A stretch of 64,000 nt of DNA, from positions 15,694 through 79,693 of the forward strand of contig MFWV01000007.1 in assembly GCA_001787405.1 (NCBI GenBank). The letters are read 5' to 3'. Origin of the DNA: Candidatus Pacebacteria bacterium RIFOXYA1_FULL_38_18 (lineage in GTDB: Bacteria; Patescibacteriota; Microgenomatia; UBA1400; PJMF01). Position 1 is the stretch's first letter. Every line of letters starts with the position of its first letter. Below, one piece after another: positions 1 through 64,000 of this stretch. A model generated the notes under the pieces. The model had not been told where the DNA came from and searched no databases. It was given only the letters and a program-made list of their open reading frames with translations. The translations under genes were made by a program, and so were the position numbers.

Positions 1-1
1 T

Positions 2-457
2 GGAAATGAACGGTTTTTTCCAGAGGAAAATAATTCTCAGCAAGAGAATCTTTCTCAACTTCCAAGAATTTTATTGATAGATAATGATTCTTTTATACGT
101 ACCCTTTTGGCATTTCAAATTGAAAAAAGATCTGGTCAAGAAGTTGTAGTCAATGATGTGGGTAGTATTAATGAGGCTTTTGTAATGTTGGAGTTATCAA
201 TGCGGAGAAAATCAGGATCAAAACAATCAAGCCCTTTTTATGGTCACATTATTATCAGTATTTTTGATGGTGATTATGGACTTGATGAATATGAACGGTT
301 TTTGAAATTTGCACAGAAATTGAGTATTCCTGTGACTCTATTTCTACTTGACAGCGATGAAGACTTGATCAATTTGGCAGTAAAATATAAAGCAAGAGTG
401 GTATACAAAGGCGGAATAGACATTCCAACATTAGCTCAGTTTCAAATAAATTTTTGA
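2..457 (+). CDS. CheY-like receiver-domain protein, 5'-truncated by the window edge. The reading frame is open from nt 2; the ORF track starts it at a TTG at 74.
   Basis: The frame is open from the window start and translates to ...PRILLIDNDSFIRTLL..., the typical start of a receiver domain. A later ...IISIFDGDYG... patch resembles the phospho-acceptor region. The similarity is weak and partial. Confidence 0.3.
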   Translation, partial: GNERFFPEENNSQQENLSQLPRILLIDNDSFIRTLLAFQIEKRSGQEVVVNDVGSINEAFVMLELSMRRKSGSKQSSPFYGHIIISIFDGDYGLDEYERFLKFAQKLSIPVTLFLLDSDEDLINLAVKYKARVVYKGGIDIPTLAQFQINF

Positions 458-487
458 AAATTCCAAGTTGATCGATTACCTAAAATA

Positions 488-943
488 CTAGATTAACCAG
501 CCGACAATTATCAGCAAGACTATTTGTGGAGCCAGTCCCAGTAAAAAATCGGGAATGGAGTGATGAAAAAAACCATGGAATTGATTAATTTTGTGTAAAA
601 ATCGGGGTTCCCAGCGCAGAAAATTGCGAGGAGCTTCCATAAAATCTGGAACGAGTGATAAAAATGTTCCTGCCCAGACGTGAAGATTGAGTTCGCTTTG
701 GCCCGCTTGCCAAAATAAATAAACCAAGCCCAGCGCAATAGCTAGATCAAAAATTTCCAAAATAAAAGCGGTGCTTCGTTTTCTAGTGCCATTTGATAGA
801 CCCGTACCTACGTCCCAATGAGGAATCCAATCTTCTAAATAATGAGAGGCCAAAATTAGGGGAACATAAAGTGCTGGATGGGGCAGTTTGGCAGCAATGA
901 AAGCTCCAGTCACTGCATGCGATACAGAAAGCATGAAAAGCAT
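488..943 (-). CDS. hypothetical polytopic membrane protein
   Basis: The 151-aa ORF has several hydrophobic helices and His/Asp-rich loops. No family was recognised. Confidence 0.4.
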   Translation of the reverse strand: MLFMLSVSHAVTGAFIAAKLPHPALYVPLILASHYLEDWIPHWDVGTGLSNGTRKRSTAFILEIFDLAIALGLVYLFWQAGQSELNLHVWAGTFLSLVPDFMEAPRNFLRWEPRFLHKINQFHGFFHHSIPDFLLGLAPQIVLLIIVGWLI

Positions 944-958
944 TATATACTAAGTAAG

Positions 959-1786
959 ATGTGGCCGATTTTATTTTCTTTTAGCTCAATCAGTCTGCCT
1001 TCAGCTTGGGTATTGTTATTAGTGGGATTTTTTGTCAGTGGTTTTGCGTTTTGGAGGCGAGGCAAAGAAGAGCATTATTCAGAACTACAATTGTTTGATG
1101 GTTTTTTATTATCGTTTTTAATGGGAGCGATTGGAGCAAGATTGGGTTTTATTTTATTGCATTTTGATCAATTTGGTTGGAATTTATTTAATTGGTTGAA
1201 TTTGACGAATAAGCCTGGAAGTCAGGACTTATTTTTTTTACTAGTCTCTACTTTATTTCTGTATCGATTTGCCAAACGCAAAAAATGGGATGTTTTTGAG
1301 GTTCTAGATTTTTGGTCGCTTTCATTGTCACTTTGGTTGATTTTTAATTCGTTGGCAGATTTTCTGACTGGTGCTGGGCGTGGAAAATTTACCAATTGGT
1401 GGGTGGGTATAGTTTTTCCAGGGTCTATTGAAAAAACTCATCCGGTTCAACTTTATTTTACCGGTTTTTATTTGTTACTTTTTATTTATTTAGTTTGGGT
1501 AGAAAGTCGCTATCGTATTTTTGATTGGTATCGCATGGGTAGAAAATCGGCCCGAGCAGGATTCATGATTAGCACTTTTATTATTTTCTTTTCTCTTTTT
1601 TCAGCATTGATGCTTTTGTTCCGCCTGCCCGAGTTTTTCCTGGGTAATTTAGCAGTAGATATTTGGTTTTATTTATTTGGTGTATTTTTTGGTGTGCAAT
1701 TATTATTGCGTCGTTCGGACAAACCATTACTTCCCAATGCTTTTAGAAAACGTTTTGAGAGATCACATGAAGAAATCCTTCCCTAA
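959..1786 (+). CDS. lgt: prolipoprotein diacylglyceryl transferase-like membrane protein. The start is set at the internal Met MWPIL..., which avoids overlap with the upstream minus-strand ORF.
   Basis: Multi-pass membrane protein with an Lgt-like motif MGAIGARLGF and a downstream GRGKFTNWWVGIVFPGS segment resembling the Lgt signature region. Confidence 0.45.
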   Translation: MWPILFSFSSISLPSAWVLLLVGFFVSGFAFWRRGKEEHYSELQLFDGFLLSFLMGAIGARLGFILLHFDQFGWNLFNWLNLTNKPGSQDLFFLLVSTLFLYRFAKRKKWDVFEVLDFWSLSLSLWLIFNSLADFLTGAGRGKFTNWWVGIVFPGSIEKTHPVQLYFTGFYLLLFIYLVWVESRYRIFDWYRMGRKSARAGFMISTFIIFFSLFSALMLLFRLPEFFLGNLAVDIWFYLFGVFFGVQLLLRRSDKPLLPNAFRKRFERSHEEILP

Positions 1787-2609
1787 ACCAGAAATACTAT
1801 TTGAAGATGAAGATTTAATGGTAATTAATAAACCCGGTGGAGTAGTGGTCAATCGTGCTACTTCTGTTGTGGGAGAGACTTTGCAAGATTGGTTTATTGA
1901 TCGTCAAAAAACTCAAAAAATACTCACTGGTTGGTCCAAACAATTGCCAGAAGATTTTTCTGATGAATATGGTAGCCCAGAGGAGATTTATGCTCAGCGA
2001 CAGGGAATGGTGCATCGGCTGGACAAAGATACCAGCGGAGCAATGCTTTTTGCCAAACATCCAGGCAGTTTGATCAATCTGCTAGCCCAATTTCGCCAAA
2101 AATTAGTGCAAAAAGAATATTTAGCATTAACTCATGGCAAATTTCGAGTAGAGCAGGGGACACTTACTTCTCCATTGGGTCGCTCACACACTGATCGACA
2201 AAAATTTACGGTTACTATCACTGGTCGGCCAGCAATTACTCAATATCAAGTAGAACAAGTTTTTACTGATTTTAATTGGTCCAAATTGGAAGAGAGACTA
2301 GGGGAGAGAGTGGCGGAGTTGAAAAAAAATCAACGATTTTATGAACAGGGTTTTTCCTTGGTTCGCTGTTTGCCCAAGACCGGCAGGACTCATCAAATTC
2401 GTGTGCATTTAGCTCATGAGCAACATCCATTGGTAGGGGACACCAAGTATATTGGCCGAAAACGCGCCAAACTGGACCCCCTTTGGTGTCCGCGCCATTT
2501 TTTACACGCTCAAGTCTTGGAATTCAATCATCCCAGAACAAATGCTCGCCAGCGATTTGAAGCAAAATTGGCTCCTGAGCTCAACTTAGTGCTCACGTTT
2601 TTGCAATAA
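1767..2609 (+). CDS. RluA-family 23S rRNA pseudouridine synthase; start taken at the MKKSFPK... Met
   Basis: Catalytic motif HRLDKDTSGAMLFAK and a C-terminal GRTHQIRVHLA...PLVGDTKY motif, both typical of RluA/RluD enzymes. Confidence 0.8.
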   Translation: MKKSFPKPEILFEDEDLMVINKPGGVVVNRATSVVGETLQDWFIDRQKTQKILTGWSKQLPEDFSDEYGSPEEIYAQRQGMVHRLDKDTSGAMLFAKHPGSLINLLAQFRQKLVQKEYLALTHGKFRVEQGTLTSPLGRSHTDRQKFTVTITGRPAITQYQVEQVFTDFNWSKLEERLGERVAELKKNQRFYEQGFSLVRCLPKTGRTHQIRVHLAHEQHPLVGDTKYIGRKRAKLDPLWCPRHFLHAQVLEFNHPRTNARQRFEAKLAPELNLVLTFLQ

Positions 2610-2742
2610 TTATTTCGTGCTTACGTTTTTGCCAGATTATCTATCAAGATTATCTATTATCCAATTATTCAAAATTATGTCATTTCCATTTTTTTTGATG
2701 ATTGATGTTTAATAAAACTTGCCTGATCGGTTATAATTCGTT

Positions 2743-3390
2743 ATGAATTTCAAAGAGATTTCTTTTCCAGAAGAGAAAGTTAAATACATTTTTGTTAGTG
2801 AAAAACAGTTAACTGCACTGACTCGCGAACTAGCCAGGAAGATTTTGGCCGATTTGGCCAATAATGGTTCAATTGATTATCTGGTAGCAATGGGTAAAGG
2901 TGGTTGGACCGTGGCTCGCAGTTTATTTGGTTACTTACAACCAACTGGTTTACAAGAAACAGTCAACGTAGGAGCGCGCTCTTATAAAGGAATTGGACAG
3001 GGAGGTTCGGTTAATATTTACCAGGAATTAAGTCCAGAATTGGAACAAGAATTAAGTGGGAAAAGTGTATTGGTAGTCGATGACTTAACAGATACAGGCC
3101 ATCAATTGCAGGCTGTTGAACAATATTTGCGCAAACTGGGAATAGATAAAATTTTATCAGCTGTTTTATTTTCAAAACCCAGTTCTAGTGCAGAAATAAA
3201 TTATTGGGCTGAAACTACAAGTGCTTGGATTATTTTTGCTTATGAATCTTTTGAAACCATGAAGGAACTTGATCAAAATTGGCAAGCCAAAGGTATTCCT
3301 GAATCAGAGATTAGAGATCGTTTTATAGCAATAGGTTTTGATTCAGAGGACATTGATTTTTATTGGGAATATCGCGTTAACAATGATTAA
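2743..3390 (+). CDS. type I phosphoribosyltransferase-domain protein, probably purine/pyrimidine salvage
   Basis: PRPP-binding motif VLVVDDLTDTGHQL; 215 aa. Confidence 0.5.
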   Translation: MNFKEISFPEEKVKYIFVSEKQLTALTRELARKILADLANNGSIDYLVAMGKGGWTVARSLFGYLQPTGLQETVNVGARSYKGIGQGGSVNIYQELSPELEQELSGKSVLVVDDLTDTGHQLQAVEQYLRKLGIDKILSAVLFSKPSSSAEINYWAETTSAWIIFAYESFETMKELDQNWQAKGIPESEIRDRFIAIGFDSEDIDFYWEYRVNND

Positions 3391-3478
3391 AACTTCTATC
3401 AATTTTCTCCAATCTTGTTCAACTGCCGAAGGCTGAACCTTTTTTCTACGGTATTTTCATTTATAGTAAAGGAAAGTT

Positions 3479-4801
3479 ATGAACAAAGATCAAGTTTTTA
3501 AATTAATCGAAAAAGAAGAAGCGCGCCAGAAAAAAATGATTGGCCTTATTCCTTCTGAAAATCATATTTCTCCAGAGGTTTCATCAGTATTATCCAGCTC
3601 GCTTTCTAGTAAATATGCCGAGGGCTATCCTCGCCGTCGTTATTATGAAGGCAATCAAATAATTGACGAGATTGAGCTTTTAGCTCAGGAACGAATTAAA
3701 AAATTGTTTAATGTACCTCACGCCAACGTACAGCCTTATTCTGGTTCGCCAGCCAATAGCGCGGTGCAGTTTGCTTTGCTGGAAACCGGGGATACGATGA
3801 TGGGTTTGGCGTTGTCTGGTGGGGGACATTTGACCCACGGTCATCCCAAAGTAACGTTTTCTGGTAAATACTTTAACTCGGTGCAATATGGTCTGGATAA
3901 GAATGACCGAATTGATTTTGATCAAGTGCATGAATTGGCCAGTAAACATCGGCCTAAGTTGATGATCATTGGCAACACTGCCTATCCATTTGTAATGGAC
4001 TTTGAGCGTTTTCGAAAAATTGCTGACGAAGTTGGAGCTTGGGTATTAGCGGACATTTCTCATGTGACTGGTCTAGTAGTGACTGGAGAGCATCCTTCTC
4101 CCGTGCCACATGTTGATTTGATCATGAGTACCACCCACAAGACTTTTCGTGGGCCACGTGGCGCCATGATTTTGGTGACTCAGCGAGGTTTGGATAGAGA
4201 TCCAAAATTGGCCGAGAAAATCGATCAAGCTGTTTTTCCAGCTTTGCAGGGAGGTCCGCACAATGCTACTACTGCTGGAATTGCCGTTGCTGCAGCAGAG
4301 GCAATGAAGCCTGAGTTCAAAAAATATGGTCAACAAATCAGGAAAAACGCCGATACTTTGGCTAAAGCCTTGCAGGATAGAGGACTTAAACTAGTTGGCA
4401 ATGGCACAGAGACTCATTTAATGTTGATTGATTTGACCAATTACAGTAAAGGCATGGGTCTGCAAGTGGCTTTTGCTATGGACGTGGCAGGCATGTATGC
4501 CAATCGCAACACCATTCCTCATGAACCGGTTTCACCATTTTATCCGTCTGGAGTTCGTCTGGGCACACCGATGGTAACTACTAGAGGGATGAAAGAAGCA
4601 GAAATGAAACAGATTGCTGATTGGATTGCTAGAGTCGTAGAAGAAGTCAAAGATGAAGTATTGCCAAGCGACAAAACCGAGAGACGAACTTTCATCAAGA
4701 CTTTTCGAGCCAAGGCTTTGCAAAATAAAAACTTATTGGCCATTCGTCGCGAAGTAGAGACTATGGCTAGTAAATATCCCTTGTTTACTTGGGGTAAGTA
4801 A
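3479..4801 (+). CDS. glyA: serine hydroxymethyltransferase
   Basis: Matches SKYAEGYPRRRYYEGNQ, VQPYSGSPAN and LSGGGHLTHG over the full 440-aa length. Confidence 0.9.
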   Translation: MNKDQVFKLIEKEEARQKKMIGLIPSENHISPEVSSVLSSSLSSKYAEGYPRRRYYEGNQIIDEIELLAQERIKKLFNVPHANVQPYSGSPANSAVQFALLETGDTMMGLALSGGGHLTHGHPKVTFSGKYFNSVQYGLDKNDRIDFDQVHELASKHRPKLMIIGNTAYPFVMDFERFRKIADEVGAWVLADISHVTGLVVTGEHPSPVPHVDLIMSTTHKTFRGPRGAMILVTQRGLDRDPKLAEKIDQAVFPALQGGPHNATTAGIAVAAAEAMKPEFKKYGQQIRKNADTLAKALQDRGLKLVGNGTETHLMLIDLTNYSKGMGLQVAFAMDVAGMYANRNTIPHEPVSPFYPSGVRLGTPMVTTRGMKEAEMKQIADWIARVVEEVKDEVLPSDKTERRTFIKTFRAKALQNKNLLAIRREVETMASKYPLFTWGK

Positions 4802-4819
4802 ATAACAAATTTAAAACAA

Positions 4820-5671
4820 ATGCCAAACATACGCAGAATTGGAGCTCATTTATCGACTAGTGGGGGAGTAGAAAAGGCTGTGGAGCGAGCGCATGGGATT
4901 GGCGCAAACACGCTCCAAGTTTTTTCTGGTAGTCCCAGGATGTGGCGTCGCACGCCTCTTGAGAAAATTGATGCGCGAGCAGTAAAACAGGCTCAAGAAA
5001 AATACGACGTTACCCCGATTTTTACTCACGCGTTGTACTTGGTAAACTTGGCTTCTGAAAACCCAGAATTGGTGGAGAAATCTGTTTCCGCTCTCAAACA
5101 TGATCTCCAATTTGATGCGCACATCGGTGGTGCGGGAGTAGTTGTACATCTGGGCAGTCATCAGGGAAGAGGTTTTGCGGCGGCGCGGGAGTCAGTTGCC
5201 AGATCCATCAAAGATATTTTGGCAGACACCCCCAAAAATTCTCATTTGTTAATTGAAAACGCCGCCGCCCACAACGGTAAAGTTGGTGGTCAATTGGAAG
5301 AAATAGCTTGGATTTTGGCAAAAGTTCATTCTCCCAGATTAGGTTGGTGCTTTGATACTTGTCATGCTTTTGCTGCTGGCTACACTTTGGCCGGAATTAA
5401 TCAACAAACAGACGCTTTGACAGTCATAAAAAAACTCAATTTATTTCCAGCTCTTAAATGCATTCATATTAATGACAGTAAAGATGCACTCAATTCCGGT
5501 CGAGATAGGCACGCCAATATTGGTGACGGTGAAATTCCTCGAGCAGATTTGAAACAATTTTTACATGATCAGCGCCTGACTCTACTACCAATTATTACCG
5601 AAGTACCTGGCATAGATGGCAATGGTCCAGACGCAGAAAATATTCGTCGCATCAAAAGCCTGGTAAAATAA
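4820..5671 (+). CDS. nfo: endonuclease IV (AP endonuclease, TIM-barrel)
   Basis: IGAHLSTSGG...ANTLQVF, LIENAA, CFDTCHAFAAGY; 283 aa. Confidence 0.85.
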   Translation: MPNIRRIGAHLSTSGGVEKAVERAHGIGANTLQVFSGSPRMWRRTPLEKIDARAVKQAQEKYDVTPIFTHALYLVNLASENPELVEKSVSALKHDLQFDAHIGGAGVVVHLGSHQGRGFAAARESVARSIKDILADTPKNSHLLIENAAAHNGKVGGQLEEIAWILAKVHSPRLGWCFDTCHAFAAGYTLAGINQQTDALTVIKKLNLFPALKCIHINDSKDALNSGRDRHANIGDGEIPRADLKQFLHDQRLTLLPIITEVPGIDGNGPDAENIRRIKSLVK

Positions 5672-5675
5672 GCTA

Positions 5676-6599
5676 GTGCAAACCCAAATTATTGATGGCT
5701 TTCAATTAGCCGAGCAACACCGTTTAGCCCTCGCTCCTCGAGTTAAAGAACTACTTGCTCAGGGCAAAAAACCAAGTGTGGCAGCAATCTTATTTGTCGA
5801 AGATTCTGGTAGCGTGTTGTACACCAAACTCAAACGAGAAATGGCGCAAAGTCTGGGTATTAATTATCAAATTTTTTCATATTCACTCAATGACTCGGTT
5901 CAGCAAGTTGCTAGTAAGATTGAAGAGCTTGGCAGAGATGCAAAAGTGACTGGAATCATCGTCCAAAAACCTTGGCGCAACTTATGGATCGTTACTCGTA
6001 AGCTTGAATTGGAACAAGGAAAACGAGAGTTTTCCGCCTGGTGGAAGCAACTAACTTCTGCCATTAATCCAGTCAAAGATGTTGATGGTCTGCATCCCTC
6101 AACTTTAACAGCCATTCAATCAGGCACTTGGCAGATAAAAAACAAAGTTTTGCCAGCCACCTGCAAAGCTGTTATTGAACTTGCCAAAGAAGCTTTTGCC
6201 ACTGAAGATTTATTTGCTTACCTTAAAAATCAGCAATTAAAAACAATCATTTTGGGCAAGTCAGATTTGTTGGGTCAACCGTTATTTGCATTACTTAACT
6301 CAAAAAAATTATTAGTAGAAATGATTGGTTCACAGGAATTAAGCAAAAGAATAGAACAAAAAGTTTTTTTAACTGATGCCGATCTAATCATCAGCGCCAC
6401 TGGCCGAAGAAAACTCGTAACCGGTGCATTGATTAAAACTGGAGCTGTCATCATTGATGTGGGCGAACCACAGGGAGATGTAGATTTGACTAGCGTCTTG
6501 AATAAAGCCAAGGCGGTTACTCCAGTACCAGGCGGAGTAGGGCCAATGACAGTGATTTGTTTGCTGGAAAATACCATCGAGTTACTAGATATGTTATAA
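5676..6599 (+). CDS. folD: bifunctional methylenetetrahydrofolate dehydrogenase/cyclohydrolase FolD, with a GTG start
   Basis: C-terminal VTPVPGGVGPMTVICLLENT and a KDVDGLHP motif. There is an atypical roughly 25-aa insertion before the KDVDG motif. Confidence 0.8.
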   Translation: MQTQIIDGFQLAEQHRLALAPRVKELLAQGKKPSVAAILFVEDSGSVLYTKLKREMAQSLGINYQIFSYSLNDSVQQVASKIEELGRDAKVTGIIVQKPWRNLWIVTRKLELEQGKREFSAWWKQLTSAINPVKDVDGLHPSTLTAIQSGTWQIKNKVLPATCKAVIELAKEAFATEDLFAYLKNQQLKTIILGKSDLLGQPLFALLNSKKLLVEMIGSQELSKRIEQKVFLTDADLIISATGRRKLVTGALIKTGAVIIDVGEPQGDVDLTSVLNKAKAVTPVPGGVGPMTVICLLENTIELLDML

Positions 6600-6618
6600 T
6601 ACCCGCTATTCCAGACCT

Positions 6619-6957
6619 ATGAATATAGCAGAAGTCTTATCGACCGGCGGTAGTTTTTTTCATTCACGACCAACTAAGGAGCGTGGTGTTGTTGATCTTG
6701 GTGATCTTGGTGAATTGTTAAAACAAGAATTAAAACAGTTTACTCCTGATCTTAATTTCGAATCGATTCAAGCTTTGGTTGAAAAACATGGTGGCAGTTT
6801 GGAGTTGATTGCTGATGAAGACGAAACCTTTTGGACTCTAATATTTAAAAAGCCCATCGGTTTGGAACAACAAAAAGGAAGTAAAACCAGTATTACTAAT
6901 TCTAGTAAAGAAAAAATAATGCAATCAGCATACTGGTTGATCATTACGTCTTTATAA
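6619..6957 (+). CDS. hypothetical protein
   Basis: 112-aa ORF between folD and rpsB with no recognisable motif. Coding status is uncertain. Confidence 0.3.
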   Translation: MNIAEVLSTGGSFFHSRPTKERGVVDLGDLGELLKQELKQFTPDLNFESIQALVEKHGGSLELIADEDETFWTLIFKKPIGLEQQKGSKTSITNSSKEKIMQSAYWLIITSL

Positions 6958-7104
6958 GAACCAATTTCTGTTTTGCCAAAATCCAGACTATCAAGTATAA
7001 TTCCGTTTATTATTAGTTACTTTCGCTAATTCACTTTAAGCGTCCTGCAATTTGGTGAATGAAGCGCTCTCGCTAAAGAAAGTGAGAAAATAAGGACAAA
7101 AAAT

Positions 7105-7839
7105 ATGACTGATCTAAACAAACTTCCACAACAAGCACCTGAGTATGATCTTCGAGAATTACTCGAGGCTGGCATGCATTTTGGCCATGCTAGTGCCAAA
7201 TGGCATCCCAAAATGAAGGAATTTATTTATACCGAAAAAGATGGTATGCATATTTTTGATTTGGCTAAAACAGCAGCACAACTCACCAAAGCTTACAACT
7301 ATCTTTTTGATCTAGGTAAAAATGGAAAAAAAGTAATTTTTGTGGGTACCAAACGTCAAATTCGCGAATCAGTTCGAGAAACTGCTGAGCAAGCGGGCGC
7401 TTTTTTTATTGCTCAGCGCTGGATGGGTGGGCTACTTACCAACTGGGATCAAATTAGTAAATCAGTGCGTCGTATGAACGAAATTGATGAAGGTTTGGAA
7501 GCTGGTAAGTTTGATGGTTACACCAAATTTGAACGTGTTCAGTTAGAAAAAGAGCAGGGGAGACTGGCTCGTTTTTTTGAGGGAGTCAAAGGTCTAAAAG
7601 GCACTCCAGATTGTTTAGTAGTGATTGACCCCAAGAGAGAAAAAATTGCTGTAGCTGAAGCGCAAAAAGTGGGAGTACCCATAGTTGCTCTTATTGATTC
7701 AAATACTGATCCAGATCAAATTATGTTGCCCATTCCTGGTAATGATGATGCAGTCAGTAGTATTTTGTTGGTACTCAAACAATTGACAGAAGCTTATTTG
7801 CAAGGAAAAAAAGCTACCAAAAAACCCGCAAATAATTAA
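7105..7839 (+). CDS. rpsB: 30S ribosomal protein S2
   Basis: LLEAGMHFGHASAKWHPKMKEFIY...; canonical rpsB-tsf pair. Confidence 0.9.
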   Translation: MTDLNKLPQQAPEYDLRELLEAGMHFGHASAKWHPKMKEFIYTEKDGMHIFDLAKTAAQLTKAYNYLFDLGKNGKKVIFVGTKRQIRESVRETAEQAGAFFIAQRWMGGLLTNWDQISKSVRRMNEIDEGLEAGKFDGYTKFERVQLEKEQGRLARFFEGVKGLKGTPDCLVVIDPKREKIAVAEAQKVGVPIVALIDSNTDPDQIMLPIPGNDDAVSSILLVLKQLTEAYLQGKKATKKPANN

Positions 7840-7858
7840 TAATAAAATAGGAGTCAGT

Positions 7859-8326
7859 ATGTCATTTTCTATGGATGATCTCAAAAAATTACGCACAGAA
7901 ACAGGTGCTCGGGTGATGGATGCCAAAAAAGCTTTGGAAGAAGCTCAAGGTGATTTTGCCAAAGCTAAACAATTGGTCGAAGAAAAAGGTTTGGCCAGAG
8001 CAGAGAAGACCGTTGACCGAGAAACAAAAGCTGGTTTTATTGCCAATTATGTTCACAATAATGGGCAAGTAGCCAGTCTTGTTGAGTTGGTTTGCGAAAC
8101 AGATTTTGTGGCTCAGAATCAAGAATTTCGAGATTTAGGTCGTGAAATTGCCATGCAAGTTTCTGCCATGAATCCTGCTGATGTAAAAGAGCTTTTGGAT
8201 CAAGAATTTATTCGTGATGCCAGCCAAACTATCGGAAAATTGATTAAGTCACTCAGTGGCAAAATCGGTGAAAAAATCGAAGTCAGTCGATTTGCACGCT
8301 TTGCGATAGGCGATGAGCAAAAATAA
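7859..8326 (+). CDS. tsf: elongation factor Ts, short 155-aa form
   Basis: N-terminal LRTETGARVMDAKKAL...AKA plus a conserved dimerisation core. It lies immediately downstream of rpsB. Confidence 0.85.
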   Translation: MSFSMDDLKKLRTETGARVMDAKKALEEAQGDFAKAKQLVEEKGLARAEKTVDRETKAGFIANYVHNNGQVASLVELVCETDFVAQNQEFRDLGREIAMQVSAMNPADVKELLDQEFIRDASQTIGKLIKSLSGKIGEKIEVSRFARFAIGDEQK

Positions 8327-8374
8327 AAATAGCTCTGCTTTACACTTTCCCTATATTTTCTGCATAATGCACTA

Positions 8375-9319
8375 GTGAAAGATTTCATTGGTTTGAAACC
8401 CAAGCATAAGAATCCTCGTTCTGGGATTGGCCATAACAAGAAAAAAACTTCTACTAGTCGTTTTATTCGTTGGACAACCGGTTTGAGTTTATTAATTGTG
8501 CTGGTTTTCTTTATTGCCTTAGTTTTTAGATCTTTGCCTTGGGCCGATATTTTTACTGGCCGAACCTCTGAAACAGTCTTGTTTGTCACTGAACAAGTTG
8601 AACAAAGTGGGGCGTTTTTAATCAAGTTTGATTTTACTAATTTGCAAGTGGATGTTTATCCCGTTCCTTCTGATTTAGCTATGGAAGTATTGGGAGGTTA
8701 TGGAAATTATCGTTTTCAGGCTGTTTACCCTTTATTAAAATTGGAAGGTCAGGATATTTCTTTTATTCGTTCCACTATGAGTCTTTCCACTGGTGTTTTG
8801 CTGGATGAGTTATGGCCAGTTAATACCAATCACTTGCAATTAGATCAACTTGCTTATCTAAAAACTTTTTTTCTAAAAAATTTTCTGGCTGGCTCGCACA
8901 TTGCTTTAAAACATAAATTAAGTTGGTTAGGATTAGTTCTGGACCAACGTTCTGAAATTACTATTCATCAACCTTTGGTAATCTTACCTGTTTCCAATTT
9001 ATCGCAAGCAAACACCAGCAAAGAGTTATTGTGCACTGTTGCTTTGGTCAATACTACTTCTTTAAATGGTTTGGCCGGCAGAATTGAGCATTTGCTGGAA
9101 AGTCACGATTTTAGAGTCATAAGGACTACGAGTGACGATACTTTGATAGAAAAAACTACGGTAATTTCGGCAGAAGACTTATCTGATGATTGTCAACAAG
9201 TATTTAACAAAATCTTGAAACTGGTGCCCAGCGAGGTAGTATTACAGCAAAATGCTCAAGAAACTTCTTATTATCGAGCTGATCTAGTGATAAAGTTGGG
9301 GACAGACCTTGTTTGGTAG
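8375..9319 (+). CDS. membrane-anchored protein with a C-terminal LytR_C-like domain
   Basis: N-terminal TM helix. The C-terminal ALVNTTSLNGLAGRIEHLLESHDFRVIRTT...YYRADLVIKLG resembles the LytR_C domain (cell envelope-related transcriptional attenuator). Confidence 0.45.
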   Translation: MKDFIGLKPKHKNPRSGIGHNKKKTSTSRFIRWTTGLSLLIVLVFFIALVFRSLPWADIFTGRTSETVLFVTEQVEQSGAFLIKFDFTNLQVDVYPVPSDLAMEVLGGYGNYRFQAVYPLLKLEGQDISFIRSTMSLSTGVLLDELWPVNTNHLQLDQLAYLKTFFLKNFLAGSHIALKHKLSWLGLVLDQRSEITIHQPLVILPVSNLSQANTSKELLCTVALVNTTSLNGLAGRIEHLLESHDFRVIRTTSDDTLIEKTTVISAEDLSDDCQQVFNKILKLVPSEVVLQQNAQETSYYRADLVIKLGTDLVW

Positions 9320-9322
9320 GAT

Positions 9323-10078
9323 TTAGTAATCTTCACCTTTATTAATTTTCTCCAAAGTGTCTTCAAATTCTTTATTACGATCATTCTCATGCTCACCGGT
9401 CTCGACTGGAATATCATCCTCTATGAGAAATTCTTCATCTGCATTCAAGCTGGAAATAATTTTATTGTTTAATTTGCCGACTGGGAAAGATTGAAAATGT
9501 TTATTTTTGGCTGATATCTTTATTTCTCTCAAATGCACACTGCAGCTATTTTCAGAAAAAGAATGAACTAAACACTGGTATTCATTGCCTCGCTTGATAA
9601 GCTTGTTGAGTCGATAAGAAAGATCGTCTGGTAGGGCGCCGATATATTTACCGCTCTCGGTTGCAATTGATAAATATTTGTTCTTTTTACTTACTAGTTT
9701 GCAAGGTTCTCCAACGCGAAGTTTTATAAGGGTATTTTTGGGTGCCAAACGATGGAGCTCAGCAATCTTGGTTCTGCCTGGTTCTTCGATAAAATAAGTG
9801 TTGGAGATAGGAGCAGCAGTGCCGTTTTTGTTTTTTAGATTGTCCAAATGTTTTTTGGCAATTAAATTGGATTTATCTTTTTCCAAAACAGCCTTGAAAG
9901 CTTGTCGGGCTTTGATCGGTTTGCCCAATTGAGCATAGGCCAACCCCAAACGATTAAGTGCTCCCAAATCATTATTTGAGCGTTCTAGAATTTGCTCGTT
10001 GATCTTGATGGCATCTTCCCAAGCCTGAGTTTTGGCGGCGGCAATGGCTTCTTGGACAAGTGTGGCGTATTTTTTCAT
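9323..10078 (-). CDS. TPR-repeat protein with an uncharacterised C-terminal domain
   Basis: N-terminal TPR-like helices (AWEDAIKINEQIL...LGLAYAQLGKPIKARQAFKAVLEKD). The rest is unrecognised. Confidence 0.45.
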   Translation of the reverse strand: MKKYATLVQEAIAAAKTQAWEDAIKINEQILERSNNDLGALNRLGLAYAQLGKPIKARQAFKAVLEKDKSNLIAKKHLDNLKNKNGTAAPISNTYFIEEPGRTKIAELHRLAPKNTLIKLRVGEPCKLVSKKNKYLSIATESGKYIGALPDDLSYRLNKLIKRGNEYQCLVHSFSENSCSVHLREIKISAKNKHFQSFPVGKLNNKIISSLNADEEFLIEDDIPVETGEHENDRNKEFEDTLEKINKGEDY

Positions 10079-10142
10079 GAATTTATTTTCTTTTAAATCT
10101 CTCTTAAAACCTCGCGTGCAAGAATACTGGCACAGTCTTATA

Positions 10143-10171
10143 TTGTCAACCGGAGGCTAGTCGCCTACAAT
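10143..10171 (+). promoter_or_regulatory. sigma70-type promoter: TTGTCA, 17-bp spacer, TACAAT, upstream of the YebC-family gene
   Basis: The hexamers and spacing were read directly. A purine-rich RBS precedes the ATG at 10201. Confidence 0.4.
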
Positions 10172-10200
10172 CGCTCTAGAGGCTAAAGAAAGGAAATTTT

Positions 10201-10761
10201 ATGTCTGGTCATAGTAAATGGAGTACTATCAAACACAAAAAAGCGGCCACCGACGCAGTCAAAGGCAAGATTTTTGGTCAATTGTCACGCCAAATCAGGG
10301 TAGCTACCAAAGAAGGGGGATCAGGAGATCCTCAGCTCAATGCAGCTTTGCGCACTGTTTTGGAAAAAGCCAGATCAGAAAACTTGCCCAAAGACAAAAT
10401 CACCAAAGCCATCAATGCTGGTTTGGGCAAAGGCACTGGCGGGGAAATGCGGGAAATTGTTTATGAGGGGTTTGGTCAAGGCGGAATTGGTTTCTTGGCT
10501 GTGGTGGTAACTGATAATGCCAATCGCACCACTTCAGAAGTCAAAAATATTTTCAATAAATTCCAGGGCTCAGTAGGTTCTCCTGGCTCAGTGGCCTACA
10601 TGTTTGTCAGAAATCCAGAGGGTGGTTATATTTGTACTATGCCGATGACAGTGGCGGACTCAGCTCAGCAAAAAGCTTTGCAAAACTTGATGAATGAACT
10701 GAGAGAAAATGATGATGTTGAGGAAGTTTTTTGTTCAGGAGAATGGCCAGAGAAAGAGTAG
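10201..10761 (+). CDS. YebC/PmpR (TACO1) family transcriptional regulatory protein, short 186-aa form
   Basis: MSGHSKWSTIKHKKAATDAVKGKIF... is the hallmark N-terminus of the YebC family. Confidence 0.85.
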   Translation: MSGHSKWSTIKHKKAATDAVKGKIFGQLSRQIRVATKEGGSGDPQLNAALRTVLEKARSENLPKDKITKAINAGLGKGTGGEMREIVYEGFGQGGIGFLAVVVTDNANRTTSEVKNIFNKFQGSVGSPGSVAYMFVRNPEGGYICTMPMTVADSAQQKALQNLMNELRENDDVEEVFCSGEWPEKE

Positions 10762-10812
10762 GGGACTACTTGAAGAAAATCGGTTTAATTAGAATAAAAT
10801 ATTGAAAACTTT

Positions 10813-11580
10813 ATGCGCCGAAGAGAAAAATTTGTTTTTGCTGCTACTTTGCTGAGTTTGGGATTATTATTAATCCAATATTTTGGAGTGGAGTGGCGCT
10901 ATTGGGCTTTTGCTATTTTTATGATTACTACTTATTTTGTTTCAGCTTGGGCGTTGACTGATGATTTACAACCCCATGAATGGTTGACTATTTTGCCTTT
11001 CCCTGCCTTGTACGCTGGATCGGTTTCTTTATTTTACTTTTTGCTACCTAGTGCATTTTTGACTAGAGTTTTAATTTTAGCTTTATTTGGTGTTGGAATG
11101 TATGGCTTATTTCTTACCAGTAACATTTTTTCAGTTGCCAAAGGTCGTACCATTCAGTTATTGTATGCTGCCCATGCTGTAGGCTTGTTTTTCACCCTTT
11201 TTACCTCCATGCTGTTCACCAATGCTATTTTTTCCTTAAAATTGCCTTTTTACACCAATGGTGTCCTAGTTGGTCTAATTCATTTTCCTCTGATTCTAAT
11301 GAGTTTGTGGTCGATTAAACTGGAACCATTAATTAGTCGTGCAATCTGGAGTTTTTCTTTATTGCTGACCTTGTTATTGATTGAACTAGTAATTTTGTTT
11401 TCACTTTTACCTTTGCCGGCTTGGCATGTGGCCTTATTTGTAATGGGCTTTTTGTATATTGGTTTGGGCGTGTTACAGAGTCAAATTAGAGAGCGACTAT
11501 TTCAAAATACAGCCAATGAGTATTCATTGGTGGCCATTTTCTTGGGCTTAATCTTCTTGATTTTATTTCCGTGGAAATAA
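10813..11580 (+). CDS. hypothetical polytopic membrane protein
   Basis: About 7 hydrophobic helices over 255 aa; no family recognised. Confidence 0.4.
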   Translation: MRRREKFVFAATLLSLGLLLIQYFGVEWRYWAFAIFMITTYFVSAWALTDDLQPHEWLTILPFPALYAGSVSLFYFLLPSAFLTRVLILALFGVGMYGLFLTSNIFSVAKGRTIQLLYAAHAVGLFFTLFTSMLFTNAIFSLKLPFYTNGVLVGLIHFPLILMSLWSIKLEPLISRAIWSFSLLLTLLLIELVILFSLLPLPAWHVALFVMGFLYIGLGVLQSQIRERLFQNTANEYSLVAIFLGLIFLILFPWK

Positions 11581-11651
11581 AAATACTCGTTTTCAATGAG
11601 GCTTCAAGATTTTTGGGGCCTGATCAGTGTTGCTTGAGTTTTAATCACTGT

Positions 11652-11680
11652 TTTTTTAGCCTGGTATCCAGGCTAAAAAA
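11652..11680. repeat. 29-bp perfect palindrome TTTTTTAGCCTGG-TAT-CCAGGCTAAAAAA
   Basis: Read directly. Thirteen-bp arms flank a 3-bp centre. It shares the AGCCTGG/CCAGGCT core with the palindrome at 12066. Confidence 0.6.
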
Positions 11681-12065
11681 TAAGAGTGGAGGAGGCCAGA
11701 AGTAGCCAGATTAGGGTGATTAGGTTTGGTTTCGGAATTGGTTAGTCTTGAGTGTCCTTCAAGAGACTTGGTAGTTAAAAGAAATCAATTAAAAACATTT
11801 TTCAAGATTTAAAAATTAAATTAAGCTTAAAAATAGGGAAGTGTGAAGCGAAAAAAAGGGTGCCCATCCAGATAGGGAAGAGAATAATGATATAGTTTGA
11901 TACATTGTGGAAAACTCTAATAAATTATAGGATTTCTCGTGAAAATATTATAGGATCGTTATTCTAGCGTACCAGGCTAAATGATATAGTTTTATGCAGT
12001 TTCTTGGTTGTATATACCCAGTATTTGCAAGAATAATTTAAGGTCCATAGCCTGGAAGAGAGTTG

Positions 12066-12094
12066 GCATGTCCAGGCTTATAGCCTGGACATGC
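12066..12094. repeat. 29-bp perfect palindrome GCATGTCCAGGCT-TAT-AGCCTGGACATGC; candidate recombinase (dif-like) or regulator site
   Basis: Read directly. A partial third copy (ATAGCCTGGA) lies at 12048-12057. It sits about 1.1 kb upstream of the Xer-like recombinase gene. Confidence 0.5.
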
Positions 12095-13146
12095 CTGAAT
12101 ATTAGTCATCAGTCGATTGGAGAAGAAGAACACAAAAAACCCGAATGACCGTTTTTGGCCGGTTTGAAAGGATCGCTATCTGGCACGAGAGAAGTATCTT
12201 TAAAGGAAAACTAATAAAGATAAATATTTGTACAAAAAGAGAGTGGCAGGGTACTCTCACTCCCTTTTGCTTTATCCTCAATCTCTCTAACTGACTATGT
12301 CGCACAATATAACTTTTACGACGTAATGTCAGGCTAAAACTGAAAAGCGCAAATTTCACTATTTTAATATTCTTTGACTATTATCTTGATTTATCCGATC
12401 TTTACTCTGAATTGGTTTCTTATTGCTTCTCTTCTTCTTATTAATTTATTAATTAATGATGGAGCTTGGCAAATTTCTTGAGGTTTATATCTGGTTTTAC
12501 TTGATTTATCTTTGAGTGAATATTCTGACAAAATCTTTACCAATTGAGCAATTTATCAGTGGCTTATTGAGGGGTTCAAGTTTCAAAATCAGCTTTAGAA
12601 ACCCAGCCAAACCATGTGAACGTTTTTGAAACAAAAGATTGATATATCAATCTAATTTTCTTCAATGATAGATAGATCGTTTTTAATAAAAAAAGCCGTT
12701 TTTGAGCTATTAGAACGGCTCAAAAAACTTTGGTCGGTAAGGATTGAGTTGGCGATCAGATCGACAATCAGCTGAAGTCAAATTTGACAAATTTATTGTA
12801 AGTAAAATTTGGATGAGTTTCGATAAAACTTAATTAGCAAAACATTGATTGATTGTTAATTAATCGTTTTTTGAAAAACAGTTTGAATTTTTATTAAGCG
12901 AAAGATTCTTTGAATTAAATAATTTACAATCAGACTCTCGGCTTTTATTAAAAAGTCTCTTGAGAAAGCCAAAGTCCGTTTTTACTTAAAAGTTACGATC
13001 GATCAAACTTGGGAATCTCAGATGCATAAAGGAATTAAAATTGATTTATCAGGACTTTTAAGCGATTTTGGCTTTTAGCAGTAATTTAACTGCTCTGACA
13101 ATGACTTATAGTATCTCAACTAATTTTCAAGCAATTTTTCTCGACT

Positions 13147-13175
13147 TTGACTATACTCAGTTTTTCTTTTACGAT
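13147..13175 (+). promoter_or_regulatory. candidate sigma70 promoter TTGACT, 17-bp spacer, TACGAT, for the Xer-like gene
   Basis: Hexamers and spacing read directly. A GAGAGGAG RBS precedes the ATG at 13187. Confidence 0.35.
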
Positions 13176-13186
13176 GAGAGGAGCCT

Positions 13187-14125
13187 ATGGCAATTACTAC
13201 TTCTCCATCCCCTGCTTTGATCGAATTCCTCGAGTCACTCGAAGTAGAGCGCAATCTCTCCCCTCTTACTTTGCGCAACTATCATCATTATTTACGTCGT
13301 TTTATTGATTGGTTTACCAATCAGGGCCATCATGACCTCAAGGAGCTCGACAGAGATATCTTGAGGAAATATCGAGTTTTTCTCTCTAGATATTCAGATG
13401 AACAAGGCAGAACTTTATCCAAAAAAACCCAGAGTTATCATATTATTTCTCTGCGCTCTTGGTTTAAGTGGTTGACCAAGAATGATGCTGAAGTCTTAAA
13501 CTCCGAAAAAATAGAGTTGCCCAAGGCAGAATCAACACCGATGAAGTTTGTTTCTGCCGAGAAGATTCAGCGCCTACTCAATGAACCTGATCTGAGCAAA
13601 CCCAAGGGCTTGCGAGATCGGGCTATTTTGGAAGTGCTTTTTTCGACCGGCTTGCGGGTTAGTGAATTAGTTGGCCTCAATCAAGATCAAATCGACCTTA
13701 ATCGACGAGAATTTGGAGTGATTGGTAAAGGTCGCCGGCCCAGAGTGGTATTTTTGAGCGATGAAGCGGCCGATTGGCTGACTCGCTGGCTCAACACGCG
13801 TCAAGATAATTGGCGGCCAGTCTTCACTCGCTTTTCTGGGAAGAAACCAGACCTTTTGGCTGATGGTGAGGAGATGCGTTTGACGACTAGAAGCGTGCAG
13901 AGATTGGTAGATAGATATAGTCGGAGAGCTCGCCTGCCCATCAAGCTATCACCTCACGGCATTCGTCATAGTTTTGCTACGGATTTACTGAGTAATGGTG
14001 CTGGCTTGAGAGATGTTCAAGAAATGTTGGGTCATAAAAACATTGCCACTACTCAGATTTACACCCACGTTACTCAGCCCCAACTGCGCAAAGTTCATGA
14101 GAAGCATCACTCAAAGACACATTAG
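13187..14125 (+). CDS. XerC/XerD-family tyrosine site-specific recombinase
   Basis: N-terminal core-binding domain (LSPLTLRNYHHYLRRF). The catalytic region has RDRAILEVLFSTGLRVSE, HGIRHSFAT and LGHKNIATTQIYTHV (R...H-x-x-R...Y). Confidence 0.8.
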   Translation: MAITTSPSPALIEFLESLEVERNLSPLTLRNYHHYLRRFIDWFTNQGHHDLKELDRDILRKYRVFLSRYSDEQGRTLSKKTQSYHIISLRSWFKWLTKNDAEVLNSEKIELPKAESTPMKFVSAEKIQRLLNEPDLSKPKGLRDRAILEVLFSTGLRVSELVGLNQDQIDLNRREFGVIGKGRRPRVVFLSDEAADWLTRWLNTRQDNWRPVFTRFSGKKPDLLADGEEMRLTTRSVQRLVDRYSRRARLPIKLSPHGIRHSFATDLLSNGAGLRDVQEMLGHKNIATTQIYTHVTQPQLRKVHEKHHSKTH

Positions 14126-14546
14126 TTACTATTGGTTTATATTTAAAGATATAAAAATAGTGAAAGATAACTTATAATAGCTTTCTATTTTGATAAAGTG
14201 AGATTGATTAACTTATTTTTCTTCTTAAATACATCAGAAAGTATCAAAATTGGAGTAAGATCCCTGTTTAACTGACAAATTACTTACAGGATCTTAGCAG
14301 TATCTATCAATCTCTGCTAAAAACTAATTTTGAGTTTAAAGATTGTTGTATCAATCTAAATTTATACTATTTTTATAAAGCTCTTTGTCAAAAACTTTAT
14401 AATTTTCTTATTTTTCCGGTTGTTAACAATATATTAGAACAGATCAAAGCCAATCAATTTTGATTGAATAAAGTTTGCAAAATTTGCTTGGAGACGATGA
14501 TATTTGCTAACCAAAATGATACAATCGGCAACGTTAAACTCAAAAT

Positions 14547-14623
14547 GGGCCTGTGGCGCAGTTGGCTAGCGCGTCTGTATGGCATACAGAAGGTCAGGGG
14601 TTCGAGCCCCCTCAGGTCCACCA
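14547..14623 (+). tRNA. tRNA-Ala (anticodon GGC), with encoded CCA
   Basis: Cloverleaf folded by hand. The acceptor stem GGGCCUG/CAGGUCC carries a G3:U70 pair, the Ala identity element. The anticodon stem is UCUGU/ACAGA with loop AUGGCAU. The T-loop is GGTTCGAGCC and a 3' CCA is encoded. Confidence 0.8.
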
Positions 14624-14694
14624 TTGGATGATCTTGATTGGATTATTAATTTTTCTTGATTAAATTATTGATTGGTTTTAGATTGGGAAAAACC

Positions 14695-17490
14695 TTATTT
14701 TTCTTCACCTTCTCCCAGTTCGGAAGTTAGAGCGACGGCTACGACCGGATTATCATCTTTGAGTTTCATTAGGATTACTCCCTGGGTTGGTCTAGTCAGA
14801 ACAGGAATGGATTTCTTGCTAATTGGCAGTTTAATGGTTTGACCATCTTGAGTGCTGATGACCAATTCACGATGTTGATCAGTCAAGACTCGTGCAGAAG
14901 CAACTTTGCCGGTTTTTTTGGTAATTTCCGAGACTTTTACACCTAGTCCAGAGCGTTTTTGCACTGGGTAGTGTTTGAGTTGAGTACGTTTACCCAAGCC
15001 GTTTTCCGTGACGATGAGTAATGAAGTTTTTTCCAAATGATCTTTGTTATCTGGAAAAGCCTCTACTCCCACTACAAAATCACCTTTTTTGAGAGTAATG
15101 CCTTTAACACCCTTGGTATCTCTTTGAGAAGACTTTACTTCTTCTTCGCTAAAGCGAATTGATTTTCCGTCATGAGTAATGAGCATTAAGTGATCTTTGC
15201 CTGAAGTAACTCGACCCCAAACCAATTCATCGCCGTTATTGAGAGTGATGGCTACGATACCATTTTGACGAATGTTGTCGTAAAGCTTGACAGCGGTTTT
15301 TTTGACCAATCCTTCACGAGTGGCCAAAGTAATGAAATGCTCGGCGTCCTTTTCTGGATTAACAACCAGTACGGAGCGGATGCTTTCTTCTGGTTGGAGA
15401 TTCAATAAATTGACAATGGCTGTACCCTTTGCCTGTCTGGAGGCTTCTGGGATTTCATAAGTTCTGGTGCGGAAGACTCTGCCTTGATTGGTAAATAACA
15501 AGAGTGTGTCATGAGTATTACAACTGATGATGGCTTGCAAGACATCTTCTTCTTTCATTTTAAGTCCGGCACTCCCCTTTCCTCCTCTGGATTGGGAACG
15601 TAGCGCACTCGGGTTCATTCGTTTAATGTAGCCACTTTCAGTTAGAGTAATGACCGCTCCTTCATTGGCTACCAAATCTTCTTCGCTAAATTCACCGATT
15701 TTTCCTCTGACTAGTTTAGTCAAACGTTCATCACCATAGGTTTTGATGGTTTCTTGAGTTTCATCAATAATGACATTGAGAATATCTTGAGGAGAAGTTA
15801 GCAGAATGAGTAATTGATCCATCCGTTCTTTGATGGTTTTATATTCATCTTCAATTTTCTGTCGCTCCAGAGCAGCTAAGCGTTTTAGTTGCATTTCCAA
15901 AATAGCCGTTGCTTGTAGCTCGCTTAGTGCAAATTTCTTCATCAATGCTTCGCGAGCGGTGTCGGTGTCTTTGGATTTTTTGATGGTTTCGATTACATCA
16001 TCCAAGTTTTTTAAGGCAATCAATAGGCCTTCTAAAATATGAGCGCGACTTCTGGCTTCTGACAATTCAAATTGACTGCGTCTGACGATGACTAATTGAC
16101 GGTGGATGATATATTCGCGCAAAACTTGGCGCAAATTCATCAACTGTGGTGTGCCGTCGGAATTAAGAGCCACCATGTTCATTGAGAAAGTGCTTTGTAG
16201 CTCGGAATATTTAAAAAGTTTATTAAGAACTACTTTGGGTCGAGAAGCACGATTGAGTTCAATAACCATGCGCATACCGGTTCGATCCGATTCATCGCGC
16301 AAATTTCTAATACCTTCTATTTTTTTGTTTTTGACCAGATCAGCAATTTTCATCAAAAGCCGAGCTTTGTTAACTTGATATGGTAGTTCGGTCACTACGA
16401 TCTTGAAGTTATTTTTGCTATCTTCTTCAATATTGGCTTTGGCTCGGACCACGATTCTGCCTTTGCCAGTGCGATAGGCTTCCTGAATTTCTTTGAAGTT
16501 ATACATGATGCCCGCTGTGGGAAAGTCTGGTCCTTGAATGTGAGTCATCAGGGTTTCAAACTCTATCTCACTATTAAATTCTCCAGCCAAACTAATCGGT
16601 TCGACTGCTAGCACGGTATCAATGGCTTTGTTGTTTGCCAGTTCTGGTCCGGTAGTAGCGGATTTATTAGTTTTTTTCAAAGCCTCGGTTGGCAGAATAG
16701 GTTCTTCCACTTTTGCTTTGCCCTCTTGGATCATGGCTATAATGGCATTGCTGATTTCGATTAAGTTGTGCGGTGGGATCTTGGTTGCCATACCCACAGC
16801 AATACCCTCTGAACCCATTAGTAATAAATTGGGCAAACGAGTGGGAAGAACGGATGGTTCTTGGAGTGAGCCATCAAAATTATCGACAAACGGGACGGTA
16901 TTTTTATTGATATCAGCTAATAATTCTGTAGAGATTTTGGCTAGTCTAGCCTCGGTGTAACGCATAGCAGCGGGACTATCTCCGTCTACAGAACCAAAGT
17001 TTCCTTGTCCATCAACCAAAGGATAGCGCATGCTAAATTCTTGAGCCAAACGAACCATGGCCATATATACGGATGAATCGCCGTGGGGGTGATATTTACC
17101 CAAGACGTCTCCCACGATTCTGGCAGACTTTTTATAGGCGCTGCCAGGCGTGATGCCACTCTTGAACATGGAGTATAAAATGCGTCGGTGGACCGGCTTC
17201 ATGCCGTCTCTGACATCTGGCAGCGCCCGAGAAACAATCACACTCATGGCGTAATCCAGATATGATTTCTCCATTTCGGTCACGATCGAAGTATGCTTTA
17301 CGTTGCCATAACGAGTTTTTTCGATCGAACCCATCAAATGACCATTGGTTGGAGCAGTCTCTTCGTTTTCACTCTCCGTTTGCTCAATCAACTCGGCCTG
17401 CTCATCAGATGAATCGAGCTCTTGACTTATGGAGTCAACCGAATCTGAGTCTTGTTCTGCTGGAATTAATTTATCTTTTTCATCTGCCAT
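14695..17490 (-). CDS. gyrA: DNA gyrase subunit A
   Basis: [41 protein letters not shown]..., including the active-site Tyr region. There is an acidic N-terminal extension and C-terminal beta-pinwheel repeats. Confidence 0.9.
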
Positions 17491-17492
17491 AA

Positions 17493-18434
17493 TTATGCTA
17501 AAGCCTTTTCAATTGCTGGGGCAATTTCCTTTTTACGCGATAATTTGGAACCGATATCTAGAGTGTGATCTTTTACCTGACCACCAAATGCTTTTTCTGC
17601 TACCCGCGCTTCTTCTTCACCCAGAATTAATAAAATAGTGTTTACTTTGAGAATATCAGTGATGGCTACAAACAATAACTCTACGCCCTCGGCTTCTTTA
17701 GTTTTCTGCATGGCTTTGAGTAATGAATCTTTTTTGTTGTTCAAGATTGAATCTTGTTCGACTGTTTCCAACTGATCAATAAAGGTTTTTTTATTAAACT
17801 CAAAGATTTTAAAGTCATTGCGCACGATTTGTTCATCGGTTAGTGAAGAAATATCTGATTTTGCTTTGAAAATTTCCAAAGTAAAGGCCTCTACATCTTT
17901 GATGCCAGCCAGGTTTGCCAACTCAGCTCCAAACTTGCGATCTTTATCGGTGGTGGTTGGTGACTTGTAGCCCACGGTATCAGAAAGAATGGCGGCCAGC
18001 ATCAAACCAGCCAGTTTAGCTTCGGGCATAATGCCTTGTTGTTTCATGAAGTAGTAAATAATGGTACTGGTCGAACCCCAGACTTTAAAATTGAGAAAAA
18101 TGGGTTGACCAAGATTGAGCTGTGGTTTGTGATGATCAATGATTTCGACGATTTGTTCTGGATTTAAACCACCCAAACGTTGATAATTTTCATTATGATC
18201 CACCAAAACCACTTGGTCTTCTGGTTTGATTTGATCAGCCGTGATTTGTGGTGGTATTTCAAGCTCAAATTTTTCAAATAAAAACTTTGTTTCTGGATTG
18301 AGAGGATCAGCAATCACTGCCAAAGCATTGGGACGAAGAAAAGTTTCATCTTTCTGAAAAAGATGAGCCGTAGCCATAGCAGCAACTACGGAATCTGTAT
18401 CTGGCTTGGTGTGACCGATGATATATGTTTTCAT
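17493..18434 (-). CDS. ppaC: DHH-family phosphoesterase, most like family II (Mn-dependent) inorganic pyrophosphatase
   Basis: N-terminal [19 protein letters not shown], plus DHN and DHHK motifs and a DHHA2-like C-terminal half. A NrnA-type nanoRNase is an alternative. Confidence 0.6.
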
Positions 18435-18461
18435 ATTGGTTGATTAATAATTAATAATAGT

Positions 18462-20501
<2,040 letters not shown>

Positions 20502-20545
20502 TTATTTGTATCATATTCTAGGCAGAATTTGAAGAGAGTGATAGC

Positions 20546-21319
20546 CTAAGTTGTAGTTAATTGTTTTATAGTAAAAAAAGCGTGCTCTAGAACTAGTTTC
20601 ACATTACCATTTTTTTCCAATGAATCAAGAGCAGACAGTAATTGTTGAGTGATTTTGGGTTGCAAATTCAAAGAATTATGAAGAGATATTTCATTCAAAA
20701 GGGAGTGTAATGTTTGTTTAGCAGTATCTAGTTCCTGCAATTGTTCTGCCAAGGCAATTAAAGCACTATATTGAAAACTGTCAGGGTTGCTCAAAAACTC
20801 TTGCACTTGTTGAAGTTTTTGAAGTAGCTCTGTTTCTGTTTGTTGGGTTGCATCAATCTGATCCGCATCTTCAGCCGAAATTCCGGTGAGAGCAGTCGAA
20901 TCAGCTTCGGCCGACCAAATAATTTCTCTACAACGAGAAGATAGAGTGGGTAGTAATTGATGACCTGGATTGGTAACCAAAATAATTTGTGTATGAGCTG
21001 GCGGTTCTTCCACGATTTTTAAGAGAGCATTTTGCGCCGGTAGGCTGGCATTTTGCACAGCGCAAACGACGATCACTTGTGGTTCGGTTTTGGCTCTGGC
21101 AAAGCTAGCGTGTTGCAGTAGTTCCCTGACAGTGTCTATTTTCAGAGTTTCTTCTTGTTCATTAAAAAAAATTGGTTGAGTTTTTTGATGTTGATCATTT
21201 AAAAAAGCTAGCGCTGCAACACGATGATTGTTCTTCTCTGGTATGATCAACAAAATTGATATAGAAGAATCTGGTACTAAATCTTTCTTTTGCATAATGT
21301 TTCTGTCATTATATGACAT
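20546..21319 (-). CDS. holB: DNA polymerase III delta-prime-like clamp-loader subunit, short form
   Basis: ALLKIVEEPP and SRC sensor motifs characteristic of delta'/tau AAA+ clamp-loader subunits. Confidence 0.55.
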   Translation of the reverse strand: MSYNDRNIMQKKDLVPDSSISILLIIPEKNNHRVAALAFLNDQHQKTQPIFFNEQEETLKIDTVRELLQHASFARAKTEPQVIVVCAVQNASLPAQNALLKIVEEPPAHTQIILVTNPGHQLLPTLSSRCREIIWSAEADSTALTGISAEDADQIDATQQTETELLQKLQQVQEFLSNPDSFQYSALIALAEQLQELDTAKQTLHSLLNEISLHNSLNLQPKITQQLLSALDSLEKNGNVKLVLEHAFFTIKQLTTT

Positions 21320-21325
21320 AGAGTT

Positions 21326-23095
21326 ATGAATGAACCTGCCCAGAATTCACCAGGTAGTATTGCTGTTACACCACAGAGCTTTGTGGATGTTTTGGTAAGT
21401 GAAGGCAAATTAACTACTGAGCAAGCTGTCCAGCTTCGCAACGACCAGTTCCAATCCGGTAGATCGTATGAAGAACTAATGCTTGAAAAGCAATTGGCTA
21501 CGGAACTGGATATTACTAAGGCCAAAGCTTCATTTAATAAAATTCCCTTTATCAATATCAGTGAAACGAGTGTTTCTCCAGAAGCAATGATTCTGATAGA
21601 CGAGAGTGTAGCCAAAAGATATAAAGCTCTGCCTTTTGCCTACGACAAGGCCAATCGAATTTTAAAAATAGCCATGGTAGATCCTCTGGATTTATCAGCT
21701 ACCAATTTTTTAAAACAAAAAACTGGTCTAAATTTGGAACTTCATTATGCTGTGCCCTCAGAATTAAAAAGAGCTTTGAATGAACGCTATTCTCAAGATA
21801 TTTCTTCAGAAGTGACTGAAGCTTTGGAACAATCCGATCGTTCTTTGGGAGTGGCTGTCCAACAGCAGGCGCTCACTTCTCGCGCTGAGGTCGTCAGAGA
21901 TGCTCCCGTTAATAGGATCGTGGAAACTGTTTTGGATTTTGCTATTAAAGCCAGAGCTTCTGATGTGCATATTGAACCTCAGGCAGGCAGGACTAGAGTG
22001 CGTTACCGAATCGACGGTATTTTGATGGAAAAATTGATCTTACCCAGCACAGTGCATGATGCGGTAGTTTCCAGAATCAAGATTTTGGCCAAATTAAAAA
22101 TTGATGAACGACGAGTACCACAAGATGGTCGTTTTAATTATGTAGCCGAGACAAAAGACATTGATCTGCGTATTTCTACCATGCCCACTATTTATGGTGA
22201 AAAGGTAGTGATGCGGTTGTTGGAAAAAAATACTACGGTCCCCACTCTAGAAGAACTGGGTCTCACTGGTCTGGCTCTCAGAAATGTTCAAGAGAGCATA
22301 AAAGTACCTCGCGGTATTGTTTTAATAACAGGTCCCACTGGTTCTGGTAAAACCACGACACTTTACTCTATCTTGCATGAAATTAATTCTCCCAAAGTCA
22401 ATATTATGACGATCGAGGATCCAGTGGAGTATCAAATTACGGGAGTAAGTCAGGTTCAAGTCAATGCTCAAGCGGGACTTACTTTTGCGACCGGAATGAG
22501 ATCATTTTTACGGCAAGATCCAAACATCATCATGGTTGGAGAGGTGCGGGATACGGAAACGGCTGAGTTGGCTATTCAAGCTTCGCTGACTGGTCACTTA
22601 GTATTTTCTACACTGCACACTTCTTCAGCAGCTGGAGCGATACCTCGTTTACTAGATATGGGAGCAGAAGCTTTCCTACTCTCTTCTACGATTACTTTAA
22701 TTATGGCGCAACGGGTAGTGCGACGTATTAATCCTAAATATATAGAAGAATACACGCCTGACCCAGCATTGGCGGAAGATGTCAAACAAGTGTTGGGCAA
22801 TTGGTACACTCAGTGGTGCCAACAAAATAAAAAAGATCCCAATAAACTGACTTTATACAGACCGATTGAGAGTCGGCCAGCTGGCGAACTAGATTATTTG
22901 GGTAGAATCGGTATTTTTGAAGTTTTACCAGTTACTGAGCAAATTAGTCATCTAATTGCTACCAGCGCCAATGATGCAGAGATAGAAAAAATAGCTCTTC
23001 AAAACGGTATGCTCTTGATGAAACAAGATGGTTATTTGAAAGCCTTGTCTGGGATGACTACCATAGAAGAAGTTTTGAGAGTGGCAGAGGTATAA
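21326..23095 (+). CDS. pilB: type IV pilus assembly ATPase PilB (GspE family)
   Basis: N-terminal GSPII domain, a Walker A motif (GPTGSGKTT), Asp box, Walker B motif and His box typical of GspE/PilB. Confidence 0.85.
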   Translation: MNEPAQNSPGSIAVTPQSFVDVLVSEGKLTTEQAVQLRNDQFQSGRSYEELMLEKQLATELDITKAKASFNKIPFINISETSVSPEAMILIDESVAKRYKALPFAYDKANRILKIAMVDPLDLSATNFLKQKTGLNLELHYAVPSELKRALNERYSQDISSEVTEALEQSDRSLGVAVQQQALTSRAEVVRDAPVNRIVETVLDFAIKARASDVHIEPQAGRTRVRYRIDGILMEKLILPSTVHDAVVSRIKILAKLKIDERRVPQDGRFNYVAETKDIDLRISTMPTIYGEKVVMRLLEKNTTVPTLEELGLTGLALRNVQESIKVPRGIVLITGPTGSGKTTTLYSILHEINSPKVNIMTIEDPVEYQITGVSQVQVNAQAGLTFATGMRSFLRQDPNIIMVGEVRDTETAELAIQASLTGHLVFSTLHTSSAAGAIPRLLDMGAEAFLLSSTITLIMAQRVVRRINPKYIEEYTPDPALAEDVKQVLGNWYTQWCQQNKKDPNKLTLYRPIESRPAGELDYLGRIGIFEVLPVTEQISHLIATSANDAEIEKIALQNGMLLMKQDGYLKALSGMTTIEEVLRVAEV

Positions 23096-24187
23096 ATGAC
23101 GGAACAAACAACCCAATCAGTTAGTATGGAGGCCTTGCTGAATATTTTAATCGATCAGCGAGGTTCTGATTTACATCTATTGGTTGATTCGCCACCTACG
23201 ATCAGAGTCAATGGAGAGCTTACTGCTTTGCCCAATTTTCCGCCCCTGACTATTGAAGCGACCAAACGCTTGGTTGCCTCATTGATGACAATCGAACAAA
23301 TAGAATACATAAACGCCAATAAAGAGCTTGATTTCGGCTATCAATACAAAGGTCTTGGCAGATTCAGAGTAAATGTTTATCAAGAAAAAGGTCAAATTGC
23401 AGCGGCTTTGCGTTTGATTCCTGCGGAAATTATGAGTATTGATAAGCTTGGTTTGCCAGATGTTTTTCATCAATTTACCAAATTTTCTCAAGGTTTGATT
23501 TTGGTCACTGGTCCGACTGGAGAAGGCAAAAGCACTACTTTGGCAGCTGTGATTGATGAGATTAATCGCACACGCAGAGAACACATTGTCACCATTGAAG
23601 ATCCGATAGAATTTATTTATAAACCAAATAAAAGCCTGATTTCTCAGCGCGAACTGAATCGCGACACTCATTCTTGGAATATGGCTCTGCGTTCTGTTTT
23701 ACGCGAGGATCCCGATGTTGTTTTGATTGGTGAATTGAGAGATTACGATACTATTGCTTCTGCTATTACCATTGCTGAAACAGGTCATTTGGTACTTGGT
23801 ACACTACACACTTCTACGGCTGCTCAAACAGTAGATAGAATTATTGATGTTTTCCCCTCTCATCAACAGGATCAGGTTCGCACTCAGTTAGCTTCTACTT
23901 TGAGCTTAGTAGCCTCTCAACGTTTGGTTCCCAGAGCAGATAATAGCGGTTTGCAAGCGGTTTTTGAGTTGTTGATTGCCAATTCAGCAACGCGCAATTT
24001 GATCAGAGAAAACAAAACTCATCAAATTGATAATGTTATTCAAACCTCGGCTGAGGAGGGAATGATGTTGATGGAAACAAACTTGGCGAGTCTAGTCAAT
24101 CAAGGTGTAATTTCCAGAGAAAAGGCTTTGCGCGCGGCGATGAGACCCAATGTCTTAATACGTTTATTGGGCAATCAAGAGTCATAA
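23096..24187 (+). CDS. pilT: type IV pilus retraction ATPase PilT
   Basis: GLILVTGPTGEGKSTTLAA, IEDPIEF and GHLVLGTLHT motifs; 363 aa. Confidence 0.85.
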   Translation: MTEQTTQSVSMEALLNILIDQRGSDLHLLVDSPPTIRVNGELTALPNFPPLTIEATKRLVASLMTIEQIEYINANKELDFGYQYKGLGRFRVNVYQEKGQIAAALRLIPAEIMSIDKLGLPDVFHQFTKFSQGLILVTGPTGEGKSTTLAAVIDEINRTRREHIVTIEDPIEFIYKPNKSLISQRELNRDTHSWNMALRSVLREDPDVVLIGELRDYDTIASAITIAETGHLVLGTLHTSTAAQTVDRIIDVFPSHQQDQVRTQLASTLSLVASQRLVPRADNSGLQAVFELLIANSATRNLIRENKTHQIDNVIQTSAEEGMMLMETNLASLVNQGVISREKALRAAMRPNVLIRLLGNQES

Positions 24188-24202
24188 AATCAAGCTTTAA
24201 TT

Positions 24203-25405
24203 ATGTCAATTTTTTCATATACGGCCAAAAATACTCACGGAGAAGTAATCAAAGGCAAGGTAGAGGCACAAACCAAAGCTCAAGCTGCCTCGATGCTATT
24301 TAGTCGCAATTTATTGGTGATCAAGATTTCTCCTATAGGAGATTCTAGTTTAGCTTTTGTGACTGAAGCATTAAACAAAGTCAAACACGAAGACTTGGTC
24401 AATTTTACTCGTCAATTATCTACCATGATTAGTGCTGGTTTGCCGTTGGCGACAGGACTGACTATCCTACGTGAACAAAACAATCCAGCCATGGCAGAGG
24501 TAGTGACTGATCTTTTACGCGAAATAGAAGGCGGAAATACTTTTGCCAAATCACTGGAAAAGCAACCAGATGTTTTTGATAGAATTTATATTCAGCTTAT
24601 CAAAGCAGGAGAATTGGGTGGAGTGATGGATAAGGTTCTGAGCAAATTGGCCGAAAACTTGGAAAAAGACAAAGAATTTCGAGCCAAGACCAAAGGAGCC
24701 ATGATCTATCCAGTAATTGTTTTGGTTGCGATGTTGGTTGTGGGTTTTATCATGTTGGTTTTTGTGATTCCCAAATTGACGGCCATGTACCAAGATTTTG
24801 GAGCAGAATTACCTCTACCTACCTTGATTTTAATCGGGCTTGCCAATTTTGCCTCTCGTTTTTGGTGGCTGTTTATTCTTTTATTAATTGGTGGCGGTGC
24901 TATTTTTAAGAAATGGTCCAAGACCATTACTGGCCAAAGAAAAATCGACTCGATTTTACTTAAAGTTCCCATTATTGGCACTCTCCGGCAAAAAATTATC
25001 TTGACCAATTTCTCCAGAACCCTGTCATTGCTTTTAACTTCTGGAGTGCCATTATTAAGTTCCTTGGGGATCGTATCTGAGGCAGTAGACAGTATTTTGT
25101 ATCGTGAGGCTTTACAAGAGGTAAATAAAAAAGTGGAAAAAGGAGTGTCACTTTCTAGAGCCATGTCAGTTTATGATTTATTTCCCGGCATCTTGCATCA
25201 AATGTTGAGTGTGGGTGAGGAAACCGGTAAATTAGATGAGGTATTATTGAAATTATCCAGTTATTTTGAGGCAGAAAGCGAGCAAGCAGTCAAAAACCTG
25301 ACTTCGGCTATGGAGCCACTCATCATGGTGGTCTTAGGTTTGGGTGTGGGCGCGATGGTAATTGCCATTATTATGCCTATCTATAGTTTGACCAGTCAAT
25401 TTTAG
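24203..25405 (+). CDS. pilC: type IV pilus platform protein PilC (GspF family)
   Basis: Two GspF repeats with 3 TM segments; GELGGVMDKVL-like motifs. Confidence 0.85.
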   Translation: MSIFSYTAKNTHGEVIKGKVEAQTKAQAASMLFSRNLLVIKISPIGDSSLAFVTEALNKVKHEDLVNFTRQLSTMISAGLPLATGLTILREQNNPAMAEVVTDLLREIEGGNTFAKSLEKQPDVFDRIYIQLIKAGELGGVMDKVLSKLAENLEKDKEFRAKTKGAMIYPVIVLVAMLVVGFIMLVFVIPKLTAMYQDFGAELPLPTLILIGLANFASRFWWLFILLLIGGGAIFKKWSKTITGQRKIDSILLKVPIIGTLRQKIILTNFSRTLSLLLTSGVPLLSSLGIVSEAVDSILYREALQEVNKKVEKGVSLSRAMSVYDLFPGILHQMLSVGEETGKLDEVLLKLSSYFEAESEQAVKNLTSAMEPLIMVVLGLGVGAMVIAIIMPIYSLTSQF

Positions 25406-25602
25406 ACAAGTGACTGATTTTTTGATTCACACGTTTCCATTTGAGTGAAAATTATACCCTTGTTTTCACAAGCGCTCGTTTTAAAAGACCAGTCACTTGC
25501 TCAGTAGACTCATTTTAGTGTACAGTTATAGATGATAGAAATTAGTAATTATGCAGTTGTGGGTTAATTAATGGGTAATTTAAATAATACCAGGGAGGAA
25601 AT

Positions 25603-26253
25603 ATGAAAATACTGCCTTTTTTAAAAAATCTTCAATCACGAGTCAAACTCGGTGGTGGTAGTGGTGGTTTTACCATGATTGAGCTCTTGATCGTGATTGC
25701 TATTTTGGGTATCTTGGCGGTGGCGGTGCTATCAGCCATCAATCCAATTGAGCAAATCAATCGTAGTCGAGATACTGGTAGTCGCTCTGATGCAGAGCAA
25801 TTGATCAGTGCCATTGACCGCTACTACGCCTTCAATGGTTACTATCCATGGCAAACTGGAGCAGATGATCTAACTAACGTTGATTTGGCTTGGACGAAAT
25901 TTGATACTACGCTTTTAAAAGATAGTGGTGGGACTTGTTTTGTGGGAGAGAAACTTGGTACAGCTACTACGGCTGGTTGTACGGGTGCTGACGAGTTGAA
26001 ACAGAGTTTCTTGGAAAGAGTATCAAAAACTACCTATAACGCGTTGTATATTTACAATGACGGTAGTCAAGGTAGTAGTACTTATGCTTGCTTTGCTCCC
26101 AAATCTCAAGCCTTTGTTCAAGAAACGGAACAACGCCTTGATCCAGATGGTGATGGTACTTTGGATAACTACCCCACTGATTATCCGGCCACTGATGCGA
26201 TCGGCAATACTGCTCAATGTGGTACTGGTGGCAACTGTGTGTGTCTACCATAA
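25603..26253 (+). CDS. type IV major pilin with a long leader peptide
   Basis: Class III signal ...GGSGG|FTMIELLIVIAILGILAVA with the conserved Glu5. A C-terminal Cys pair is present. A strong RBS (AGGGAGGA) precedes the gene and a strong intrinsic terminator follows it. Confidence 0.75.
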   Translation: MKILPFLKNLQSRVKLGGGSGGFTMIELLIVIAILGILAVAVLSAINPIEQINRSRDTGSRSDAEQLISAIDRYYAFNGYYPWQTGADDLTNVDLAWTKFDTTLLKDSGGTCFVGEKLGTATTAGCTGADELKQSFLERVSKTTYNALYIYNDGSQGSSTYACFAPKSQAFVQETEQRLDPDGDGTLDNYPTDYPATDAIGNTAQCGTGGNCVCLP

Positions 26254-26282
26254 GGTTGGAAGTTAAATCAAAAAATAAAAAA

Positions 26283-26308
26283 CCCCGAACTTAAACTTCG
26301 GGGTTTTT
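26283..26308 (+). terminator. rho-independent terminator after the major pilin gene
   Basis: CCCCGAA-cttaaac-TTCGGGG hairpin followed by TTTTT. Confidence 0.8.
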
Positions 26309-26368
26309 AGTTTCTCTGCTGTTGGTTTAGATTTGCTCTCCTCTCCCCTGATTTAGTATACTGAACTC

Positions 26369-27187
26369 ATGGAGTTTTCTTGGCCGATAGCAATCACGGT
26401 TTTTTTACTGGGTACTGCAGTGGGCAGTTTTCTAAATGTATTGGTTTATCGCATGTTGAGAAATGAAGATTGGATTAGGGGCAGATCATATTGCGAGACT
26501 TGTCATAAACAGATTTCTTGGTATGAAAATATTCCGATCTTATCCTATCTTTGGTTAAAAGGTCGTTGTTCTCGTTGTCAAACGTTGATTAATCCTATTC
26601 ATCCTACTTTGGAGTTGTTGACGGGCGCACTTTTTTTATGGTGGTATGTAGAAGGCTGGCAAGTATTTATGGCCAAAGCCTGGCTATTGCCTATCTTGCA
26701 ACCATTGTTTTGGTTAGTAATTGGTCTGGTTTCAATTACTATCATTATTGCTGATTTCAGAGAAATGATCATTCCTCGTTGCTCAGTCTCTCTTTTGATT
26801 ATTCTTACCCTGCTTTATCGGTTAGTTTTAATTCTCACGGGTGAAATGCAAGCGGTTGATCTTTGGTGGAGTTTGCTTTGGTCACTGATTTTGGTTTTAG
26901 TTTTCTTTTTTTTATGGTGGGTTACCAAAGGCAAGAGTTTTGGTTTTGGTGATGTACAACTAGCTTTGCCACTAGGCTTATTATTGGGCAGTTGGCAGAG
27001 AATCGTGATTGGTATTTGGCTGGCTTTTTTGATTGGAGCAGTAGTTGGTTTGTCATTAGTTTTTTCAAAAAAGAAAGGCTTTCGTCAATCAATTCCCTTT
27101 GGACCATTTTTGATTTTAGGTACGGCTTTAAGTTTGCGCTGGGGTTGGCAATTATGGGAAGCTTATCTTAAATTGATTGGTAGTTAA
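26369..27187 (+). CDS. pilD: prepilin peptidase (A24 family)
   Basis: An N-terminal CxxC...CxxC zinc-binding tetracysteine (CETCHK...CSRCQ) and multi-TM peptidase A24 core. Confidence 0.85.
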   Translation: MEFSWPIAITVFLLGTAVGSFLNVLVYRMLRNEDWIRGRSYCETCHKQISWYENIPILSYLWLKGRCSRCQTLINPIHPTLELLTGALFLWWYVEGWQVFMAKAWLLPILQPLFWLVIGLVSITIIIADFREMIIPRCSVSLLIILTLLYRLVLILTGEMQAVDLWWSLLWSLILVLVFFFLWWVTKGKSFGFGDVQLALPLGLLLGSWQRIVIGIWLAFLIGAVVGLSLVFSKKKGFRQSIPFGPFLILGTALSLRWGWQLWEAYLKLIGS

Positions 27188-27204
27188 AAAAGAATAAAAA
27201 ATCT

Positions 27205-28239
27205 ATGAGAGTGCTAAAAATTTTTTTCAGTTTTGTTTTCGCTTTGTTAATCTTGGGGTCTTTGAGCTGGCTTTCTTGGCGTGAAATTCAACTTTACCGA
27301 GCAATTAGTCAAGTCAGATCTTCTGCAAGAAAAATGCGCGAACTGCAACCCAGCGGTCAATTTAGTCAAAATTGTTTGATATATGGTGGCTCACCAGTTG
27401 ATAGCCAAACTTTGACTAGAACACAATTGCGTTTTATTTCAAATAAAGATTATGTTTTGGAAATAGTTTGTCAAACAAACGAATCTTTGCGTCAATTAGT
27501 TGAAGAAGCTACTTTGCCAATGCTGGTAAATAAAGATTCCAATCAATCTGGTTTAATCTTTGGTCAAAAACAACATGGTGTGACCTTGTCGATTTTGGGC
27601 AGAACTGGAGTAGTTTATGAAGGAGAATCATTTATTCAAAGTGCTACACGTTATCGGGTTGATGATGGTTTGATTTTGGATCAAGGTCCAGTTACTGCTT
27701 GTACTGGTTATGGTTTTACTTGTTGTGACGAAACTTATCAATTGGGTCAGAATGAACAAAATACTCAAGCTTTGGATTGTCCCAAATCTTGTTATGAAAG
27801 TTGCATCGAAAAGCCAGTAATCTTGAGTTTTCATAGTCTTCCCTCTTACTCTTCGGCAGAAAAAATAATCCAAATTCAATCTGGTGAGCAGGTTGAGTTT
27901 TTTTATACAGTCAATGATATTCAGGGAGACTTGCTCACTAGAAGATTTGCTAGTCAAGAAGAGTGGTCTGATACAAGTTGGTCAGAGAAGCTAATTCGTG
28001 TCATAGAAAGTTTTTTTAATCAACAGCCAGTGACTGATAGTTTGGAAAAAATTATTGTTTCTTTTGGTGACAAAGAAACCGCAGAGCTCTCTGACTTGCA
28101 AGGATCGGTTGTACACACCTATACTTGTAATCAGCGCTTGTGTGTTTATAACGCTACTATTCAAGCCATGACCAAAAACAAGATTACTAGTTCTTTGGAT
28201 CAAGACAGTAGTATTCAAATACAAGTACAAGGACAATAA
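27205..28239 (+). CDS. hypothetical membrane-anchored, Cys-rich extracytoplasmic protein within the pilus locus
   Basis: N-terminal TM or signal-anchor segment. Many Cys residues lie in the mature part (CTGYGFTCCDETYQ..., CPKSCYESC). No family recognised. Confidence 0.4.
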   Translation: MRVLKIFFSFVFALLILGSLSWLSWREIQLYRAISQVRSSARKMRELQPSGQFSQNCLIYGGSPVDSQTLTRTQLRFISNKDYVLEIVCQTNESLRQLVEEATLPMLVNKDSNQSGLIFGQKQHGVTLSILGRTGVVYEGESFIQSATRYRVDDGLILDQGPVTACTGYGFTCCDETYQLGQNEQNTQALDCPKSCYESCIEKPVILSFHSLPSYSSAEKIIQIQSGEQVEFFYTVNDIQGDLLTRRFASQEEWSDTSWSEKLIRVIESFFNQQPVTDSLEKIIVSFGDKETAELSDLQGSVVHTYTCNQRLCVYNATIQAMTKNKITSSLDQDSSIQIQVQGQ

Positions 28240-28242
28240 ATT

Positions 28243-28692
28243 ATGATAAAGTTTTCTCCCTCAAGATTTTCCCCAGGTTTTAGTTTGTTGGAGTTGTTAG
28301 TAGTAATTTCTATTATTGGAATCTTGATTGCCATCAGCACAGTTGCTTTTACCACTGCCCAAAGAACTAGTCGTGATTCTCGTCGTCGGTCTGATATCAA
28401 AGCAATGCAAGATGCTTTTGAACAATATATGGCTGACAATGGCACTTATGAAGCTTGTGCAACCATGGCAGCCTATGATAATGGCTCTGGCTCGATCATG
28501 CCGGCTGGTTTGCCGATTGATCCGCGCAATTCCGGGGATCATGTTTATAACACCAGCACTGGTTGCACGACCAGTGGTTATTGTGTTTGCGCGCTTTTGG
28601 AAAGTGGGTCTGGTAATGCAGCTGCTCCTCTTGCTGATGCGTGCAATTATGTGAGTGGCGGTGATTATTATTGTTTATCTGATCTTCAATAA
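28243..28692 (+). CDS. type IV (pseudo)pilin
   Basis: Prepilin signal RFSPG|FSLLELLVVISIIGILIA. C-terminal Cys residues are present. Confidence 0.7.
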   Translation: MIKFSPSRFSPGFSLLELLVVISIIGILIAISTVAFTTAQRTSRDSRRRSDIKAMQDAFEQYMADNGTYEACATMAAYDNGSGSIMPAGLPIDPRNSGDHVYNTSTGCTTSGYCVCALLESGSGNAAAPLADACNYVSGGDYYCLSDLQ

Positions 28693-28747
28693 AATTCAAA
28701 ACAAGTCAAATAAGATTGATAAATCAATTAAAAAGAAATAAAAAAAT

Positions 28748-29155
28748 ATGAGAAAACCCTCTACCCCTTCTGGTTTTACCATGATTGAGTTATTGGTGGT
28801 GGCCACAATCATGATTGTTTTGACCACGATTGGTTTGATCAGTTATCGCAGTGCCATCCAAAACAGTCGCAATGCCAAACGAAAAACAGATTTACAAATC
28901 ACTCGCCAAGCCCTAGTTCTTTATCGTAGTGATAATGGTTGTTACCCGGCAGATAATACTTTTTTGGGAATGCTGAATACCATTACTGGCTACATTAACG
29001 AAACTCCTTATGATCCACTGGGTTCTGCAGGAGCTCCACTTTATATCTATACACCCATTGATGCCGGTAGTTGTGGCATTGGTGAAGCGACTGGATTTGT
29101 TCTGGAAGCAAGTTTAGAACCGGACAATACAGCCTATACAGTTGAGAATCCGTGA
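28748..29155 (+). CDS. type IV (pseudo)pilin
   Basis: Prepilin signal STPSG|FTMIELLVVATIMIVL. Confidence 0.7.
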   Translation: MRKPSTPSGFTMIELLVVATIMIVLTTIGLISYRSAIQNSRNAKRKTDLQITRQALVLYRSDNGCYPADNTFLGMLNTITGYINETPYDPLGSAGAPLYIYTPIDAGSCGIGEATGFVLEASLEPDNTAYTVENP

Positions 29156-29174
29156 GGGATAGAAAAATAAAATC

Positions 29175-29708
29175 ATGATCAAAAAAAATATTTTTTTTCC
29201 AGTTGGTTTTTCTTTAATTGAACTGTTGGTAGTAGTAGCTATTTCCATGATTTTATTGAGCGTGGCAATTAGTTCACTGATTACTTTCAATGAACGCAGA
29301 TCAATCACCAATGCTGTAGATGAATTAAAAAGTCAAATTCAAACGGCTCAATCTAAAGCACAAGCCGGTGATTTGGGAGGGTGCAATCAGTTGGCTGGTT
29401 ATTCATTGCAAACTTATCTTAATGGTAATGTTACCGAGATATCCATGCAAGCAAGCTGTGGGGTGGGTATTCCTGACACTGCTCAAATTCAATCTTTGCC
29501 GGCTGGAGTGACCGTGACTCCCGATTTGGATGCTAATTTTCAAGTTCTCAATGCCGGAGTACAGTTGCCAAGTGGGGTGGCCAGTCAAGATTTCACGATC
29601 GCCAATAACACTCATAGTTATGTTTTTACTTTGTATCGAGAAGGTAGAACCAGTGAAGGAGCGTGGCAAGAAAATCAATTACCGGTAGGACCGGTATCAC
29701 CGTTTTAA
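29175..29708 (+). CDS. type IV minor pilin
   Basis: Prepilin signal FFPVG|FSLIELLVVVAISMILL. Confidence 0.7.
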   Translation: MIKKNIFFPVGFSLIELLVVVAISMILLSVAISSLITFNERRSITNAVDELKSQIQTAQSKAQAGDLGGCNQLAGYSLQTYLNGNVTEISMQASCGVGIPDTAQIQSLPAGVTVTPDLDANFQVLNAGVQLPSGVASQDFTIANNTHSYVFTLYREGRTSEGAWQENQLPVGPVSPF

Positions 29709-29718
29709 AAAACAAAAA

Positions 29719-30207
29719 ATGAAAAAATGGTTTAACAAAAAATTACTCAATCAGACCGGTTCTAGCTTGATTGAGGTGATTGTAGCTACTGGTGTTATCG
29801 CTTTGGTGTTGACGGCGCTAGTAGCTGGTATGACTGTTTCTTTACAGACTAGTGCAGAAGCAAAATATCGCTCGCAAGCTATTAAGCGAGGTCAGGAAGC
29901 GATGGAGGTTTTTCGCAGAGAGAGAACTTTATTGGGTTGGCATGGTTTTATTAATCAATTTGGTAGTGGTGGTACTTACTGTTTGCAAACGCTACCAGCA
30001 CCAAGAGGAAGTTTTACTTTGGGTGAATGCGCAAGCAATGAGAGTTTAGTCATATCAGGACTTGATTTTTATCGAAATGCAATCGTCAGCGTGGACAATA
30101 CTGATCCCACCAACGCCCAGATGAAGGTGGAAATAGTGATTACTTGGAATTCTGGTCGAACCGAGCACAACATCGATTTAACTCAGGTTTTTCGTCAATG
30201 GGATTAA
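29719..30207 (+). CDS. PilV-like minor pilin
   Basis: N-terminus ...NQTGS|SLIEVIVATGVIALVL, characteristic of the PilV/FimT class. Confidence 0.6.
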   Translation: MKKWFNKKLLNQTGSSLIEVIVATGVIALVLTALVAGMTVSLQTSAEAKYRSQAIKRGQEAMEVFRRERTLLGWHGFINQFGSGGTYCLQTLPAPRGSFTLGECASNESLVISGLDFYRNAIVSVDNTDPTNAQMKVEIVITWNSGRTEHNIDLTQVFRQWD

Positions 30208-30231
30208 ATGAAAAGCTAACCTTTTTTTTAA

Positions 30232-30780
30232 TTAATTATTGCGTAGAGTCACTCCCGACTGAAAGGTTTCTTGAGCTGTTTCTCGGTCAGCACTCTCCCC
30301 TGCTCCAATCTGTAACTGAAATGAAATGCCGATATAAAAAGAGGATTCTTCTCCAGTCAAACAAACAAATTCTAGGTTTGACAGGTTAGTTTCATCAGAA
30401 GTCAAATAATAATAATCATTGATGGCACTAGAATAAGAAGCAATTTTGGGATTTTCCTCTGGATAAGTCTGGAGAGTAGTAATGAAACCATCAAAACCCT
30501 CTACGGCAAGACTGGTCATGGGATTGTTTGGATCATTATTGCAAGTAGTGGCTCCGTCCAGAGATGGTGCCAAACGCCGAGCATTACGTAAAATAAACTC
30601 TATATTTGACAGAGCATTTTCTCCTTCACTTTTTACTTTTTGTTCAATGCTAGTCTTTTGGGAAGTGATCAAAAAAGTCATCAAGATGGAGGTGACGGCT
30701 AGCATAATAATCACGGTTAGAGAAGTTACTACTAGTAGTTCTATCAAAGTAAAGCCGGCGGATTTTTTCAGCATTTTCAT
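30232..30780 (-). CDS. type IV minor pilin; start set at the internal Met (MKMLKKSAG|FTLIELLVV)
   Basis: Prepilin signal with Glu5. It is the last gene of the convergent minus-strand operon. Confidence 0.6.
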   Translation of the reverse strand: MKMLKKSAGFTLIELLVVTSLTVIIMLAVTSILMTFLITSQKTSIEQKVKSEGENALSNIEFILRNARRLAPSLDGATTCNNDPNNPMTSLAVEGFDGFITTLQTYPEENPKIASYSSAINDYYYLTSDETNLSNLEFVCLTGEESSFYIGISFQLQIGAGESADRETAQETFQSGVTLRNN

Positions 30781-30806
30781 TTTTATTGTAGCGATTTTTG
30801 GCATAG

Positions 30807-32153
30807 TTAGGGAGTTGAAAACCGCGGTTGAATTTCACGAATATTAAAATGAGCAGATTTCATCAAAGTGGGAATGTTGACCATAAAATCAGGGCGAAAA
30901 ACAAAAGTTTCAGTAGGAGTAGTATTATTGACGCTATTATCTTCAAGTTTGGCAAAACTTCTTTGTAAATTAATTCCGGTCCATCCCACAAAAGTACCAG
31001 CAGCAATGAATTTTTTGTCTGGATTGGTCAAATAACTTTGTACCCAGATAGTTCCATCAGTAATAAAAACACCTTCTATCAAGGGAGTATCTGGGGAAGC
31101 TGAATCAGTATTTACATTTGCGTAACCTACATGAGGAGTAATAATTACGTCTCCTTGGCTAATAAAAGCCAGAAAGCCTCTACCCCCCCTCTCCACCGTA
31201 ATCAGCCGATTTTCTGCTCCTGGCTGATCGTCAATGATCAAATTTCCTTCCAAGAAGACAATAATTTGTTCATTGGCAGTTAAGTGCCACTGATTGCCCT
31301 CTCCGATAGTCAGATCACCACTTTGATGGTAAATAGCTGGATAATTTGCTACGGTTGGTTTCTGAGAGCTGGGCAAAGGCATTGCTTTTGCAGACATTTT
31401 TTTATAAAAATAGGCATAATTTTCCGTAGGCAAACTTATACCAAGTGCAAAACCTTGATCAGAATTAGAGCGCTGATCTGGATCATGAATAAAGTTTCCA
31501 CCGGTTGCGTGAGTATAAATAATTCCGTCACTACTAAAAGCAAAACCGGGACTATCCAGAGTTGTTTGATTATCATCACCGATCAATGCCGGCAAACAGC
31601 CAGCAGTAGTATTGCAGTATCCAGGCGTTCCAGCCAAACTTACGGGAATTAAACTCTGGATATTATATTTGGAAAAAACATTGCCGCCTCGTACTTGCCA
31701 CCAGGCGTTATTTTGTACATTAGCTCGTTTGACAAAGACATTGATCGGTCCAGGAGTGGCTGGATTTTGATTGGTAAAAACACATTGATACGCATCCAAA
31801 GGATTGGCGTTACAGGCACACTGCCAAGCATTGGTTGGATCCGGTGGAGGATAAGGCAGACTAATAGTGACTGAATAATCAGGATAGTTGCCTTCTACTT
31901 GAACAGAATAAGTATTATCAATTACATTACCAGAGTTTTCTTCTCCAGGCCTACTGGCTTTGATTTTGAAACCCACTCCGCTCACTTGTGTAGTAGTCAG
32001 GCCAGCGCAGCGATTATCAGTACTCTCAAAACCCACAGGTGTGGCATTTTCATCAACAAAGATTCCCCCACCAAAGCCAGCAGCACTGACTATTTGACTT
32101 GAACGAATCAACACGAGAAAAAAACTCAAACCAATCAAAATGATTTTTCGCAT
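30807..32153 (-). CDS. secreted protein of unknown function, paralog A; start set at MRKIILIGLSFF..., a signal peptide
   Basis: Signal peptide present. It shares an approximately 400-aa C-terminal domain with the upstream 678-aa protein (for example NAWQCACNANP..., GAENRLITVERGGRGFLAFISQGD, KKFIAAGTFVGWTG, IFRPDFMVN). Confidence 0.5.
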   Translation of the reverse strand: MRKIILIGLSFFLVLIRSSQIVSAAGFGGGIFVDENATPVGFESTDNRCAGLTTTQVSGVGFKIKASRPGEENSGNVIDNTYSVQVEGNYPDYSVTISLPYPPPDPTNAWQCACNANPLDAYQCVFTNQNPATPGPINVFVKRANVQNNAWWQVRGGNVFSKYNIQSLIPVSLAGTPGYCNTTAGCLPALIGDDNQTTLDSPGFAFSSDGIIYTHATGGNFIHDPDQRSNSDQGFALGISLPTENYAYFYKKMSAKAMPLPSSQKPTVANYPAIYHQSGDLTIGEGNQWHLTANEQIIVFLEGNLIIDDQPGAENRLITVERGGRGFLAFISQGDVIITPHVGYANVNTDSASPDTPLIEGVFITDGTIWVQSYLTNPDKKFIAAGTFVGWTGINLQRSFAKLEDNSVNNTTPTETFVFRPDFMVNIPTLMKSAHFNIREIQPRFSTP

Positions 32154-32182
32154 TAATATCAGTGTACAAGAAATCTTCTTTG

Positions 32183-34219
32183 CTAGAAACTCGGTTCGAT
32201 TTCTCGCCAACTCATTTGAGCAGACTTAATTTGTCTGGGAGCATTGATGATAAAGTCAGGGCGGAAAATAAAGACTTCGGTGGCAGCAGCGCTATTTAGT
32301 TCTGGACTCACTCCGTCATCAAAATTCCTCTGTAAATCTACTCCGTCCCATCCCACAAAAGTACCAGCCCCAATAAATTTTTTATCAGTGACTCCTGTTT
32401 GACCAGCAATGGTTATCAAACCATCAGCTACAAACACTCCCTCTACATTGGCCACATTGGCAGTAGCGGCATTGGTATAAATATTGTCATAACCTACATT
32501 GGCAGAAATAGTGAGATCTCCACGGACAACAAACATCAAGAAACCATCTCCTCCAGAAGCTACGGTAGTGAGTCTATTCTCTCCTCCTACCGTATCATCG
32601 ATAGTCAAATTACCATCTACAAAAACAATGATTTGTTCTGTATTGTTTAAATTCCAGGAATTGGTCTGATCAATATTTAAGTTTCCGGAATAAAGATAAA
32701 CTCCCAAATTGTCACTGCCGACAATGGGTTTTTGAAGATTGGTAAGAGTTTGAGCTGAAGCACCAAATTTATTGTAGAAATAGTCGTAGTTTTCCAAAGG
32801 TACTCTTACTCCCAAAGCCTGACCTTGAACAGCACTGCTTCGACCATCTACCTCATGGATATAGACTCCAGAACTGTCACTGGTCACGATTGCACCAGTA
32901 TTTACCAAGGGAAAACCAGCACTATCTACTGTGCCTGATGGATCACGCAACATCAAGGCAGGATTGCAAGTAGGCAGACTACAAGTAGCAAAAGGAATCT
33001 TGGATTGAATATTGTCTGAGGCCCAAGAACTGCCACCCAAAGTTTGGAACCAGGCAGAAGTTATTTCATTGCGTTTGACAAAGAAATTGATGAAACCCTG
33101 ATTTGGTTGTTGATTGGTATACAGACAGCGGAAGGGATTGGAAGGATCGGCATTACAAGCACACATCCAGGCATTGTTTGGATCTGCTGGTGGAAACTCT
33201 AGTTCCAGGGCAACGGTGTAATCACTATTACTGGTATTGGCGACAATAGAATAGGCAGTGTTGTTGATGATTTTGGATTGATTTTCTCCAGTCCGATTGA
33301 GAGTCAATAGACCATTAGTAATTGAAGCGGCAACTGCGGTGCTACCGGTACACAGATTATCTGTTCCGCCAATGCCTGAAGCAATGGCATTTTCATCCAT
33401 GTAAAAATTACCTCTAAATCTTTGCACTGGTGTAGGCGTAGGGGTGAGCGTGGGCACTATTGGTGCGGTTACGTATAAAATCTTATCGTCGTAGCACATC
33501 GACACCCCAGACGCATATACCCTAGCCCGCAAAGTTACGCTTCCGGAAGTATCTCCACTAGTAGCTACAGATTTCCACCCATCTGCTCTTACAGTATCAT
33601 CCAAAGGATCTAGTGTTAATGTGCCAACCCCAGCTATTTTTCGAAAAGTTACTTTGGTGGCAATCATATTGTTTTCATTTACCACCGCTATCAAGCTTTT
33701 TGTATCATTTTCTCCCGCCACAAAATCTCCTGTAAGCGCATTTAGTGTTACCGTACAACTAGGCGTGGTAGGTGTAGGCGTGGGTGTAGGCGTAGGTGTA
33801 GGCGTGGGTGTAGGCGTTCCCCCTCCTCCAGTGGGTGTGGGGGTGGGACAAGGAATAATCTGAAAGAGAGTGCTATCTGTCGTACACTCACAGTAGAGAA
33901 AGCCCGCATCATCACACTGATCAGCACACCAGGTATAAGTCCCCGCACAATTATTTCCTCCAAGAGGACAATTCTCACAGGAGATAGCACACTGGTAATC
34001 GCTGTTGCAGTAGGTGGTTTGACCCTGACAATCAGTAGCGCAACCCGTTCCAGCTGGAGCATAATAATCACACCCATATTCTCCTGGTGTAGTACAAATG
34101 TTTGGATCAGTAATAGTTGGATACACAGTTTGGGCAAGAGCCTGCTGGACAGAAGTAAACAGGAAAACAATAGCCAAGATCACTAGACTGAGTTTGGACA
34201 AAAATTTCATCCCACTCAT
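32183..34219 (-). CDS. secreted protein of unknown function, paralog B, with an N-terminal Cys-rich module and a Pro-Thr linker
   Basis: Signal peptide, then a Cys-rich approximately 100-aa module and a (PT)n linker, then a C-terminal domain paralogous to 30807..32153. Confidence 0.5.
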   Translation of the reverse strand: MSGMKFLSKLSLVILAIVFLFTSVQQALAQTVYPTITDPNICTTPGEYGCDYYAPAGTGCATDCQGQTTYCNSDYQCAISCENCPLGGNNCAGTYTWCADQCDDAGFLYCECTTDSTLFQIIPCPTPTPTGGGGTPTPTPTPTPTPTPTPTTPSCTVTLNALTGDFVAGENDTKSLIAVVNENNMIATKVTFRKIAGVGTLTLDPLDDTVRADGWKSVATSGDTSGSVTLRARVYASGVSMCYDDKILYVTAPIVPTLTPTPTPVQRFRGNFYMDENAIASGIGGTDNLCTGSTAVAASITNGLLTLNRTGENQSKIINNTAYSIVANTSNSDYTVALELEFPPADPNNAWMCACNADPSNPFRCLYTNQQPNQGFINFFVKRNEITSAWFQTLGGSSWASDNIQSKIPFATCSLPTCNPALMLRDPSGTVDSAGFPLVNTGAIVTSDSSGVYIHEVDGRSSAVQGQALGVRVPLENYDYFYNKFGASAQTLTNLQKPIVGSDNLGVYLYSGNLNIDQTNSWNLNNTEQIIVFVDGNLTIDDTVGGENRLTTVASGGDGFLMFVVRGDLTISANVGYDNIYTNAATANVANVEGVFVADGLITIAGQTGVTDKKFIGAGTFVGWDGVDLQRNFDDGVSPELNSAAATEVFIFRPDFIINAPRQIKSAQMSWREIEPSF

Positions 34220-34259
34220 TTAATCAGGTTAAAAGAGCAACTTCAAGCGTGATTGCTAG

Positions 34260-36098
34260 TTATTGCCAATAATCCATTGGAAATTGAGGTGTTGCTGCCA
34301 TTAATATTTCGTATTGAAGAGAGTTGATATCTTCTGGAGAGGCTGGCCCCACAAAACCCAATCCTCCAAGCTCTTTAATTTCAGGAAACTTGGTATTGAA
34401 TAGATCTACTAGATCGGGATTGCTAGCCAAAGGTCCCCCTTCTGAAGCATGATAAAGCTCGTCTGGGGCACTGGCTTCGGAAACGAAATCAGGACCGATG
34501 AACTGACCAGAAACTGAGCCGGTAAAATTACCATAGGCAACATAGGGCATTGGTCTGGCGGTCATAGAAAGACGATCTTCAGAATTATTAGTTTGACCTA
34601 GAAAGACCCCATAAACTAAATTCCTGGGAGTTTGATTGCCTGGTCTATAATCTTCTTCCCATGGCCACTCTGGTCCAAAAATATAGTGGAAGAGAACCGA
34701 GGTTTTACCATCGGGCATAAGCATTTGTTGGGTGCCAATGAGAGCCTCTTTGCCCTCTGGGGTAGTTGTTCTGCTAAAGTTTGTCCAGCGACGGGGATCA
34801 GTTTCATGGGTAATGATGTCTTTCATTGCAGTCCAAGCGTCGTCGTTTGTGCCATGAGTAATGCCGACGAGTTGAATAGTATAATCATATTGAATACCTG
34901 TACTCAAAACCCACCAAAGATCATCTAGCACCAGTGTCCCCTCGGGGAAGGGTTGGGCGACGAGAGCCTCAGAAATGAGTAGTCGGCCAGATTCGATGTC
35001 TGCCAAGTCGATTTCTGGGTAGTTTTCAGTTTCTCTGGCGTCAGTGAATATTTCCAGAGGAGCGACCCATTGACCGGTTCTTTCCAGGAAGAAGTAGATG
35101 ACTTCTCCCTCGGTGTTTTTGATGGTCAGGACATGTTCTACACCAGCCACGATGGTGTCTCTGGCTTCAAAAGCTTCCTGGGGGAAACTGAGTGTTTCTT
35201 GGTCTGCGGTGGTGATGGTGATGGTGGCTGCTTCGGTAGAGCGAATTACTACTTTGTTTTCTCGGTTGATGAGTTGGGTGCCGTCTTCTGTTGATTGAAT
35301 GGTGTAGCCTGCTTCTCTGAGAGCTGATTGTTGACTGGTGAAAGACTCTGGAGTGGCCGAGATTACTTCGGTGGGTTTGACGGTGGGAGTGGGAATCTGA
35401 TTAATGTCATCTGGATCTTCGTCATCAGGATTGGAAATATCAGGATCTTCATCTATGACAACGGCTGTGGGGTAGTTGTTATTGATTTCCGGTGGTGAAA
35501 CTTTACAAGAAACAGCAATAAGGGCCAAAAGAGCGGTAGCAGACAGACCAATTACTTTTTTGGTTTGATTACTACTATCATAATTTCTATTCTCCCAAAT
35601 CAATTGTAGTGCCTGTTTTTCTGCGTCTTTGGCTTTGAACTTGGCCACTGCTTTTTTGGTTTTATTGGCAAACCCTTTTTCCGGTAGATTATTTACTATC
35701 AAATGAAATCTAGCAGCTGTTTCTAGAGCTAAAGTTAACTGGGCGGATAAAGTCAATTCTTGAGGTTTGATTTCTTCAAATTTACTATCAGAAGCAATGC
35801 CTCGTATCAATCCTCTTCTGCTAACACGAAGAGTAATAGGATTTTTTTGGTTCGGTTCTGGAATTTTCTCAATCAGAGTGGCTAATTGTTCCACAGAAAG
35901 CCGATCAAGGTTGTCTATTTCAGCGGGAAAGACAAGCTTGCCGGCTTCGATCAGAGCTTTTACATATTTAGCAACAACTTCTTCTACCTGTTTTTTACCT
36001 TGGAAATCTTTAAGTTCAAAGTGATGCTGAACTTCAATAGGATCTGATTCGGCTTCAGGCGATTTAGGTGCGATAGAGTTTAACTCTTTTTCTGCCAT
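34260..36098 (-). CDS. bitopic membrane protein of unknown function
   Basis: Roughly 180-aa cytoplasmic N-terminal domain, a single TM helix (VIGLSATALLALIAV), an acidic DEDPD-rich linker and a roughly 380-aa extracytoplasmic domain. No family recognised. Confidence 0.45.
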   Translation of the reverse strand: MAEKELNSIAPKSPEAESDPIEVQHHFELKDFQGKKQVEEVVAKYVKALIEAGKLVFPAEIDNLDRLSVEQLATLIEKIPEPNQKNPITLRVSRRGLIRGIASDSKFEEIKPQELTLSAQLTLALETAARFHLIVNNLPEKGFANKTKKAVAKFKAKDAEKQALQLIWENRNYDSSNQTKKVIGLSATALLALIAVSCKVSPPEINNNYPTAVVIDEDPDISNPDDEDPDDINQIPTPTVKPTEVISATPESFTSQQSALREAGYTIQSTEDGTQLINRENKVVIRSTEAATITITTADQETLSFPQEAFEARDTIVAGVEHVLTIKNTEGEVIYFFLERTGQWVAPLEIFTDARETENYPEIDLADIESGRLLISEALVAQPFPEGTLVLDDLWWVLSTGIQYDYTIQLVGITHGTNDDAWTAMKDIITHETDPRRWTNFSRTTTPEGKEALIGTQQMLMPDGKTSVLFHYIFGPEWPWEEDYRPGNQTPRNLVYGVFLGQTNNSEDRLSMTARPMPYVAYGNFTGSVSGQFIGPDFVSEASAPDELYHASEGGPLASNPDLVDLFNTKFPEIKELGGLGFVGPASPEDINSLQYEILMAATPQFPMDYWQ

Positions 36099-36144
36099 CT
36101 TTATCTAGTGGAAAGTATACCACTAGTGAGAAATTTGAGCAAAT

Positions 36145-36744
36145 TTATTGCCAGAATTGTCTAGTAACTTCAATGATGATTTGGTCAGCTATTTTATCAG
36201 GCACATCACGTACATCAGTGACATAAGAAATAGCTACACCATTACCGATTTCCATTTGGGTATAGGCAATGACAGAGGTTTTACCATCACTATTTAGAGT
36301 TACTCGCGTTTTTTCTAACTCGGCTTTGGTTAATTCAAAAACAACGGTTGTTTCTGGTGTGCCTTTGTTTAGTTCCAAAACTAGAGCAACATCGTCTGGA
36401 TTGGTAGCTTCTTGTGTGTACCAATTTGCAAGCAAACCACTGTAGGTAGTGCGCAGAGAGCCCATTACCAGCAGAGAACTTTTGGGGTCGGCATCAGATA
36501 ACTCTCCAGTTGTTTCAGCAACTTTTTGTTGATCTATCTTTACTCCTGGTATGAGACTAGTAGGTTGATTAGTTTTTTCTGCTTGTTGATTGTTTTTTCG
36601 TGAGATAGCTAGAGCTATCCAGACGCTGAAAATAATGACGGCTACGATAATGCCAGCAATCAAGATGGGTGATTTCCACTGAATTTCTTCATCTTCTTTA
36701 GTGGATTTTGGCAGAATTGGTTTGGAAAACACAGAATCAGTCAT
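36145..36744 (-). CDS. membrane-anchored protein of unknown function; first gene of the convergent operon
   Basis: N-terminal TM helix (ILIAGIIVAVIIFSVWIALAI) followed by a roughly 140-aa extracytoplasmic domain. Confidence 0.4.
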   Translation of the reverse strand: MTDSVFSKPILPKSTKEDEEIQWKSPILIAGIIVAVIIFSVWIALAISRKNNQQAEKTNQPTSLIPGVKIDQQKVAETTGELSDADPKSSLLVMGSLRTTYSGLLANWYTQEATNPDDVALVLELNKGTPETTVVFELTKAELEKTRVTLNSDGKTSVIAYTQMEIGNGVAISYVTDVRDVPDKIADQIIIEVTRQFWQ

Positions 36745-36831
36745 GCGAGTGATTTGAAGTTGGTTGATTATTTGCTACTTTCACTAGTATAGCTATCTTT
36801 ATTTACGTTTGACAATAGTGGGTTGTCTGCC

Positions 36832-36860
36832 TTGCGTTTTCTCTTGCTCTTGGTTACAAT
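36832..36860 (+). promoter_or_regulatory. candidate sigma70 promoter TTGCGT, 17-bp spacer, TACAAT, for rpmF
   Basis: Read directly. A divergent candidate (TTGTCA, 18-bp spacer, TATACT) on the minus strand (about 36786..36815) would serve the 36744 operon. Confidence 0.3.
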
Positions 36861-36908
36861 CGCAAAGTTAGTGCAAAAAGAAAATAAAGAGATAAAAGAA
36901 AGAGAAAA

Positions 36909-37073
36909 ATGGCAGCAGTACCCAAAAATAAAATTACTAGAGCCGAGCGTGGCAAGCGTCGGGCCGGCAACAAACCAAAACTTAAGAAAGATCTCAACAC
37001 CAAAATGCCTTTACATAAAAAAGGTATTATGGCTTCTATTTTTAAAGCAACGGGAATGGATAAGGAAGAATAA
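36909..37073 (+). CDS. rpmF: 50S ribosomal protein L32, a 54-aa ORF below the ORF-track size cutoff
   Basis: Translates to MAAVPKNKITRAERGKRRAGNKPKL..., matching the L32 N-terminal pattern (MAVPK.K.S..R...RR). An AAAGAGAAAAA purine-rich run precedes the ATG. Confidence 0.5.
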   Translation: MAAVPKNKITRAERGKRRAGNKPKLKKDLNTKMPLHKKGIMASIFKATGMDKEE

Positions 37074-37136
37074 TTTGAAGTTGGTCAAAAAAGATACTGC
37101 TTGCATTTTTTCCACCTCTCCCCTACTGTGTAATTT

Positions 37137-37601
37137 ATGACTGACGCTATTGACCCCAGACATGAGAAACGCGTGCAATTGATGCAAACTTTGTTTGCGC
37201 TGATGTTTACCAAAGAAATCAAAATTCAAGATCAAGAAACTCCCAATATTGATGATCACAAAGAAGAAAGATTGGTAGGAGATGAAATTCAAGAAACTGC
37301 AGAACTACCATATTTTTCAGAAGCGCAAGCGATCTTGGATCAAATAGCACAAATTGATCAACAAATCATTGAACACGCCTCAGAAAGACCTCTGGCAGAA
37401 ATCAATCAAGTAGATTTGGCGATCATGCGTCTAATTATTTTTGAAGCCAATACCCAACAAACCCCCAAAAAAGTACTGGTTGACGAAGCCATAGAATTGG
37501 CCAAAGAATATGGTACTGATAGTTCATCAAAATTTGTGAATGGTGTATTGGGCAAAGTATTATTGGGTGAAAATAAAATTAAATTAGCAAAAAATAATTA
37601 A
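37137..37601 (+). CDS. nusB: NusB-family transcription antitermination protein
   Basis: N-terminal [15 protein letters not shown] and C-terminal [10 protein letters not shown]...[30 protein letters not shown] match NusB conserved blocks. Confidence 0.6.
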
Positions 37602-37631
37602 TAATAAAAAAATAATAAAAAAGCAAAAATT

Positions 37632-37895
37632 ATGCAAAATGAAATTTTTGAACAATTGAGAGAATTATTGGCGATGGCTACCGGTCATAATACCGAGGAA
37701 ATTTTTCCAGAAAGTCAGTTGGAAGTAGATTTGGGCATTAATTTGGAAGAAGATTTTGGTAGATTGCTGGCGATCATCAATCATGAATTTGGGATCGAGC
37801 TAGAAGCCATTCACGTACTCAATGAATTGGAAGAAGCAGAAGATACGGTGGAGCAATTGGCCAAATTAATCGAAGAAGAAGTAGAATTAGGCTAA
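37632..37895 (+). CDS. acyl carrier protein-like small acidic protein lacking the phosphopantetheine-attachment Ser
   Basis: Four-helix acidic ACP-like sequence. Where the DSL motif is expected (DLGADSLD), this protein has DLGINLEE, with Asn in place of Ser. Confidence 0.5.
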   Translation: MQNEIFEQLRELLAMATGHNTEEIFPESQLEVDLGINLEEDFGRLLAIINHEFGIELEAIHVLNELEEAEDTVEQLAKLIEEEVELG

Positions 37896-37922
37896 AGAGC
37901 AAAAATCCAAAGTTAATCAAAA

Positions 37923-38594
37923 ATGCTACCAAAATTTAAAAACAAACAATTACTGGCCACTGCCCTTTCTCATCGCAGTGCTTTCAATGAAACCGATTCG
38001 GGTACTAGTGCCTTGGAATCCTATGAACGCTTGGAGTTTTTGGGCGATGCTGTTTTGGAATTGGCAACTACGGAGTGGCTTTATAAAAAATATGCTACTG
38101 AACCAGAGGGAATCTTGACCGCCTATCGCAGTTCTTTGGTGAAAACCACTACCCTGGCAGAAACTGCCCGCGAACTTAAGTTGGGCGAGCAGATGTATAT
38201 GAGTCGTGGCGAAGAAGCAACTGGTGGTAGGAAAAATATTGGTTTATTGGCTGATGTTTTTGAGGCTGTGATTGGTGCTTTGTATTTGGATCAAGGTTTT
38301 GTGGCAGTCGAAAAATTTTTACATCAGCATCTTTTTCCCAAATTTGAAGAAATTAAAAAGAATAAACTTTATCGCGATCACAAGAGTTTCTATCAAGAAG
38401 TGATTCAAGCAGAGAGTTTGCCCACTCCCGTTTATGAAGTGGCTGAGGCTATTGGTCCAGATCACGACAAGGTTTTTACGGTCAATGTTTTGGTAAATGG
38501 GAAGATAACTGGTAGTGGCACTGGCAAAAGCAAACAAATAGCACAACAAGCAGCAGCCAGACAGGCGCTTGAGAAATTTGAAGAAGAAAGGTAG
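37923..38594 (+). CDS. rnc: ribonuclease III
   Basis: RNase III signature ERLEFLGDAVLEL plus a C-terminal dsRBD. Confidence 0.9.
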   Translation: MLPKFKNKQLLATALSHRSAFNETDSGTSALESYERLEFLGDAVLELATTEWLYKKYATEPEGILTAYRSSLVKTTTLAETARELKLGEQMYMSRGEEATGGRKNIGLLADVFEAVIGALYLDQGFVAVEKFLHQHLFPKFEEIKKNKLYRDHKSFYQEVIQAESLPTPVYEVAEAIGPDHDKVFTVNVLVNGKITGSGTGKSKQIAQQAAARQALEKFEEER

Positions 38595-38649
38595 AATCAC
38601 CCCCTAATATATTTAATAGTCTAAAGTTTGAACCTAAATAGAAAAAAAT

Positions 38650-39156
38650 ATGCTCAAAATTAAATTAGCTCACTTTGGTAAACGCAATCAATCACATTTT
38701 CGAATCGTGGTTAATGAAGCCAGAGATAAACGCGATGGTAGTTACGTGGCTCTTTTGGGTCATTATATTCCTGCCCAAGAACCTAAAATCTTGGAAATTG
38801 ACGTCAAAGCTTATCAAGCCTGGATAGCCAAAGGTGCTCAACCCACCGAAACCGTGGCCAATCTTTTTGAGCGTTACCAGTCCAAAAATCCTTTTCCTGC
38901 CAAGCCCAAAAAACCTTCTCGTAAAACTTTGGCAAAAGCCGAAGCTGCCAAAAAAGCCAAAGCAGAAGAAAAACCAGCCGAAGAAATTAAAATCGAGCAA
39001 CCAGCCGAGAAAACTCCTGTTGAAGAAACACCCACTGAAGAAAAGCCCGTTGAAGAAGCAACCGTTGAACAAGCACCAGCCGAAGAAAAGCCCGTTGAAG
39101 CAAAACCAGTTGAAGAAACACCCACTGAAGTAGTACCAGTAACCGAAGAAAAATGA
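38650..39156 (+). CDS. rpsP: 30S ribosomal protein S16 with a low-complexity C-terminal extension
   Basis: MLKIKLAHFGKRNQSHFRIVVNEARDKRDGSYVALLGHY... followed by roughly 90 aa of KPVEE/EEKP/TPTEE repeats. Confidence 0.9.
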   Translation: MLKIKLAHFGKRNQSHFRIVVNEARDKRDGSYVALLGHYIPAQEPKILEIDVKAYQAWIAKGAQPTETVANLFERYQSKNPFPAKPKKPSRKTLAKAEAAKKAKAEEKPAEEIKIEQPAEKTPVEETPTEEKPVEEATVEQAPAEEKPVEAKPVEETPTEVVPVTEEK

Positions 39157-39383
39157 AAAATTTTGTTGAATATCTGCTCGTTCGCTTAGTTGATCACCCC
39201 GATGATTTAGTTGTAGAAGAAGAACAGACAGACGAAGGTTTGGTTGTTCATATCAAAGTACACGCTGATGATATGGGTCGCGTAATTGGTCGCAGTGGCA
39301 ACGTAATCAAAGCGATTCGCAAGTTGGTGCAAGTCAAGGCAGCCAAAGATGATTTGCAGGTCAGAGTTTTACTAGACGAATAA
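39153..39383 (+). CDS. KH-domain RNA-binding protein (YlqC/KhpA-like)
   Basis: GRVIGRSGNVIKAIRKL (GxxG KH motif). It lies immediately downstream of rpsP with a 4-bp overlap, as in the rpsP-ylqC arrangement. Confidence 0.7.
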   Translation: MKNFVEYLLVRLVDHPDDLVVEEEQTDEGLVVHIKVHADDMGRVIGRSGNVIKAIRKLVQVKAAKDDLQVRVLLDE

Positions 39384-40208
39384 TTATTCTGTAAGTTCTT
39401 CCAAGCCCAATGTTTCCTCCAAATTCGTAACAGTCAGTCCTTGAATACCAAACAGATCATCATTGTTACCGCTGATAATCGTTGTTTGTCCTTCAATTTT
39501 GGTTGGTGAAAATTCCAAAATAGCTTGAAACACTCTTTTTTCTTCTTCAGAAATAATGGGGAGAGCAGAAGACAGGGTAGAAGAGATGGGCTTGGTGTAG
39601 TAATAAGCGCTCAGTGACAAATCAGCTCTAGTGGCATTTTCAATCAAAGGGTCATTGACCTTGCGATCAATAGTCAAACTATTGATAGTGGTCAAAGGAG
39701 AAACTCTTTCGATCAGATCCATAAACATTCTCACTTGTGGCAACGGACCAACAACGGTTAATTCCAAGTCCAATTGGTCATAATCAGATTTAATCTTTTT
39801 TTGATTGGCAGTTTTATCTACTTGAGTGCTATCGCTGGCAATTTCTCCAGGATTTATCTCAAATTCTGTAATAGAAACTCTTGTTTCTCCAGCTACGCTA
39901 TTCAAGTTATTCAAAACTTCCAAAAGTGGTTTGTGGGAAGGCAAAACACGATTAATTTGTTCTGCTTGAGCGAATTCTGGAGAAAATTTTAATTGTGCCA
40001 GTTCTTGAACTTTACGATCCAGTTGGGCAATTTTGTCATTTTCTTTTTTCAATTGGCGGTTGGTTGCCAGAGCATTGGTAGTTTGATTATAAGTGAGAAT
40101 AATCAGAATGAGAGTTGTCAAACCAAAAGCAATAGCCAGAAGCAAATCTCTTCTGGTATTGAGCAATAATTGCCAGTTAAAATCGCTGAAGCGATTAAGC
40201 TTTGCCAT
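39384..40208 (-). CDS. pilO: PilO-like type IV pilus assembly protein
   Basis: N-terminal TM helix, coiled-coil segment and a periplasmic domain. Position after pilM-pilN supports the call. Confidence 0.5.
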   Translation of the reverse strand: MAKLNRFSDFNWQLLLNTRRDLLLAIAFGLTTLILIILTYNQTTNALATNRQLKKENDKIAQLDRKVQELAQLKFSPEFAQAEQINRVLPSHKPLLEVLNNLNSVAGETRVSITEFEINPGEIASDSTQVDKTANQKKIKSDYDQLDLELTVVGPLPQVRMFMDLIERVSPLTTINSLTIDRKVNDPLIENATRADLSLSAYYYTKPISSTLSSALPIISEEEKRVFQAILEFSPTKIEGQTTIISGNNDDLFGIQGLTVTNLEETLGLEELTE

Positions 40209-40211
40209 AGC

Positions 40212-40766
40212 TTATTTATCTCTTTCTTTTTTCAGTTCTACCGCAATATCCAAACTATAATTGCCAGTTTCATCTCGTCTCAAGCCACTTTGAGAAACAG
40301 AACTAAAAACATTTTTTACTTCATCAGATTCAAGTACATTCAGAGTATTTTCAAAGGCAAAAACATCCTGACTGGTTAAACGTAGCGATAGCTCATTTCC
40401 CTCTCCTCCATAATTCATGCCTGATAAAAATACTTGATCACCAAAAACATTGGAGAAAAAATCAATGGCTTGTTGTTTATTACTCCGACTTTCATAAATT
40501 TCTCTGACACTTTTCAATTTTTGAGAAAAAATCAAGAAACTCACTTCCACTGGTTCTTCATCGGCAATTTGTGTTGTAAGAGCTTGTTGGGTGGCATTTG
40601 CTTGTCGCAAACGGGTGGTAAGAAAAATATTGGCCCCGATCGCCAAAACAAAGAAACTTAGAGCAATAATAAAAGCGATCGTGGCATAACGACGATAAAG
40701 AGTGTCTTGTTTATTGGCTTTGCCCAAAGAAGCTCTGCGTCCAGTAAGGAAATTAATCTCCGACAT
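40212..40766 (-). CDS. pilN: PilN-like type IV pilus assembly protein
   Basis: MSEINFLTGRR... N-terminus, a single TM helix and a coiled coil; 184 aa, directly downstream of pilM. Confidence 0.55.
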   Translation of the reverse strand: MSEINFLTGRRASLGKANKQDTLYRRYATIAFIIALSFFVLAIGANIFLTTRLRQANATQQALTTQIADEEPVEVSFLIFSQKLKSVREIYESRSNKQQAIDFFSNVFGDQVFLSGMNYGGEGNELSLRLTSQDVFAFENTLNVLESDEVKNVFSSVSQSGLRRDETGNYSLDIAVELKKERDK

Positions 40767-40769
40767 ATT

Positions 40770-41795
40770 TTAAGCCTCCCTCATTAGCAATCCCATGCAA
40801 ACGGAAAAAGCTAATTGATTTTGAGTGGGGATTTCTCCGGTGGCAGTAGCAAAAGGAGCTGCAAGTAAAATTTCCAGGTTGAGGGTACTAGTAAGATGTT
40901 CTACTAAACCTGGTAATTGTGCCGATCCGCCGGTTAAAACCAAGCGCTGAATTGTATTTTGAGGAGCTTGGTCGGCAAAATAACGCAAAGCTTTTTGAAT
41001 TTCTCCAGCTAGATTATTGATAGTGGGCAACAAGGCATTTTTTACTTTACCTTCAAATTGATCTGCGTTGAGTCCATAGGCGCGCTTGTATTGTTCAGCT
41101 TGTTGTAAATCTAGGCCTACTGTTTGTTGCAAAGTATTGGTCAGAAGATTGCCGACTCCTTTGTGAGTAAAAACAAACTGAATTTCTCCGTTTGCTACCA
41201 CCATGATATCCATATTGGTTGCTCCCAAATTAATAACCATGGTGGCTGGTTCTTGTTGATCAATACCTAAAGAGCGCAGTACCGAGAGCATTTGAGTTTC
41301 CAAAAAACTTGGCTCAATACCAGCATTGGTAAATAAAGCAAGATAGCGTTCTACCAAAGGTTTGCGAGTGCCAGTTAATAAGACACGCATTTGTGCTTGT
41401 TCATTATTTTTTTGAGAAAGACTGGATTTTGGCGGACGATATAAAACTTTGTATTGTAAAGATAATTCTTCTTTGGGAATAGGAATGTGTTGTTCTGCTT
41501 GCCAACCAATTGCAGAAGCAAGCTCGGCATCGGTGAGAAAAGGAATGGTGATTACTTTGGTAGAGACTGCAGTTTCTGGCAGACTCAAACGAATGTCCGT
41601 ATGGGGTAATTTATTTTCAAAAATGGTGTTATTGATTAGTTCGCTGAGTTGTTCTGTTTGCAAATCATCAGTGGGCATGGCCACTCCAAAATTATTTGGT
41701 ATTTCTATGGTACGCAAAATATTGGGAGTTCCATCAGGATCGGCAGCGATCGCTTTTATTGCATAAGTTCCAATGTCGATAGCTGTGGCAGGCAT
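40770..41795 (-). CDS. pilM: type IV pilus assembly ATPase-like protein PilM (actin/FtsA fold)
   Basis: N-terminal AIDIGTYAIKAI phosphate-1 motif and a later LVLTGGSAQLPGL motif typical of PilM/FtsA. Confidence 0.8.
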   Translation of the reverse strand: MPATAIDIGTYAIKAIAADPDGTPNILRTIEIPNNFGVAMPTDDLQTEQLSELINNTIFENKLPHTDIRLSLPETAVSTKVITIPFLTDAELASAIGWQAEQHIPIPKEELSLQYKVLYRPPKSSLSQKNNEQAQMRVLLTGTRKPLVERYLALFTNAGIEPSFLETQMLSVLRSLGIDQQEPATMVINLGATNMDIMVVANGEIQFVFTHKGVGNLLTNTLQQTVGLDLQQAEQYKRAYGLNADQFEGKVKNALLPTINNLAGEIQKALRYFADQAPQNTIQRLVLTGGSAQLPGLVEHLTSTLNLEILLAAPFATATGEIPTQNQLAFSVCMGLLMREA

Positions 41796-41807
41796 GATAG
41801 TTTTTCT

Positions 41808-42617
41808 TTAATTTTTAATAATCGAACTACCGCTCACCAAAGCATATTCCATGAAAGCTGGGGCCGTGGAGAGAGTGCGTTTTACTTCAAAAGATCTGGT
41901 TTCTTGACCGGCTAAAGTGTTTTGAGCCTGAGAATTGATCGTAAATTGACTAACAGCTGGCGAACCAACGATTTTTATATCAGTGTCGTTGTAAACAGGT
42001 TTGACTCGCACAAACTCATCCGTATCAGTAGTAAAGAGAGTGTAGCCGTAATTATAAGGAGTAGGTCCTGGATCATTGGCAATAAAATTGTCTCCCCTAG
42101 TACTAGCCCCACTACAGTTTCCAACTGCGTAATGACGCACGGTAATTGTGCCGGCATTATTGTTATAAACAGACAAAATAAGTGAGGCAGTTTCTTCGCA
42201 GGTTGCTTCAATCGCCCAATAAAAACTTATACTACCAGCAGCAGGTAAAACCAGCTCAGTGCTAGTGCCTTGTTTGAGATGAGTTTCCAGAGTATTACTT
42301 TTATCAATGGTGTAGTTAATATCAGTATTGCTACCAGATAAATCTAGTGAAGAAACATCTTCTGAAAGCTCATCTATACTGCCAGTTGATTCTGATTGAA
42401 AAATATCAGCTAGTGCTGCTTCTACACCAGCCTCGGCAGCATTGAATACCCTAGTGGTGTCCTGTTGTTGGATCGAGATCTCTGCTTGTTGAGAAGTACG
42501 GGTGGCCAGGGATAAACCCAAAGCCAAAACTACGACCATGATCAATAAAACAACTAAACCAATCTGTCCATTTTGTGATTGATAAATGGTGGGAAATTTG
42601 AATATTTTTTTTGACAT
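41808..42617 (-). CDS. PilX-like or pilin-like secreted protein; start set at MSKKIFKF..., which has a GGAAGCAGGA RBS
   Basis: Hydrophobic N-terminal segment (QIGLVVLLIMVVVLALGLSLA) without the prepilin Glu5. It is the first gene of the pilM-pilN-pilO operon. Confidence 0.35.
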   Translation of the reverse strand: MSKKIFKFPTIYQSQNGQIGLVVLLIMVVVLALGLSLATRTSQQAEISIQQQDTTRVFNAAEAGVEAALADIFQSESTGSIDELSEDVSSLDLSGSNTDINYTIDKSNTLETHLKQGTSTELVLPAAGSISFYWAIEATCEETASLILSVYNNNAGTITVRHYAVGNCSGASTRGDNFIANDPGPTPYNYGYTLFTTDTDEFVRVKPVYNDTDIKIVGSPAVSQFTINSQAQNTLAGQETRSFEVKRTLSTAPAFMEYALVSGSSIIKN

Positions 42618-42691
42618 GATTTTTCCTGCTTCCATGATACGAATTCTTGATTCAGGAAACAAGAGTTAGTTAATTTATGATGGTTTTTGGA

Positions 42692-44752
42692 TTAATTAGC
42701 CGTAGGGGTAGTTTTTTTATTATTGTCTTGATAGAAAATGAGTGGTTGCCATGTTTTGGCTAGTTTGTTTTGTAATTGATGAGCTTCTTGAATTAGTTTC
42801 AAGTTTGTCCAAGAAGCAAATCTCAAGTCGCTCAAACCATGTTGGCGAAAACCAAATAAATCTCCAGCTCCGCGATTTTTTAAATCCTGCTCGGCTAGTT
42901 TTAGGCCATCGTGTTCTTGGGAAAAAATCTTAAGGCGTTGAGCAGCTGATTTGGAGAAATTACTCATTGATAATAAACAAAAACTTTCCTGCCCGGCGCG
43001 GCCGACACGGCCGCGCAATTGGTGTAAGCTAGCCAGACCGAAGCGCTCTGCCCCCTCGATTACTACGACGTTGGCTGAAGGGAGATCTATGCCTACTTCT
43101 ACTACTGGGGTGGTGATTAAAACATCAATTTTTTTGGCAAAAACTTGTTCGATGATTGCTTGTTTTTGATCTGGTTTAAGTGAGCCGTGTAGCAAACCAA
43201 TTTTAAGTTTGGGAAAGCTTTTTTGAAAGTTTGTTTGAATTTCTTTAAATAATTTGGTAGCTGCTGTTACATTGCCCAGTGTTTCGTGCAGTGAAGGTTC
43301 GATGAAAGGACAGACAATCAAAGCTTGACCATGAGTGTGAGTGATTTTTTCTGCCAGCCATTGCCAGCCATCAGATCTTTTTTTATGAGGGACTAACCAA
43401 GTTTTGGTAGGTTTAATTCCGGGAGGCAACTCGTCAATCACACTCAAACTCAAATGCGAAAACAGAGTGAGCATTAGACTTCTGGGAATGGGTGTGGCAG
43501 ACATAGTCAAAACGTGAGGTGTTTTATTTTTAGTTTTGAGTGGTGAGCGTTGTTTGACTCCGAACCGATGCTGCTCGTCGTAAATAATTAAACTTGGTTG
43601 AATTAAATCCAAGCGATTGATGACAGCGTGAGTACCGATATAGAGTTTTGGACTGATGCTTGGTTTAAATTTGGCAGATTCTTTACTAGTGAGTTGTTCA
43701 ATTTTCAAATCAGGAAACAATTTTGTTAAACTTTCTGCGTGTTGTTGGGCCAAGATTTGAGTTGGTGCAATCAAAACAGCATTTAATTGATTTTGCCAAA
43801 CAAAGTGGGCAGCAATGCCGGCCACTACGGTTTTTCCAGAGCCTACATCACCAGTCAATAATCGATTCATGGCAACATCTTTTTGTAAATCGATCAAGAT
43901 TTCGCGAGTAGCTTTGACCTGGGCCCCAGTTAATTTGAAAGGAATGCTTTTGGGCAACCAAGCTGAGAAGTTATGGGCATCATAATTTTTGAGCTGGAGC
44001 GGCTGGGCGCTATGTTCTTTTTGCCATTTAGCTTTGATTTGGTGTGAGTGAGCAATCAATCCCAGCAGTTCTTCTAGCGCCAGCCGCTCCCGCGCAGACT
44101 CAACCTCTTTAGTTTCTGAAGGGAAATGTAGAGTTTGCAAAGCCTCAATAAAATTGGGATATGTTTGTTCAGTCAATTTGACAATTTGATCATCAATCAC
44201 TTGTAAATGATCCACGATTTCTTTGATGATTCTGCGCAATGAACCAATTTTTAATTCCTTGGTTAATTGTGAATAAATCGGTACCAACCGAGCAGTATGA
44301 ATAGTATCGTCACTAATTATCTCCACTGTTGGCTGAACAAACATACCTCGCTCATTTAACTTGCCAGCAAAATATAATTCACTCCCCTCTTTGAGCTGAT
44401 TGATCACAAAACGATTATTAAACCAAATGCATTGCAGTTTTCCGCTAGCATCTTCGATGGTAGCGCGCACCGTTCTTCGCCTGCCTTGATAGGAAATATT
44501 GGCACGTCGTACCACTGCTTTGATAGTAGCTGGTTCATCAATTTTGAGTTCATTGATAAACACAATATTACTGCGATCTTCATAGCGATACGGCAGTTGC
44601 AATGTTAGGTCCAATACAGTTTGAATTTCCACCTGATTAAGCGCTCTTCTCAAAGTTTCCCCAATGCCTTTGACGACTGAAATAGGATCACTAAGTCGAT
44701 AAATCATTAATAGCAGTGTACGAGAAAAACAATAAAAACCAAAGCAGTGCAA
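42692..44752 (-). CDS. recG: ATP-dependent DNA helicase RecG
   Basis: N-terminal wedge/OB domain, a helicase Walker A motif LLTGDVGSGKTVVA, a DEQH box and a C-terminal helicase domain. Confidence 0.9.
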   Translation of the reverse strand: MHCFGFYCFSRTLLLMIYRLSDPISVVKGIGETLRRALNQVEIQTVLDLTLQLPYRYEDRSNIVFINELKIDEPATIKAVVRRANISYQGRRRTVRATIEDASGKLQCIWFNNRFVINQLKEGSELYFAGKLNERGMFVQPTVEIISDDTIHTARLVPIYSQLTKELKIGSLRRIIKEIVDHLQVIDDQIVKLTEQTYPNFIEALQTLHFPSETKEVESARERLALEELLGLIAHSHQIKAKWQKEHSAQPLQLKNYDAHNFSAWLPKSIPFKLTGAQVKATREILIDLQKDVAMNRLLTGDVGSGKTVVAGIAAHFVWQNQLNAVLIAPTQILAQQHAESLTKLFPDLKIEQLTSKESAKFKPSISPKLYIGTHAVINRLDLIQPSLIIYDEQHRFGVKQRSPLKTKNKTPHVLTMSATPIPRSLMLTLFSHLSLSVIDELPPGIKPTKTWLVPHKKRSDGWQWLAEKITHTHGQALIVCPFIEPSLHETLGNVTAATKLFKEIQTNFQKSFPKLKIGLLHGSLKPDQKQAIIEQVFAKKIDVLITTPVVEVGIDLPSANVVVIEGAERFGLASLHQLRGRVGRAGQESFCLLSMSNFSKSAAQRLKIFSQEHDGLKLAEQDLKNRGAGDLFGFRQHGLSDLRFASWTNLKLIQEAHQLQNKLAKTWQPLIFYQDNNKKTTPTAN

Positions 44753-44879
44753 TTTTCCTCAACTTTTTCAGTTTTAAAGTAAAGAAAAAACAAAACTAGC
44801 AATGCTGGTCATGAGCAATGAAGCAATGGCTATGATCGCAAAAGCCTTGACCATTCTCTCTCTTTGTTTGCGAGTCATC

Positions 44880-46073
44880 TTAGTCGATTAGTTTATAAAT
44901 TTTACGTTTACCCACTCGAATAGCATCAACGGTTTGCAGATCAGGAATTTCATTAGGATCATTGATTCTTTGATTGCTGGGCAATAAAGCAGTGCCACCC
45001 TGCTCAATCAATCTTCTAGATTGGCTATTGCTTGCTCCACTAGCAAGAGAAACCATCGCAAAAGCAGGTTTGCCAACCAAGACAGCTCTTTTGATTTGCT
45101 GCGCTTCATCAGAAATTACTTTATTTTGAATGGTATCTTCAAAATGTTGCTGTGCTTTTTCCGCTTCTTTAGTTGAATGATATTGCTCAGTGATAGTGAA
45201 GGCCAATTGTTTTTTGAAAGTCATGGGGTTCTCCCCTGCTCTCATCGCCTTATCCATCTTGGCAATCTGACTGGAATGAACATCAGTTAAAAGCAGAAAG
45301 TACTCAATAATCAAGTTATCAGTAATTCGCATCAGCTTGCCATACATATCAATAGGATTTTCTGCCAATCCTACAAAGTTGTTGTAAGATTTACTCATTT
45401 TGCGGCCATCAGTGCCATTGATAATTGGTGTAGTCAGTACCCACTTTTCTTTATTGTGGTAAATTTTTTGCAAAGTTCTACCCATCATCATGTTGAAAGT
45501 TTGATCAGTGCCTCCCAACTCCAAATCAACATCCATTTCCACTGAGTCGTAACCTTGTAGTAGCGGATAGAGAATTTCATGACCATGAATGGGTTGTCCT
45601 TTTTTGATTCGTTCTTGGAACATGTCGCGTTCAATCAATTGCTGAACCGTGGTTTTGGCGGTTAACTTAATCACATCCACCATGGTCAATTTATCCAGCC
45701 AATCGCCATTGCGACGAATCTCTATTTTGGAAAAATCTAGGACCTTACTGGCCTGTTTCTTCCAAGTTTTGAAATTAGCCTCAATTTCCAAATCAGTTAA
45801 CATGGGTCTGGACTCATCGCGACCAGTAGGATCGCCAATCTTCACCGTGCCATTGCCGATCAATAAAATCACCTGATGACCAAGCAGAGCAAACTGATTG
45901 AGTTTACGCAAAACTACCGAGTGACCCAAATGCAGTTCAGAACCAGTTGGATCAATTCCCAAGTAGAGTCTGATTTTGCGCTTGTTCATCAATTTTTCCA
46001 GACCGGAACGGCTAGGCAAAACCTCCGCCACTCCTCTGGTTAGGACTTCTTTGATAGTTAAATTATTTGACAT
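44880..46073 (-). CDS. tyrS: tyrosyl-tRNA synthetase
   Basis: HIGH-type motif LHLGHSV, KMSKS motif and a C-terminal S4 RNA-binding domain (SNSQSRRLIEQGGTAL). Confidence 0.85.
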   Translation of the reverse strand: MSNNLTIKEVLTRGVAEVLPSRSGLEKLMNKRKIRLYLGIDPTGSELHLGHSVVLRKLNQFALLGHQVILLIGNGTVKIGDPTGRDESRPMLTDLEIEANFKTWKKQASKVLDFSKIEIRRNGDWLDKLTMVDVIKLTAKTTVQQLIERDMFQERIKKGQPIHGHEILYPLLQGYDSVEMDVDLELGGTDQTFNMMMGRTLQKIYHNKEKWVLTTPIINGTDGRKMSKSYNNFVGLAENPIDMYGKLMRITDNLIIEYFLLLTDVHSSQIAKMDKAMRAGENPMTFKKQLAFTITEQYHSTKEAEKAQQHFEDTIQNKVISDEAQQIKRAVLVGKPAFAMVSLASGASNSQSRRLIEQGGTALLPSNQRINDPNEIPDLQTVDAIRVGKRKIYKLID

Positions 46074-46120
46074 AAAACTCCTTTATTGTAATCTAATTAT
46101 TGCTTTCCTCAAAATTACGC

Positions 46121-47161
46121 TTATATAGAATTTGCTCTTTCCAATGCTTGCTCAAGATCATTTATTACTTCCTTGGGTTGCTCTAGTCCGATAGAAAGTC
46201 TAAATAGTCTGTCATCAATTCTTTGATCAGAGTTATCTGAGAGATCCATCATGGTGGTGGGTTGTTGAATTAACGTTTCAGTACCACCAAAACTATGTCC
46301 AATCACGATTTTTTTCAAAGATTTAATGAATAGATGAGGATTCAGATTGTGTTTTATTTTGAATGAAATTATTGGTCCTACCGCATGAAAGACATCTGCA
46401 ATTAATAGTGATGAGCGTAAAAAATTAACTATTTTTTGTTTATTATTTTTAATTTTTTGATGTCTCAAATCGAGTGTTTTTAGACCTCTCATTATTAGCC
46501 AGCTATCACTTGCTGACAAAATTGCTCCCACCGTATGTTGAAGAAACTTAATTTGTTGAGCAAGTTGTGCATCGTTGGTAGCGATCATTCCACCAATGGC
46601 ATCTGAATGGCCGTTAATCATTTTCGTTAGACTTTCAACTACTAAATCTGATCCAAGTTGTAACGGTTTTTGTTCCAAAGCTGTAGCCAAAGTATTGTCC
46701 ACCACAGTGATGATGTTGTGCTGACGAGCAACTTTGCACAATTTATTAATTTGGAGCACTTCCAACATTGGGTTGGTTGGGCTTTCAAACCACAATAGTT
46801 TGCTGTGCGGAGTAATATTTTGAGAAAGTAGATCAACTTTTTTCAAATCAATAGATTTACTATTGATTCCTAACGGCTGGAATACTTTTTTCAACAGTCT
46901 GGTTGTCCCTTCATAGATTTGTTGATGGTGTAGCACCTCATCTCCTTTTTTGAGGAGTAATAATGAATTGAGAATAGCTGCCGAGCCTGATGCAAACACA
47001 AAAGCATGTTTGGCATGGTGAAGTGTGGCCAGTTTTTCTTCCAGCAACTGTCTTGTTGGATTTCCCACCCGACCATATTGAAAACCTCGATCGCTACTAG
47101 GTTTAGTCATGGGAAATACAGTTGAAAGTTCTATGGGAGGCACTAATCCTGGATTTTTCAT
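46121..47161 (-). CDS. Cys/Met-metabolism PLP-dependent enzyme (cystathionine gamma-synthase/beta-lyase/gamma-lyase family)
   Basis: PLP-Lys motif VVESLTKMINGHSDAIGG and the general fold of this family. Its start overlaps (ATGA) the stop of the upstream gene. Confidence 0.75.
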   Translation of the reverse strand: MKNPGLVPPIELSTVFPMTKPSSDRGFQYGRVGNPTRQLLEEKLATLHHAKHAFVFASGSAAILNSLLLLKKGDEVLHHQQIYEGTTRLLKKVFQPLGINSKSIDLKKVDLLSQNITPHSKLLWFESPTNPMLEVLQINKLCKVARQHNIITVVDNTLATALEQKPLQLGSDLVVESLTKMINGHSDAIGGMIATNDAQLAQQIKFLQHTVGAILSASDSWLIMRGLKTLDLRHQKIKNNKQKIVNFLRSSLLIADVFHAVGPIISFKIKHNLNPHLFIKSLKKIVIGHSFGGTETLIQQPTTMMDLSDNSDQRIDDRLFRLSIGLEQPKEVINDLEQALERANSI

Positions 47162-48240
47162 TGGATCCTTTCTTTAGTTTTTTTAGTTAGAAGCACAATG
47201 TGTCTGTGGCAACTTAGTGGCGGTTGATGGCTATCAATGCCGATACGATCTTGCATGTCAGCAATAATCAACCCATCTTTTTCCCAAGTTTTGAGATGAT
47301 CATTAAATGATCTAAACCACTCGCCATGACCGCTTTCGTCTTCAGCAAATACCACAAAACTTTCACCTTCTGGCTCAATCTCAACTATTTTGCCTCTCAG
47401 AAATTCTAGATGTTCTCCAAACTCTTCTTTGAGCTGGTTTAAATCAAAAATTCTTGTTTGCAAAGCATGAACTGCTTCGCTAGAGGGAAGAATAGTTTGA
47501 AGCTGGTGGTGAGAAATTATTTCTCTATCTAGTGATTTAGTTAGCTCATCACTAGTTGTGATATTAACAATGGCTACACCATCCTCATCAAGGACACGTG
47601 TTACTTCTTCATTGATTGATCTGCTGATAGCTGGTGGGCAACAGTTATCAATATGATCTCTCAGTACAAGTTGTTGAGAAGCCTCATGAAGCGAGGTTTG
47701 TCTAGCATCTTGGTGCAGTGTTGTTACTTGTTGAAATTGTTTCTCATCTACCGCTTTTAGTATGTCTGAGTCAATATCAATTACCGATAATTGATTCCAA
47801 TTTGTTTCTAAAGTAGTTTGAAGAAATTTTTGAAAATCTGGCACACCTTCTACAATAGCCAAGCCAAAAATGGCTGCATCAATTGGTTTCTGCTCTAAAT
47901 TTTCGCGCAGTATTGCCACTGATGATTCTTTTTGAAGAAGTAATCTGAGATTTAACCCAACTGGCGGTGTTCCAGCAATGTCTTCCAAGTTAATACCTTG
48001 TCGTTCTGCTTCAATCACTCGCTGTTGAGTATTTTCGTATTGAGCGTGTTGTCTTAAACTTTGCCCAAATTTAGTCCCAATTTCTCCTGCTAAGTTGGTA
48101 ACTGATTCATCTTTACAATCATTTGCCAGCAACTCAAATGTCTTGAGTGATAGCCAGTTTTTCCAGGATGATTGCTGATCCTTTATGCTCTTGCCTAATT
48201 CAAGAGCAAGATGATGTTTAATTCTTAATTTTTCTGTCAT
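47158..48240 (-). CDS. hypothetical cytoplasmic protein; first gene of a T-box-controlled operon
   Basis: A 360-aa acidic protein with no motif I can assign. It lies directly downstream of the T-box leader and is translationally coupled to the PLP enzyme. Confidence 0.5.
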   Translation of the reverse strand: MTEKLRIKHHLALELGKSIKDQQSSWKNWLSLKTFELLANDCKDESVTNLAGEIGTKFGQSLRQHAQYENTQQRVIEAERQGINLEDIAGTPPVGLNLRLLLQKESSVAILRENLEQKPIDAAIFGLAIVEGVPDFQKFLQTTLETNWNQLSVIDIDSDILKAVDEKQFQQVTTLHQDARQTSLHEASQQLVLRDHIDNCCPPAISRSINEEVTRVLDEDGVAIVNITTSDELTKSLDREIISHHQLQTILPSSEAVHALQTRIFDLNQLKEEFGEHLEFLRGKIVEIEPEGESFVVFAEDESGHGEWFRSFNDHLKTWEKDGLIIADMQDRIGIDSHQPPLSCHRHIVLLTKKTKERIQ

Positions 48241-48327
48241 TTTTCTTTCTTTTTAAATAAAATATTATTACTTTTTTGGCGCCGATTTAGCGCGATTCTA
48301 TAGTCTATTTCCATAATTACCTTTCTT

Positions 48328-48690
48328 TTTTAATACTAAAAAACGCCCCGCACATACACCTGAATGGTGTACATGCAAGGGCGTTAAGATCCAACGCGGT
48401 ACCACCTTGCTTTATTTGCCTTTTTCTACAAAAAATCCTGCGAACGCAGGACTCGAAAAAAAGGAAAACCTCATTTCGAGCACTCTGTTTCTAGTGTGTC
48501 ATGCTCTTTCGCTATTATGGGCGATCCCATTCCTTGCTACTTTCCAAGATGAAATTTGGATTTGGTGTGGACTGCTCAGGAAGGTATTTCATTCTGTTAA
48601 AGCTAGTTCAGCTTTCACCAACCGCTGAATCTCTGTTTTCCGCTTTAGGAATTACTAAGTTTCCGTCACTGCATTTCTGTTAACTTGTTC
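48328..48690 (-). promoter_or_regulatory. T-box riboswitch leader with a Met (AUG) specifier, antiterminator and intrinsic terminator
   Basis: All on the minus strand. The T-box sequence AAGGUGGUACCGCG is the reverse complement of plus 48395..48410. The antiterminator has A1 AAGG/CCUU, the 7-nt bulge UGGUACC and A2 GCGUU/AACGC. The terminator is AACGCCCUUGCAUGUACACC-auuc-AGGUGUAUGUGCGGGGCGUU plus UUUUUU. Stem I has an AGAGA bulge, a distal loop GGUUGGUGAAAG and a specifier loop ...AGA-AUG-A.... A Stem III-like hairpin lies at 48436..48451. Confidence 0.7.
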
Positions 48691-48695
48691 GTGAA

Positions 48696-48723
48696 ATTAT
48701 ACACATGGTTTTTTAGTTTGCAA
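48696..48723 (-). promoter_or_regulatory. strong sigma70 promoter TTGCAA, 16-bp spacer, TATAAT (TG-extended) driving the T-box leader
   Basis: Read directly on the minus strand. A TG sits immediately 5' of the -10 hexamer. Confidence 0.6.
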
Positions 48724-48761
48724 GTTTTAATTTGAAAAGCAAAAAACTGGTACAATAATGT

Positions 48762-51482
48762 GTGAGTATGGAAATCAATTTTACAAAGATGTTTGAAAGT
48801 TTACGACGGGGGTGGTACGGACTGACCCGTAAAGTTCGGATTTTGATGATTCGTCTGTCTCGTGGTCGCACTCGTCGTTTTGCTCACTTCTCCCCTGCCC
48901 AACAAGAATTGGCCAAAGTACAACGCATGCGTCTGCTTGCTCGTGGAGCAGTGATGGCGGTTATTGCGGGGATTGTTGGATTTTTTGTAATGTTTGCTTG
49001 GTATTCTCGCGATTTGCCAAAGCCTGGTGAAGTGATCCGTCGTGAAGGATTTAGTACCAAACTTTATGATCGCAAAGGAGTATTACTCTATGATCTTTAT
49101 GACACTGAGAGACGCACGCCAATAACTCTAAACGATACTCCCGCTTATTTGGAACAAGCTACGGTAGCTATCGAAGACAGGGATTTTTATCGTCACAGTG
49201 GTTTTGATTTATTGACCGCTCTGCGGATTCCTTACAACATTCTTTTTCGCGGTCGAGTAGTTGGTGGCTCAACCTTGACTCAACAATTAGTAAAAAATGC
49301 TTTATTAACAAATGAGCGGACCATCTCTAGGAAATTCAAAGAATTGGTACTTTCTATCCAAATTGAACGCACTTTTACCAAGGATCAAATCTTGGAAATG
49401 TATTTGAATGAAGCACCTTACGGTGGAACTTCTTGGGGAGTTGGTACGGCTTCAGAAATTTATTTCAATAAACCAGTTGCTGAATTAAATTTGATGGAAT
49501 CGGCTTTTTTGGCAGGACTTCCTCAACGCCCCAGTGTTTACTCACCGTTTTCAGGTAAAAAAGACAAAGACGGTAATCCTTATTGGAAGATTCGTACCGA
49601 AAGTGTGTTGCGCGCCATGGAAAAATCCGGTGATATTACCAAGTTACAAATGGAAGAAGCAATTTCCTCTTTAGATAATTTGGAATTCAATACGACTGCT
49701 GCCAATATTAAAGCCCCACATTTTGTTTTTTATGTTAGAGATCAGCTGGAAGAAATGTTTGGTTTGGAATTGGTAGAGGCTGGTGGTCTGAAAGTAACTA
49801 CTACTTTGGATTTACCACTTCATGAACGGGCTCAAAGTATTGTTGCCGAAGAAATCGAGGCAGTGGAAAGTTTGAATATCACCAATGGATCAGCCGTGAC
49901 AATGGATCCTAGAACTGGTGAGATATTAAGCATGGTGGGAAGCAAAGATTATTTTAATGATGACATAGATGGCCAATTCAATGTGGCTGCGGATGGTTTG
50001 CGCCAACCCGGATCTTCGATCAAACCAGTTACTTATTTAGGTATGTTACGTCGTGGTTATTCTCCCTCCTCCATGCTGATGGATGTAGAAACTACTTTTC
50101 AGGCCAATGACAAGATCGATCCTTACGTTCCCAAAAACTATGATGGGGTTTTCCGAGGTCCAGTAAACTTGCGCAGTGCCTTAGGCAGTTCACTAAATAT
50201 TCCAGCCGTCAAATCAGTAGCTATTGTAGGCATTGAAGATTTTCTGCAACTGGCTTTTGATTTGGGTTTCAAAACTTTGGAGCCGACTAAAGAAAATTTA
50301 CAGCGTTTTGGTTTTTCAATCACTTTGGGTGGTGGCGAGGTTCATTTACTGGATACCGTAACTGCTTACAGTGCTTTTGCCAATAAAGGTTTTAAAGTTG
50401 AGCCGGTTTCTATTTTGAAAGTAGAAGACAAGGACGGTCGAGTTTTGTTTGAACACAAACAAGTGCCCGGCAAACAAGTCATCAGTGAGGGTGAGGCTTT
50501 TATTATTAATGATATTCTGTCTGATAATAATGCTCGCTTGTTGGCTTTTGGTGCCAACTCGCTTCTCAATACCGGTCGACCAATTGCAGTCAAAACTGGT
50601 ACTACCAACGAACAAAAAGACAACTGGACGATTGGTTGGAGCCAAGAAGTAATGGTGGGTGTTTGGGTGGGTAACAATGATAATAGCTCGATGCGTCAGG
50701 TAGCTTCTGGTATTACTGGTGCCTCACCTATTTGGCGACGAATTATTTTGACGGCTTTAGAAATGGGCTATCAAGCTCCGGCTTGGGAAGTTCCTGCTGG
50801 AGTGATTCGGCAAGAAGTAGATAGTATTTCTGGTTATCCAGCGCACGATGGTTTTTCCACTAGAACAGATTATTTTTTACAAGGCACTGCGCCCACCACT
50901 CCTGATCCTATTCATGCCAAACTAAAGGTTTGTCGAGATGATGAAAATAAATTGGCTACGGAAGCCAAAATTAGTGCTGGAGATTACAACGAAAAAGAAT
51001 TTGTTGTACTCAAAGAAAATGATCCAGTTAGCGAAGATGGTCGCAATCGCTGGCAAGAAGCCATCAATACTTGGATCAATGGCCAGTCGGATTCTCGTTA
51101 TAAAGTGCCTACAGAATACTGTGGAGATGCACAAGAAATCTCGGTTCGTATTTCCAGACCAGAGAACGAAAAATCATACAATGAACAAGACATCGAAGTT
51201 CATATTGATGCTGGAAGCAATCAGGGTATTGAAAAAATCGAGATTTGGGTAGATGGAACATTACGGGAAACAGTAAATGATCGCAGTTATAGAGGTTGGA
51301 TCAATTTTCCAACAGGCAAACATGAGCTTTATGCGATTGCTTTTTCCAGAGATAATAAACAAGCCAAAAGCAACACGGTCAAGATAGGTTCTGGTGGTGC
51401 TGATTGGAAAGATCCTGAACCCACTCCCACCCCCACTCCTACTCCTACTCCTACCCCCACTCCTGCTCTACCCACTCCCTAG
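48762..51482 (+). CDS. class A penicillin-binding protein (bifunctional glycosyltransferase/transpeptidase) with a C-terminal extension and Pro-Thr tail
   Basis: N-terminal TM helix. GT51 motif EDRDFYRHSGFD. Transpeptidase motifs SSIKP, SLN and KTGT. The C-terminal roughly 200 aa ends in (PT)n. Confidence 0.85.
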   Translation: MSMEINFTKMFESLRRGWYGLTRKVRILMIRLSRGRTRRFAHFSPAQQELAKVQRMRLLARGAVMAVIAGIVGFFVMFAWYSRDLPKPGEVIRREGFSTKLYDRKGVLLYDLYDTERRTPITLNDTPAYLEQATVAIEDRDFYRHSGFDLLTALRIPYNILFRGRVVGGSTLTQQLVKNALLTNERTISRKFKELVLSIQIERTFTKDQILEMYLNEAPYGGTSWGVGTASEIYFNKPVAELNLMESAFLAGLPQRPSVYSPFSGKKDKDGNPYWKIRTESVLRAMEKSGDITKLQMEEAISSLDNLEFNTTAANIKAPHFVFYVRDQLEEMFGLELVEAGGLKVTTTLDLPLHERAQSIVAEEIEAVESLNITNGSAVTMDPRTGEILSMVGSKDYFNDDIDGQFNVAADGLRQPGSSIKPVTYLGMLRRGYSPSSMLMDVETTFQANDKIDPYVPKNYDGVFRGPVNLRSALGSSLNIPAVKSVAIVGIEDFLQLAFDLGFKTLEPTKENLQRFGFSITLGGGEVHLLDTVTAYSAFANKGFKVEPVSILKVEDKDGRVLFEHKQVPGKQVISEGEAFIINDILSDNNARLLAFGANSLLNTGRPIAVKTGTTNEQKDNWTIGWSQEVMVGVWVGNNDNSSMRQVASGITGASPIWRRIILTALEMGYQAPAWEVPAGVIRQEVDSISGYPAHDGFSTRTDYFLQGTAPTTPDPIHAKLKVCRDDENKLATEAKISAGDYNEKEFVVLKENDPVSEDGRNRWQEAINTWINGQSDSRYKVPTEYCGDAQEISVRISRPENEKSYNEQDIEVHIDAGSNQGIEKIEIWVDGTLRETVNDRSYRGWINFPTGKHELYAIAFSRDNKQAKSNTVKIGSGGADWKDPEPTPTPTPTPTPTPTPALPTP

Positions 51483-51517
51483 TGGGAATCAATTACCAAT
51501 TTTTTGGTTAGTTCTGG

Positions 51518-52735
51518 CTATTTTGAAGTTTCATTGCTGGAAAGAATTAAGACTAATAAAACTCCTCCTATCCACTGTGTGACTAAATAGTGGTCCAAGC
51601 TGAGGATGACTGCCAACAACAGCCACCAAGCAGGATCAATCTTGAGTGTTTGTTTTTTAATCAATAAATAAATGATGAGTAAACCTAACAAACCAGTTTC
51701 CGCAATAAATAGTAAAGGTGCGTTATGAGTAGGTTGAATAAATCTAATCAGTTCATTGGCATTAAAAACTGGTGTTTTGAGAGTGGTGGTAAACATTCCC
51801 ACCCCCACACCGGTGAGTGGTTGTTGAGTGATGACAGCGATGGTCTGGCTATTGAGAAAGTTTCTTCTAAACAAAGACTCGGTTTGCAGTTGGGCTGGAA
51901 CGAGAAAAATCAAAAGAGGAATTAGGATCAATAAATTACTGGCCAAATAATAACCAATCTTTTTCAATTTGGGAAAACTTTGTAAACCTAGAAATAAACT
52001 AAAGCCAATGATGGCAGTAAATGATTGAGTGAGAAATAATGCCCAACTGCTCAAAGCAATTATTATCAATTCCCACCAACCAAACTGTTTTTTGAATTTG
52101 GCTTGCAACTGCAACCAGATCAAACTAAAAATAGCGATTACACCGGCCAAAATATTGGGGTGAGCAGTAGTCCCGTAAGGCAAAATCATTTCTCCAGATT
52201 TGAAATTTACTCTAGCAATATTGATTGCACCAGTTAGTTGTGTCTCTCCTAGCACTATATAGTCAAATAAAGATTTTTGGCGAAAGAACTGTAATGAAGC
52301 CACTGCAATTTGCAAACTCAAAGCCAGTAAAATTACGTGACGAAACAAAGGACGATTGATGATTGATTGATTGGCACGCAACAACCAAACAAATAAGCCC
52401 AGTTCGACAACTTTGGCTAAATATAAAAAAGAAACAGTTGGTAATGGAGTAAAAAACTGTCTAACAATTAATAAACTGAAAAAAAACAATAAAAATTTAT
52501 TTTTTTTCAAAAAATCAATAATTTTTGTTTTTTCTTGAATAATTTTTTTTGGCAACCATAAAAATAAAGCTAGTAAAAGCGGTATTTCACTGAGCCAAAA
52601 CTTTTGCACTAAGTAGTCAGTAAAAATTCCTCCCACATAAGCATTTAATTCTCCCCATTTTAAAAATAAATTTAAAGGAGCTAAAAAAATTGCTGCATAA
52701 ATTAGCAGTGATAAAACATTGGGTATGCGTTTCAT
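51518..52735 (-). CDS. polytopic membrane protein, O-antigen ligase/Wzy-like
   Basis: About 10-12 TM helices with a large loop. The topology resembles O-antigen ligase/polymerase family proteins. No specific motif was confirmed. Confidence 0.35.
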   Translation of the reverse strand: MKRIPNVLSLLIYAAIFLAPLNLFLKWGELNAYVGGIFTDYLVQKFWLSEIPLLLALFLWLPKKIIQEKTKIIDFLKKNKFLLFFFSLLIVRQFFTPLPTVSFLYLAKVVELGLFVWLLRANQSIINRPLFRHVILLALSLQIAVASLQFFRQKSLFDYIVLGETQLTGAINIARVNFKSGEMILPYGTTAHPNILAGVIAIFSLIWLQLQAKFKKQFGWWELIIIALSSWALFLTQSFTAIIGFSLFLGLQSFPKLKKIGYYLASNLLILIPLLIFLVPAQLQTESLFRRNFLNSQTIAVITQQPLTGVGVGMFTTTLKTPVFNANELIRFIQPTHNAPLLFIAETGLLGLLIIYLLIKKQTLKIDPAWWLLLAVILSLDHYLVTQWIGGVLLVLILSSNETSK

Positions 52736-52742
52736 TTAAAAA

Positions 52743-54731
52743 TTATTCTAACTTACCGACCAATTTTGCTTGATAGGTTTTTTCTATTACTTTAACAATA
52801 CGTTTGCGAAGAGGACGAACATTTTCATTGGTAAGATTTTTTTGAGGATCCCAATATTCTATAGTTAAGGTGTAATTTTGTTGATAAACTCCTTTTAACA
52901 AAACAGTTTTGATTTTGGGACTAAGCTCACTAATATCTGTGATAATAGGACCAATAAAAGTTTTTGTGGGCAAAGTAAAGGTGAGCTGTTCAATGACGCT
53001 GGCAGTTTTTGGCAGTGGTTGATAGTGAGGATGAGTTTTCATTAAAGGCAATAGTTGAGTAAAAATAATTTCTATAATAGTTATTTTGTCGATAACTTTT
53101 AATTGTCCAATTCTAATATCATCGACTTTAATGAAACCAGCGTCTTCATTTAAATTTGGTTTGACCGTGACATTGGAAATATGAAATTTTTTCAATAAAC
53201 TGATTAAATCTCCCTTCACTTTGGGAAAAGATTTGTTAGATGCCAAACTCAAATGCAAAACTTCTTTTGGCAAACCATGATTTTGCGGATGATAAACATG
53301 AGCCAGTTCAAAAACAGAAAGCTCGGGTAGATGAGAATTAGTTTCTATTACTTGTAACAATGATGGAATCAATGATCGTCGCAAATAAGTTTTATCATCT
53401 GTCAGAGGATTGATTAATTTAGCGTGGCTGGCGACCGACCAGTTACTCTTTTTTGCTAGTTCTTCGCTAATCAAAGAATAGGTATAAACTTCTTGCCAGC
53501 CAATATTGCTCAAATAATGTTTGGCAATGTTTTCTGCTTGAAAGTTAGTGTCCGTCTGCTGGCTCAAAGGAATACTGGTTGCCATCAGTTTGCTTGGTAG
53601 TTGGTGATAGCCGTAAATGCGAGCAATTTCTTCAATAATATCTACAGGAATATTTAGATCTCTGCGAAAAGTTGGCGGTATTATTCTCAGTGTTTCTCTA
53701 GTAATTTTTACCTGACATTCCAAAGCTGACAAAATATCAATGATTTTTTTCGTTGGTAATACCAATCCCAAATAAGCGTGAATTTTATGTAAATCAAGAG
53801 TGATTGTAGGAGGTATTTTTTGATTGGGAAAAGCATCATAAACTTCACTAGCAATTTGGGCATTGCACAACTCTTGATAAAGCTGAACAGCTTTGACCAT
53901 GGTTGGTTCTGCCAAATGAGGATCAATCCCCTTCTCCGCCAGTTGGGCAGCGACGGTGCGAATGGCGTGAGTCATGGAAGCAAATCGAATCTTGGTGGGA
54001 TCAATGGACTCAATCCACAATAAAATATTTTTTGTGTTAGCGCTGACTGCACTGTTGCTAGTACCCTTGATGGCTGGCAAATCAATGATTTTTCCAGCTG
54101 GATTTTTATAAACCACTTCTCCACCAGTAGCAACATAATTTTCTCCATCGAGTGTAGTAAATTTCTCTCCTTTTTTGGCTAGAGTAATAATGATTTCTCC
54201 GCCCAGTTGCATGATGCGATCATAGTCAAAAGCATGAATGGGATGACCTTGTTCATGAGTGACGTAGTTGGTGATATCAATGGCAGCATCGTGAACATTG
54301 GCCTCAATTAACTGCAATCTATCAGCCATCCATTTGGGAGTTGGCTGGCGTTGAACATTTTGTAAAATAACACCGCTCATTCTGGAACAGAGTTTGGTTT
54401 TATCAGTAATTTTGGGTAAGGGTAATAATTGTTTGCTGGTTGGTTTAATTTGGGCAAAGCTTAGAGAATTTTTGACCAATTTTGCAGGTATATCAAATTG
54501 TTTCAAAATTACGGCTGCTTCGCGAGCAACACCTCGCACGCTCATACTATCCACGCGGTTGGTAGTTATTTCTATATCATAGACTCGTTCGCGACCATGC
54601 TCATAAACTCTTTCTATTGAAGGACCGGAAAGTGAGAGATATTCTTGAATTTTTTCAGGAACAGCTTCGGTTTTTAACTGCTCCAATAGCCAGTGGTGAG
54701 GAATTAAAATATTCATATTAAAATTGTTCAA
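52743..54731 (-). CDS. pheT: phenylalanyl-tRNA synthetase beta subunit
   Basis: B3/B4 and B5 domains and a C-terminal catalytic-like domain. It overlaps pheS by 14 bp in the canonical pheS-pheT order. Confidence 0.8.
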   Translation of the reverse strand: MNNFNMNILIPHHWLLEQLKTEAVPEKIQEYLSLSGPSIERVYEHGRERVYDIEITTNRVDSMSVRGVAREAAVILKQFDIPAKLVKNSLSFAQIKPTSKQLLPLPKITDKTKLCSRMSGVILQNVQRQPTPKWMADRLQLIEANVHDAAIDITNYVTHEQGHPIHAFDYDRIMQLGGEIIITLAKKGEKFTTLDGENYVATGGEVVYKNPAGKIIDLPAIKGTSNSAVSANTKNILLWIESIDPTKIRFASMTHAIRTVAAQLAEKGIDPHLAEPTMVKAVQLYQELCNAQIASEVYDAFPNQKIPPTITLDLHKIHAYLGLVLPTKKIIDILSALECQVKITRETLRIIPPTFRRDLNIPVDIIEEIARIYGYHQLPSKLMATSIPLSQQTDTNFQAENIAKHYLSNIGWQEVYTYSLISEELAKKSNWSVASHAKLINPLTDDKTYLRRSLIPSLLQVIETNSHLPELSVFELAHVYHPQNHGLPKEVLHLSLASNKSFPKVKGDLISLLKKFHISNVTVKPNLNEDAGFIKVDDIRIGQLKVIDKITIIEIIFTQLLPLMKTHPHYQPLPKTASVIEQLTFTLPTKTFIGPIITDISELSPKIKTVLLKGVYQQNYTLTIEYWDPQKNLTNENVRPLRKRIVKVIEKTYQAKLVGKLE

Positions 54732-55770
54732 AAAATCTCATCTCTTCAGAATAAAGTAAACGGATATCATCAATGTTCAGACCTTCTTTAAGAGTGTAGG
54801 TACGCTCTACTCCCCAACCGAAGGCAAAACCAGTGTATTTATTGGGATCAATGCCCCCAGCTTTTAATACATTGGGATGAACCATCCCTGCTCCGCCCAC
54901 TTCATGCCAACCTGATTTGCAAAAACTACACTTCTCTCCTCCAATCAGACCAGTGCCATGACAAAGATGACAACTAAAATCAACTTCAAATGAAGGTTCG
55001 GTAAATTGAAAATGAAAGGGTCTAATTCTACTTTTAGTGCCAGGTCCATAGAATTCTTTGGCGAAATAATCCAGCGTGCCTTTGAGATGTTGAATATTGA
55101 TGCCTTGGTCTACCACCAATCCTTCGAATTGATGAAACATTTGAGTATGAGTGACATCTTGTTGGCGACGATAGCAACGAGCGATATTAATCATTCTGAT
55201 GGGTGGTTTGCCTTTTAATCTCTCCATTTCCCTCACTTGTCCATTGGAAGTATGTGGTGTGAGCACGATCTTGCCCATTTTTTTGTCAGCAGGCAAATCA
55301 ACAAAAAAAGTTTCCCATTCATCGCGAGCTGGATGGTCAGGGGGCATATTTAATGACCCAAAAGCATAATAGTCCCAATCTACCTCTGGATATCTAGCTC
55401 TAGTGAAACCAATTTTTTTAAAAATCTCGGAAATTTCTTCGATGGCTTGAGAAACTGGATGCAAATGACCCTGAGGAGGTAGTGTCCCAGGAAAAGTGAG
55501 ATCTACCCAGTCTTCCGCTTTATGTAGCTGAAGGTTACCCAGTTTGGTTTGTAAGGAGTTTTTTAAGGCATTGAGTAGCTTTCCAGCCTGTTTGCGATCC
55601 TTTGGAGAGATGTCTTTAATTTGTTTGGAAAGTTCATTGAATAGACCTCTTTTGCCTAGATACTTAGTATTTAGTTTTTGCGGATCCAATTCTGTTTCGT
55701 GATCTAGTTGTTGTTCTAAAGTCTGAATTGCTTGCTCCAAACTAGTTAGCGAAATTTCCATATATACCAT
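54718..55770 (-). CDS. pheS: phenylalanyl-tRNA synthetase alpha subunit
   Basis: Class II motifs including ...FAFGWGVERTYTLKEG... and RPFHFQFTEPSFEVD; 350 aa. Confidence 0.9.
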   Translation of the reverse strand: MVYMEISLTSLEQAIQTLEQQLDHETELDPQKLNTKYLGKRGLFNELSKQIKDISPKDRKQAGKLLNALKNSLQTKLGNLQLHKAEDWVDLTFPGTLPPQGHLHPVSQAIEEISEIFKKIGFTRARYPEVDWDYYAFGSLNMPPDHPARDEWETFFVDLPADKKMGKIVLTPHTSNGQVREMERLKGKPPIRMINIARCYRRQQDVTHTQMFHQFEGLVVDQGINIQHLKGTLDYFAKEFYGPGTKSRIRPFHFQFTEPSFEVDFSCHLCHGTGLIGGEKCSFCKSGWHEVGGAGMVHPNVLKAGGIDPNKYTGFAFGWGVERTYTLKEGLNIDDIRLLYSEEMRFFEQF

Positions 55771-55826
55771 TCTAACAGCAGACCTAAAAAATTATTATGC
55801 AATAGGTCTAATTAATTTTTGATTTT

Positions 55827-55860
55827 AAAAAACCCCCTTGCGGGGGTTTTGCTTTTTTTT
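55827..55860 (-). terminator. intrinsic terminator between rplT and pheS, with U-runs on both strands
   Basis: CCCCC-ttgc-GGGGG hairpin flanked by AAAAAA (plus 55827..55832) and TTTTGCTTTTTTTT (plus 55847..55860). Confidence 0.75.
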
Positions 55861-55869
55861 GATTTTTAC

Positions 55870-56232
55870 TTATTTGCCAGCACCCCGAGCTTTATCAATG
55901 ATGCTTTTAAATGTTTTTTCATCACGAATTGCAATCTCGGAAAGCATTTTGCGATTCAAAGAAATATTAGCTTTTTTGAGAGCATTAATAAATCTAGAAT
56001 AATTAAAAGTACTTTCCAGTTTGGTCAAAGCGGCGTTTACTCTCATAATCCACAACTTACGTATGTCACGTTTTCTTAATTTACGACCAATAAAAGCATA
56101 TTGACCGGCGTGCAGTGATGCTTCTTTGGCGCGTTTATATAAACGACTGTTTGTTCCTCGATAACCTTTATTAAGTTTGAGAATTTTTTTATGACGTCTG
56201 CGTCTGACAACTCCTGTTTTGGTTCGTGACAT
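55870..56232 (-). CDS. rplT: 50S ribosomal protein L20
   Basis: MSRTKTGVVRRRRHKKILKLNKGYRG... Confidence 0.9.
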   Translation of the reverse strand: MSRTKTGVVRRRRHKKILKLNKGYRGTNSRLYKRAKEASLHAGQYAFIGRKLRKRDIRKLWIMRVNAALTKLESTFNYSRFINALKKANISLNRKMLSEIAIRDEKTFKSIIDKARGAGK

Positions 56233-56251
56233 ATTTTACTTTCTTGTAAAT

Positions 56252-56455
56252 TTAAGCGATGCCCAGCATGCGCTTGGCCTTTGTTGCCCATTTGCCTTTT
56301 ACCTCAACTAAAATGCGGTAATTGCGCTTGGCCTTTTTACTTTTATTACGTTGTAAATGTCGTTGATTTTGCACACGACGCATTACCTTACCGCTTCCGG
56401 TAATCTTGAAGCGTCGGTTGGCACCTTTTCTGGTTTTTTGTTTAATTTTTTTCAT
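56252..56455 (-). CDS. rpmI: 50S ribosomal protein L35
   Basis: MKKIKQKTRKGANRRFKITGSGKVMRR... Confidence 0.9.
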   Translation of the reverse strand: MKKIKQKTRKGANRRFKITGSGKVMRRVQNQRHLQRNKSKKAKRNYRILVEVKGKWATKAKRMLGIA

Positions 56456-57003
56456 TTTTTCTTGCTTGTGGGTGAAAGTTGAGCCATCAGCTTTCTACCC
56501 ATCATTTTTGGTTTGATTTCTATCACAGCAATATCTGCTGTTCGTTCAAAGATTTTATCAAATAACTCAAATCCAAATTCTTTTTTAGTAATAGCTCTTC
56601 CTTTGAAAAGAAGATCTAGGCGAACCTTATCCCCTCTTTTTAAGAATGTAATTACTTTTTTCAAGCGAGCCTCGAAATCTCCCTCAGCCATAAAGGGGCT
56701 AAAGCGGATTTCTTTGAGCTCTTGTGTCTTGGCGTGTTTTCGATCTTCGGCTTGTTTTTGCTGAAGTTGATATTTATGCTTCGACAACTCAATAATTTTA
56801 ACGACCGGCGGTTGTGCCTGTTCAGTGATTAAAACCAAGTCTTTACCGGCTTCCCTAGCCTTTTCCATGGCCTCAGCCGTAGTCATTATCCCCAAGGCCT
56901 CTCCCCTTTCCGCCAGGACTCTTACCTGAGGAAAGCGAATATGATGATTGGCCTTTATAAAGTCTTTTATTCTTCTGCCGCGTATATTTCTGTTTTGAAT
57001 CAC
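56452..57003 (-). CDS. infC: translation initiation factor IF-3, with a GTG start
   Basis: IRFPQVRVLAERGEALGIMTTAEAMEKAREAGKDLV... in the canonical infC-rpmI-rplT order. Confidence 0.9.
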   Translation of the reverse strand: MIQNRNIRGRRIKDFIKANHHIRFPQVRVLAERGEALGIMTTAEAMEKAREAGKDLVLITEQAQPPVVKIIELSKHKYQLQQKQAEDRKHAKTQELKEIRFSPFMAEGDFEARLKKVITFLKRGDKVRLDLLFKGRAITKKEFGFELFDKIFERTADIAVIEIKPKMMGRKLMAQLSPTSKKK

Positions 57004-57102
57004 TATGTTTATTATATGTTTCTATTAATTACTGGGCAAGACTCTCAACTAAGGTTCTTGACCCGAGAACAACAAGGGGCAATTATATCATCTCCTCGAT
57101 AA

Positions 57103-57131
57103 TTGTGAAATCCAGATTAGTTGGGTATAAT
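57103..57131 (+). promoter_or_regulatory. sigma70 promoter TTGTGA, 17-bp spacer, TATAAT, for tRNA-Val
   Basis: Read directly. The -10 hexamer ends 11 nt before the tRNA 5' end. A divergent TGaTATAAT extended -10 on the minus strand could serve infC. Confidence 0.5.
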
Positions 57132-57142
57132 CCCTAACGTGC

Positions 57143-57216
57143 GAGCTCGTAGCTCAGTTGGTTAGAGCGCTTCGTTGACATCGAAGAGGTCAGAGGTTCG
57201 AGTCCCCTCGAGCTCA
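57143..57216 (+). tRNA. tRNA-Val (anticodon GAC), no encoded CCA
   Basis: Cloverleaf folded by hand. Acceptor stem GAGCUCG/CGAGCUC. D-arm GCTC-AGTTGGTTA-GAGC. Anticodon stem CUUCG/CGAAG with loop UUGACAU. Variable loop AGGTC. T-loop TTCGAGT. Discriminator A. There is one A:C mismatch in the T-stem. Confidence 0.75.
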
Positions 57217-57242
57217 CATAAATTTTCTCTGGAAAGCTTTAA

Positions 57243-57830
57243 TTAAGCGCCAGTGCTACCCAAGGCACGTTCGTGATGGAATGTGTCCTGAATTTCTTTA
57301 GTTTTTGCACCTGGGCCTTTTTTGCGTTGTTTAATTTTAAAAACCTGAGACCAATTTCCGGTATAGGCTTCAATAAATTGTTTGGCTTTTTCCAGCAGAC
57401 CATTGGCGCTGGATCCTCTTTGACCAGTTGCTACGACTGGAGCTTCAAGCACTTTTGGTTGTGCTTCTGGAACAATTTGTCTTTGAGTAGCTAGCTGACG
57501 CAATTCTTGTACCAATGCTTCTTCTTTTCTTCGATCTTCTTCTTTTTGGGCTGCAAAAATCTCGGTTTGATCCGCAGGATTCACACGATCATGTTGCTCT
57601 TGGCTCAAAAGTTGTTTTTTCAACTCTTCTTCACGCATTTCGGCAAATTTCTTTTCCCAGTTTGGATCCATATCTTGAGGATTTTGATCTGTTAGATCAG
57701 CTACACCATTAGAGGATTCTTTGACGAGGGATTCTGCTTCTTCATCAGGCACAACACCAATAGCCTCACTTTTGGAAGCAGTTTGCATTGCTGTTGCAAA
57801 TGGATTTAATTTAGGTGTTTGTCCTGCCAT
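57243..57830 (-). CDS. hypothetical highly charged protein, probably disordered
   Basis: A 195-aa Glu/Lys/Gln-rich sequence with no recognisable domain. Confidence 0.35.
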   Translation of the reverse strand: MAGQTPKLNPFATAMQTASKSEAIGVVPDEEAESLVKESSNGVADLTDQNPQDMDPNWEKKFAEMREEELKKQLLSQEQHDRVNPADQTEIFAAQKEEDRRKEEALVQELRQLATQRQIVPEAQPKVLEAPVVATGQRGSSANGLLEKAKQFIEAYTGNWSQVFKIKQRKKGPGAKTKEIQDTFHHERALGSTGA

Positions 57831-57913
57831 ACTCGGTATTATAGGTTCTTAGCCTGGTAGCTGTCAAGTTGGGCAGATAAAATAATTAAAAATCTTCGAA
57901 TGACCAGAGATTA

Positions 57914-58957
57914 CTACATTTTTAGTAAATAGTCCACTACTTTTTGTTTAATCAGATTGGTGTTGAGATGTCCCAAATAATGGGGATCTTTACTCAATTG
58001 CTCTGCCTGTTTTTCGTCTTTGATTTGTTTGAAGTATTCAGCTCGATCTTGATCGGTAACGGTTAGTTGCTTTTCTCTAGCAATTGCACCCAGGACAAGA
58101 TCAAGTTGAAGACGATTAAGAGTGGAAATAGCTAATTCTTGAGAAAGTTTATCCATGTCCATGTTTCTGCGTTTGAGATAATCGTCAATGGAGATACCCA
58201 GTTGTTTAAGCTGACCGATTAGATGCTCAAATTCATGTTGAGTTTCATGTTTGAGCAGCATTTCCGGCACTTGAGGTTTGAGTTGCAGAACCAATTCACG
58301 GAAAATATGTTGAAGCTTGATTTCTTTTACTTGTTGATCAGTGGGGGCTGACTGAGGACTGGTCGTGGTCTTGGTTTTATTTTCTGAGTCAGGTTTTATA
58401 AGCTTGGCTGACTTGTCTGTTTTAATAGCTTTTTTTTGTTCAGCTAGAGTTTTTTCTCCTGCTTTGAGACCTGCTTTGACGTGTTTTTGATAATCTTTCA
58501 AATTAACGGTGGGTAATTGAGCAAATTGTACTTCTACTACCCAATCTTTACCCATCTCAACCGAAACGATCGAGAATTCTGGTTGAGTAATGGGAGTTTT
58601 TTTATTTTCTTGAAGAGCTTTTTGATAAGCCTCTGGCAAGAGAGTATCCAACACATGTTCAATGATTTTTGCTTGACCTAGTTTTTCTTCAGCAATTTTA
58701 TTGGGAACTTTGCCTTTACGAAAACCAGATGTGGCAACACTTTTAGATAGTTGTTTCAAGATTTGTTCATATTTTTGAGCAACTTGAGCTTTAGCCAGAG
58801 TGATAGTTAGTTTGACGTTGGGGATAATCAGTGAGGTACCAGTTGATTTTTCAGTCGGTTTTGCTGATTTTTCAGTCGGTTTTGCTGATTTAGCAGTTGT
58901 TTTTTTGGCTATTTTGCCGGAGTTATTCTTTTGAGTCATGCGGGAATTATACCTCAT
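57914..58957 (-). CDS. tig: trigger factor-like ribosome-associated chaperone, short form
   Basis: Trigger-factor N-domain signature GFRKGKVP. There is a Lys-rich N-terminal extension with a duplicated SAKPTEK heptad. No obvious FKBP/PPIase motif is seen. Confidence 0.6.
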   Translation of the reverse strand: MRYNSRMTQKNNSGKIAKKTTAKSAKPTEKSAKPTEKSTGTSLIIPNVKLTITLAKAQVAQKYEQILKQLSKSVATSGFRKGKVPNKIAEEKLGQAKIIEHVLDTLLPEAYQKALQENKKTPITQPEFSIVSVEMGKDWVVEVQFAQLPTVNLKDYQKHVKAGLKAGEKTLAEQKKAIKTDKSAKLIKPDSENKTKTTTSPQSAPTDQQVKEIKLQHIFRELVLQLKPQVPEMLLKHETQHEFEHLIGQLKQLGISIDDYLKRRNMDMDKLSQELAISTLNRLQLDLVLGAIAREKQLTVTDQDRAEYFKQIKDEKQAEQLSKDPHYLGHLNTNLIKQKVVDYLLKM

Positions 58958-59017
58958 TGTGCGCAGGGGTAAACCTCATTGGGATTTTTCTTAATATGTT
59001 AAAAACTTGTCATTTTG

Positions 59018-59055
59018 CTGTTATATATTTGTTATATAACAACGATATAACAAAG
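59018..59055. promoter_or_regulatory. operator-like array: perfect 14-bp palindrome TTGTTATATAACAA plus direct TGTTATATA and TATAACAA repeats
   Basis: Read directly. It ends 15 bp upstream of the RHH gene ATG. Confidence 0.35.
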
Positions 59056-59069
59056 ACATACCTGAAAAT

Positions 59070-59381
59070 ATGCCTAAAATAAGTGTTTTCATACCAGCTT
59101 ACCTCAAGACGGAAGCTGAGCAACTAATTAAAGAGGGACATTTTGTTTCCTTAAGCGATTTAATTAGAACTGCTTTGCGAAAAACAATTGACCAGGCACA
59201 GCAGAACTTTATTTTTCATGAATTCAAACGAGAATATCGTCGTGGCGGAGCAATAGTGTTAGAAAATCCCAGAGATGTTGAGGTTTTTCTGGAAACAGTT
59301 GCTAATAAGGGCGAAAAGATTAAAGAGCTTTTTCAACCAGCCAGAAAACATATTTATCAGAAACGAAAGATAAAGTTTTAG
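59070..59381 (+). CDS. ribbon-helix-helix (CopG/Arc/MetJ-like) DNA-binding protein
   Basis: N-terminus KISVFIPAYLKTEAEQLIKEGHFVSLSDLIRTALRK fits the beta-strand, helix, helix RHH pattern. Confidence 0.45.
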   Translation: MPKISVFIPAYLKTEAEQLIKEGHFVSLSDLIRTALRKTIDQAQQNFIFHEFKREYRRGGAIVLENPRDVEVFLETVANKGEKIKELFQPARKHIYQKRKIKF

Positions 59382-59391
59382 TTGGCGGTTT

Positions 59392-59467
59392 GAAGTTCGG
59401 TTGAATATTCAAAGTTTAATTACTCGCTCGAAGTTTGTTTAAATATTCAAAGTTTAACCACTTGCTC
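59392..59467. repeat. two tandem imperfect 38-bp direct repeats, each containing a TTGAATATTCAA-type palindrome
   Basis: GAAGTTCGGTTGAATATTCAAAGTTTAATTACTCGCTC versus GAAGTTTGTTTAAATATTCAAAGTTTAACCACTTGCTC, about 31 of 38 identical. The second copy overlaps the 3' end of gap. Confidence 0.5.
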
Positions 59468-60490
59468 GATTAATCGATTGCAATAACCCCATTCATTGTC
59501 ATACCAGCTAATTATTTTGACTAAATTGCCGCCAATTACTTGGGTCATTTCCAAATCCACGATGCTTGACTCTGATCGACCGATGATGTCAGAAGAAACC
59601 AATGGTTCTCGAGTGACGGCAAGAATTCCCCGCCATTTATCTGATTGAGAGGCTTCTTCAAAAACACGATTTACTTCTTCGACAGTGGTGTCTTTTTTGG
59701 TAATAAACACCATGTCTGACAGTGAGCCGGTAGCGACAGGAACGCGCACTGATAATCCATCAAACAAACCATCTAGTTCTGGAATAACTTGCCCAGTAGC
59801 TTTGGCTGCTCCGGTCGAAGTGGGCACAATGTTCATTGCTGCTGCTCTGGCACGACGCAAATCTTTATGAGAATTATCATGCAGATTTTGATCATCGGTG
59901 TAGGCGTGAATAGTGGTTAGGGTAGCCTTCTCTACTCCAAAATGGTCAACCATGACTTGTGCAACCGTAGCAACGCATTGAGTGGTGCAGGAAGCATTGG
60001 AATGAAGATTCTGATTGGGATCAAGCTGATTGATTCCCAGCACTCCCATTTCCACACCGTCTCCTTTGGCTGGTGCGGAAATGATGACTTGTTTGGCTCC
60101 GGCAGTGAGGTGTGCCTGAGCTTTTTCTGCAGTTCTGAAGGCTCCTGTTGATTCGATGACGGTTGCCACTTCTAGTTTATTCCAAGGAATTTTGGCTGGA
60201 TCGCGTTGAGCAGTGATGGTGATGGCTTGACCATCTATGAGTAATTTACCCAAGACTGGATTCTCATCAGTAACCTGATCTTTGGTTTGTTGAACTTCAA
60301 CTTCGATTTTGCCAGGAAATTGTCCGTAGTTGGAATCATATTTCAAAAGGTGAGCCCATCCCTCAAGATCCATAGAGCCAGAAGTATTAATTGCTTTGAG
60401 CTCTAAAGTATCTCGATGATTTTTCCACCAAACTCGTAAAGCCACTCGGCCAATGCGTCCAAAACCATTGATGCCAAAATTCTTTTTCAT
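59447..60490 (-). CDS. gap: glyceraldehyde-3-phosphate dehydrogenase, type I
   Basis: NGFGRIGR, the active-site ASCTTQC motif and WYDNEWGY. Confidence 0.9.
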   Translation of the reverse strand: MKKNFGINGFGRIGRVALRVWWKNHRDTLELKAINTSGSMDLEGWAHLLKYDSNYGQFPGKIEVEVQQTKDQVTDENPVLGKLLIDGQAITITAQRDPAKIPWNKLEVATVIESTGAFRTAEKAQAHLTAGAKQVIISAPAKGDGVEMGVLGINQLDPNQNLHSNASCTTQCVATVAQVMVDHFGVEKATLTTIHAYTDDQNLHDNSHKDLRRARAAAMNIVPTSTGAAKATGQVIPELDGLFDGLSVRVPVATGSLSDMVFITKKDTTVEEVNRVFEEASQSDKWRGILAVTREPLVSSDIIGRSESSIVDLEMTQVIGGNLVKIISWYDNEWGYCNRLIEQVVKL

Positions 60491-60603
60491 GAGTTTCCTT
60501 TTTTAAATAAACTACTAATTTGAAGCAAATTTTAATTTATTGTTGATTAATCTAAGCTTACCCTATTAATATATCTCAATTAATACATTTTTAAAGTTTT
60601 TTC

Positions 60604-61641
60604 TCAATTAAAACCAATTTTTTTCTTAAGACGTAATAACTTCCAGCGCAAATTATCTATCCAACGGAAGATGGGATACAAAATAGGATCCAAAACCAAA
60701 TCATAGGTACCAACAAATTCCATCAATTTTCCACCGTAACCCTCTTTAAAGCGATGAAAACCATACCAAGGATTTTTCTTGTCTGGTTCTGGTCCAAGTG
60801 AGCCCCACATATCAAATTTTTTACAACCCTGAAGTTTCCCAAAACGAATGACTTCCCACATCATGAGATTGCTGGCCATTACCTCTCGATATTCACGAGT
60901 TGAAGCTCCGTAAGGGTAATATAAAACATCATTAAAAATAAAAACTATCCAAGAAACTAAAACTTTTTGTTGATAAACGGCATTGAAGATTCTCATAGTG
61001 CCAGTAGTGCTCAATTGATCCCACATTTTTTGAAAATAATCTGGTTTATGAGCATAAAAACCTTGTCTAGAAGTAGTTTTTCCCAAAATTTTTAAATAAA
61101 TGTCCAAACCTTCCTGAGAACTATTTTCAAAAATCTGCACTCCTTTTTTCTGAGCCAACTTGGTGTTATAGCGAGTTTTACTATTCAAGCCAGCAAATAA
61201 AGTTTCTTCATCGGGAGTTAAATCCAGCTCGAAAGTATATCTAGTAAACAATGGTTTGCCTGGTTGGCAACCATGATCGAGTAAAAATTGATGTAATTTC
61301 TGGTGAGTGGCTTGAGCGGTTTGCACTGGAGAAGCGACGTTGGGCTCTAGTTTGATAAACAATGAATTGTGTTGTTTGCCCAGTGTTTTCAGAGCAGCCA
61401 ATTGGTCTTCATCTGGAATGAAGCCTTTTGGCAAATAACCAGCGGTTTTTCCCATGAGAGGAATAGGATGAAAAGTAATTTGCAAGCCTTTACTCAAAGT
61501 ACCATTTTCATAAAAACCCAATCGTTCTACCGCTACTCCTGTTTTTTTGCGAAACTCTCCCCAACCCCAAGATTGTAAGGGGTGATCAATTATTTGATTG
61601 AAAAGTGTTTGCTCTTCGTCTTTAACCGATCGAATTAACAT
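60604..61641 (-). CDS. FemAB-family peptidoglycan peptide-bridge aminoacyltransferase
   Basis: HPLQSWGWGEFRKKTG (FemAB hallmark) and a GNAT-like duplicated fold; 345 aa. Confidence 0.7.
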   Translation of the reverse strand: MLIRSVKDEEQTLFNQIIDHPLQSWGWGEFRKKTGVAVERLGFYENGTLSKGLQITFHPIPLMGKTAGYLPKGFIPDEDQLAALKTLGKQHNSLFIKLEPNVASPVQTAQATHQKLHQFLLDHGCQPGKPLFTRYTFELDLTPDEETLFAGLNSKTRYNTKLAQKKGVQIFENSSQEGLDIYLKILGKTTSRQGFYAHKPDYFQKMWDQLSTTGTMRIFNAVYQQKVLVSWIVFIFNDVLYYPYGASTREYREVMASNLMMWEVIRFGKLQGCKKFDMWGSLGPEPDKKNPWYGFHRFKEGYGGKLMEFVGTYDLVLDPILYPIFRWIDNLRWKLLRLKKKIGFN

Positions 61642-61692
61642 AGATTGATCAATTATAAGAGTTTTTACAGAGCTTGTCAGGGAGGGGAATTT

Positions 61693-63639
61693 TTAAGATT
61701 TCAAAAAATCGTGGGCGGTAAGCTCTCCATCCAAAAGAGCATCCAGTGCGTCGTCATTAATAATTTTTCTCACTGATTTGGCGGCCGTTGGTTGGTCAGT
61801 AGTTATCATCGGTTCAGAAAAACCAATTTCTTGGACTAAGTCTTTACCAATTTCAGATAAAAAACGGCTTCGAGTGCTATGAGTGATTCTCCCAAAACTC
61901 CAACGTTTTTTAGCGTAAGTAATGATTAGCCTACGTTTGGCTCTGGTAATTCCTACGTAACACAGACGCCTTTCTTCTTCCATTTGTTCTTTTTCCCATA
62001 ATGATCTTTGATGAGGAAGCAAGCCTTCTTCTGCGCCAACAATAAAAACCATGGGAAATTCCAAGCCCTTGGCGGAATGCAGACTCATTAAGGTTACGAT
62101 TTTGGTTTGGTCTTTTATCGAATTGGTTGAATTTGTTGGTTGAGTAGCTAGATCGTGTAAGTATCCATCTTGAACGAGAGTTACATTTTCCAAAAATTGG
62201 TTTAGAGAAGTAAACTTGGCAGCTGTATTTAACAATTCTTGAATGTTTTCTACCCGCGCCAAATCTTGAGGATCATTTTCATTGAGTGTTTTGAGATATT
62301 CAGTGGTTTTGAGAATTTCCTCCAATAATTCCAGTGGCGAGAGAGCAGTAACTTTATTTTTATTTTTTTCTAACCACTTAAGATATTTATTCAGTCTTCG
62401 TTTGCCATTTTTTTCGGCTCTCTCTTTACTGACAGTGTCAGCATGATTGATGCCAAAACGTAAATAGGCCAATAAATCCTTGATCTCTTTACGCTCATAA
62501 AACTTAACTCCGCCAATGATTTGATAAGGAATTCCTCGCCTGACAAAAACTTCTTCAAAAGGACGAGATTGAGCGTTGGTGCGATATAAAATGACTATTT
62601 CGTGAGGAGAAAATTCTGTTTCTGCCTGAATGAGTTGGGCTACTTTTTCTGCTTCAATTTCCTCATCATTGGTTTCGATGATTTGAATTTTTTCCCGATC
62701 ATGGTTGTCAGTCCAAAGAGATAAGACGGGATGGGAGGTATTTTGTGAAATTACTCTAGTAGCAGCATCCAGAATAGTTTGTGTAGAGCGATAATTTTTT
62801 TCCAAACGATACTCTTTAATTTCAGTGAAATCCTGATTGAGACGCAACAAATTGCGATAATCTGCTCCGCGCCACGCATAAATACTTTGTGAAAAATCTC
62901 CCACAACATACAAATTATTTTGTGGCTGAGCCAAAAACTTGGTTAAAAAATATTGTGCTTTATTTGTGTCTTGATATTCGTCAACCAAAACATGTTTGAT
63001 CTGTTGTTGATAATAATCCAATACTTCTTTTTTTTGACGAAACAACCTCACTGTTTCCAGTAGCAAATCATCAAAATCCAAGGCCTCTTGTTTTTTGAGG
63101 GCTTGTTGGTAGAGCCGATAAACTTTACCAGCAAATTCTTGAGTAGCATCATGGGCTAGTCCTTGATATTCTTCTGGACTGAGCATCTCATTTTTTGCTT
63201 GGGAAATGAGGGAATGAATGAACTGTGGTTTGTATTTTTTTTGATCAAATTGATGTTGACGATAAATTTGTTTTAACAATGCTCGCTGATCACCACTGTC
63301 ATAAATAGTAAAGTTTTTATCTTTGCCTAGGTGATGAATGTGTTGGCGTAAAATCTTGGCGCATAAACTATGGAAGGTGCCAGAAAACTTAAGTTTTTGA
63401 CCAGTCAGCTTAAGCACTCGTTTATTCATTTCTCCAGCTGCTTTATTGGTAAAGGTAACCAACAAGATCTCTTCTGCTTTGAGGTTTTTTTCTTGAATAA
63501 GAAAAGCTGCTCTGGTAGTCAGCACTCTAGTTTTACCACTTCCTGCTCCGGCCAACACTACTGCTGGTCCGCCTTCATGTAACACAGCAGCTTTTTGCTG
63601 ATCATTAAGAGAACTTAACAATTGATTCATAAAAATCAT
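61693..63639 (-). CDS. UvrD/PcrA/Rep-family ATP-dependent DNA helicase
   Basis: LNDQQKAAV, Walker A motif AGAGSGKTRVLT, VDEYQDTN, and QNYRS-like and VGITRAK motifs. Confidence 0.85.
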   Translation of the reverse strand: MIFMNQLLSSLNDQQKAAVLHEGGPAVVLAGAGSGKTRVLTTRAAFLIQEKNLKAEEILLVTFTNKAAGEMNKRVLKLTGQKLKFSGTFHSLCAKILRQHIHHLGKDKNFTIYDSGDQRALLKQIYRQHQFDQKKYKPQFIHSLISQAKNEMLSPEEYQGLAHDATQEFAGKVYRLYQQALKKQEALDFDDLLLETVRLFRQKKEVLDYYQQQIKHVLVDEYQDTNKAQYFLTKFLAQPQNNLYVVGDFSQSIYAWRGADYRNLLRLNQDFTEIKEYRLEKNYRSTQTILDAATRVISQNTSHPVLSLWTDNHDREKIQIIETNDEEIEAEKVAQLIQAETEFSPHEIVILYRTNAQSRPFEEVFVRRGIPYQIIGGVKFYERKEIKDLLAYLRFGINHADTVSKERAEKNGKRRLNKYLKWLEKNKNKVTALSPLELLEEILKTTEYLKTLNENDPQDLARVENIQELLNTAAKFTSLNQFLENVTLVQDGYLHDLATQPTNSTNSIKDQTKIVTLMSLHSAKGLEFPMVFIVGAEEGLLPHQRSLWEKEQMEEERRLCYVGITRAKRRLIITYAKKRWSFGRITHSTRSRFLSEIGKDLVQEIGFSEPMITTDQPTAAKSVRKIINDDALDALLDGELTAHDFLKS

Positions 63640-63692
63640 CTTAACATGCTCACCTACTGACCGCTGAGAAGGAAAATGATAAGATGTGAATC

Positions 63693-64000
63693 ATGAACAA
63701 ATTGATTATTGGTAATTGGAAGGCAAATAAATCATTAACGCAAGCACAAGCTTGGTTGGCAGTCGTTTCAAACTCAGTAGATAAATTGGATTTAACCAAA
63801 GTTACTCCAATATTGGCACCAGCCTTTTCTTTATTGGGCACGGTAGCTCCAGTAATAACCAAGCTTGGTTGGCGATTGGCGGTTCAAGACGTGAGTCCTT
63901 TTCCGGCAGGTTCTTATACTGGAGCTGTTTCGGTTGTAAATCTTCAAGACTTACCCATCACTTATGTTCTAGTTGGTCATTCCGAAAGACGTCAGTATTT
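63693..64000 (+). CDS. tpiA: triosephosphate isomerase, 3'-truncated by the window edge
   Basis: MNKLIIGNWKAN...LVGHSERRQY are canonical TIM N-terminal motifs. The frame is open to the window edge and is absent from the ORF track because no stop falls within the window. Confidence 0.75.
   Translation, partial: MNKLIIGNWKANKSLTQAQAWLAVVSNSVDKLDLTKVTPILAPAFSLLGTVAPVITKLGWRLAVQDVSPFPAGSYTGAVSVVNLQDLPITYVLVGHSERRQY

What the first reader, a model, noticed from the sequence alone, without database searches (positions are those of the whole stretch)
37632..37895. ACP-like protein retained next to rnc but lacking the phosphopantetheinylation serine
The protein has the length (87 aa), acidity and helix pattern of an acyl carrier protein. 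It sits in the classic position upstream of rnc, following the rpmF-...-acpP-rnc synteny. The invariant DSL serine is replaced (DLGINLEE versus DLGADSLD), so it cannot carry a 4'-phosphopantetheine arm. No fab genes are present in the window. This suggests a repurposed ACP scaffold in a lineage that may have lost fatty-acid synthesis.
Basis: partly seen in the sequence, partly recalled or inferred. Interest (0 to 1): 0.5.

Follow-up and report, generated by a model that had tools for sequence, protein, structure and literature searches.

The report
Serine-less acyl carrier protein relic family
A tiny-genome (CPR/Patescibacteria) bacterium keeps, in the ancestral acyl-carrier-protein slot next to the RNase III gene, a well-conserved ACP-fold protein. 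It has lost the serine that carries the lipid-building arm, so it must do something other than carry fatty acids.

Summary
Window 37632-37895 (+) encodes an 87-aa, very acidic protein (pI 4.05). It is identical to a 'hypothetical protein' of Candidatus Pacebacteria RIFOXYB1_FULL_39_46.

- **Fold:** the AlphaFold model (pLDDT 90.8) is a four-helix ACP fold, and nearly all of the top 50 PDB matches are ACPs.
- **Homology:** sequence similarity to ACP is sub-threshold for this protein alone. It is solid at family level: 62 of 90 relatives hit PF00550, and the family HMM scores B. subtilis AcpA at 37 bits.
- **Missing serine:** the phosphopantetheine serine is absent. The canonical Ser aligns to Leu38 or Glu39. 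The window protein has no Ser/Thr between residues 29 and 71, and no family member keeps a DS[LI] motif.
- **Not a pseudogene:** dN/dS is 0.01-0.17. About 90 family clusters share rpmF-nusB-ACPlike-rnc-rpsP-khpA, often with ACP-like/rnc overlap.
- **Family-specific features:** Arg44, Asn50 and a C-terminal E-x-E-L-G end.

The best reading is a descendant of housekeeping acpP, by position, retained as a phosphopantetheine-independent protein-binding subunit. Its partner is probably in the rRNA-processing module, but that is unproven. The closest precedents are Plasmodium mitochondrial ACP and apo-AcpP activating MukB. I could not survey whole genomes for acpS, fab genes or a second ACP.

The parts
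37632..37895 (+). ACP-like gene (87 aa plus stop): ACP four-helix fold without the phosphopantetheine serine.
   Evidence: ORF. Identical to NCBI hypothetical protein A2383_03725. AF2 pLDDT 90.8. Foldseek top hits are ACPs. PF00550 scores 17.1 bits against a cutoff of 20.8. The family HMM scores AcpA at 37 bits. dN/dS is 0.01-0.17.
37728..37754 (+). Degenerate attachment-site loop and start of helix II, residues 33-41 (DLGINLEED), in place of the canonical DLGADSLD.
   Evidence: Alignments put Ser opposite Leu38; one search puts it opposite Glu39. Family columns: after DLG[IVL] the residues are N24/D23/T12/S10, then L31/gap19/M13/V9, then E37/D16.
37845..37892 (+). Helix IV with the family-specific conserved C-terminal end, residues 72-87 (TVEQLAKLIEEEVELG).
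   Evidence: Counts out of 90 members: T72 71, V73 68, L76 83, E83 86, E85 70, L86 76, G87 67. 53 of 90 members end in ELG. Modelled helix 73-86.
36909..37073 (+). rpmF (ribosomal protein L32), first gene of the conserved cluster.
   Evidence: PF01783, E 4e-4. Found upstream of nusB in related loci.
37137..37601 (+). nusB, immediately upstream (30-nt gap).
   Evidence: PF01029, E 1e-22. Adjacent to the ACP-like gene in every locus examined. One 222-aa NusB-ACP-like fusion, P0098.
37923..38594 (+). rnc (RNase III), immediately downstream (27-nt gap).
   Evidence: PF14622, PF00636 and PF00035. In relatives its start overlaps the ACP-like stop by 1, 14 or 20 nt.
38650..39156 (+). rpsP (S16 with a long Pro/Glu-rich tail).
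   Evidence: PF00886, E 1e-15. Conserved position.
39153..39383 (+). khpA (KH-domain RNA-binding protein); overlaps the rpsP stop.
   Evidence: PF13083, E 4e-21. Conserved position in most loci.

Best explanation
The gene is probably the direct descendant, by position, of the housekeeping acyl carrier protein gene. It sits in the acpA slot of the rpmF...acpA-rnc...rpsP-khpA arrangement, in a CPR lineage (Pacebacteria/Woesebacteria-type Microgenomates).

It keeps the ACP four-helix fold and acidity but has lost the serine, so it cannot be phosphopantetheinylated and cannot carry acyl chains.

It is retained under purifying selection as a prosthetic-group-free protein-binding subunit. Helix II, the 'recognition helix', has been remodelled: Arg44 and Asn50 stand where AcpP has Glu41 and Glu47. 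Helix IV ends in a new conserved tip, E-x-E-L-G. Both changes point to a new binding surface.

Its most likely partners are products of the operon it is translated with: RNase III and/or NusB, that is, rRNA transcription and processing or ribosome biogenesis.

Shown: fold, homology, absence of the serine across the family, purifying selection, conserved operon position.
Inferred: orthology by position, protein-binding role.
Speculative: the identity of the partner.
For: - Fold: AF2 pLDDT 90.8; Foldseek top 50 nearly all ACPs, TM 0.65-0.80.
- Homology: 62 of 90 family members hit PF00550, best E 1e-10. The family HMM scores B. subtilis AcpA at 37.2 bits and E. coli AcpP at 33.9 bits over almost full length.
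- No Ser at the site: true for the window protein and for all 25 close and about 90 distant relatives.
- Selection: dN/dS 0.01-0.17 with synonymous sites saturated. Its identity tracks that of nusB and khpA across loci.
- Context: nusB-ACPlike-rnc-rpsP is present in all 18 related loci. Four of them were sampled through RNase III rather than through the ACP-like protein.
- Coupling: stop/start overlaps with rnc of 1, 14 and 20 nt.
- Fusion: one NusB-ACP-like fusion protein.
- Ancestral adjacency: acpA-rnc is co-transcribed in B. subtilis (PMC4838370).
- Precedents for ACP acting without its arm: Plasmodium mACP (PMC8547962) and apo-AcpP stimulating the MukB ATPase as well as holo-AcpP does (PMC8602292).
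- Lineage: CPR generally lack fatty-acid synthesis.
Against: - No direct evidence for any binding partner.
- The adjacency to rnc is inherited from the acpA-rnc arrangement, so it does not by itself prove a functional link.
- The NusB fusion is a single cluster representative. It could be a lost stop codon, since the two genes are 1 nt apart in the related locus L013.
- The AF2 model of that fusion was uninformative (pLDDT 55.5).
- I could not check whether these genomes also carry a canonical acpP, acpS or fab genes. Some Patescibacteria do carry acpP (PMC12455944).
- The window protein alone is below Pfam and NCBIfam thresholds.
Confidence: 0.6

Rival explanations
1. It is a paralogue rather than the replaced housekeeping ACP. 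The genome still has a canonical holo-ACP, AcpS and lipid-handling enzymes elsewhere, and this copy is a side branch that lost the serine.
For: Some Patescibacteria carry acpP, reportedly by horizontal transfer (PMC12455944). Some Parcubacteria have partial FAS-II. Only 64 kb of this genome was visible.
Against: It occupies the slot that acpA occupies in B. subtilis, directly upstream of rnc. There is no second ACP or AcpS in the window or in the flanks of 18 related loci. CPR are generally reported to lack fatty-acid synthesis.
Confidence: 0.2
2. It is still a carrier, but by another chemistry. Cargo might be attached at a non-canonical residue or at the conserved C-terminal glycine carboxylate (as in ThiS/MoaD or LysW-type carriers). 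Alternatively, scavenged fatty acids might be bound non-covalently in the ACP pocket.
For: 67 of 90 members end in Gly, 53 of 90 end in ELG, and Glu83 is near-invariant. 22 of 90 members have Ser/Thr one position before the canonical site. The ACP hydrophobic-core positions are retained.
Against: No adenylating E1-like or ATP-grasp enzyme, or acyl-ACP synthetase, is found in the conserved neighbourhood. The C-terminus is modelled as part of helix IV rather than a flexible tail. Some members end in ELS, LEF or VEL. The nearby Ser/Thr is not conserved and is absent in the window protein.
Confidence: 0.08
3. It is a decaying remnant or a spurious ORF: a leftover leader of the rnc transcript with no protein function.
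For: In B. subtilis the acpA-rnc mRNA is a target of RNase III autoregulation, so the region could matter as RNA.
Against: dN/dS is 0.01-0.17 with saturated synonymous sites. The length is constant at 83-106 aa. The conservation pattern is protein-level across about 90 clusters at 50% identity. The fold prediction is confident. Rfam finds no RNA family there.
Confidence: 0.02
4. It is an unrelated small acidic helical protein that only resembles ACP by convergence.
For: The window protein alone is sub-threshold for PF00550 (17.1 against 20.8 bits). hhalign of the shallow alignment A1 against single ACP sequences gave probabilities of about 1%.
Against: 62 of 90 members hit PF00550. The family HMM scores AcpA/AcpP at 34-37 bits over full length, with the DLG, F50 and TV motifs in register. 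The eight best NCBIfam hits but one are ACP models. The structural matches are ACPs. The gene sits in the acpA position.
Confidence: 0.02

Closest known systems
Housekeeping acyl carrier protein AcpP/AcpA (PF00550; B. subtilis acpA in the acpA-rnc-smc-ftsY operon)
   Same: Four-helix fold, length and pI about 4. Conserved DLG loop, Phe at the end of helix II and the TV start of helix IV. Same gene position directly upstream of rnc.
   Different: No Ser in the (D/E)LGxDS(L/I) motif, plus a one-residue insertion there. Helix II carries Arg44 and Asn50 where AcpP has Glu41 and Glu47. A conserved E-x-E-L-G C-terminus. No fab, plsX or acpS neighbours.
Plasmodium falciparum mitochondrial ACP (mACP), a Ppant-less ACP that binds Isd11-Nfs1 (PMC8547962)
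   Same: An ACP homologue that has lost the modified serine, in a compartment or lineage that lost type II fatty-acid synthesis, yet is retained (essential in Plasmodium) as a protein-binding subunit.
   Different: It is eukaryotic and organellar, and its partner is an LYR protein (Isd11). No LYR protein or cysteine desulfurase is encoded near the bacterial gene, and the conserved context here is rRNA processing and ribosomal genes. The two serine losses are independent.
E. coli AcpP as activator of the MukB ATPase (PMC8602292)
   Same: A bacterial ACP function that does not need the prosthetic group: apo- and holo-AcpP stimulate MukB equally. smc lies in the same operon as acpA-rnc in B. subtilis.
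   Different: In E. coli this is a moonlighting role of a normal holo-ACP. Here the carrier role is gone. No smc gene is in the window cluster, and no interaction was tested.
Mitochondrial ACP in the MALSU1-L0R8F8-mtACP ribosome-assembly module (recalled from my own knowledge, not checked here)
   Same: ACP acting as a structural subunit in ribosome biogenesis. The CPR gene sits among rRNA-processing and ribosomal-protein genes.

Membership tests
Acyl carrier protein / PP-binding superfamily (PF00550) | Four-helix-bundle ACP fold | tested here: met
   AF2 pLDDT 90.8, four helices. Foldseek PDB top 50 nearly all ACPs, TM 0.65-0.80 on the query.
Acyl carrier protein / PP-binding superfamily (PF00550) | Significant sequence match to ACP profiles | tested here: inconclusive
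   The window protein scores 17.1 bits against a gathering score of 20.8, and the NCBIfam ACP models are far below their cutoffs. At family level, 62 of 90 members hit PF00550 at E<=0.01, best 1e-10. The family HMM scores AcpA at 37.2 bits and AcpP at 33.9 bits. Homology is therefore met at family level but sub-threshold for this protein alone.
Acyl carrier protein / PP-binding superfamily (PF00550) | Conserved Ser of the (D/E)LGxDS(L/I) motif at the N-terminus of helix II, the 4'-phosphopantetheine attachment site | tested here: not met
   DLGINLEED. Ser aligns to Leu38 or Glu39. There is no Ser/Thr in residues 29-71, and no DS[LI] in any of about 115 family members.
Acyl carrier protein / PP-binding superfamily (PF00550) | Cognate phosphopantetheinyl transferase (AcpS/Sfp) and acyl-ACP-using enzymes in the genome | not testable with these tools
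   None found in the 64-kb window or in the flanks of related loci. The whole genome could not be fetched.
Acyl carrier protein / PP-binding superfamily (PF00550) | Acidic recognition helix II (Asp35, Asp38, Glu41, Glu47 in E. coli numbering) | tested here: not met
   Only Asp41 (equivalent to Asp38) is kept. The Glu41 equivalent is Arg44 (R 47 of 90, K 11 of 90) and the Glu47 equivalent is Asn50 (84 of 90). The role of these AcpP residues is taken from my own knowledge.
Ppant-less ACP of the apicomplexan mitochondrial type (PMC8547962) | ACP homologue lacking the modified serine but retained under selection | tested here: met
Ppant-less ACP of the apicomplexan mitochondrial type (PMC8547962) | Binds an LYR protein (Isd11) and the Nfs1 cysteine desulfurase | not tested
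   No LYR protein or desulfurase is in the conserved neighbourhood. No interaction prediction was possible with the tools.
C-terminal-carboxylate carrier proteins (ThiS/MoaD/ubiquitin-like; LysW) | Beta-grasp or zinc-ribbon fold with a flexible C-terminal GG or EDWGE tail, next to an activating E1-like or ATP-grasp enzyme | tested here: not met
   The fold is an ACP helical bundle and the C-terminus lies in helix IV. The ending is ELG, not GG. No activating enzyme is in any of the loci.

The most novel reading that the evidence does not exclude
The ACP-like protein is a dedicated subunit or regulator of the rRNA transcription and processing machinery (RNase III and/or NusB). On this reading, the widespread acpA-rnc linkage in Terrabacteria reflects an old, prosthetic-group-independent partnership between ACP and RNA processing. 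CPR bacteria, having discarded lipid synthesis, have laid that partnership bare. This would give a bacterial counterpart to the Ppant-less mitochondrial ACP of Plasmodium, and a clean system for studying ACP moonlighting.
Probability: 0.15. Interest if true: 0.8.

Novelty: new variant of a known kind. Interest (0 to 1): 0.55.

Why it matters
ACP is one of the most connected proteins in bacteria. Its non-lipid roles are hard to separate from its essential carrier role.

A whole bacterial family has kept the fold, the acidity and the ancestral gene slot but has lost the attachment serine. It has done so in organisms reported to lack fatty-acid synthesis. That makes it a natural separation-of-function experiment: whatever it binds is a candidate for an ancient, arm-independent ACP function.

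It also gives a name and a hypothesis to a conserved 'hypothetical protein', sometimes mis-annotated as 'acyl carrier protein', in Microgenomates-type CPR genomes. Metabolic reconstructions should not count it as evidence of ACP-dependent lipid metabolism.

I found no description of such a bacterial family in the searchable literature. That is weak evidence, because many journals are not covered.

Tried and rejected
- hhalign of the shallow alignment A1 against single AcpP/AcpA sequences gave about 1% probability. This was uninformative because both profiles were thin. It was superseded by the 90-member HMM.
- The genome-contig scan with A1 returned only 7 close loci.
- The afdb50 fold library was not available.
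- An AF2 model of the NusB-ACP-like fusion P0098, run without an alignment, had pLDDT 55.5 and pTM 0.48. It says nothing about docking.
- Promoter and terminator scans around the cluster gave no more hits than shuffles.
- Rfam found no RNA family in or near the gene.
- Literature searches for serine-less bacterial ACPs or for ACP-like proteins in Patescibacteria returned nothing relevant.
- Explanations rejected: pseudogene or leader RNA (selection); convergent non-ACP helical protein; ThiS/LysW-type C-terminal carrier (fold and context).
- The rep-search hits to PKS/NRPS megasynthases are multi-domain sums. Their single domains score 18-39 bits, no better than AcpA or AcpP. They do not show a PKS origin.

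Full report
**What is there.** Window 37632-37895 (+) is an ATG-initiated ORF of 87 codons. The identical protein is deposited as 'hypothetical protein A2383_03725' of Candidatus Pacebacteria bacterium RIFOXYB1_FULL_39_46, a CPR/Patescibacteria metagenome-assembled genome. It has 24 acidic and 3 basic residues and a pI of 4.05, the same as E. coli AcpP and B. subtilis AcpA.

The gene lies in a tight same-strand cluster:
- rpmF, 36909-37073
- nusB, 37137-37601
- the ACP-like gene
- rnc, 37923-38594
- rpsP, 38650-39156
- khpA, 39153-39383

The gaps are 30 nt to nusB and 27 nt to rnc.

**Is it an ACP?** For this protein alone, sequence evidence is weak but consistent:
- PF00550 scores 17.1 bits against a gathering score of 20.8.
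- Seven of the eight NCBIfam hits are ACP models, at E 1e-3 to 0.07.
- The best PDB sequence hit is Aquifex ACP, at E 0.009.

Structure and family evidence settle the question:
- An AlphaFold2 model built on 25 homologues has mean pLDDT 90.8, with helices at 3-17, 42-53, 59-68 and 73-86.
- Nearly all of its 50 best Foldseek matches in the PDB are acyl carrier proteins, with TM 0.65-0.80 on the query.
- A profile search of 1.84 billion representatives found 170 hits. About 87 are stand-alone proteins of 53-106 aa (almost all 81-106 aa). The rest are PKS/NRPS megasynthases with several carrier domains.
- Of 90 stand-alone members, 62 hit PF00550 individually, with a best E of 1e-10.
- An HMM of those 90 scores B. 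subtilis AcpA at 37.2 bits and E. coli AcpP at 33.9 bits over almost the full length. The DLG loop, the Phe that ends helix II and the 'TV' start of helix IV are all in register.
- Single PKS carrier domains score 18-39 bits, no better than AcpA or AcpP. The megasynthase hits are therefore sums over repeats and are not evidence of a PKS origin.

**The serine.** Canonical ACPs read DLGADSLD; this protein reads DLGINLEED, with one extra residue. Depending on where the gap is placed, Ser36 of AcpP falls opposite Leu38 or Glu39. Neither has a hydroxyl group, and the protein has no Ser or Thr anywhere between residues 29 and 71.

The loss is a property of the family:
- None of the 24 close homologues at 61-90% identity has a DS[LI] motif.
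- None of the 90 aligned stand-alone members has one either.
- The same holds for the three extra members recovered through RNase III.
- The columns after DLG[IVL] read N/D/T/S, then L/gap/M/V, then E/D.
- A Ser or Thr occurs one position early in 22 of 90 members, but it is not conserved.

Helix II is also re-charged. Arg44 (R or K in 58 of 90) and Asn50 (84 of 90) occupy the positions of AcpP Glu41 and Glu47. From my own knowledge, those residues contact AcpS and the Fab enzymes. Helix IV ends in a family-specific E-x-E-L-G stop: Glu83 in 86 of 90, Gly87 in 67 of 90, and 53 of 90 ending exactly in ELG.

**Is it a live gene?** Yes. Across ten loci, pairwise dN/dS is 0.01-0.17 wherever dS can be estimated, and synonymous sites are otherwise saturated. 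Its amino-acid identity tracks that of its neighbours:
- Among close relatives it is 64-90% identical, against 54-84% for NusB and 70-89% for RNase III.
- Among distant relatives it is 27-46% identical, against 34-48% for NusB and 36-50% for KhpA.

**Context.** Every related locus examined has nusB-ACPlike-rnc-rpsP, and most also have rpmF upstream and khpA downstream. The loci are:
- ten close loci;
- five distant members at 27-43% identity;
- four loci sampled through RNase III, independently of the ACP-like protein. One of these is labelled Woesebacteria. One lies on a 1.4-Mb contig that is probably mislabelled as Vitreimonas.

In three lineages the ACP-like stop overlaps the rnc start, by 1, 14 or 20 nt, which suggests translational coupling. 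One 222-aa representative, P0098, is a NusB domain fused to an ACP-like domain. This is a single case and could be a lost stop codon, since the two genes are 1 nt apart in the related locus L013.

**Where it came from.** In B. subtilis, acpA is the gene directly upstream of rnc. The acpA-rnc-smc-ftsY operon and a 1.1-kb acpA-rnc mRNA are documented in PMC4838370. From my own knowledge, unchecked here:
- rpmF heads the plsX-fab-acpP cluster in E. coli.
- rpmF-rnc are adjacent in Streptomyces.
- ffh-rpsP-khpA follow smc-ftsY in Bacillus.

The window cluster therefore looks like that ancestral arrangement with the lipid genes, and smc/ftsY/ffh, removed and nusB brought in. This makes descent in place from the housekeeping acpP the simplest history. 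I could not build the phylogeny that would test it.

**Lipid genes.** Pfam scans of about 50 window ORFs found no fab, plsX, plsY or acpS gene. What they did find:
- lgt, SHMT and folD
- ribosomal and translation genes
- gyrA/B
- type IV pilus genes
- tRNA synthetases
- PBP1 and GAPDH

The literature says that CPR bacteria generally lack fatty-acid synthesis (bioRxiv 10.1101/465690; PMC9938205). It also says that some Patescibacteria carry acpP (PMC12455944).

**How it most likely works.** The arm cannot be attached. The protein is conserved and confidently folded, and its conserved surface has been remodelled. A prosthetic-group-free protein-binding role is therefore the best-supported mechanism.

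Two precedents show that this is feasible:
- Plasmodium mitochondrial ACP lacks the Ppant group. It is still essential, because it binds and stabilises Isd11-Nfs1 (PMC8547962).
- E. coli apo-AcpP activates the MukB ATPase as well as holo-AcpP does (PMC8602292).

The partner is unknown. The conserved, sometimes overlapping arrangement with rnc and nusB, and the one fusion, point to the rRNA transcription and processing module. However, the rnc adjacency is inherited and is not proof. I put about 0.6 on 'Ppant-independent binding subunit derived from acpP' and only about 0.15 on RNase III or NusB being the partner.

**Rivals.**
- Paralogue alongside a canonical ACP system: 0.2, untested.
- Carrier by another chemistry, such as the C-terminal Gly carboxylate, a non-canonical residue or non-covalent lipid binding: 0.08. 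There is no activating enzyme in any neighbourhood, and the C-terminus lies within helix IV.
- Pseudogene or RNA leader: 0.02, contradicted by the selection analysis.
- Convergent non-ACP protein: 0.02, contradicted by the family-level homology.

**Novelty and interest.** Serine-less ACPs that work as protein partners are known in apicomplexan mitochondria. I found no report of a conserved bacterial family of this kind (coverage is limited). Sources label its members 'hypothetical protein' or, misleadingly, 'acyl carrier protein'. I rate it a new variant of a known kind and moderately interesting. It is a natural separation-of-function allele of one of the most connected bacterial proteins, but no partner has been demonstrated.

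Noticed in passing
window 11580-13187: About 1.6 kb with no ORF of 90 aa or more, between a DUF5656-like membrane protein and a XerC/D-type integrase (13187-14125). Rfam at gathering threshold and at E<=1 finds nothing credible.
   Followed up: partly
window 38650-39156: The ribosomal protein S16 gene encodes the S16 domain (residues 9-66) plus a Pro/Glu/Lys-rich repetitive C-terminal tail of about 100 aa. Most relatives also have long forms (134-170 aa), but one locus (L013) has a 79-aa S16.
   Followed up: no
window 37137-37601: NusB carries an insertion of about 27 residues after residue 22, relative to the NusB domain of P0098. Other relatives are also shorter, at 110-138 aa.
   Followed up: no
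proteins P0064, P0066, P0139, P0146, P0084, P0112 (not in the window): These are tandem carrier-like repeats separated by Ala/Pro linkers. Their motif reads DLG[IV]DTVKQAE, with Thr where PKS/FAS carrier domains have the phosphopantetheinylated Ser. They may be another serine-less carrier-domain group.
   Followed up: no
window 21326-32210 (+) and 39384-42662 (-): A type IV pilus gene set is split in two around the ribosomal cluster. It includes two T2SSE ATPases, PilC, the prepilin peptidase and several N-methyl pilins on one side, and PilM/N/O plus a PilX-like protein on the other. pilMNO next to khpA is conserved in all related loci.
   Followed up: partly
L015 (JGI contig Ga0196971_1000001, 1.41 Mb): NCBI labels its RNase III as 'Vitreimonas sp.', an alphaproteobacterium. 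The locus nevertheless has the CPR-type recG...nusB-ACPlike-rnc-rpsP-khpA-pilONM synteny and 65% identity to the window RNase III. This is probably a taxonomic mislabel.
   Followed up: partly
P0098 (222 aa, not in the window): A NusB domain fused in frame to an ACP-like domain. It is either a real fusion or a lost stop codon between genes that lie 1 nt apart in the related locus L013.
   Followed up: partly
alignment A2, Pfam scan: Seven of the 90 family members also hit PF19634 (DUF6137), best E 4.3e-5. This is a possible link to another uncharacterised ACP-like family.
   Followed up: no

Follow-up and report, generated by a model that had tools for sequence, protein, structure and literature searches.

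A T-box leader, very probably specific for tRNA-Tyr, precedes a tyrS-containing operon in a Candidatus Pacebacteria genome

T-box riboswitches have been described as limited to the Firmicutes, Actinobacteria, Chloroflexi, Deinococcus-Thermus and some Deltaproteobacteria (PMC3766115), and our literature searches found no report of them in the candidate phyla radiation, or CPR (Patescibacteria, Microgenomates, Saccharibacteria). An initial annotation of a 64-kb stretch of DNA, referred to here as the window, proposed that a long leader on its minus strand is a T-box with its own promoter, that it reads tRNA-Met, and that it precedes a metabolic operon lacking any aminoacyl-tRNA synthetase gene; it added that a T-box would be notable in itself if the host belonged to the CPR. 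The last point is settled by the first gene of the operon (gene 1), whose product is 100% identical to a protein of Candidatus Pacebacteria bacterium RIFOXYB1_FULL_39_46. The locus therefore raises the questions of whether the leader is a genuine T-box, which tRNA it is built to recognize and which genes it governs. As explained below, it is very probably a class I, transcription-terminating T-box specific for tRNA-Tyr, which controls gene 1, a gene for a pyridoxal phosphate (PLP) enzyme (gene 2), tyrS and possibly recG.

All of the sequence features named in the initial annotation are present on the minus strand where it had placed them, and the Rfam T-box model, RF00230, aligns to the leader from end to end, with an E-value of 5.3e-19 when the search is local and of 5.2e-17 when it spans all 64 kb of the window, in which this is the sole T-box. 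The match is significant, though its score of 85.1 bits lies under the Rfam gathering score of 93; since the latter serves as the annotation threshold, a default Rfam scan of the window lists no T-box, and the element was recovered by searching in E-value mode. Six leaders at the equivalent position in related loci exceed the gathering score, with 94-103 bits (L003, L011, L019, L044 and L048 are among them). Variants of the T-box bulge that read UGGUAAC or UGGUAUC (L032, L043, L044, L048 and L049) were not matched by the regular expression GGTGGTACC and were recovered by the Rfam E-value mode together with the covariance model R1. The features of the leader and its operon are collected in Table 1.

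Table 1. Features of the T-box leader and the genes downstream of it, in window coordinates
Feature	Position	Strand	Details
Sigma-70-type promoter	48696..48723	-	-35 TTGCAA 48723-48718, 16-nt spacer, -10 TATAAT 48701-48696
T-box leader, RF00230 (full model, 1-219)	48374..48678	-	85.1 bits
Stem I	48574..48672	-	Rfam alignment and covariation
Stem I base and helix P1	within 48574..48672	-	GC/GC pairs and K-turn (AGUGAC / UGA); P1 GGAA/UUCC
Specifier loop	in Stem I	-	5' strand ACUUAGUA, 3' strand GAAAUACC
Helix P2	in Stem I	-	AUUC/GAAU, followed by AG bulge and distal loop
AG bulge and distal loop	48611..48636	-	ACAGAGA 48636-48630; GCGGUUGGUGAAAGC 48625-48611
Specifier triplet UAC (tyrosine)	48584..48586	-	invariant in homologous leaders
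Stem II and Stem IIA/B region	48515..48573	-	UGGGAUCGCCCAUAA, 48529-48515; Rfam alignment only
Extra hairpin between Stem IIA/B and Stem III	48478..48506	-	GAGCAU...GUGCUC; insertion relative to Rfam consensus
Extended Stem III	48419..48464	-	inner hairpin UCCUGCG-UU-CGCAGGA 48451-48436, then U6 48435-48430
Antiterminator	48375..48410	-	A1 GCAAGG/CCUUGC; A2 GCGUU/AACGC
T-box bulge, 7 nt	48404-48398	-	UGGUACC
Intrinsic terminator	48338..48385	-	stem 48385-48342, six U ending at 48338
Gene 1, 360 aa	47158..48240	-	class I SAM-methyltransferase fold
Gene 2, 346 aa	46121..47161	-	Cys/Met-metabolism PLP enzyme, cystathionine-gamma-lyase-like; PF01053, E=2e-98
Gene 3 (tyrS), 397 aa	44880..46073	-	bacterial-type tyrosyl-tRNA synthetase; TIGR00234, PF00579

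The promoter that had been claimed for the leader is present, with 10 of 12 matches to the consensus, and transcription would be expected to start near position 48689. Promoter-like sites are not enriched across the region (10 found, 11.4 expected from shuffles), so that the credibility of this one comes not from the frequency of such sites but from its position: a sigma-70-like promoter recurs directly 5' of Stem I in the homologous leaders. The leader itself is as long and as free of open reading frames as had been noted, extending for ~350 nt without a minus-strand ORF of at least 40 amino acids.

Near the 3' end of the leader, the antiterminator contains the A1, bulge and A2 elements that had been described (the T-box sequence reads AAGGUGGUACCGCG), and its 3' half is overlapped by an intrinsic terminator, AACGCCCUUGC being common to the two structures. 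The stem of this terminator, for which ~19 bp followed by six U residues had been proposed, comprises 15 pairs by the scan and 19 bp with one bulged C by eye. Folding yields -28.4 kcal/mol for the terminator versus -11.7 kcal/mol for the antiterminator, and an equivalent terminator that uses the CCUUG strand was found in 22 of the 22 unique leaders analysed, with energies of -21 to -37 kcal/mol. In the Infernal realignment, which was used for the antiterminator because MAFFT split the A2 3' strand over two column sets, the helices are paired at 92.3% as compared with 78.7% in shuffles, double-sided changes occur at 7 of the 11 pairs, and the covariation score of 0.388 compares with 0.152 in the shuffles (0 of 500 reach the observed value) and with no more than 0.073 in slid registers. 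The UGGU sequence of the bulge is invariant across the homologous leaders. Covariation among about 25 such leaders backs both Stem I and the antiterminator, and together with the RF00230 match and the folding energies it bears out the initial proposal of a promoter-driven T-box riboswitch in which an antiterminator and a terminator compete.

Between Stem I and the antiterminator, the Rfam alignment positions both a putative Stem II S-turn and a putative Stem IIA/B pseudoknot, with three non-canonical pairs in Stem II and an F-box that reads CCCAUAA. The extra hairpin that follows is an insertion with visible equivalents in the homologs. Stem III, extended by its inner hairpin and U-run, looks like a terminator in its own right, and a hairpin followed by five to seven U residues occupies this place in 24 of 26 leaders, the sequence of the hairpin differing among them.

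Some of these properties might be read as signs of decay. If the leader were a non-functional relic of a T-box, erosion would account for its sub-threshold Rfam score, and expression of the operon would be constitutive or would depend on internal promoters; the three non-canonical pairs in Stem II, the promoter-like site 5' of tyrS (see below) and the reduced genomes of CPR bacteria are all in keeping with such a history. It is an improbable one, since all of the functional elements are intact, the strong terminator is followed by its run of six U residues, UAC and UGGU are invariant, and compensatory changes preserve the helices even though the proteins that flank these leaders share only 38-60% identity.

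The identity of the tRNA is decided in Stem I. All of the Stem I motifs of RF00230 (K-turn, specifier loop AGUA / GAA, AG bulge and distal loop) align to the leader, and the AG bulge and distal loop, which had been recognized correctly at the outset, fall with high posterior probability on the conserved AGAGA and GGUUGGUGAAAG positions of the model; by analogy with other T-boxes they would together provide the platform for stacking against the elbow of the tRNA. Covariation in Stem I was scored for the 13 leaders that could be delimited cleanly, automatic delimitation having failed for several others. In this set 91.1% of the cells are paired, double-sided changes are present at 17 of the 19 pairs, and the score of 0.552 compares with 0.198 in shuffles, 0 of 500 of which reach the observed value. 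For helix P2 taken by itself the pairing is 86.5%, and 4 of its 4 pairs show a double-sided change. The boundaries of the specifier loop are thus set by two covarying helices, P1 and P2, and judging from these comparisons the triplet that Stem I would present is UAC, a codon for tyrosine. This triplet is invariant at the specifier position in every homologous leader, and its neighbours vary (A, U or G before it; C, U, G or A after it); the consensus of the 3' side of the loop reads GAA-(A/U)-UAC-(C/U/G). The base on its 3' side in the window is C48583, at a position that a purine occupies in most T-boxes.

The 3' strand of the specifier loop is 8 nt long (GAA-A-UAC-C), and the Rfam alignment taken by itself puts AUA, an isoleucine triplet, directly after GAA (GAA-AUA-C). 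In some T-boxes, such as that of glyQS, the codon does follow GAA directly, and by this precedent the leader might be specific for isoleucine or, as a variant of the same idea, might carry a dual AUA/UAC specifier. Either version is very unlikely, as the triplet after GAA is UUA in L010, L026, L044 and L048 and different again in L030, whereas UAC is fixed. Several relatives (L005, L027, L054, L055 and L038) have a reduced Stem I, consisting of a K-turn and a short hairpin with the specifier in the hairpin loop, and these forms, which present UUUUUACA or AUAUACC, have only UAC in common. No Ile-related genes occur in any of the loci, and the rule of the TBDB database (PMC7778990), by which the specifier is located by counting backwards from the 3' edge of the bulge, leads to the UAC frame when applied to the leader.

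Hardly any credence can be given to the original assignment, by which AUG at 48592-48590 would pair with tRNA-Met(CAU) and the T-box would regulate a methionine/cysteine metabolic operon: an AUG followed by A is indeed present in AGAAUGA, gene 2 does encode a Cys/Met-family PLP enzyme, UGGU is compatible with an A73-bearing tRNA-Met, and Met T-boxes 5' of met genes are known in Firmicutes (PMC3771891, PMC7913692), but two bases of this AUG, the A and the U, are paired in helix P2, which covaries in the 13 leaders, the alignment of the specifier loop gives UAC instead, an outcome that the initial annotation had itself named as refuting it, the AUG is unique to the window (the other homologous leaders read CGAAAUACC, UUGAAAUACC or CAAAAUACC there), the operon has tyrS and not metS, and in the relatives there are tRNA-Tyr genes and Tyr-rich leader peptides but no feature that relates to Met. 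The deduction of discriminator base A73 from UGGU holds; its use as a pointer to Met does not, since tRNA-Tyr also has A73.

The composition of the operon agrees with specificity for tyrosine. Its description as an operon without a synthetase gene proved to be wrong: the third gene, which begins 47 nt after the PLP gene, is tyrS, its product scoring 322.3 bits against a TIGR00234 cut-off of 113.8. The terminator scan found no terminator-like site between these two genes. A promoter-like site (46112..46085, 9 of 12 matches) directly 5' of tyrS could provide some T-box-independent expression of the synthetase. The named homologs of gene 1 are all from Patescibacteria, with the exception of one entry labelled Marinilabiliales. 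The last 4 nt of gene 1 are shared with the start of gene 2; the product of gene 2 falls short of every NCBIfam equivalog cut-off, cystathionine gamma-lyases are the solved structures closest to it, and neither of these comparisons yielded a tyrosine-specific clue. No tRNA-Tyr gene was found within the 64-kb window, and for this reason the matching of anticodon and discriminator to the leader rests on relatives. Between the window terminator and gene 1, neither a tRNA remnant nor a Tyr leader peptide was found; the sole small ORF considered as part of a leader-peptide attenuator (48312..48235, MEIDYRIALNRRQKSNNILFKKKEK) has a single Tyr codon and no terminator after it, and was rejected.

The relatives extend the association with tyrosine well beyond a single genome. 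Among 40 informative related loci, a gene for tyrosyl-tRNA synthetase (TyrRS) follows the pair formed by gene 1 and the PLP gene in 36, and a tyrosine sensor, in the form of a T-box, a Tyr-rich leader-peptide attenuator or both, lies 5' of the pair in 39. Where the sensor is a T-box, the TyrRS gene follows the PLP gene in 21 of 24 loci (19 of bacterial and 2 of archaeal type), and in three loci in which tyrS is no longer adjacent, tyrosine-specific control of the gene pair persists. In 11 loci a tRNA-Tyr gene, with anticodon GUA in the loop CUGUAAA, lies 3' of the T-box terminator; A73 is present in 11 of 11 of these operon-encoded genes, so that the relatives' tRNA-Tyr matches both the specifier UAC and the U of UGGU. 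Loci without a T-box have a Tyr-rich leader-peptide attenuator ahead of gene 1 (e.g., ...TSYYYYELLYGG...), in which the leader ORF contains a run of Tyr codons and the end of the ORF repeats the 3' arm of the downstream terminator, an arrangement that from its sequence appears to be the classic one of alternative pairings; its match to the Rfam Phe_leader is weak (36.8 bits, E=0.018). A supposed coupling of the T-box to tyrS, whereby loci lacking the one would also lack the other, was rejected because archaeal-type TyrRS is present in those loci; tyrS had seemed to be missing from them since the bacterial-type TyrRS query used in tblastn could not detect the archaeal type.

The assignment to tyrosine draws on the invariance of UAC, the presence of tyrS in the operon, and the tRNA-Tyr genes and Tyr-rich leader peptides of the relatives. 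The structural elements of the leader, their covariation, the constancy of UAC and the association with tyrS and tRNA-Tyr are direct observations, and the established mechanism of T-boxes suggests how the leader might bind the tRNA, sense whether it is charged and permit read-through. A transcript initiated at the sigma-70-type promoter would begin with the leader, in which Stem I would offer UAC to the GUA anticodon of tRNA-Tyr and stack its AG bulge and distal loop against the elbow of that tRNA. If this tRNA is uncharged, its free 3'-ACCA could pair with UGGU in the 7-nt bulge and stabilize the weak antiterminator, and RNA polymerase would then read through into the operon. If it carries tyrosine, this pairing would be blocked, the more stable terminator would form, and transcription would stop near 48338.

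The closest known counterpart is the tyrS leader of Bacillus subtilis, the archetypal Tyr T-box (Henkin and Grundy, via PMC2494555). The B. subtilis element has a UAC specifier, reads tRNA-Tyr(GUA) and regulates tyrS, and it shares with the leader described here a class I architecture, with a K-turn, specifier loop, AG bulge and distal loop in Stem I, Stems II and IIA/B (putative in the present leader), Stem III, and a UGGN-bulge antiterminator that competes with an intrinsic terminator. The present leader differs in its CPR rather than Firmicute host, in the two unrelated genes that separate it from tyrS, in the pyrimidine after the specifier and the 8-nt 3' strand of the specifier loop, and in its U-run after Stem III, its extra hairpin between Stems IIA/B and III and its score below the Rfam cut-off. 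The metICFE-mdh operon of Staphylococcus aureus (PMC3771891, PMC7913692) is likewise a PLP-enzyme operon that does not start with a synthetase gene; its T-box, however, uses AUG and tRNA-Met, whereas the leader of the window has a UAC specifier and precedes an operon that closes with tyrS. In Firmicutes the Tyr T-box regulon includes tyrS, an NhaC-family transporter, a tyrosine biosynthesis operon and phenylalanine-4-hydroxylase (PMC2494555), which indicates that Tyr T-boxes can control genes for tyrosine supply besides tyrS; a pair encoding methyltransferase-fold and cystathionine-gamma-lyase-like proteins is not among the listed members of that regulon, nor is a tRNA-Tyr gene, and the phrase "tRNA gene" does not occur in PMC2494555. 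The reduced forms of Stem I in the five relatives named above resemble the short-Stem-I, class II ileS T-boxes of actinobacteria (PMC7778990, PMC11297988), from which they differ in keeping an intrinsic terminator and hence in being transcriptional; the T-box of the window has a full-length Stem I. The relatives' attenuators, with their Tyr-codon ORF and alternative pairings, are similar to the leader-peptide attenuators of Proteobacteria (Rfam Phe, Trp, His, Leu and Thr leaders; PMC3766115) and differ from them in occurring in CPR hosts, in sensing tyrosine, and in replacing or adjoining a T-box at the same operon.

These results extend T-box regulation to the candidate phyla radiation, and the fact that 20 of the 27 leaders having a T-box core, all of which were tested against Rfam, fall short of the gathering cut-off explains how such elements escape notice. 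The element is of a known kind, a tyrS-type Tyr T-box; what is newer is that two uncharacterised genes are under tyrosine control and that in relatives a T-box lies directly 5' of the gene for its own ligand tRNA, a regulatory arrangement of which our literature searches found no description. The comparison of loci suggests that the gene pair has been kept under tyrosine control while the sensor was exchanged between T-box and Tyr leader peptide and the synthetase between the bacterial and archaeal types. CPR bacteria are thought to lack most amino-acid biosynthesis. We would tentatively suggest, at rather less than even confidence, that genes 1 and 2 may constitute an unrecognised response to tyrosine starvation in Microgenomates-type CPR, acting in tyrosine salvage or acquisition or directed at tRNA-Tyr or TyrRS, and that in the ancestral operon a tRNA-Tyr gene might have stood right behind the Tyr T-box, the riboswitch controlling synthesis of its own ligand, with the window representing a derived form from which the tRNA gene has been lost. 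That two unrelated kinds of tyrosine sensor are aimed at the same two uncharacterised genes provides a testable lead to the function of this gene pair.

The minus-strand leader in the window is very probably a tRNA-Tyr-responsive transcriptional T-box that controls a three-gene operon, consisting of gene 1 (for a protein with a SAM-methyltransferase fold), gene 2 (for a PLP enzyme) and gene 3 (tyrS). The leader extends ~350 nt downstream of its promoter, with a span from promoter to U-run of 48723 to 48338, and contains no minus-strand ORFs of at least 40 aa. In an E-value-mode search it aligned with the full length of the Rfam T-box model RF00230 (model positions 1-219; window 48678..48374) at 85.1 bits, with E-values of 5.3e-19 locally and 5.2e-17 over the whole window; this score lies under the curated gathering score of 93 bits, and with default settings Rfam reports just two tRNAs for the window and no T-box. 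The 64-kb window, which also encodes PheRS alpha and beta, contains no other T-box. The promoter, T-box motifs and terminator described in the initial annotation are all present, the motifs align to conserved positions of RF00230, and the antiterminator (-11.7 kcal/mol locally) and the terminator (-28.4 kcal/mol) share AACGCCCUUGC. A 25-codon ORF (MEIDYRIALNRRQKSNNILFKKKEK) between the terminator and gene 1 lacks Tyr richness and is probably incidental.

Features of the window and of related genome or metagenome loci encoding gene 1 homologs (handles beginning with L)
Feature	Location	Strand	Details
Sigma-70-like promoter	48723..48696	minus	TTGCAA-16-TATAAT, 10/12 consensus matches
AG bulge		minus	ACAGAGA
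Distal loop		minus	GCGGUUGGUGAAAGC
Additional hairpin	48506-48478		ahead of Stem III
Stem III GC-rich hairpin	48451-48430	minus	
T-box sequence		minus	AAGGUGGUACCGCG
Antiterminator		minus	GCAAGG/UGGUACC/GCGUU..AACGC/CCUUGC
Terminator	48385-48342	minus	long hairpin, then six U
25-codon ORF	48312-48235	minus	AAAGG upstream; stop overlaps gene 1 start (AUGA)
Gene 1	48240..47158	minus	360 aa
Gene 2	47161..46121	minus	Cys/Met-metabolism PLP enzyme, PF01053, E=2e-98
Promoter-like site	46112..46085		9/12 matches
Gene 3 (tyrS)	46073..44880	minus	TIGR00234, 322 bits (cut-off 114)
PBP1A-type protein	48762-51482	plus	repeat at ~51400-51482
Archaeal-type TyrRS (examples)	L013:6944-8077, L016:6944-8062, L021:6958-8067, L032:6472-7569, L055:6470-7564		
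Tyr-rich leader peptide upstream of gene 1	L009, L012, L013, L015-L018, L020, L021, L034, L036-L042, L044, L045, L047, L048, L050, L053, L055, L057		examples L021:4862-4945, L053:1316-1384
Reduced-Stem-I T-box	L005:4590-4793, L027:2859-3060, L054:126-340, L055:4110-4297, L038:6711-6941		
tRNA-Tyr (GUA, A73)	L011:4850-4936, L019:4810-4898, L023:4360-4449, L028:1010-1096, L035:1162-1247, L049:4375-4461, L056:594-679, L038:6994-7066		also in L006, L033, L043
tRNA-like remnant	L004:4847-4935; L007/L008 ~4865-4940; L010 ~4826-4925; L005 ~4855-4980		

A search of the window and 53 loci with R1, a compact covariance model built for the T-box core, realigned 28 cores. In this alignment 92.3% of the antiterminator cells pair (78.7% in shuffles), with double-sided changes at 7 of the 11 pairs and a covariation score of 0.388, versus 0.152 for shuffled alignments (0 of 500 as high) and no more than 0.073 when the register is slid. 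Anchored counts concur: in A2, one of the two helices flanking the UGGUACC bulge, G-C and A-U both occur at position 1, G-C, C-G and U-A at position 3, and six pair types at position 4. Every one of the 22 unique leaders analysed has a terminator (-21 to -37 kcal/mol) with a U5-8 run behind it, and the CCUUG strand is always engaged. Collectively, these observations establish that the annotated antiterminator covaries among homologous leaders.

The specifier had been read as AUG (Met), and this assignment must be replaced. On its 3' side the specifier region runs through GAAU, GAAAUACC and UUCC in succession and offers three overlapping triplets, AUG, AUA (the register of the Rfam alignment) and UAC. 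The loci collected for their gene 1 homologs number 19 from genomes and 39 from metagenomes, and T-box leaders occur upstream of gene 1 in ~25 distinct loci. In an alignment of 13 Stem I sequences pairing is complete (100%) in the helix below the specifier loop (P1; window sequence GGAA/UUCC) and reaches 86.5% in the helix above it (P2, AUUC/GAAU), all eight pairs exhibiting double-sided changes; over Stem I as a whole, covariation is seen at 17 of 19 pairs, and the score of 0.552 compares with 0.198 for shuffled alignments (0 of 500 as high). With its boundaries thus fixed by the covarying helices, the loop has a 3' strand of the form G-A-A-(A/U)-U-A-C-(C/U/G). Two bases of AUG, A and U, belong to P2 as its final two pairs, and AUG is found in no other leader at that place; the register of AUA reads UUA in L010, L026, L044 and L048. 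UAC is invariant in all leaders, including reduced-Stem-I relatives (loops ..UUUUUACA or AUAUACC), and is also the triplet obtained under the TBDB rule, which takes the 3' end of the bulge as its starting point and counts backwards (PMC7778990). From the loop boundaries, this invariance and the counting rule, the specifier is therefore a Tyr codon.

The description of the downstream genes as a non-synthetase operon went no further than gene 2 and fails at the third gene, tyrS, which starts 47 nt past the end of gene 2 and is followed by recG. A site scan detected no terminator-like sites between gene 1, gene 2, tyrS and recG; the predicted promoter just upstream of tyrS might allow basal synthetase expression. 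Genes 1 and 2 overlap by 4 nt. The gene 2 product most resembles cystathionine gamma-lyases and passes none of the NCBIfam equivalog cut-offs. Pfam and NCBIfam searches with gene 1 gave no match, and AlphaFold2 predicts a generic class I SAM-methyltransferase fold for its product (pLDDT 89). Alignment of its homologs reveals the invariant motifs DH-x-G-N-C-C-P-P and GHGEWF and conserved His338, Cys344 and His347, features suggesting that the fold carries either a metal site or a catalytic site based on cysteine. An extra N-terminal segment of ~50 aa, modelled at low confidence, occurs in the window protein and in L003. The divergent PBP1A-type protein carries a C-terminal (Thr-Pro)n repeat (...PEPTPTPTPTPTPTPTPALPTP).

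The gene 1 protein is 100% identical to one of 'Candidatus Pacebacteria bacterium RIFOXYB1_FULL_39_46', and its organism-named homologs are all from Patescibacteria except for one entry labelled Marinilabiliales, which confirms the suspected origin in the candidate phyla radiation (CPR). Several contigs whose gene content is plainly of CPR type (L003, L007, L010, L012, L014, L017, L019 and L020) bear the public-record titles 'uncultured Gammaproteobacteria' or 'uncultured Pseudomonadales', probably as errors of taxonomic labelling.

The link to tyrosine extends across the 40 loci whose flanks were long enough for a synteny count. A T-box alone precedes gene 1 in 19 loci with a bacterial-type TyrRS after the PLP gene and in 1 with an archaeal-type TyrRS; a leader peptide alone precedes it in 15 loci with the archaeal type and 1 with no TyrRS nearby; both sensors occur in 1 locus with the archaeal type and 2 with no TyrRS nearby, and 1 locus has neither sensor nor a nearby TyrRS. 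Together with the Tyr-rich peptides and the tRNA-Tyr genes, this places a tyrosine sensor ahead of the gene 1-PLP pair in 39 of 40 loci and tyrS behind it in 36 of 40. The archaeal/eukaryal-type TyrRS, found in about half of the loci, is recognised by NF006330 (364-381 bits; cut-off 220) and missed by tblastn with a bacterial-type query; it is associated almost exclusively with the leader peptide, and the bacterial type with the T-box.

The leader peptides (e.g. MENKNFWIRQTSYYYYELLYGGEPFIA, MIMIRLKNNLYYYYYYPAGGLY), with alternative terminator/antiterminator pairing, replace a T-box or adjoin one, and share the core ...SYYY(Q/E)LLYGG..., with up to six consecutive Tyr. Within the ORF, the segment ...UAC GGC GGG G... 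duplicates the 3' arm of a CCCCGCC-loop-GGCGGGG terminator that lies farther downstream and runs into U5-8; by its sequence this is the layout of a classic attenuator. Two such peptides stand in tandem in L041, and L018, L020 and L042 have an additional upstream ORF, MKTVAKAKFYFYFNSACGGGGTCDC.

In 11 loci a tRNA-Tyr gene (anticodon loop CUGUAAA) lies past the T-box terminator, in 8 of them starting 0-13 nt after the U-run; the U of the UGGU bulge is the complement of its discriminator, A73. Given this position directly behind a Tyr T-box, the riboswitch of these relatives seems to regulate transcription of the very gene that encodes its ligand. This tRNA gene seems to have been lost in the window. 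Degenerate tRNA-like remnants at the same position retain the acceptor stem and T-arm with a wrecked anticodon arm, and may represent either genes in decay or signals for processing; the 89-nt remnant of L004, with an aberrant anticodon loop, is called 'tRNA-Asn GTT' by ARAGORN. L004, L006, L007 and L011 share a conserved hairpin, CCGUG...CACGG, with the Shine-Dalgarno-like GGAGAGGAGG after it, placed past the tRNA or tRNA-like element and ~30-60 nt ahead of gene 1. In L038, a locus with an archaeal-type TyrRS, a reduced-Stem-I T-box (loop AAAUACC) downstream of the PLP gene is followed immediately by tRNA-Tyr (6711-7066 overall). This tRNA has 73 nt and a short variable arm; bacterial tRNA-Tyr as a rule has a long one.

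These leaders differ from textbook T-boxes in the pyrimidine after the specifier, in a specifier-loop 3' strand of 8 nt, in the additional hairpin of the window leader, and in a Stem III whose inner, GC-rich hairpin leads into U5-7. This last feature, present in 24 of 26 leaders, has 5-7 bp of variable sequence, usually ~30 nt before the T-box sequence, and resembles, as judged from sequence, an intrinsic terminator or strong pause site inside the leader. The RF00230 gathering score exceeds that of 20 of the 27 T-box-core leaders tested; the reduced-Stem-I forms, in which only a K-turn and a short hairpin with UAC in its loop are left, score 33-69 bits and retain the intrinsic terminator.

By the established T-box mechanism, uncharged tRNA-Tyr would bind Stem I through GUA:UAC pairing and the elbow platform, and its free ACCA end would pair with UGGU, stabilising the antiterminator and allowing RNA polymerase to read into the operon. 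Tyr-tRNA would be barred from the ACCA:UGGU contact, and the stronger terminator would form.

The window element belongs to an already known kind, since a Tyr T-box ahead of tyrS, as in B. subtilis, is the archetype of the family (PMC2494555). Less expected is the CPR host, the described range comprising Firmicutes, Actinobacteria, Chloroflexi, Thermus/Deinococcus and Geobacter (PMC3766115). Also less expected are the T-box directly upstream of its own ligand tRNA gene in the relatives, and the retention of two uncharacterised genes between tyrosine sensor and tyrS despite changes in the type of both sensor and synthetase; the pair is still under a tyrosine sensor in L044, L048 and L009, where tyrS is not adjacent. 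Our literature searches found nothing on T-boxes in Patescibacteria, the candidate phyla radiation, Microgenomates or Saccharibacteria, no relevant paper on a T-box directly upstream of its ligand tRNA gene, and none on leader-peptide attenuation in Patescibacteria, absences that are in each case no proof of being unpublished. Ordinary as the element is in kind, its lineage and regulon provide a testable handle on the biology of the CPR.
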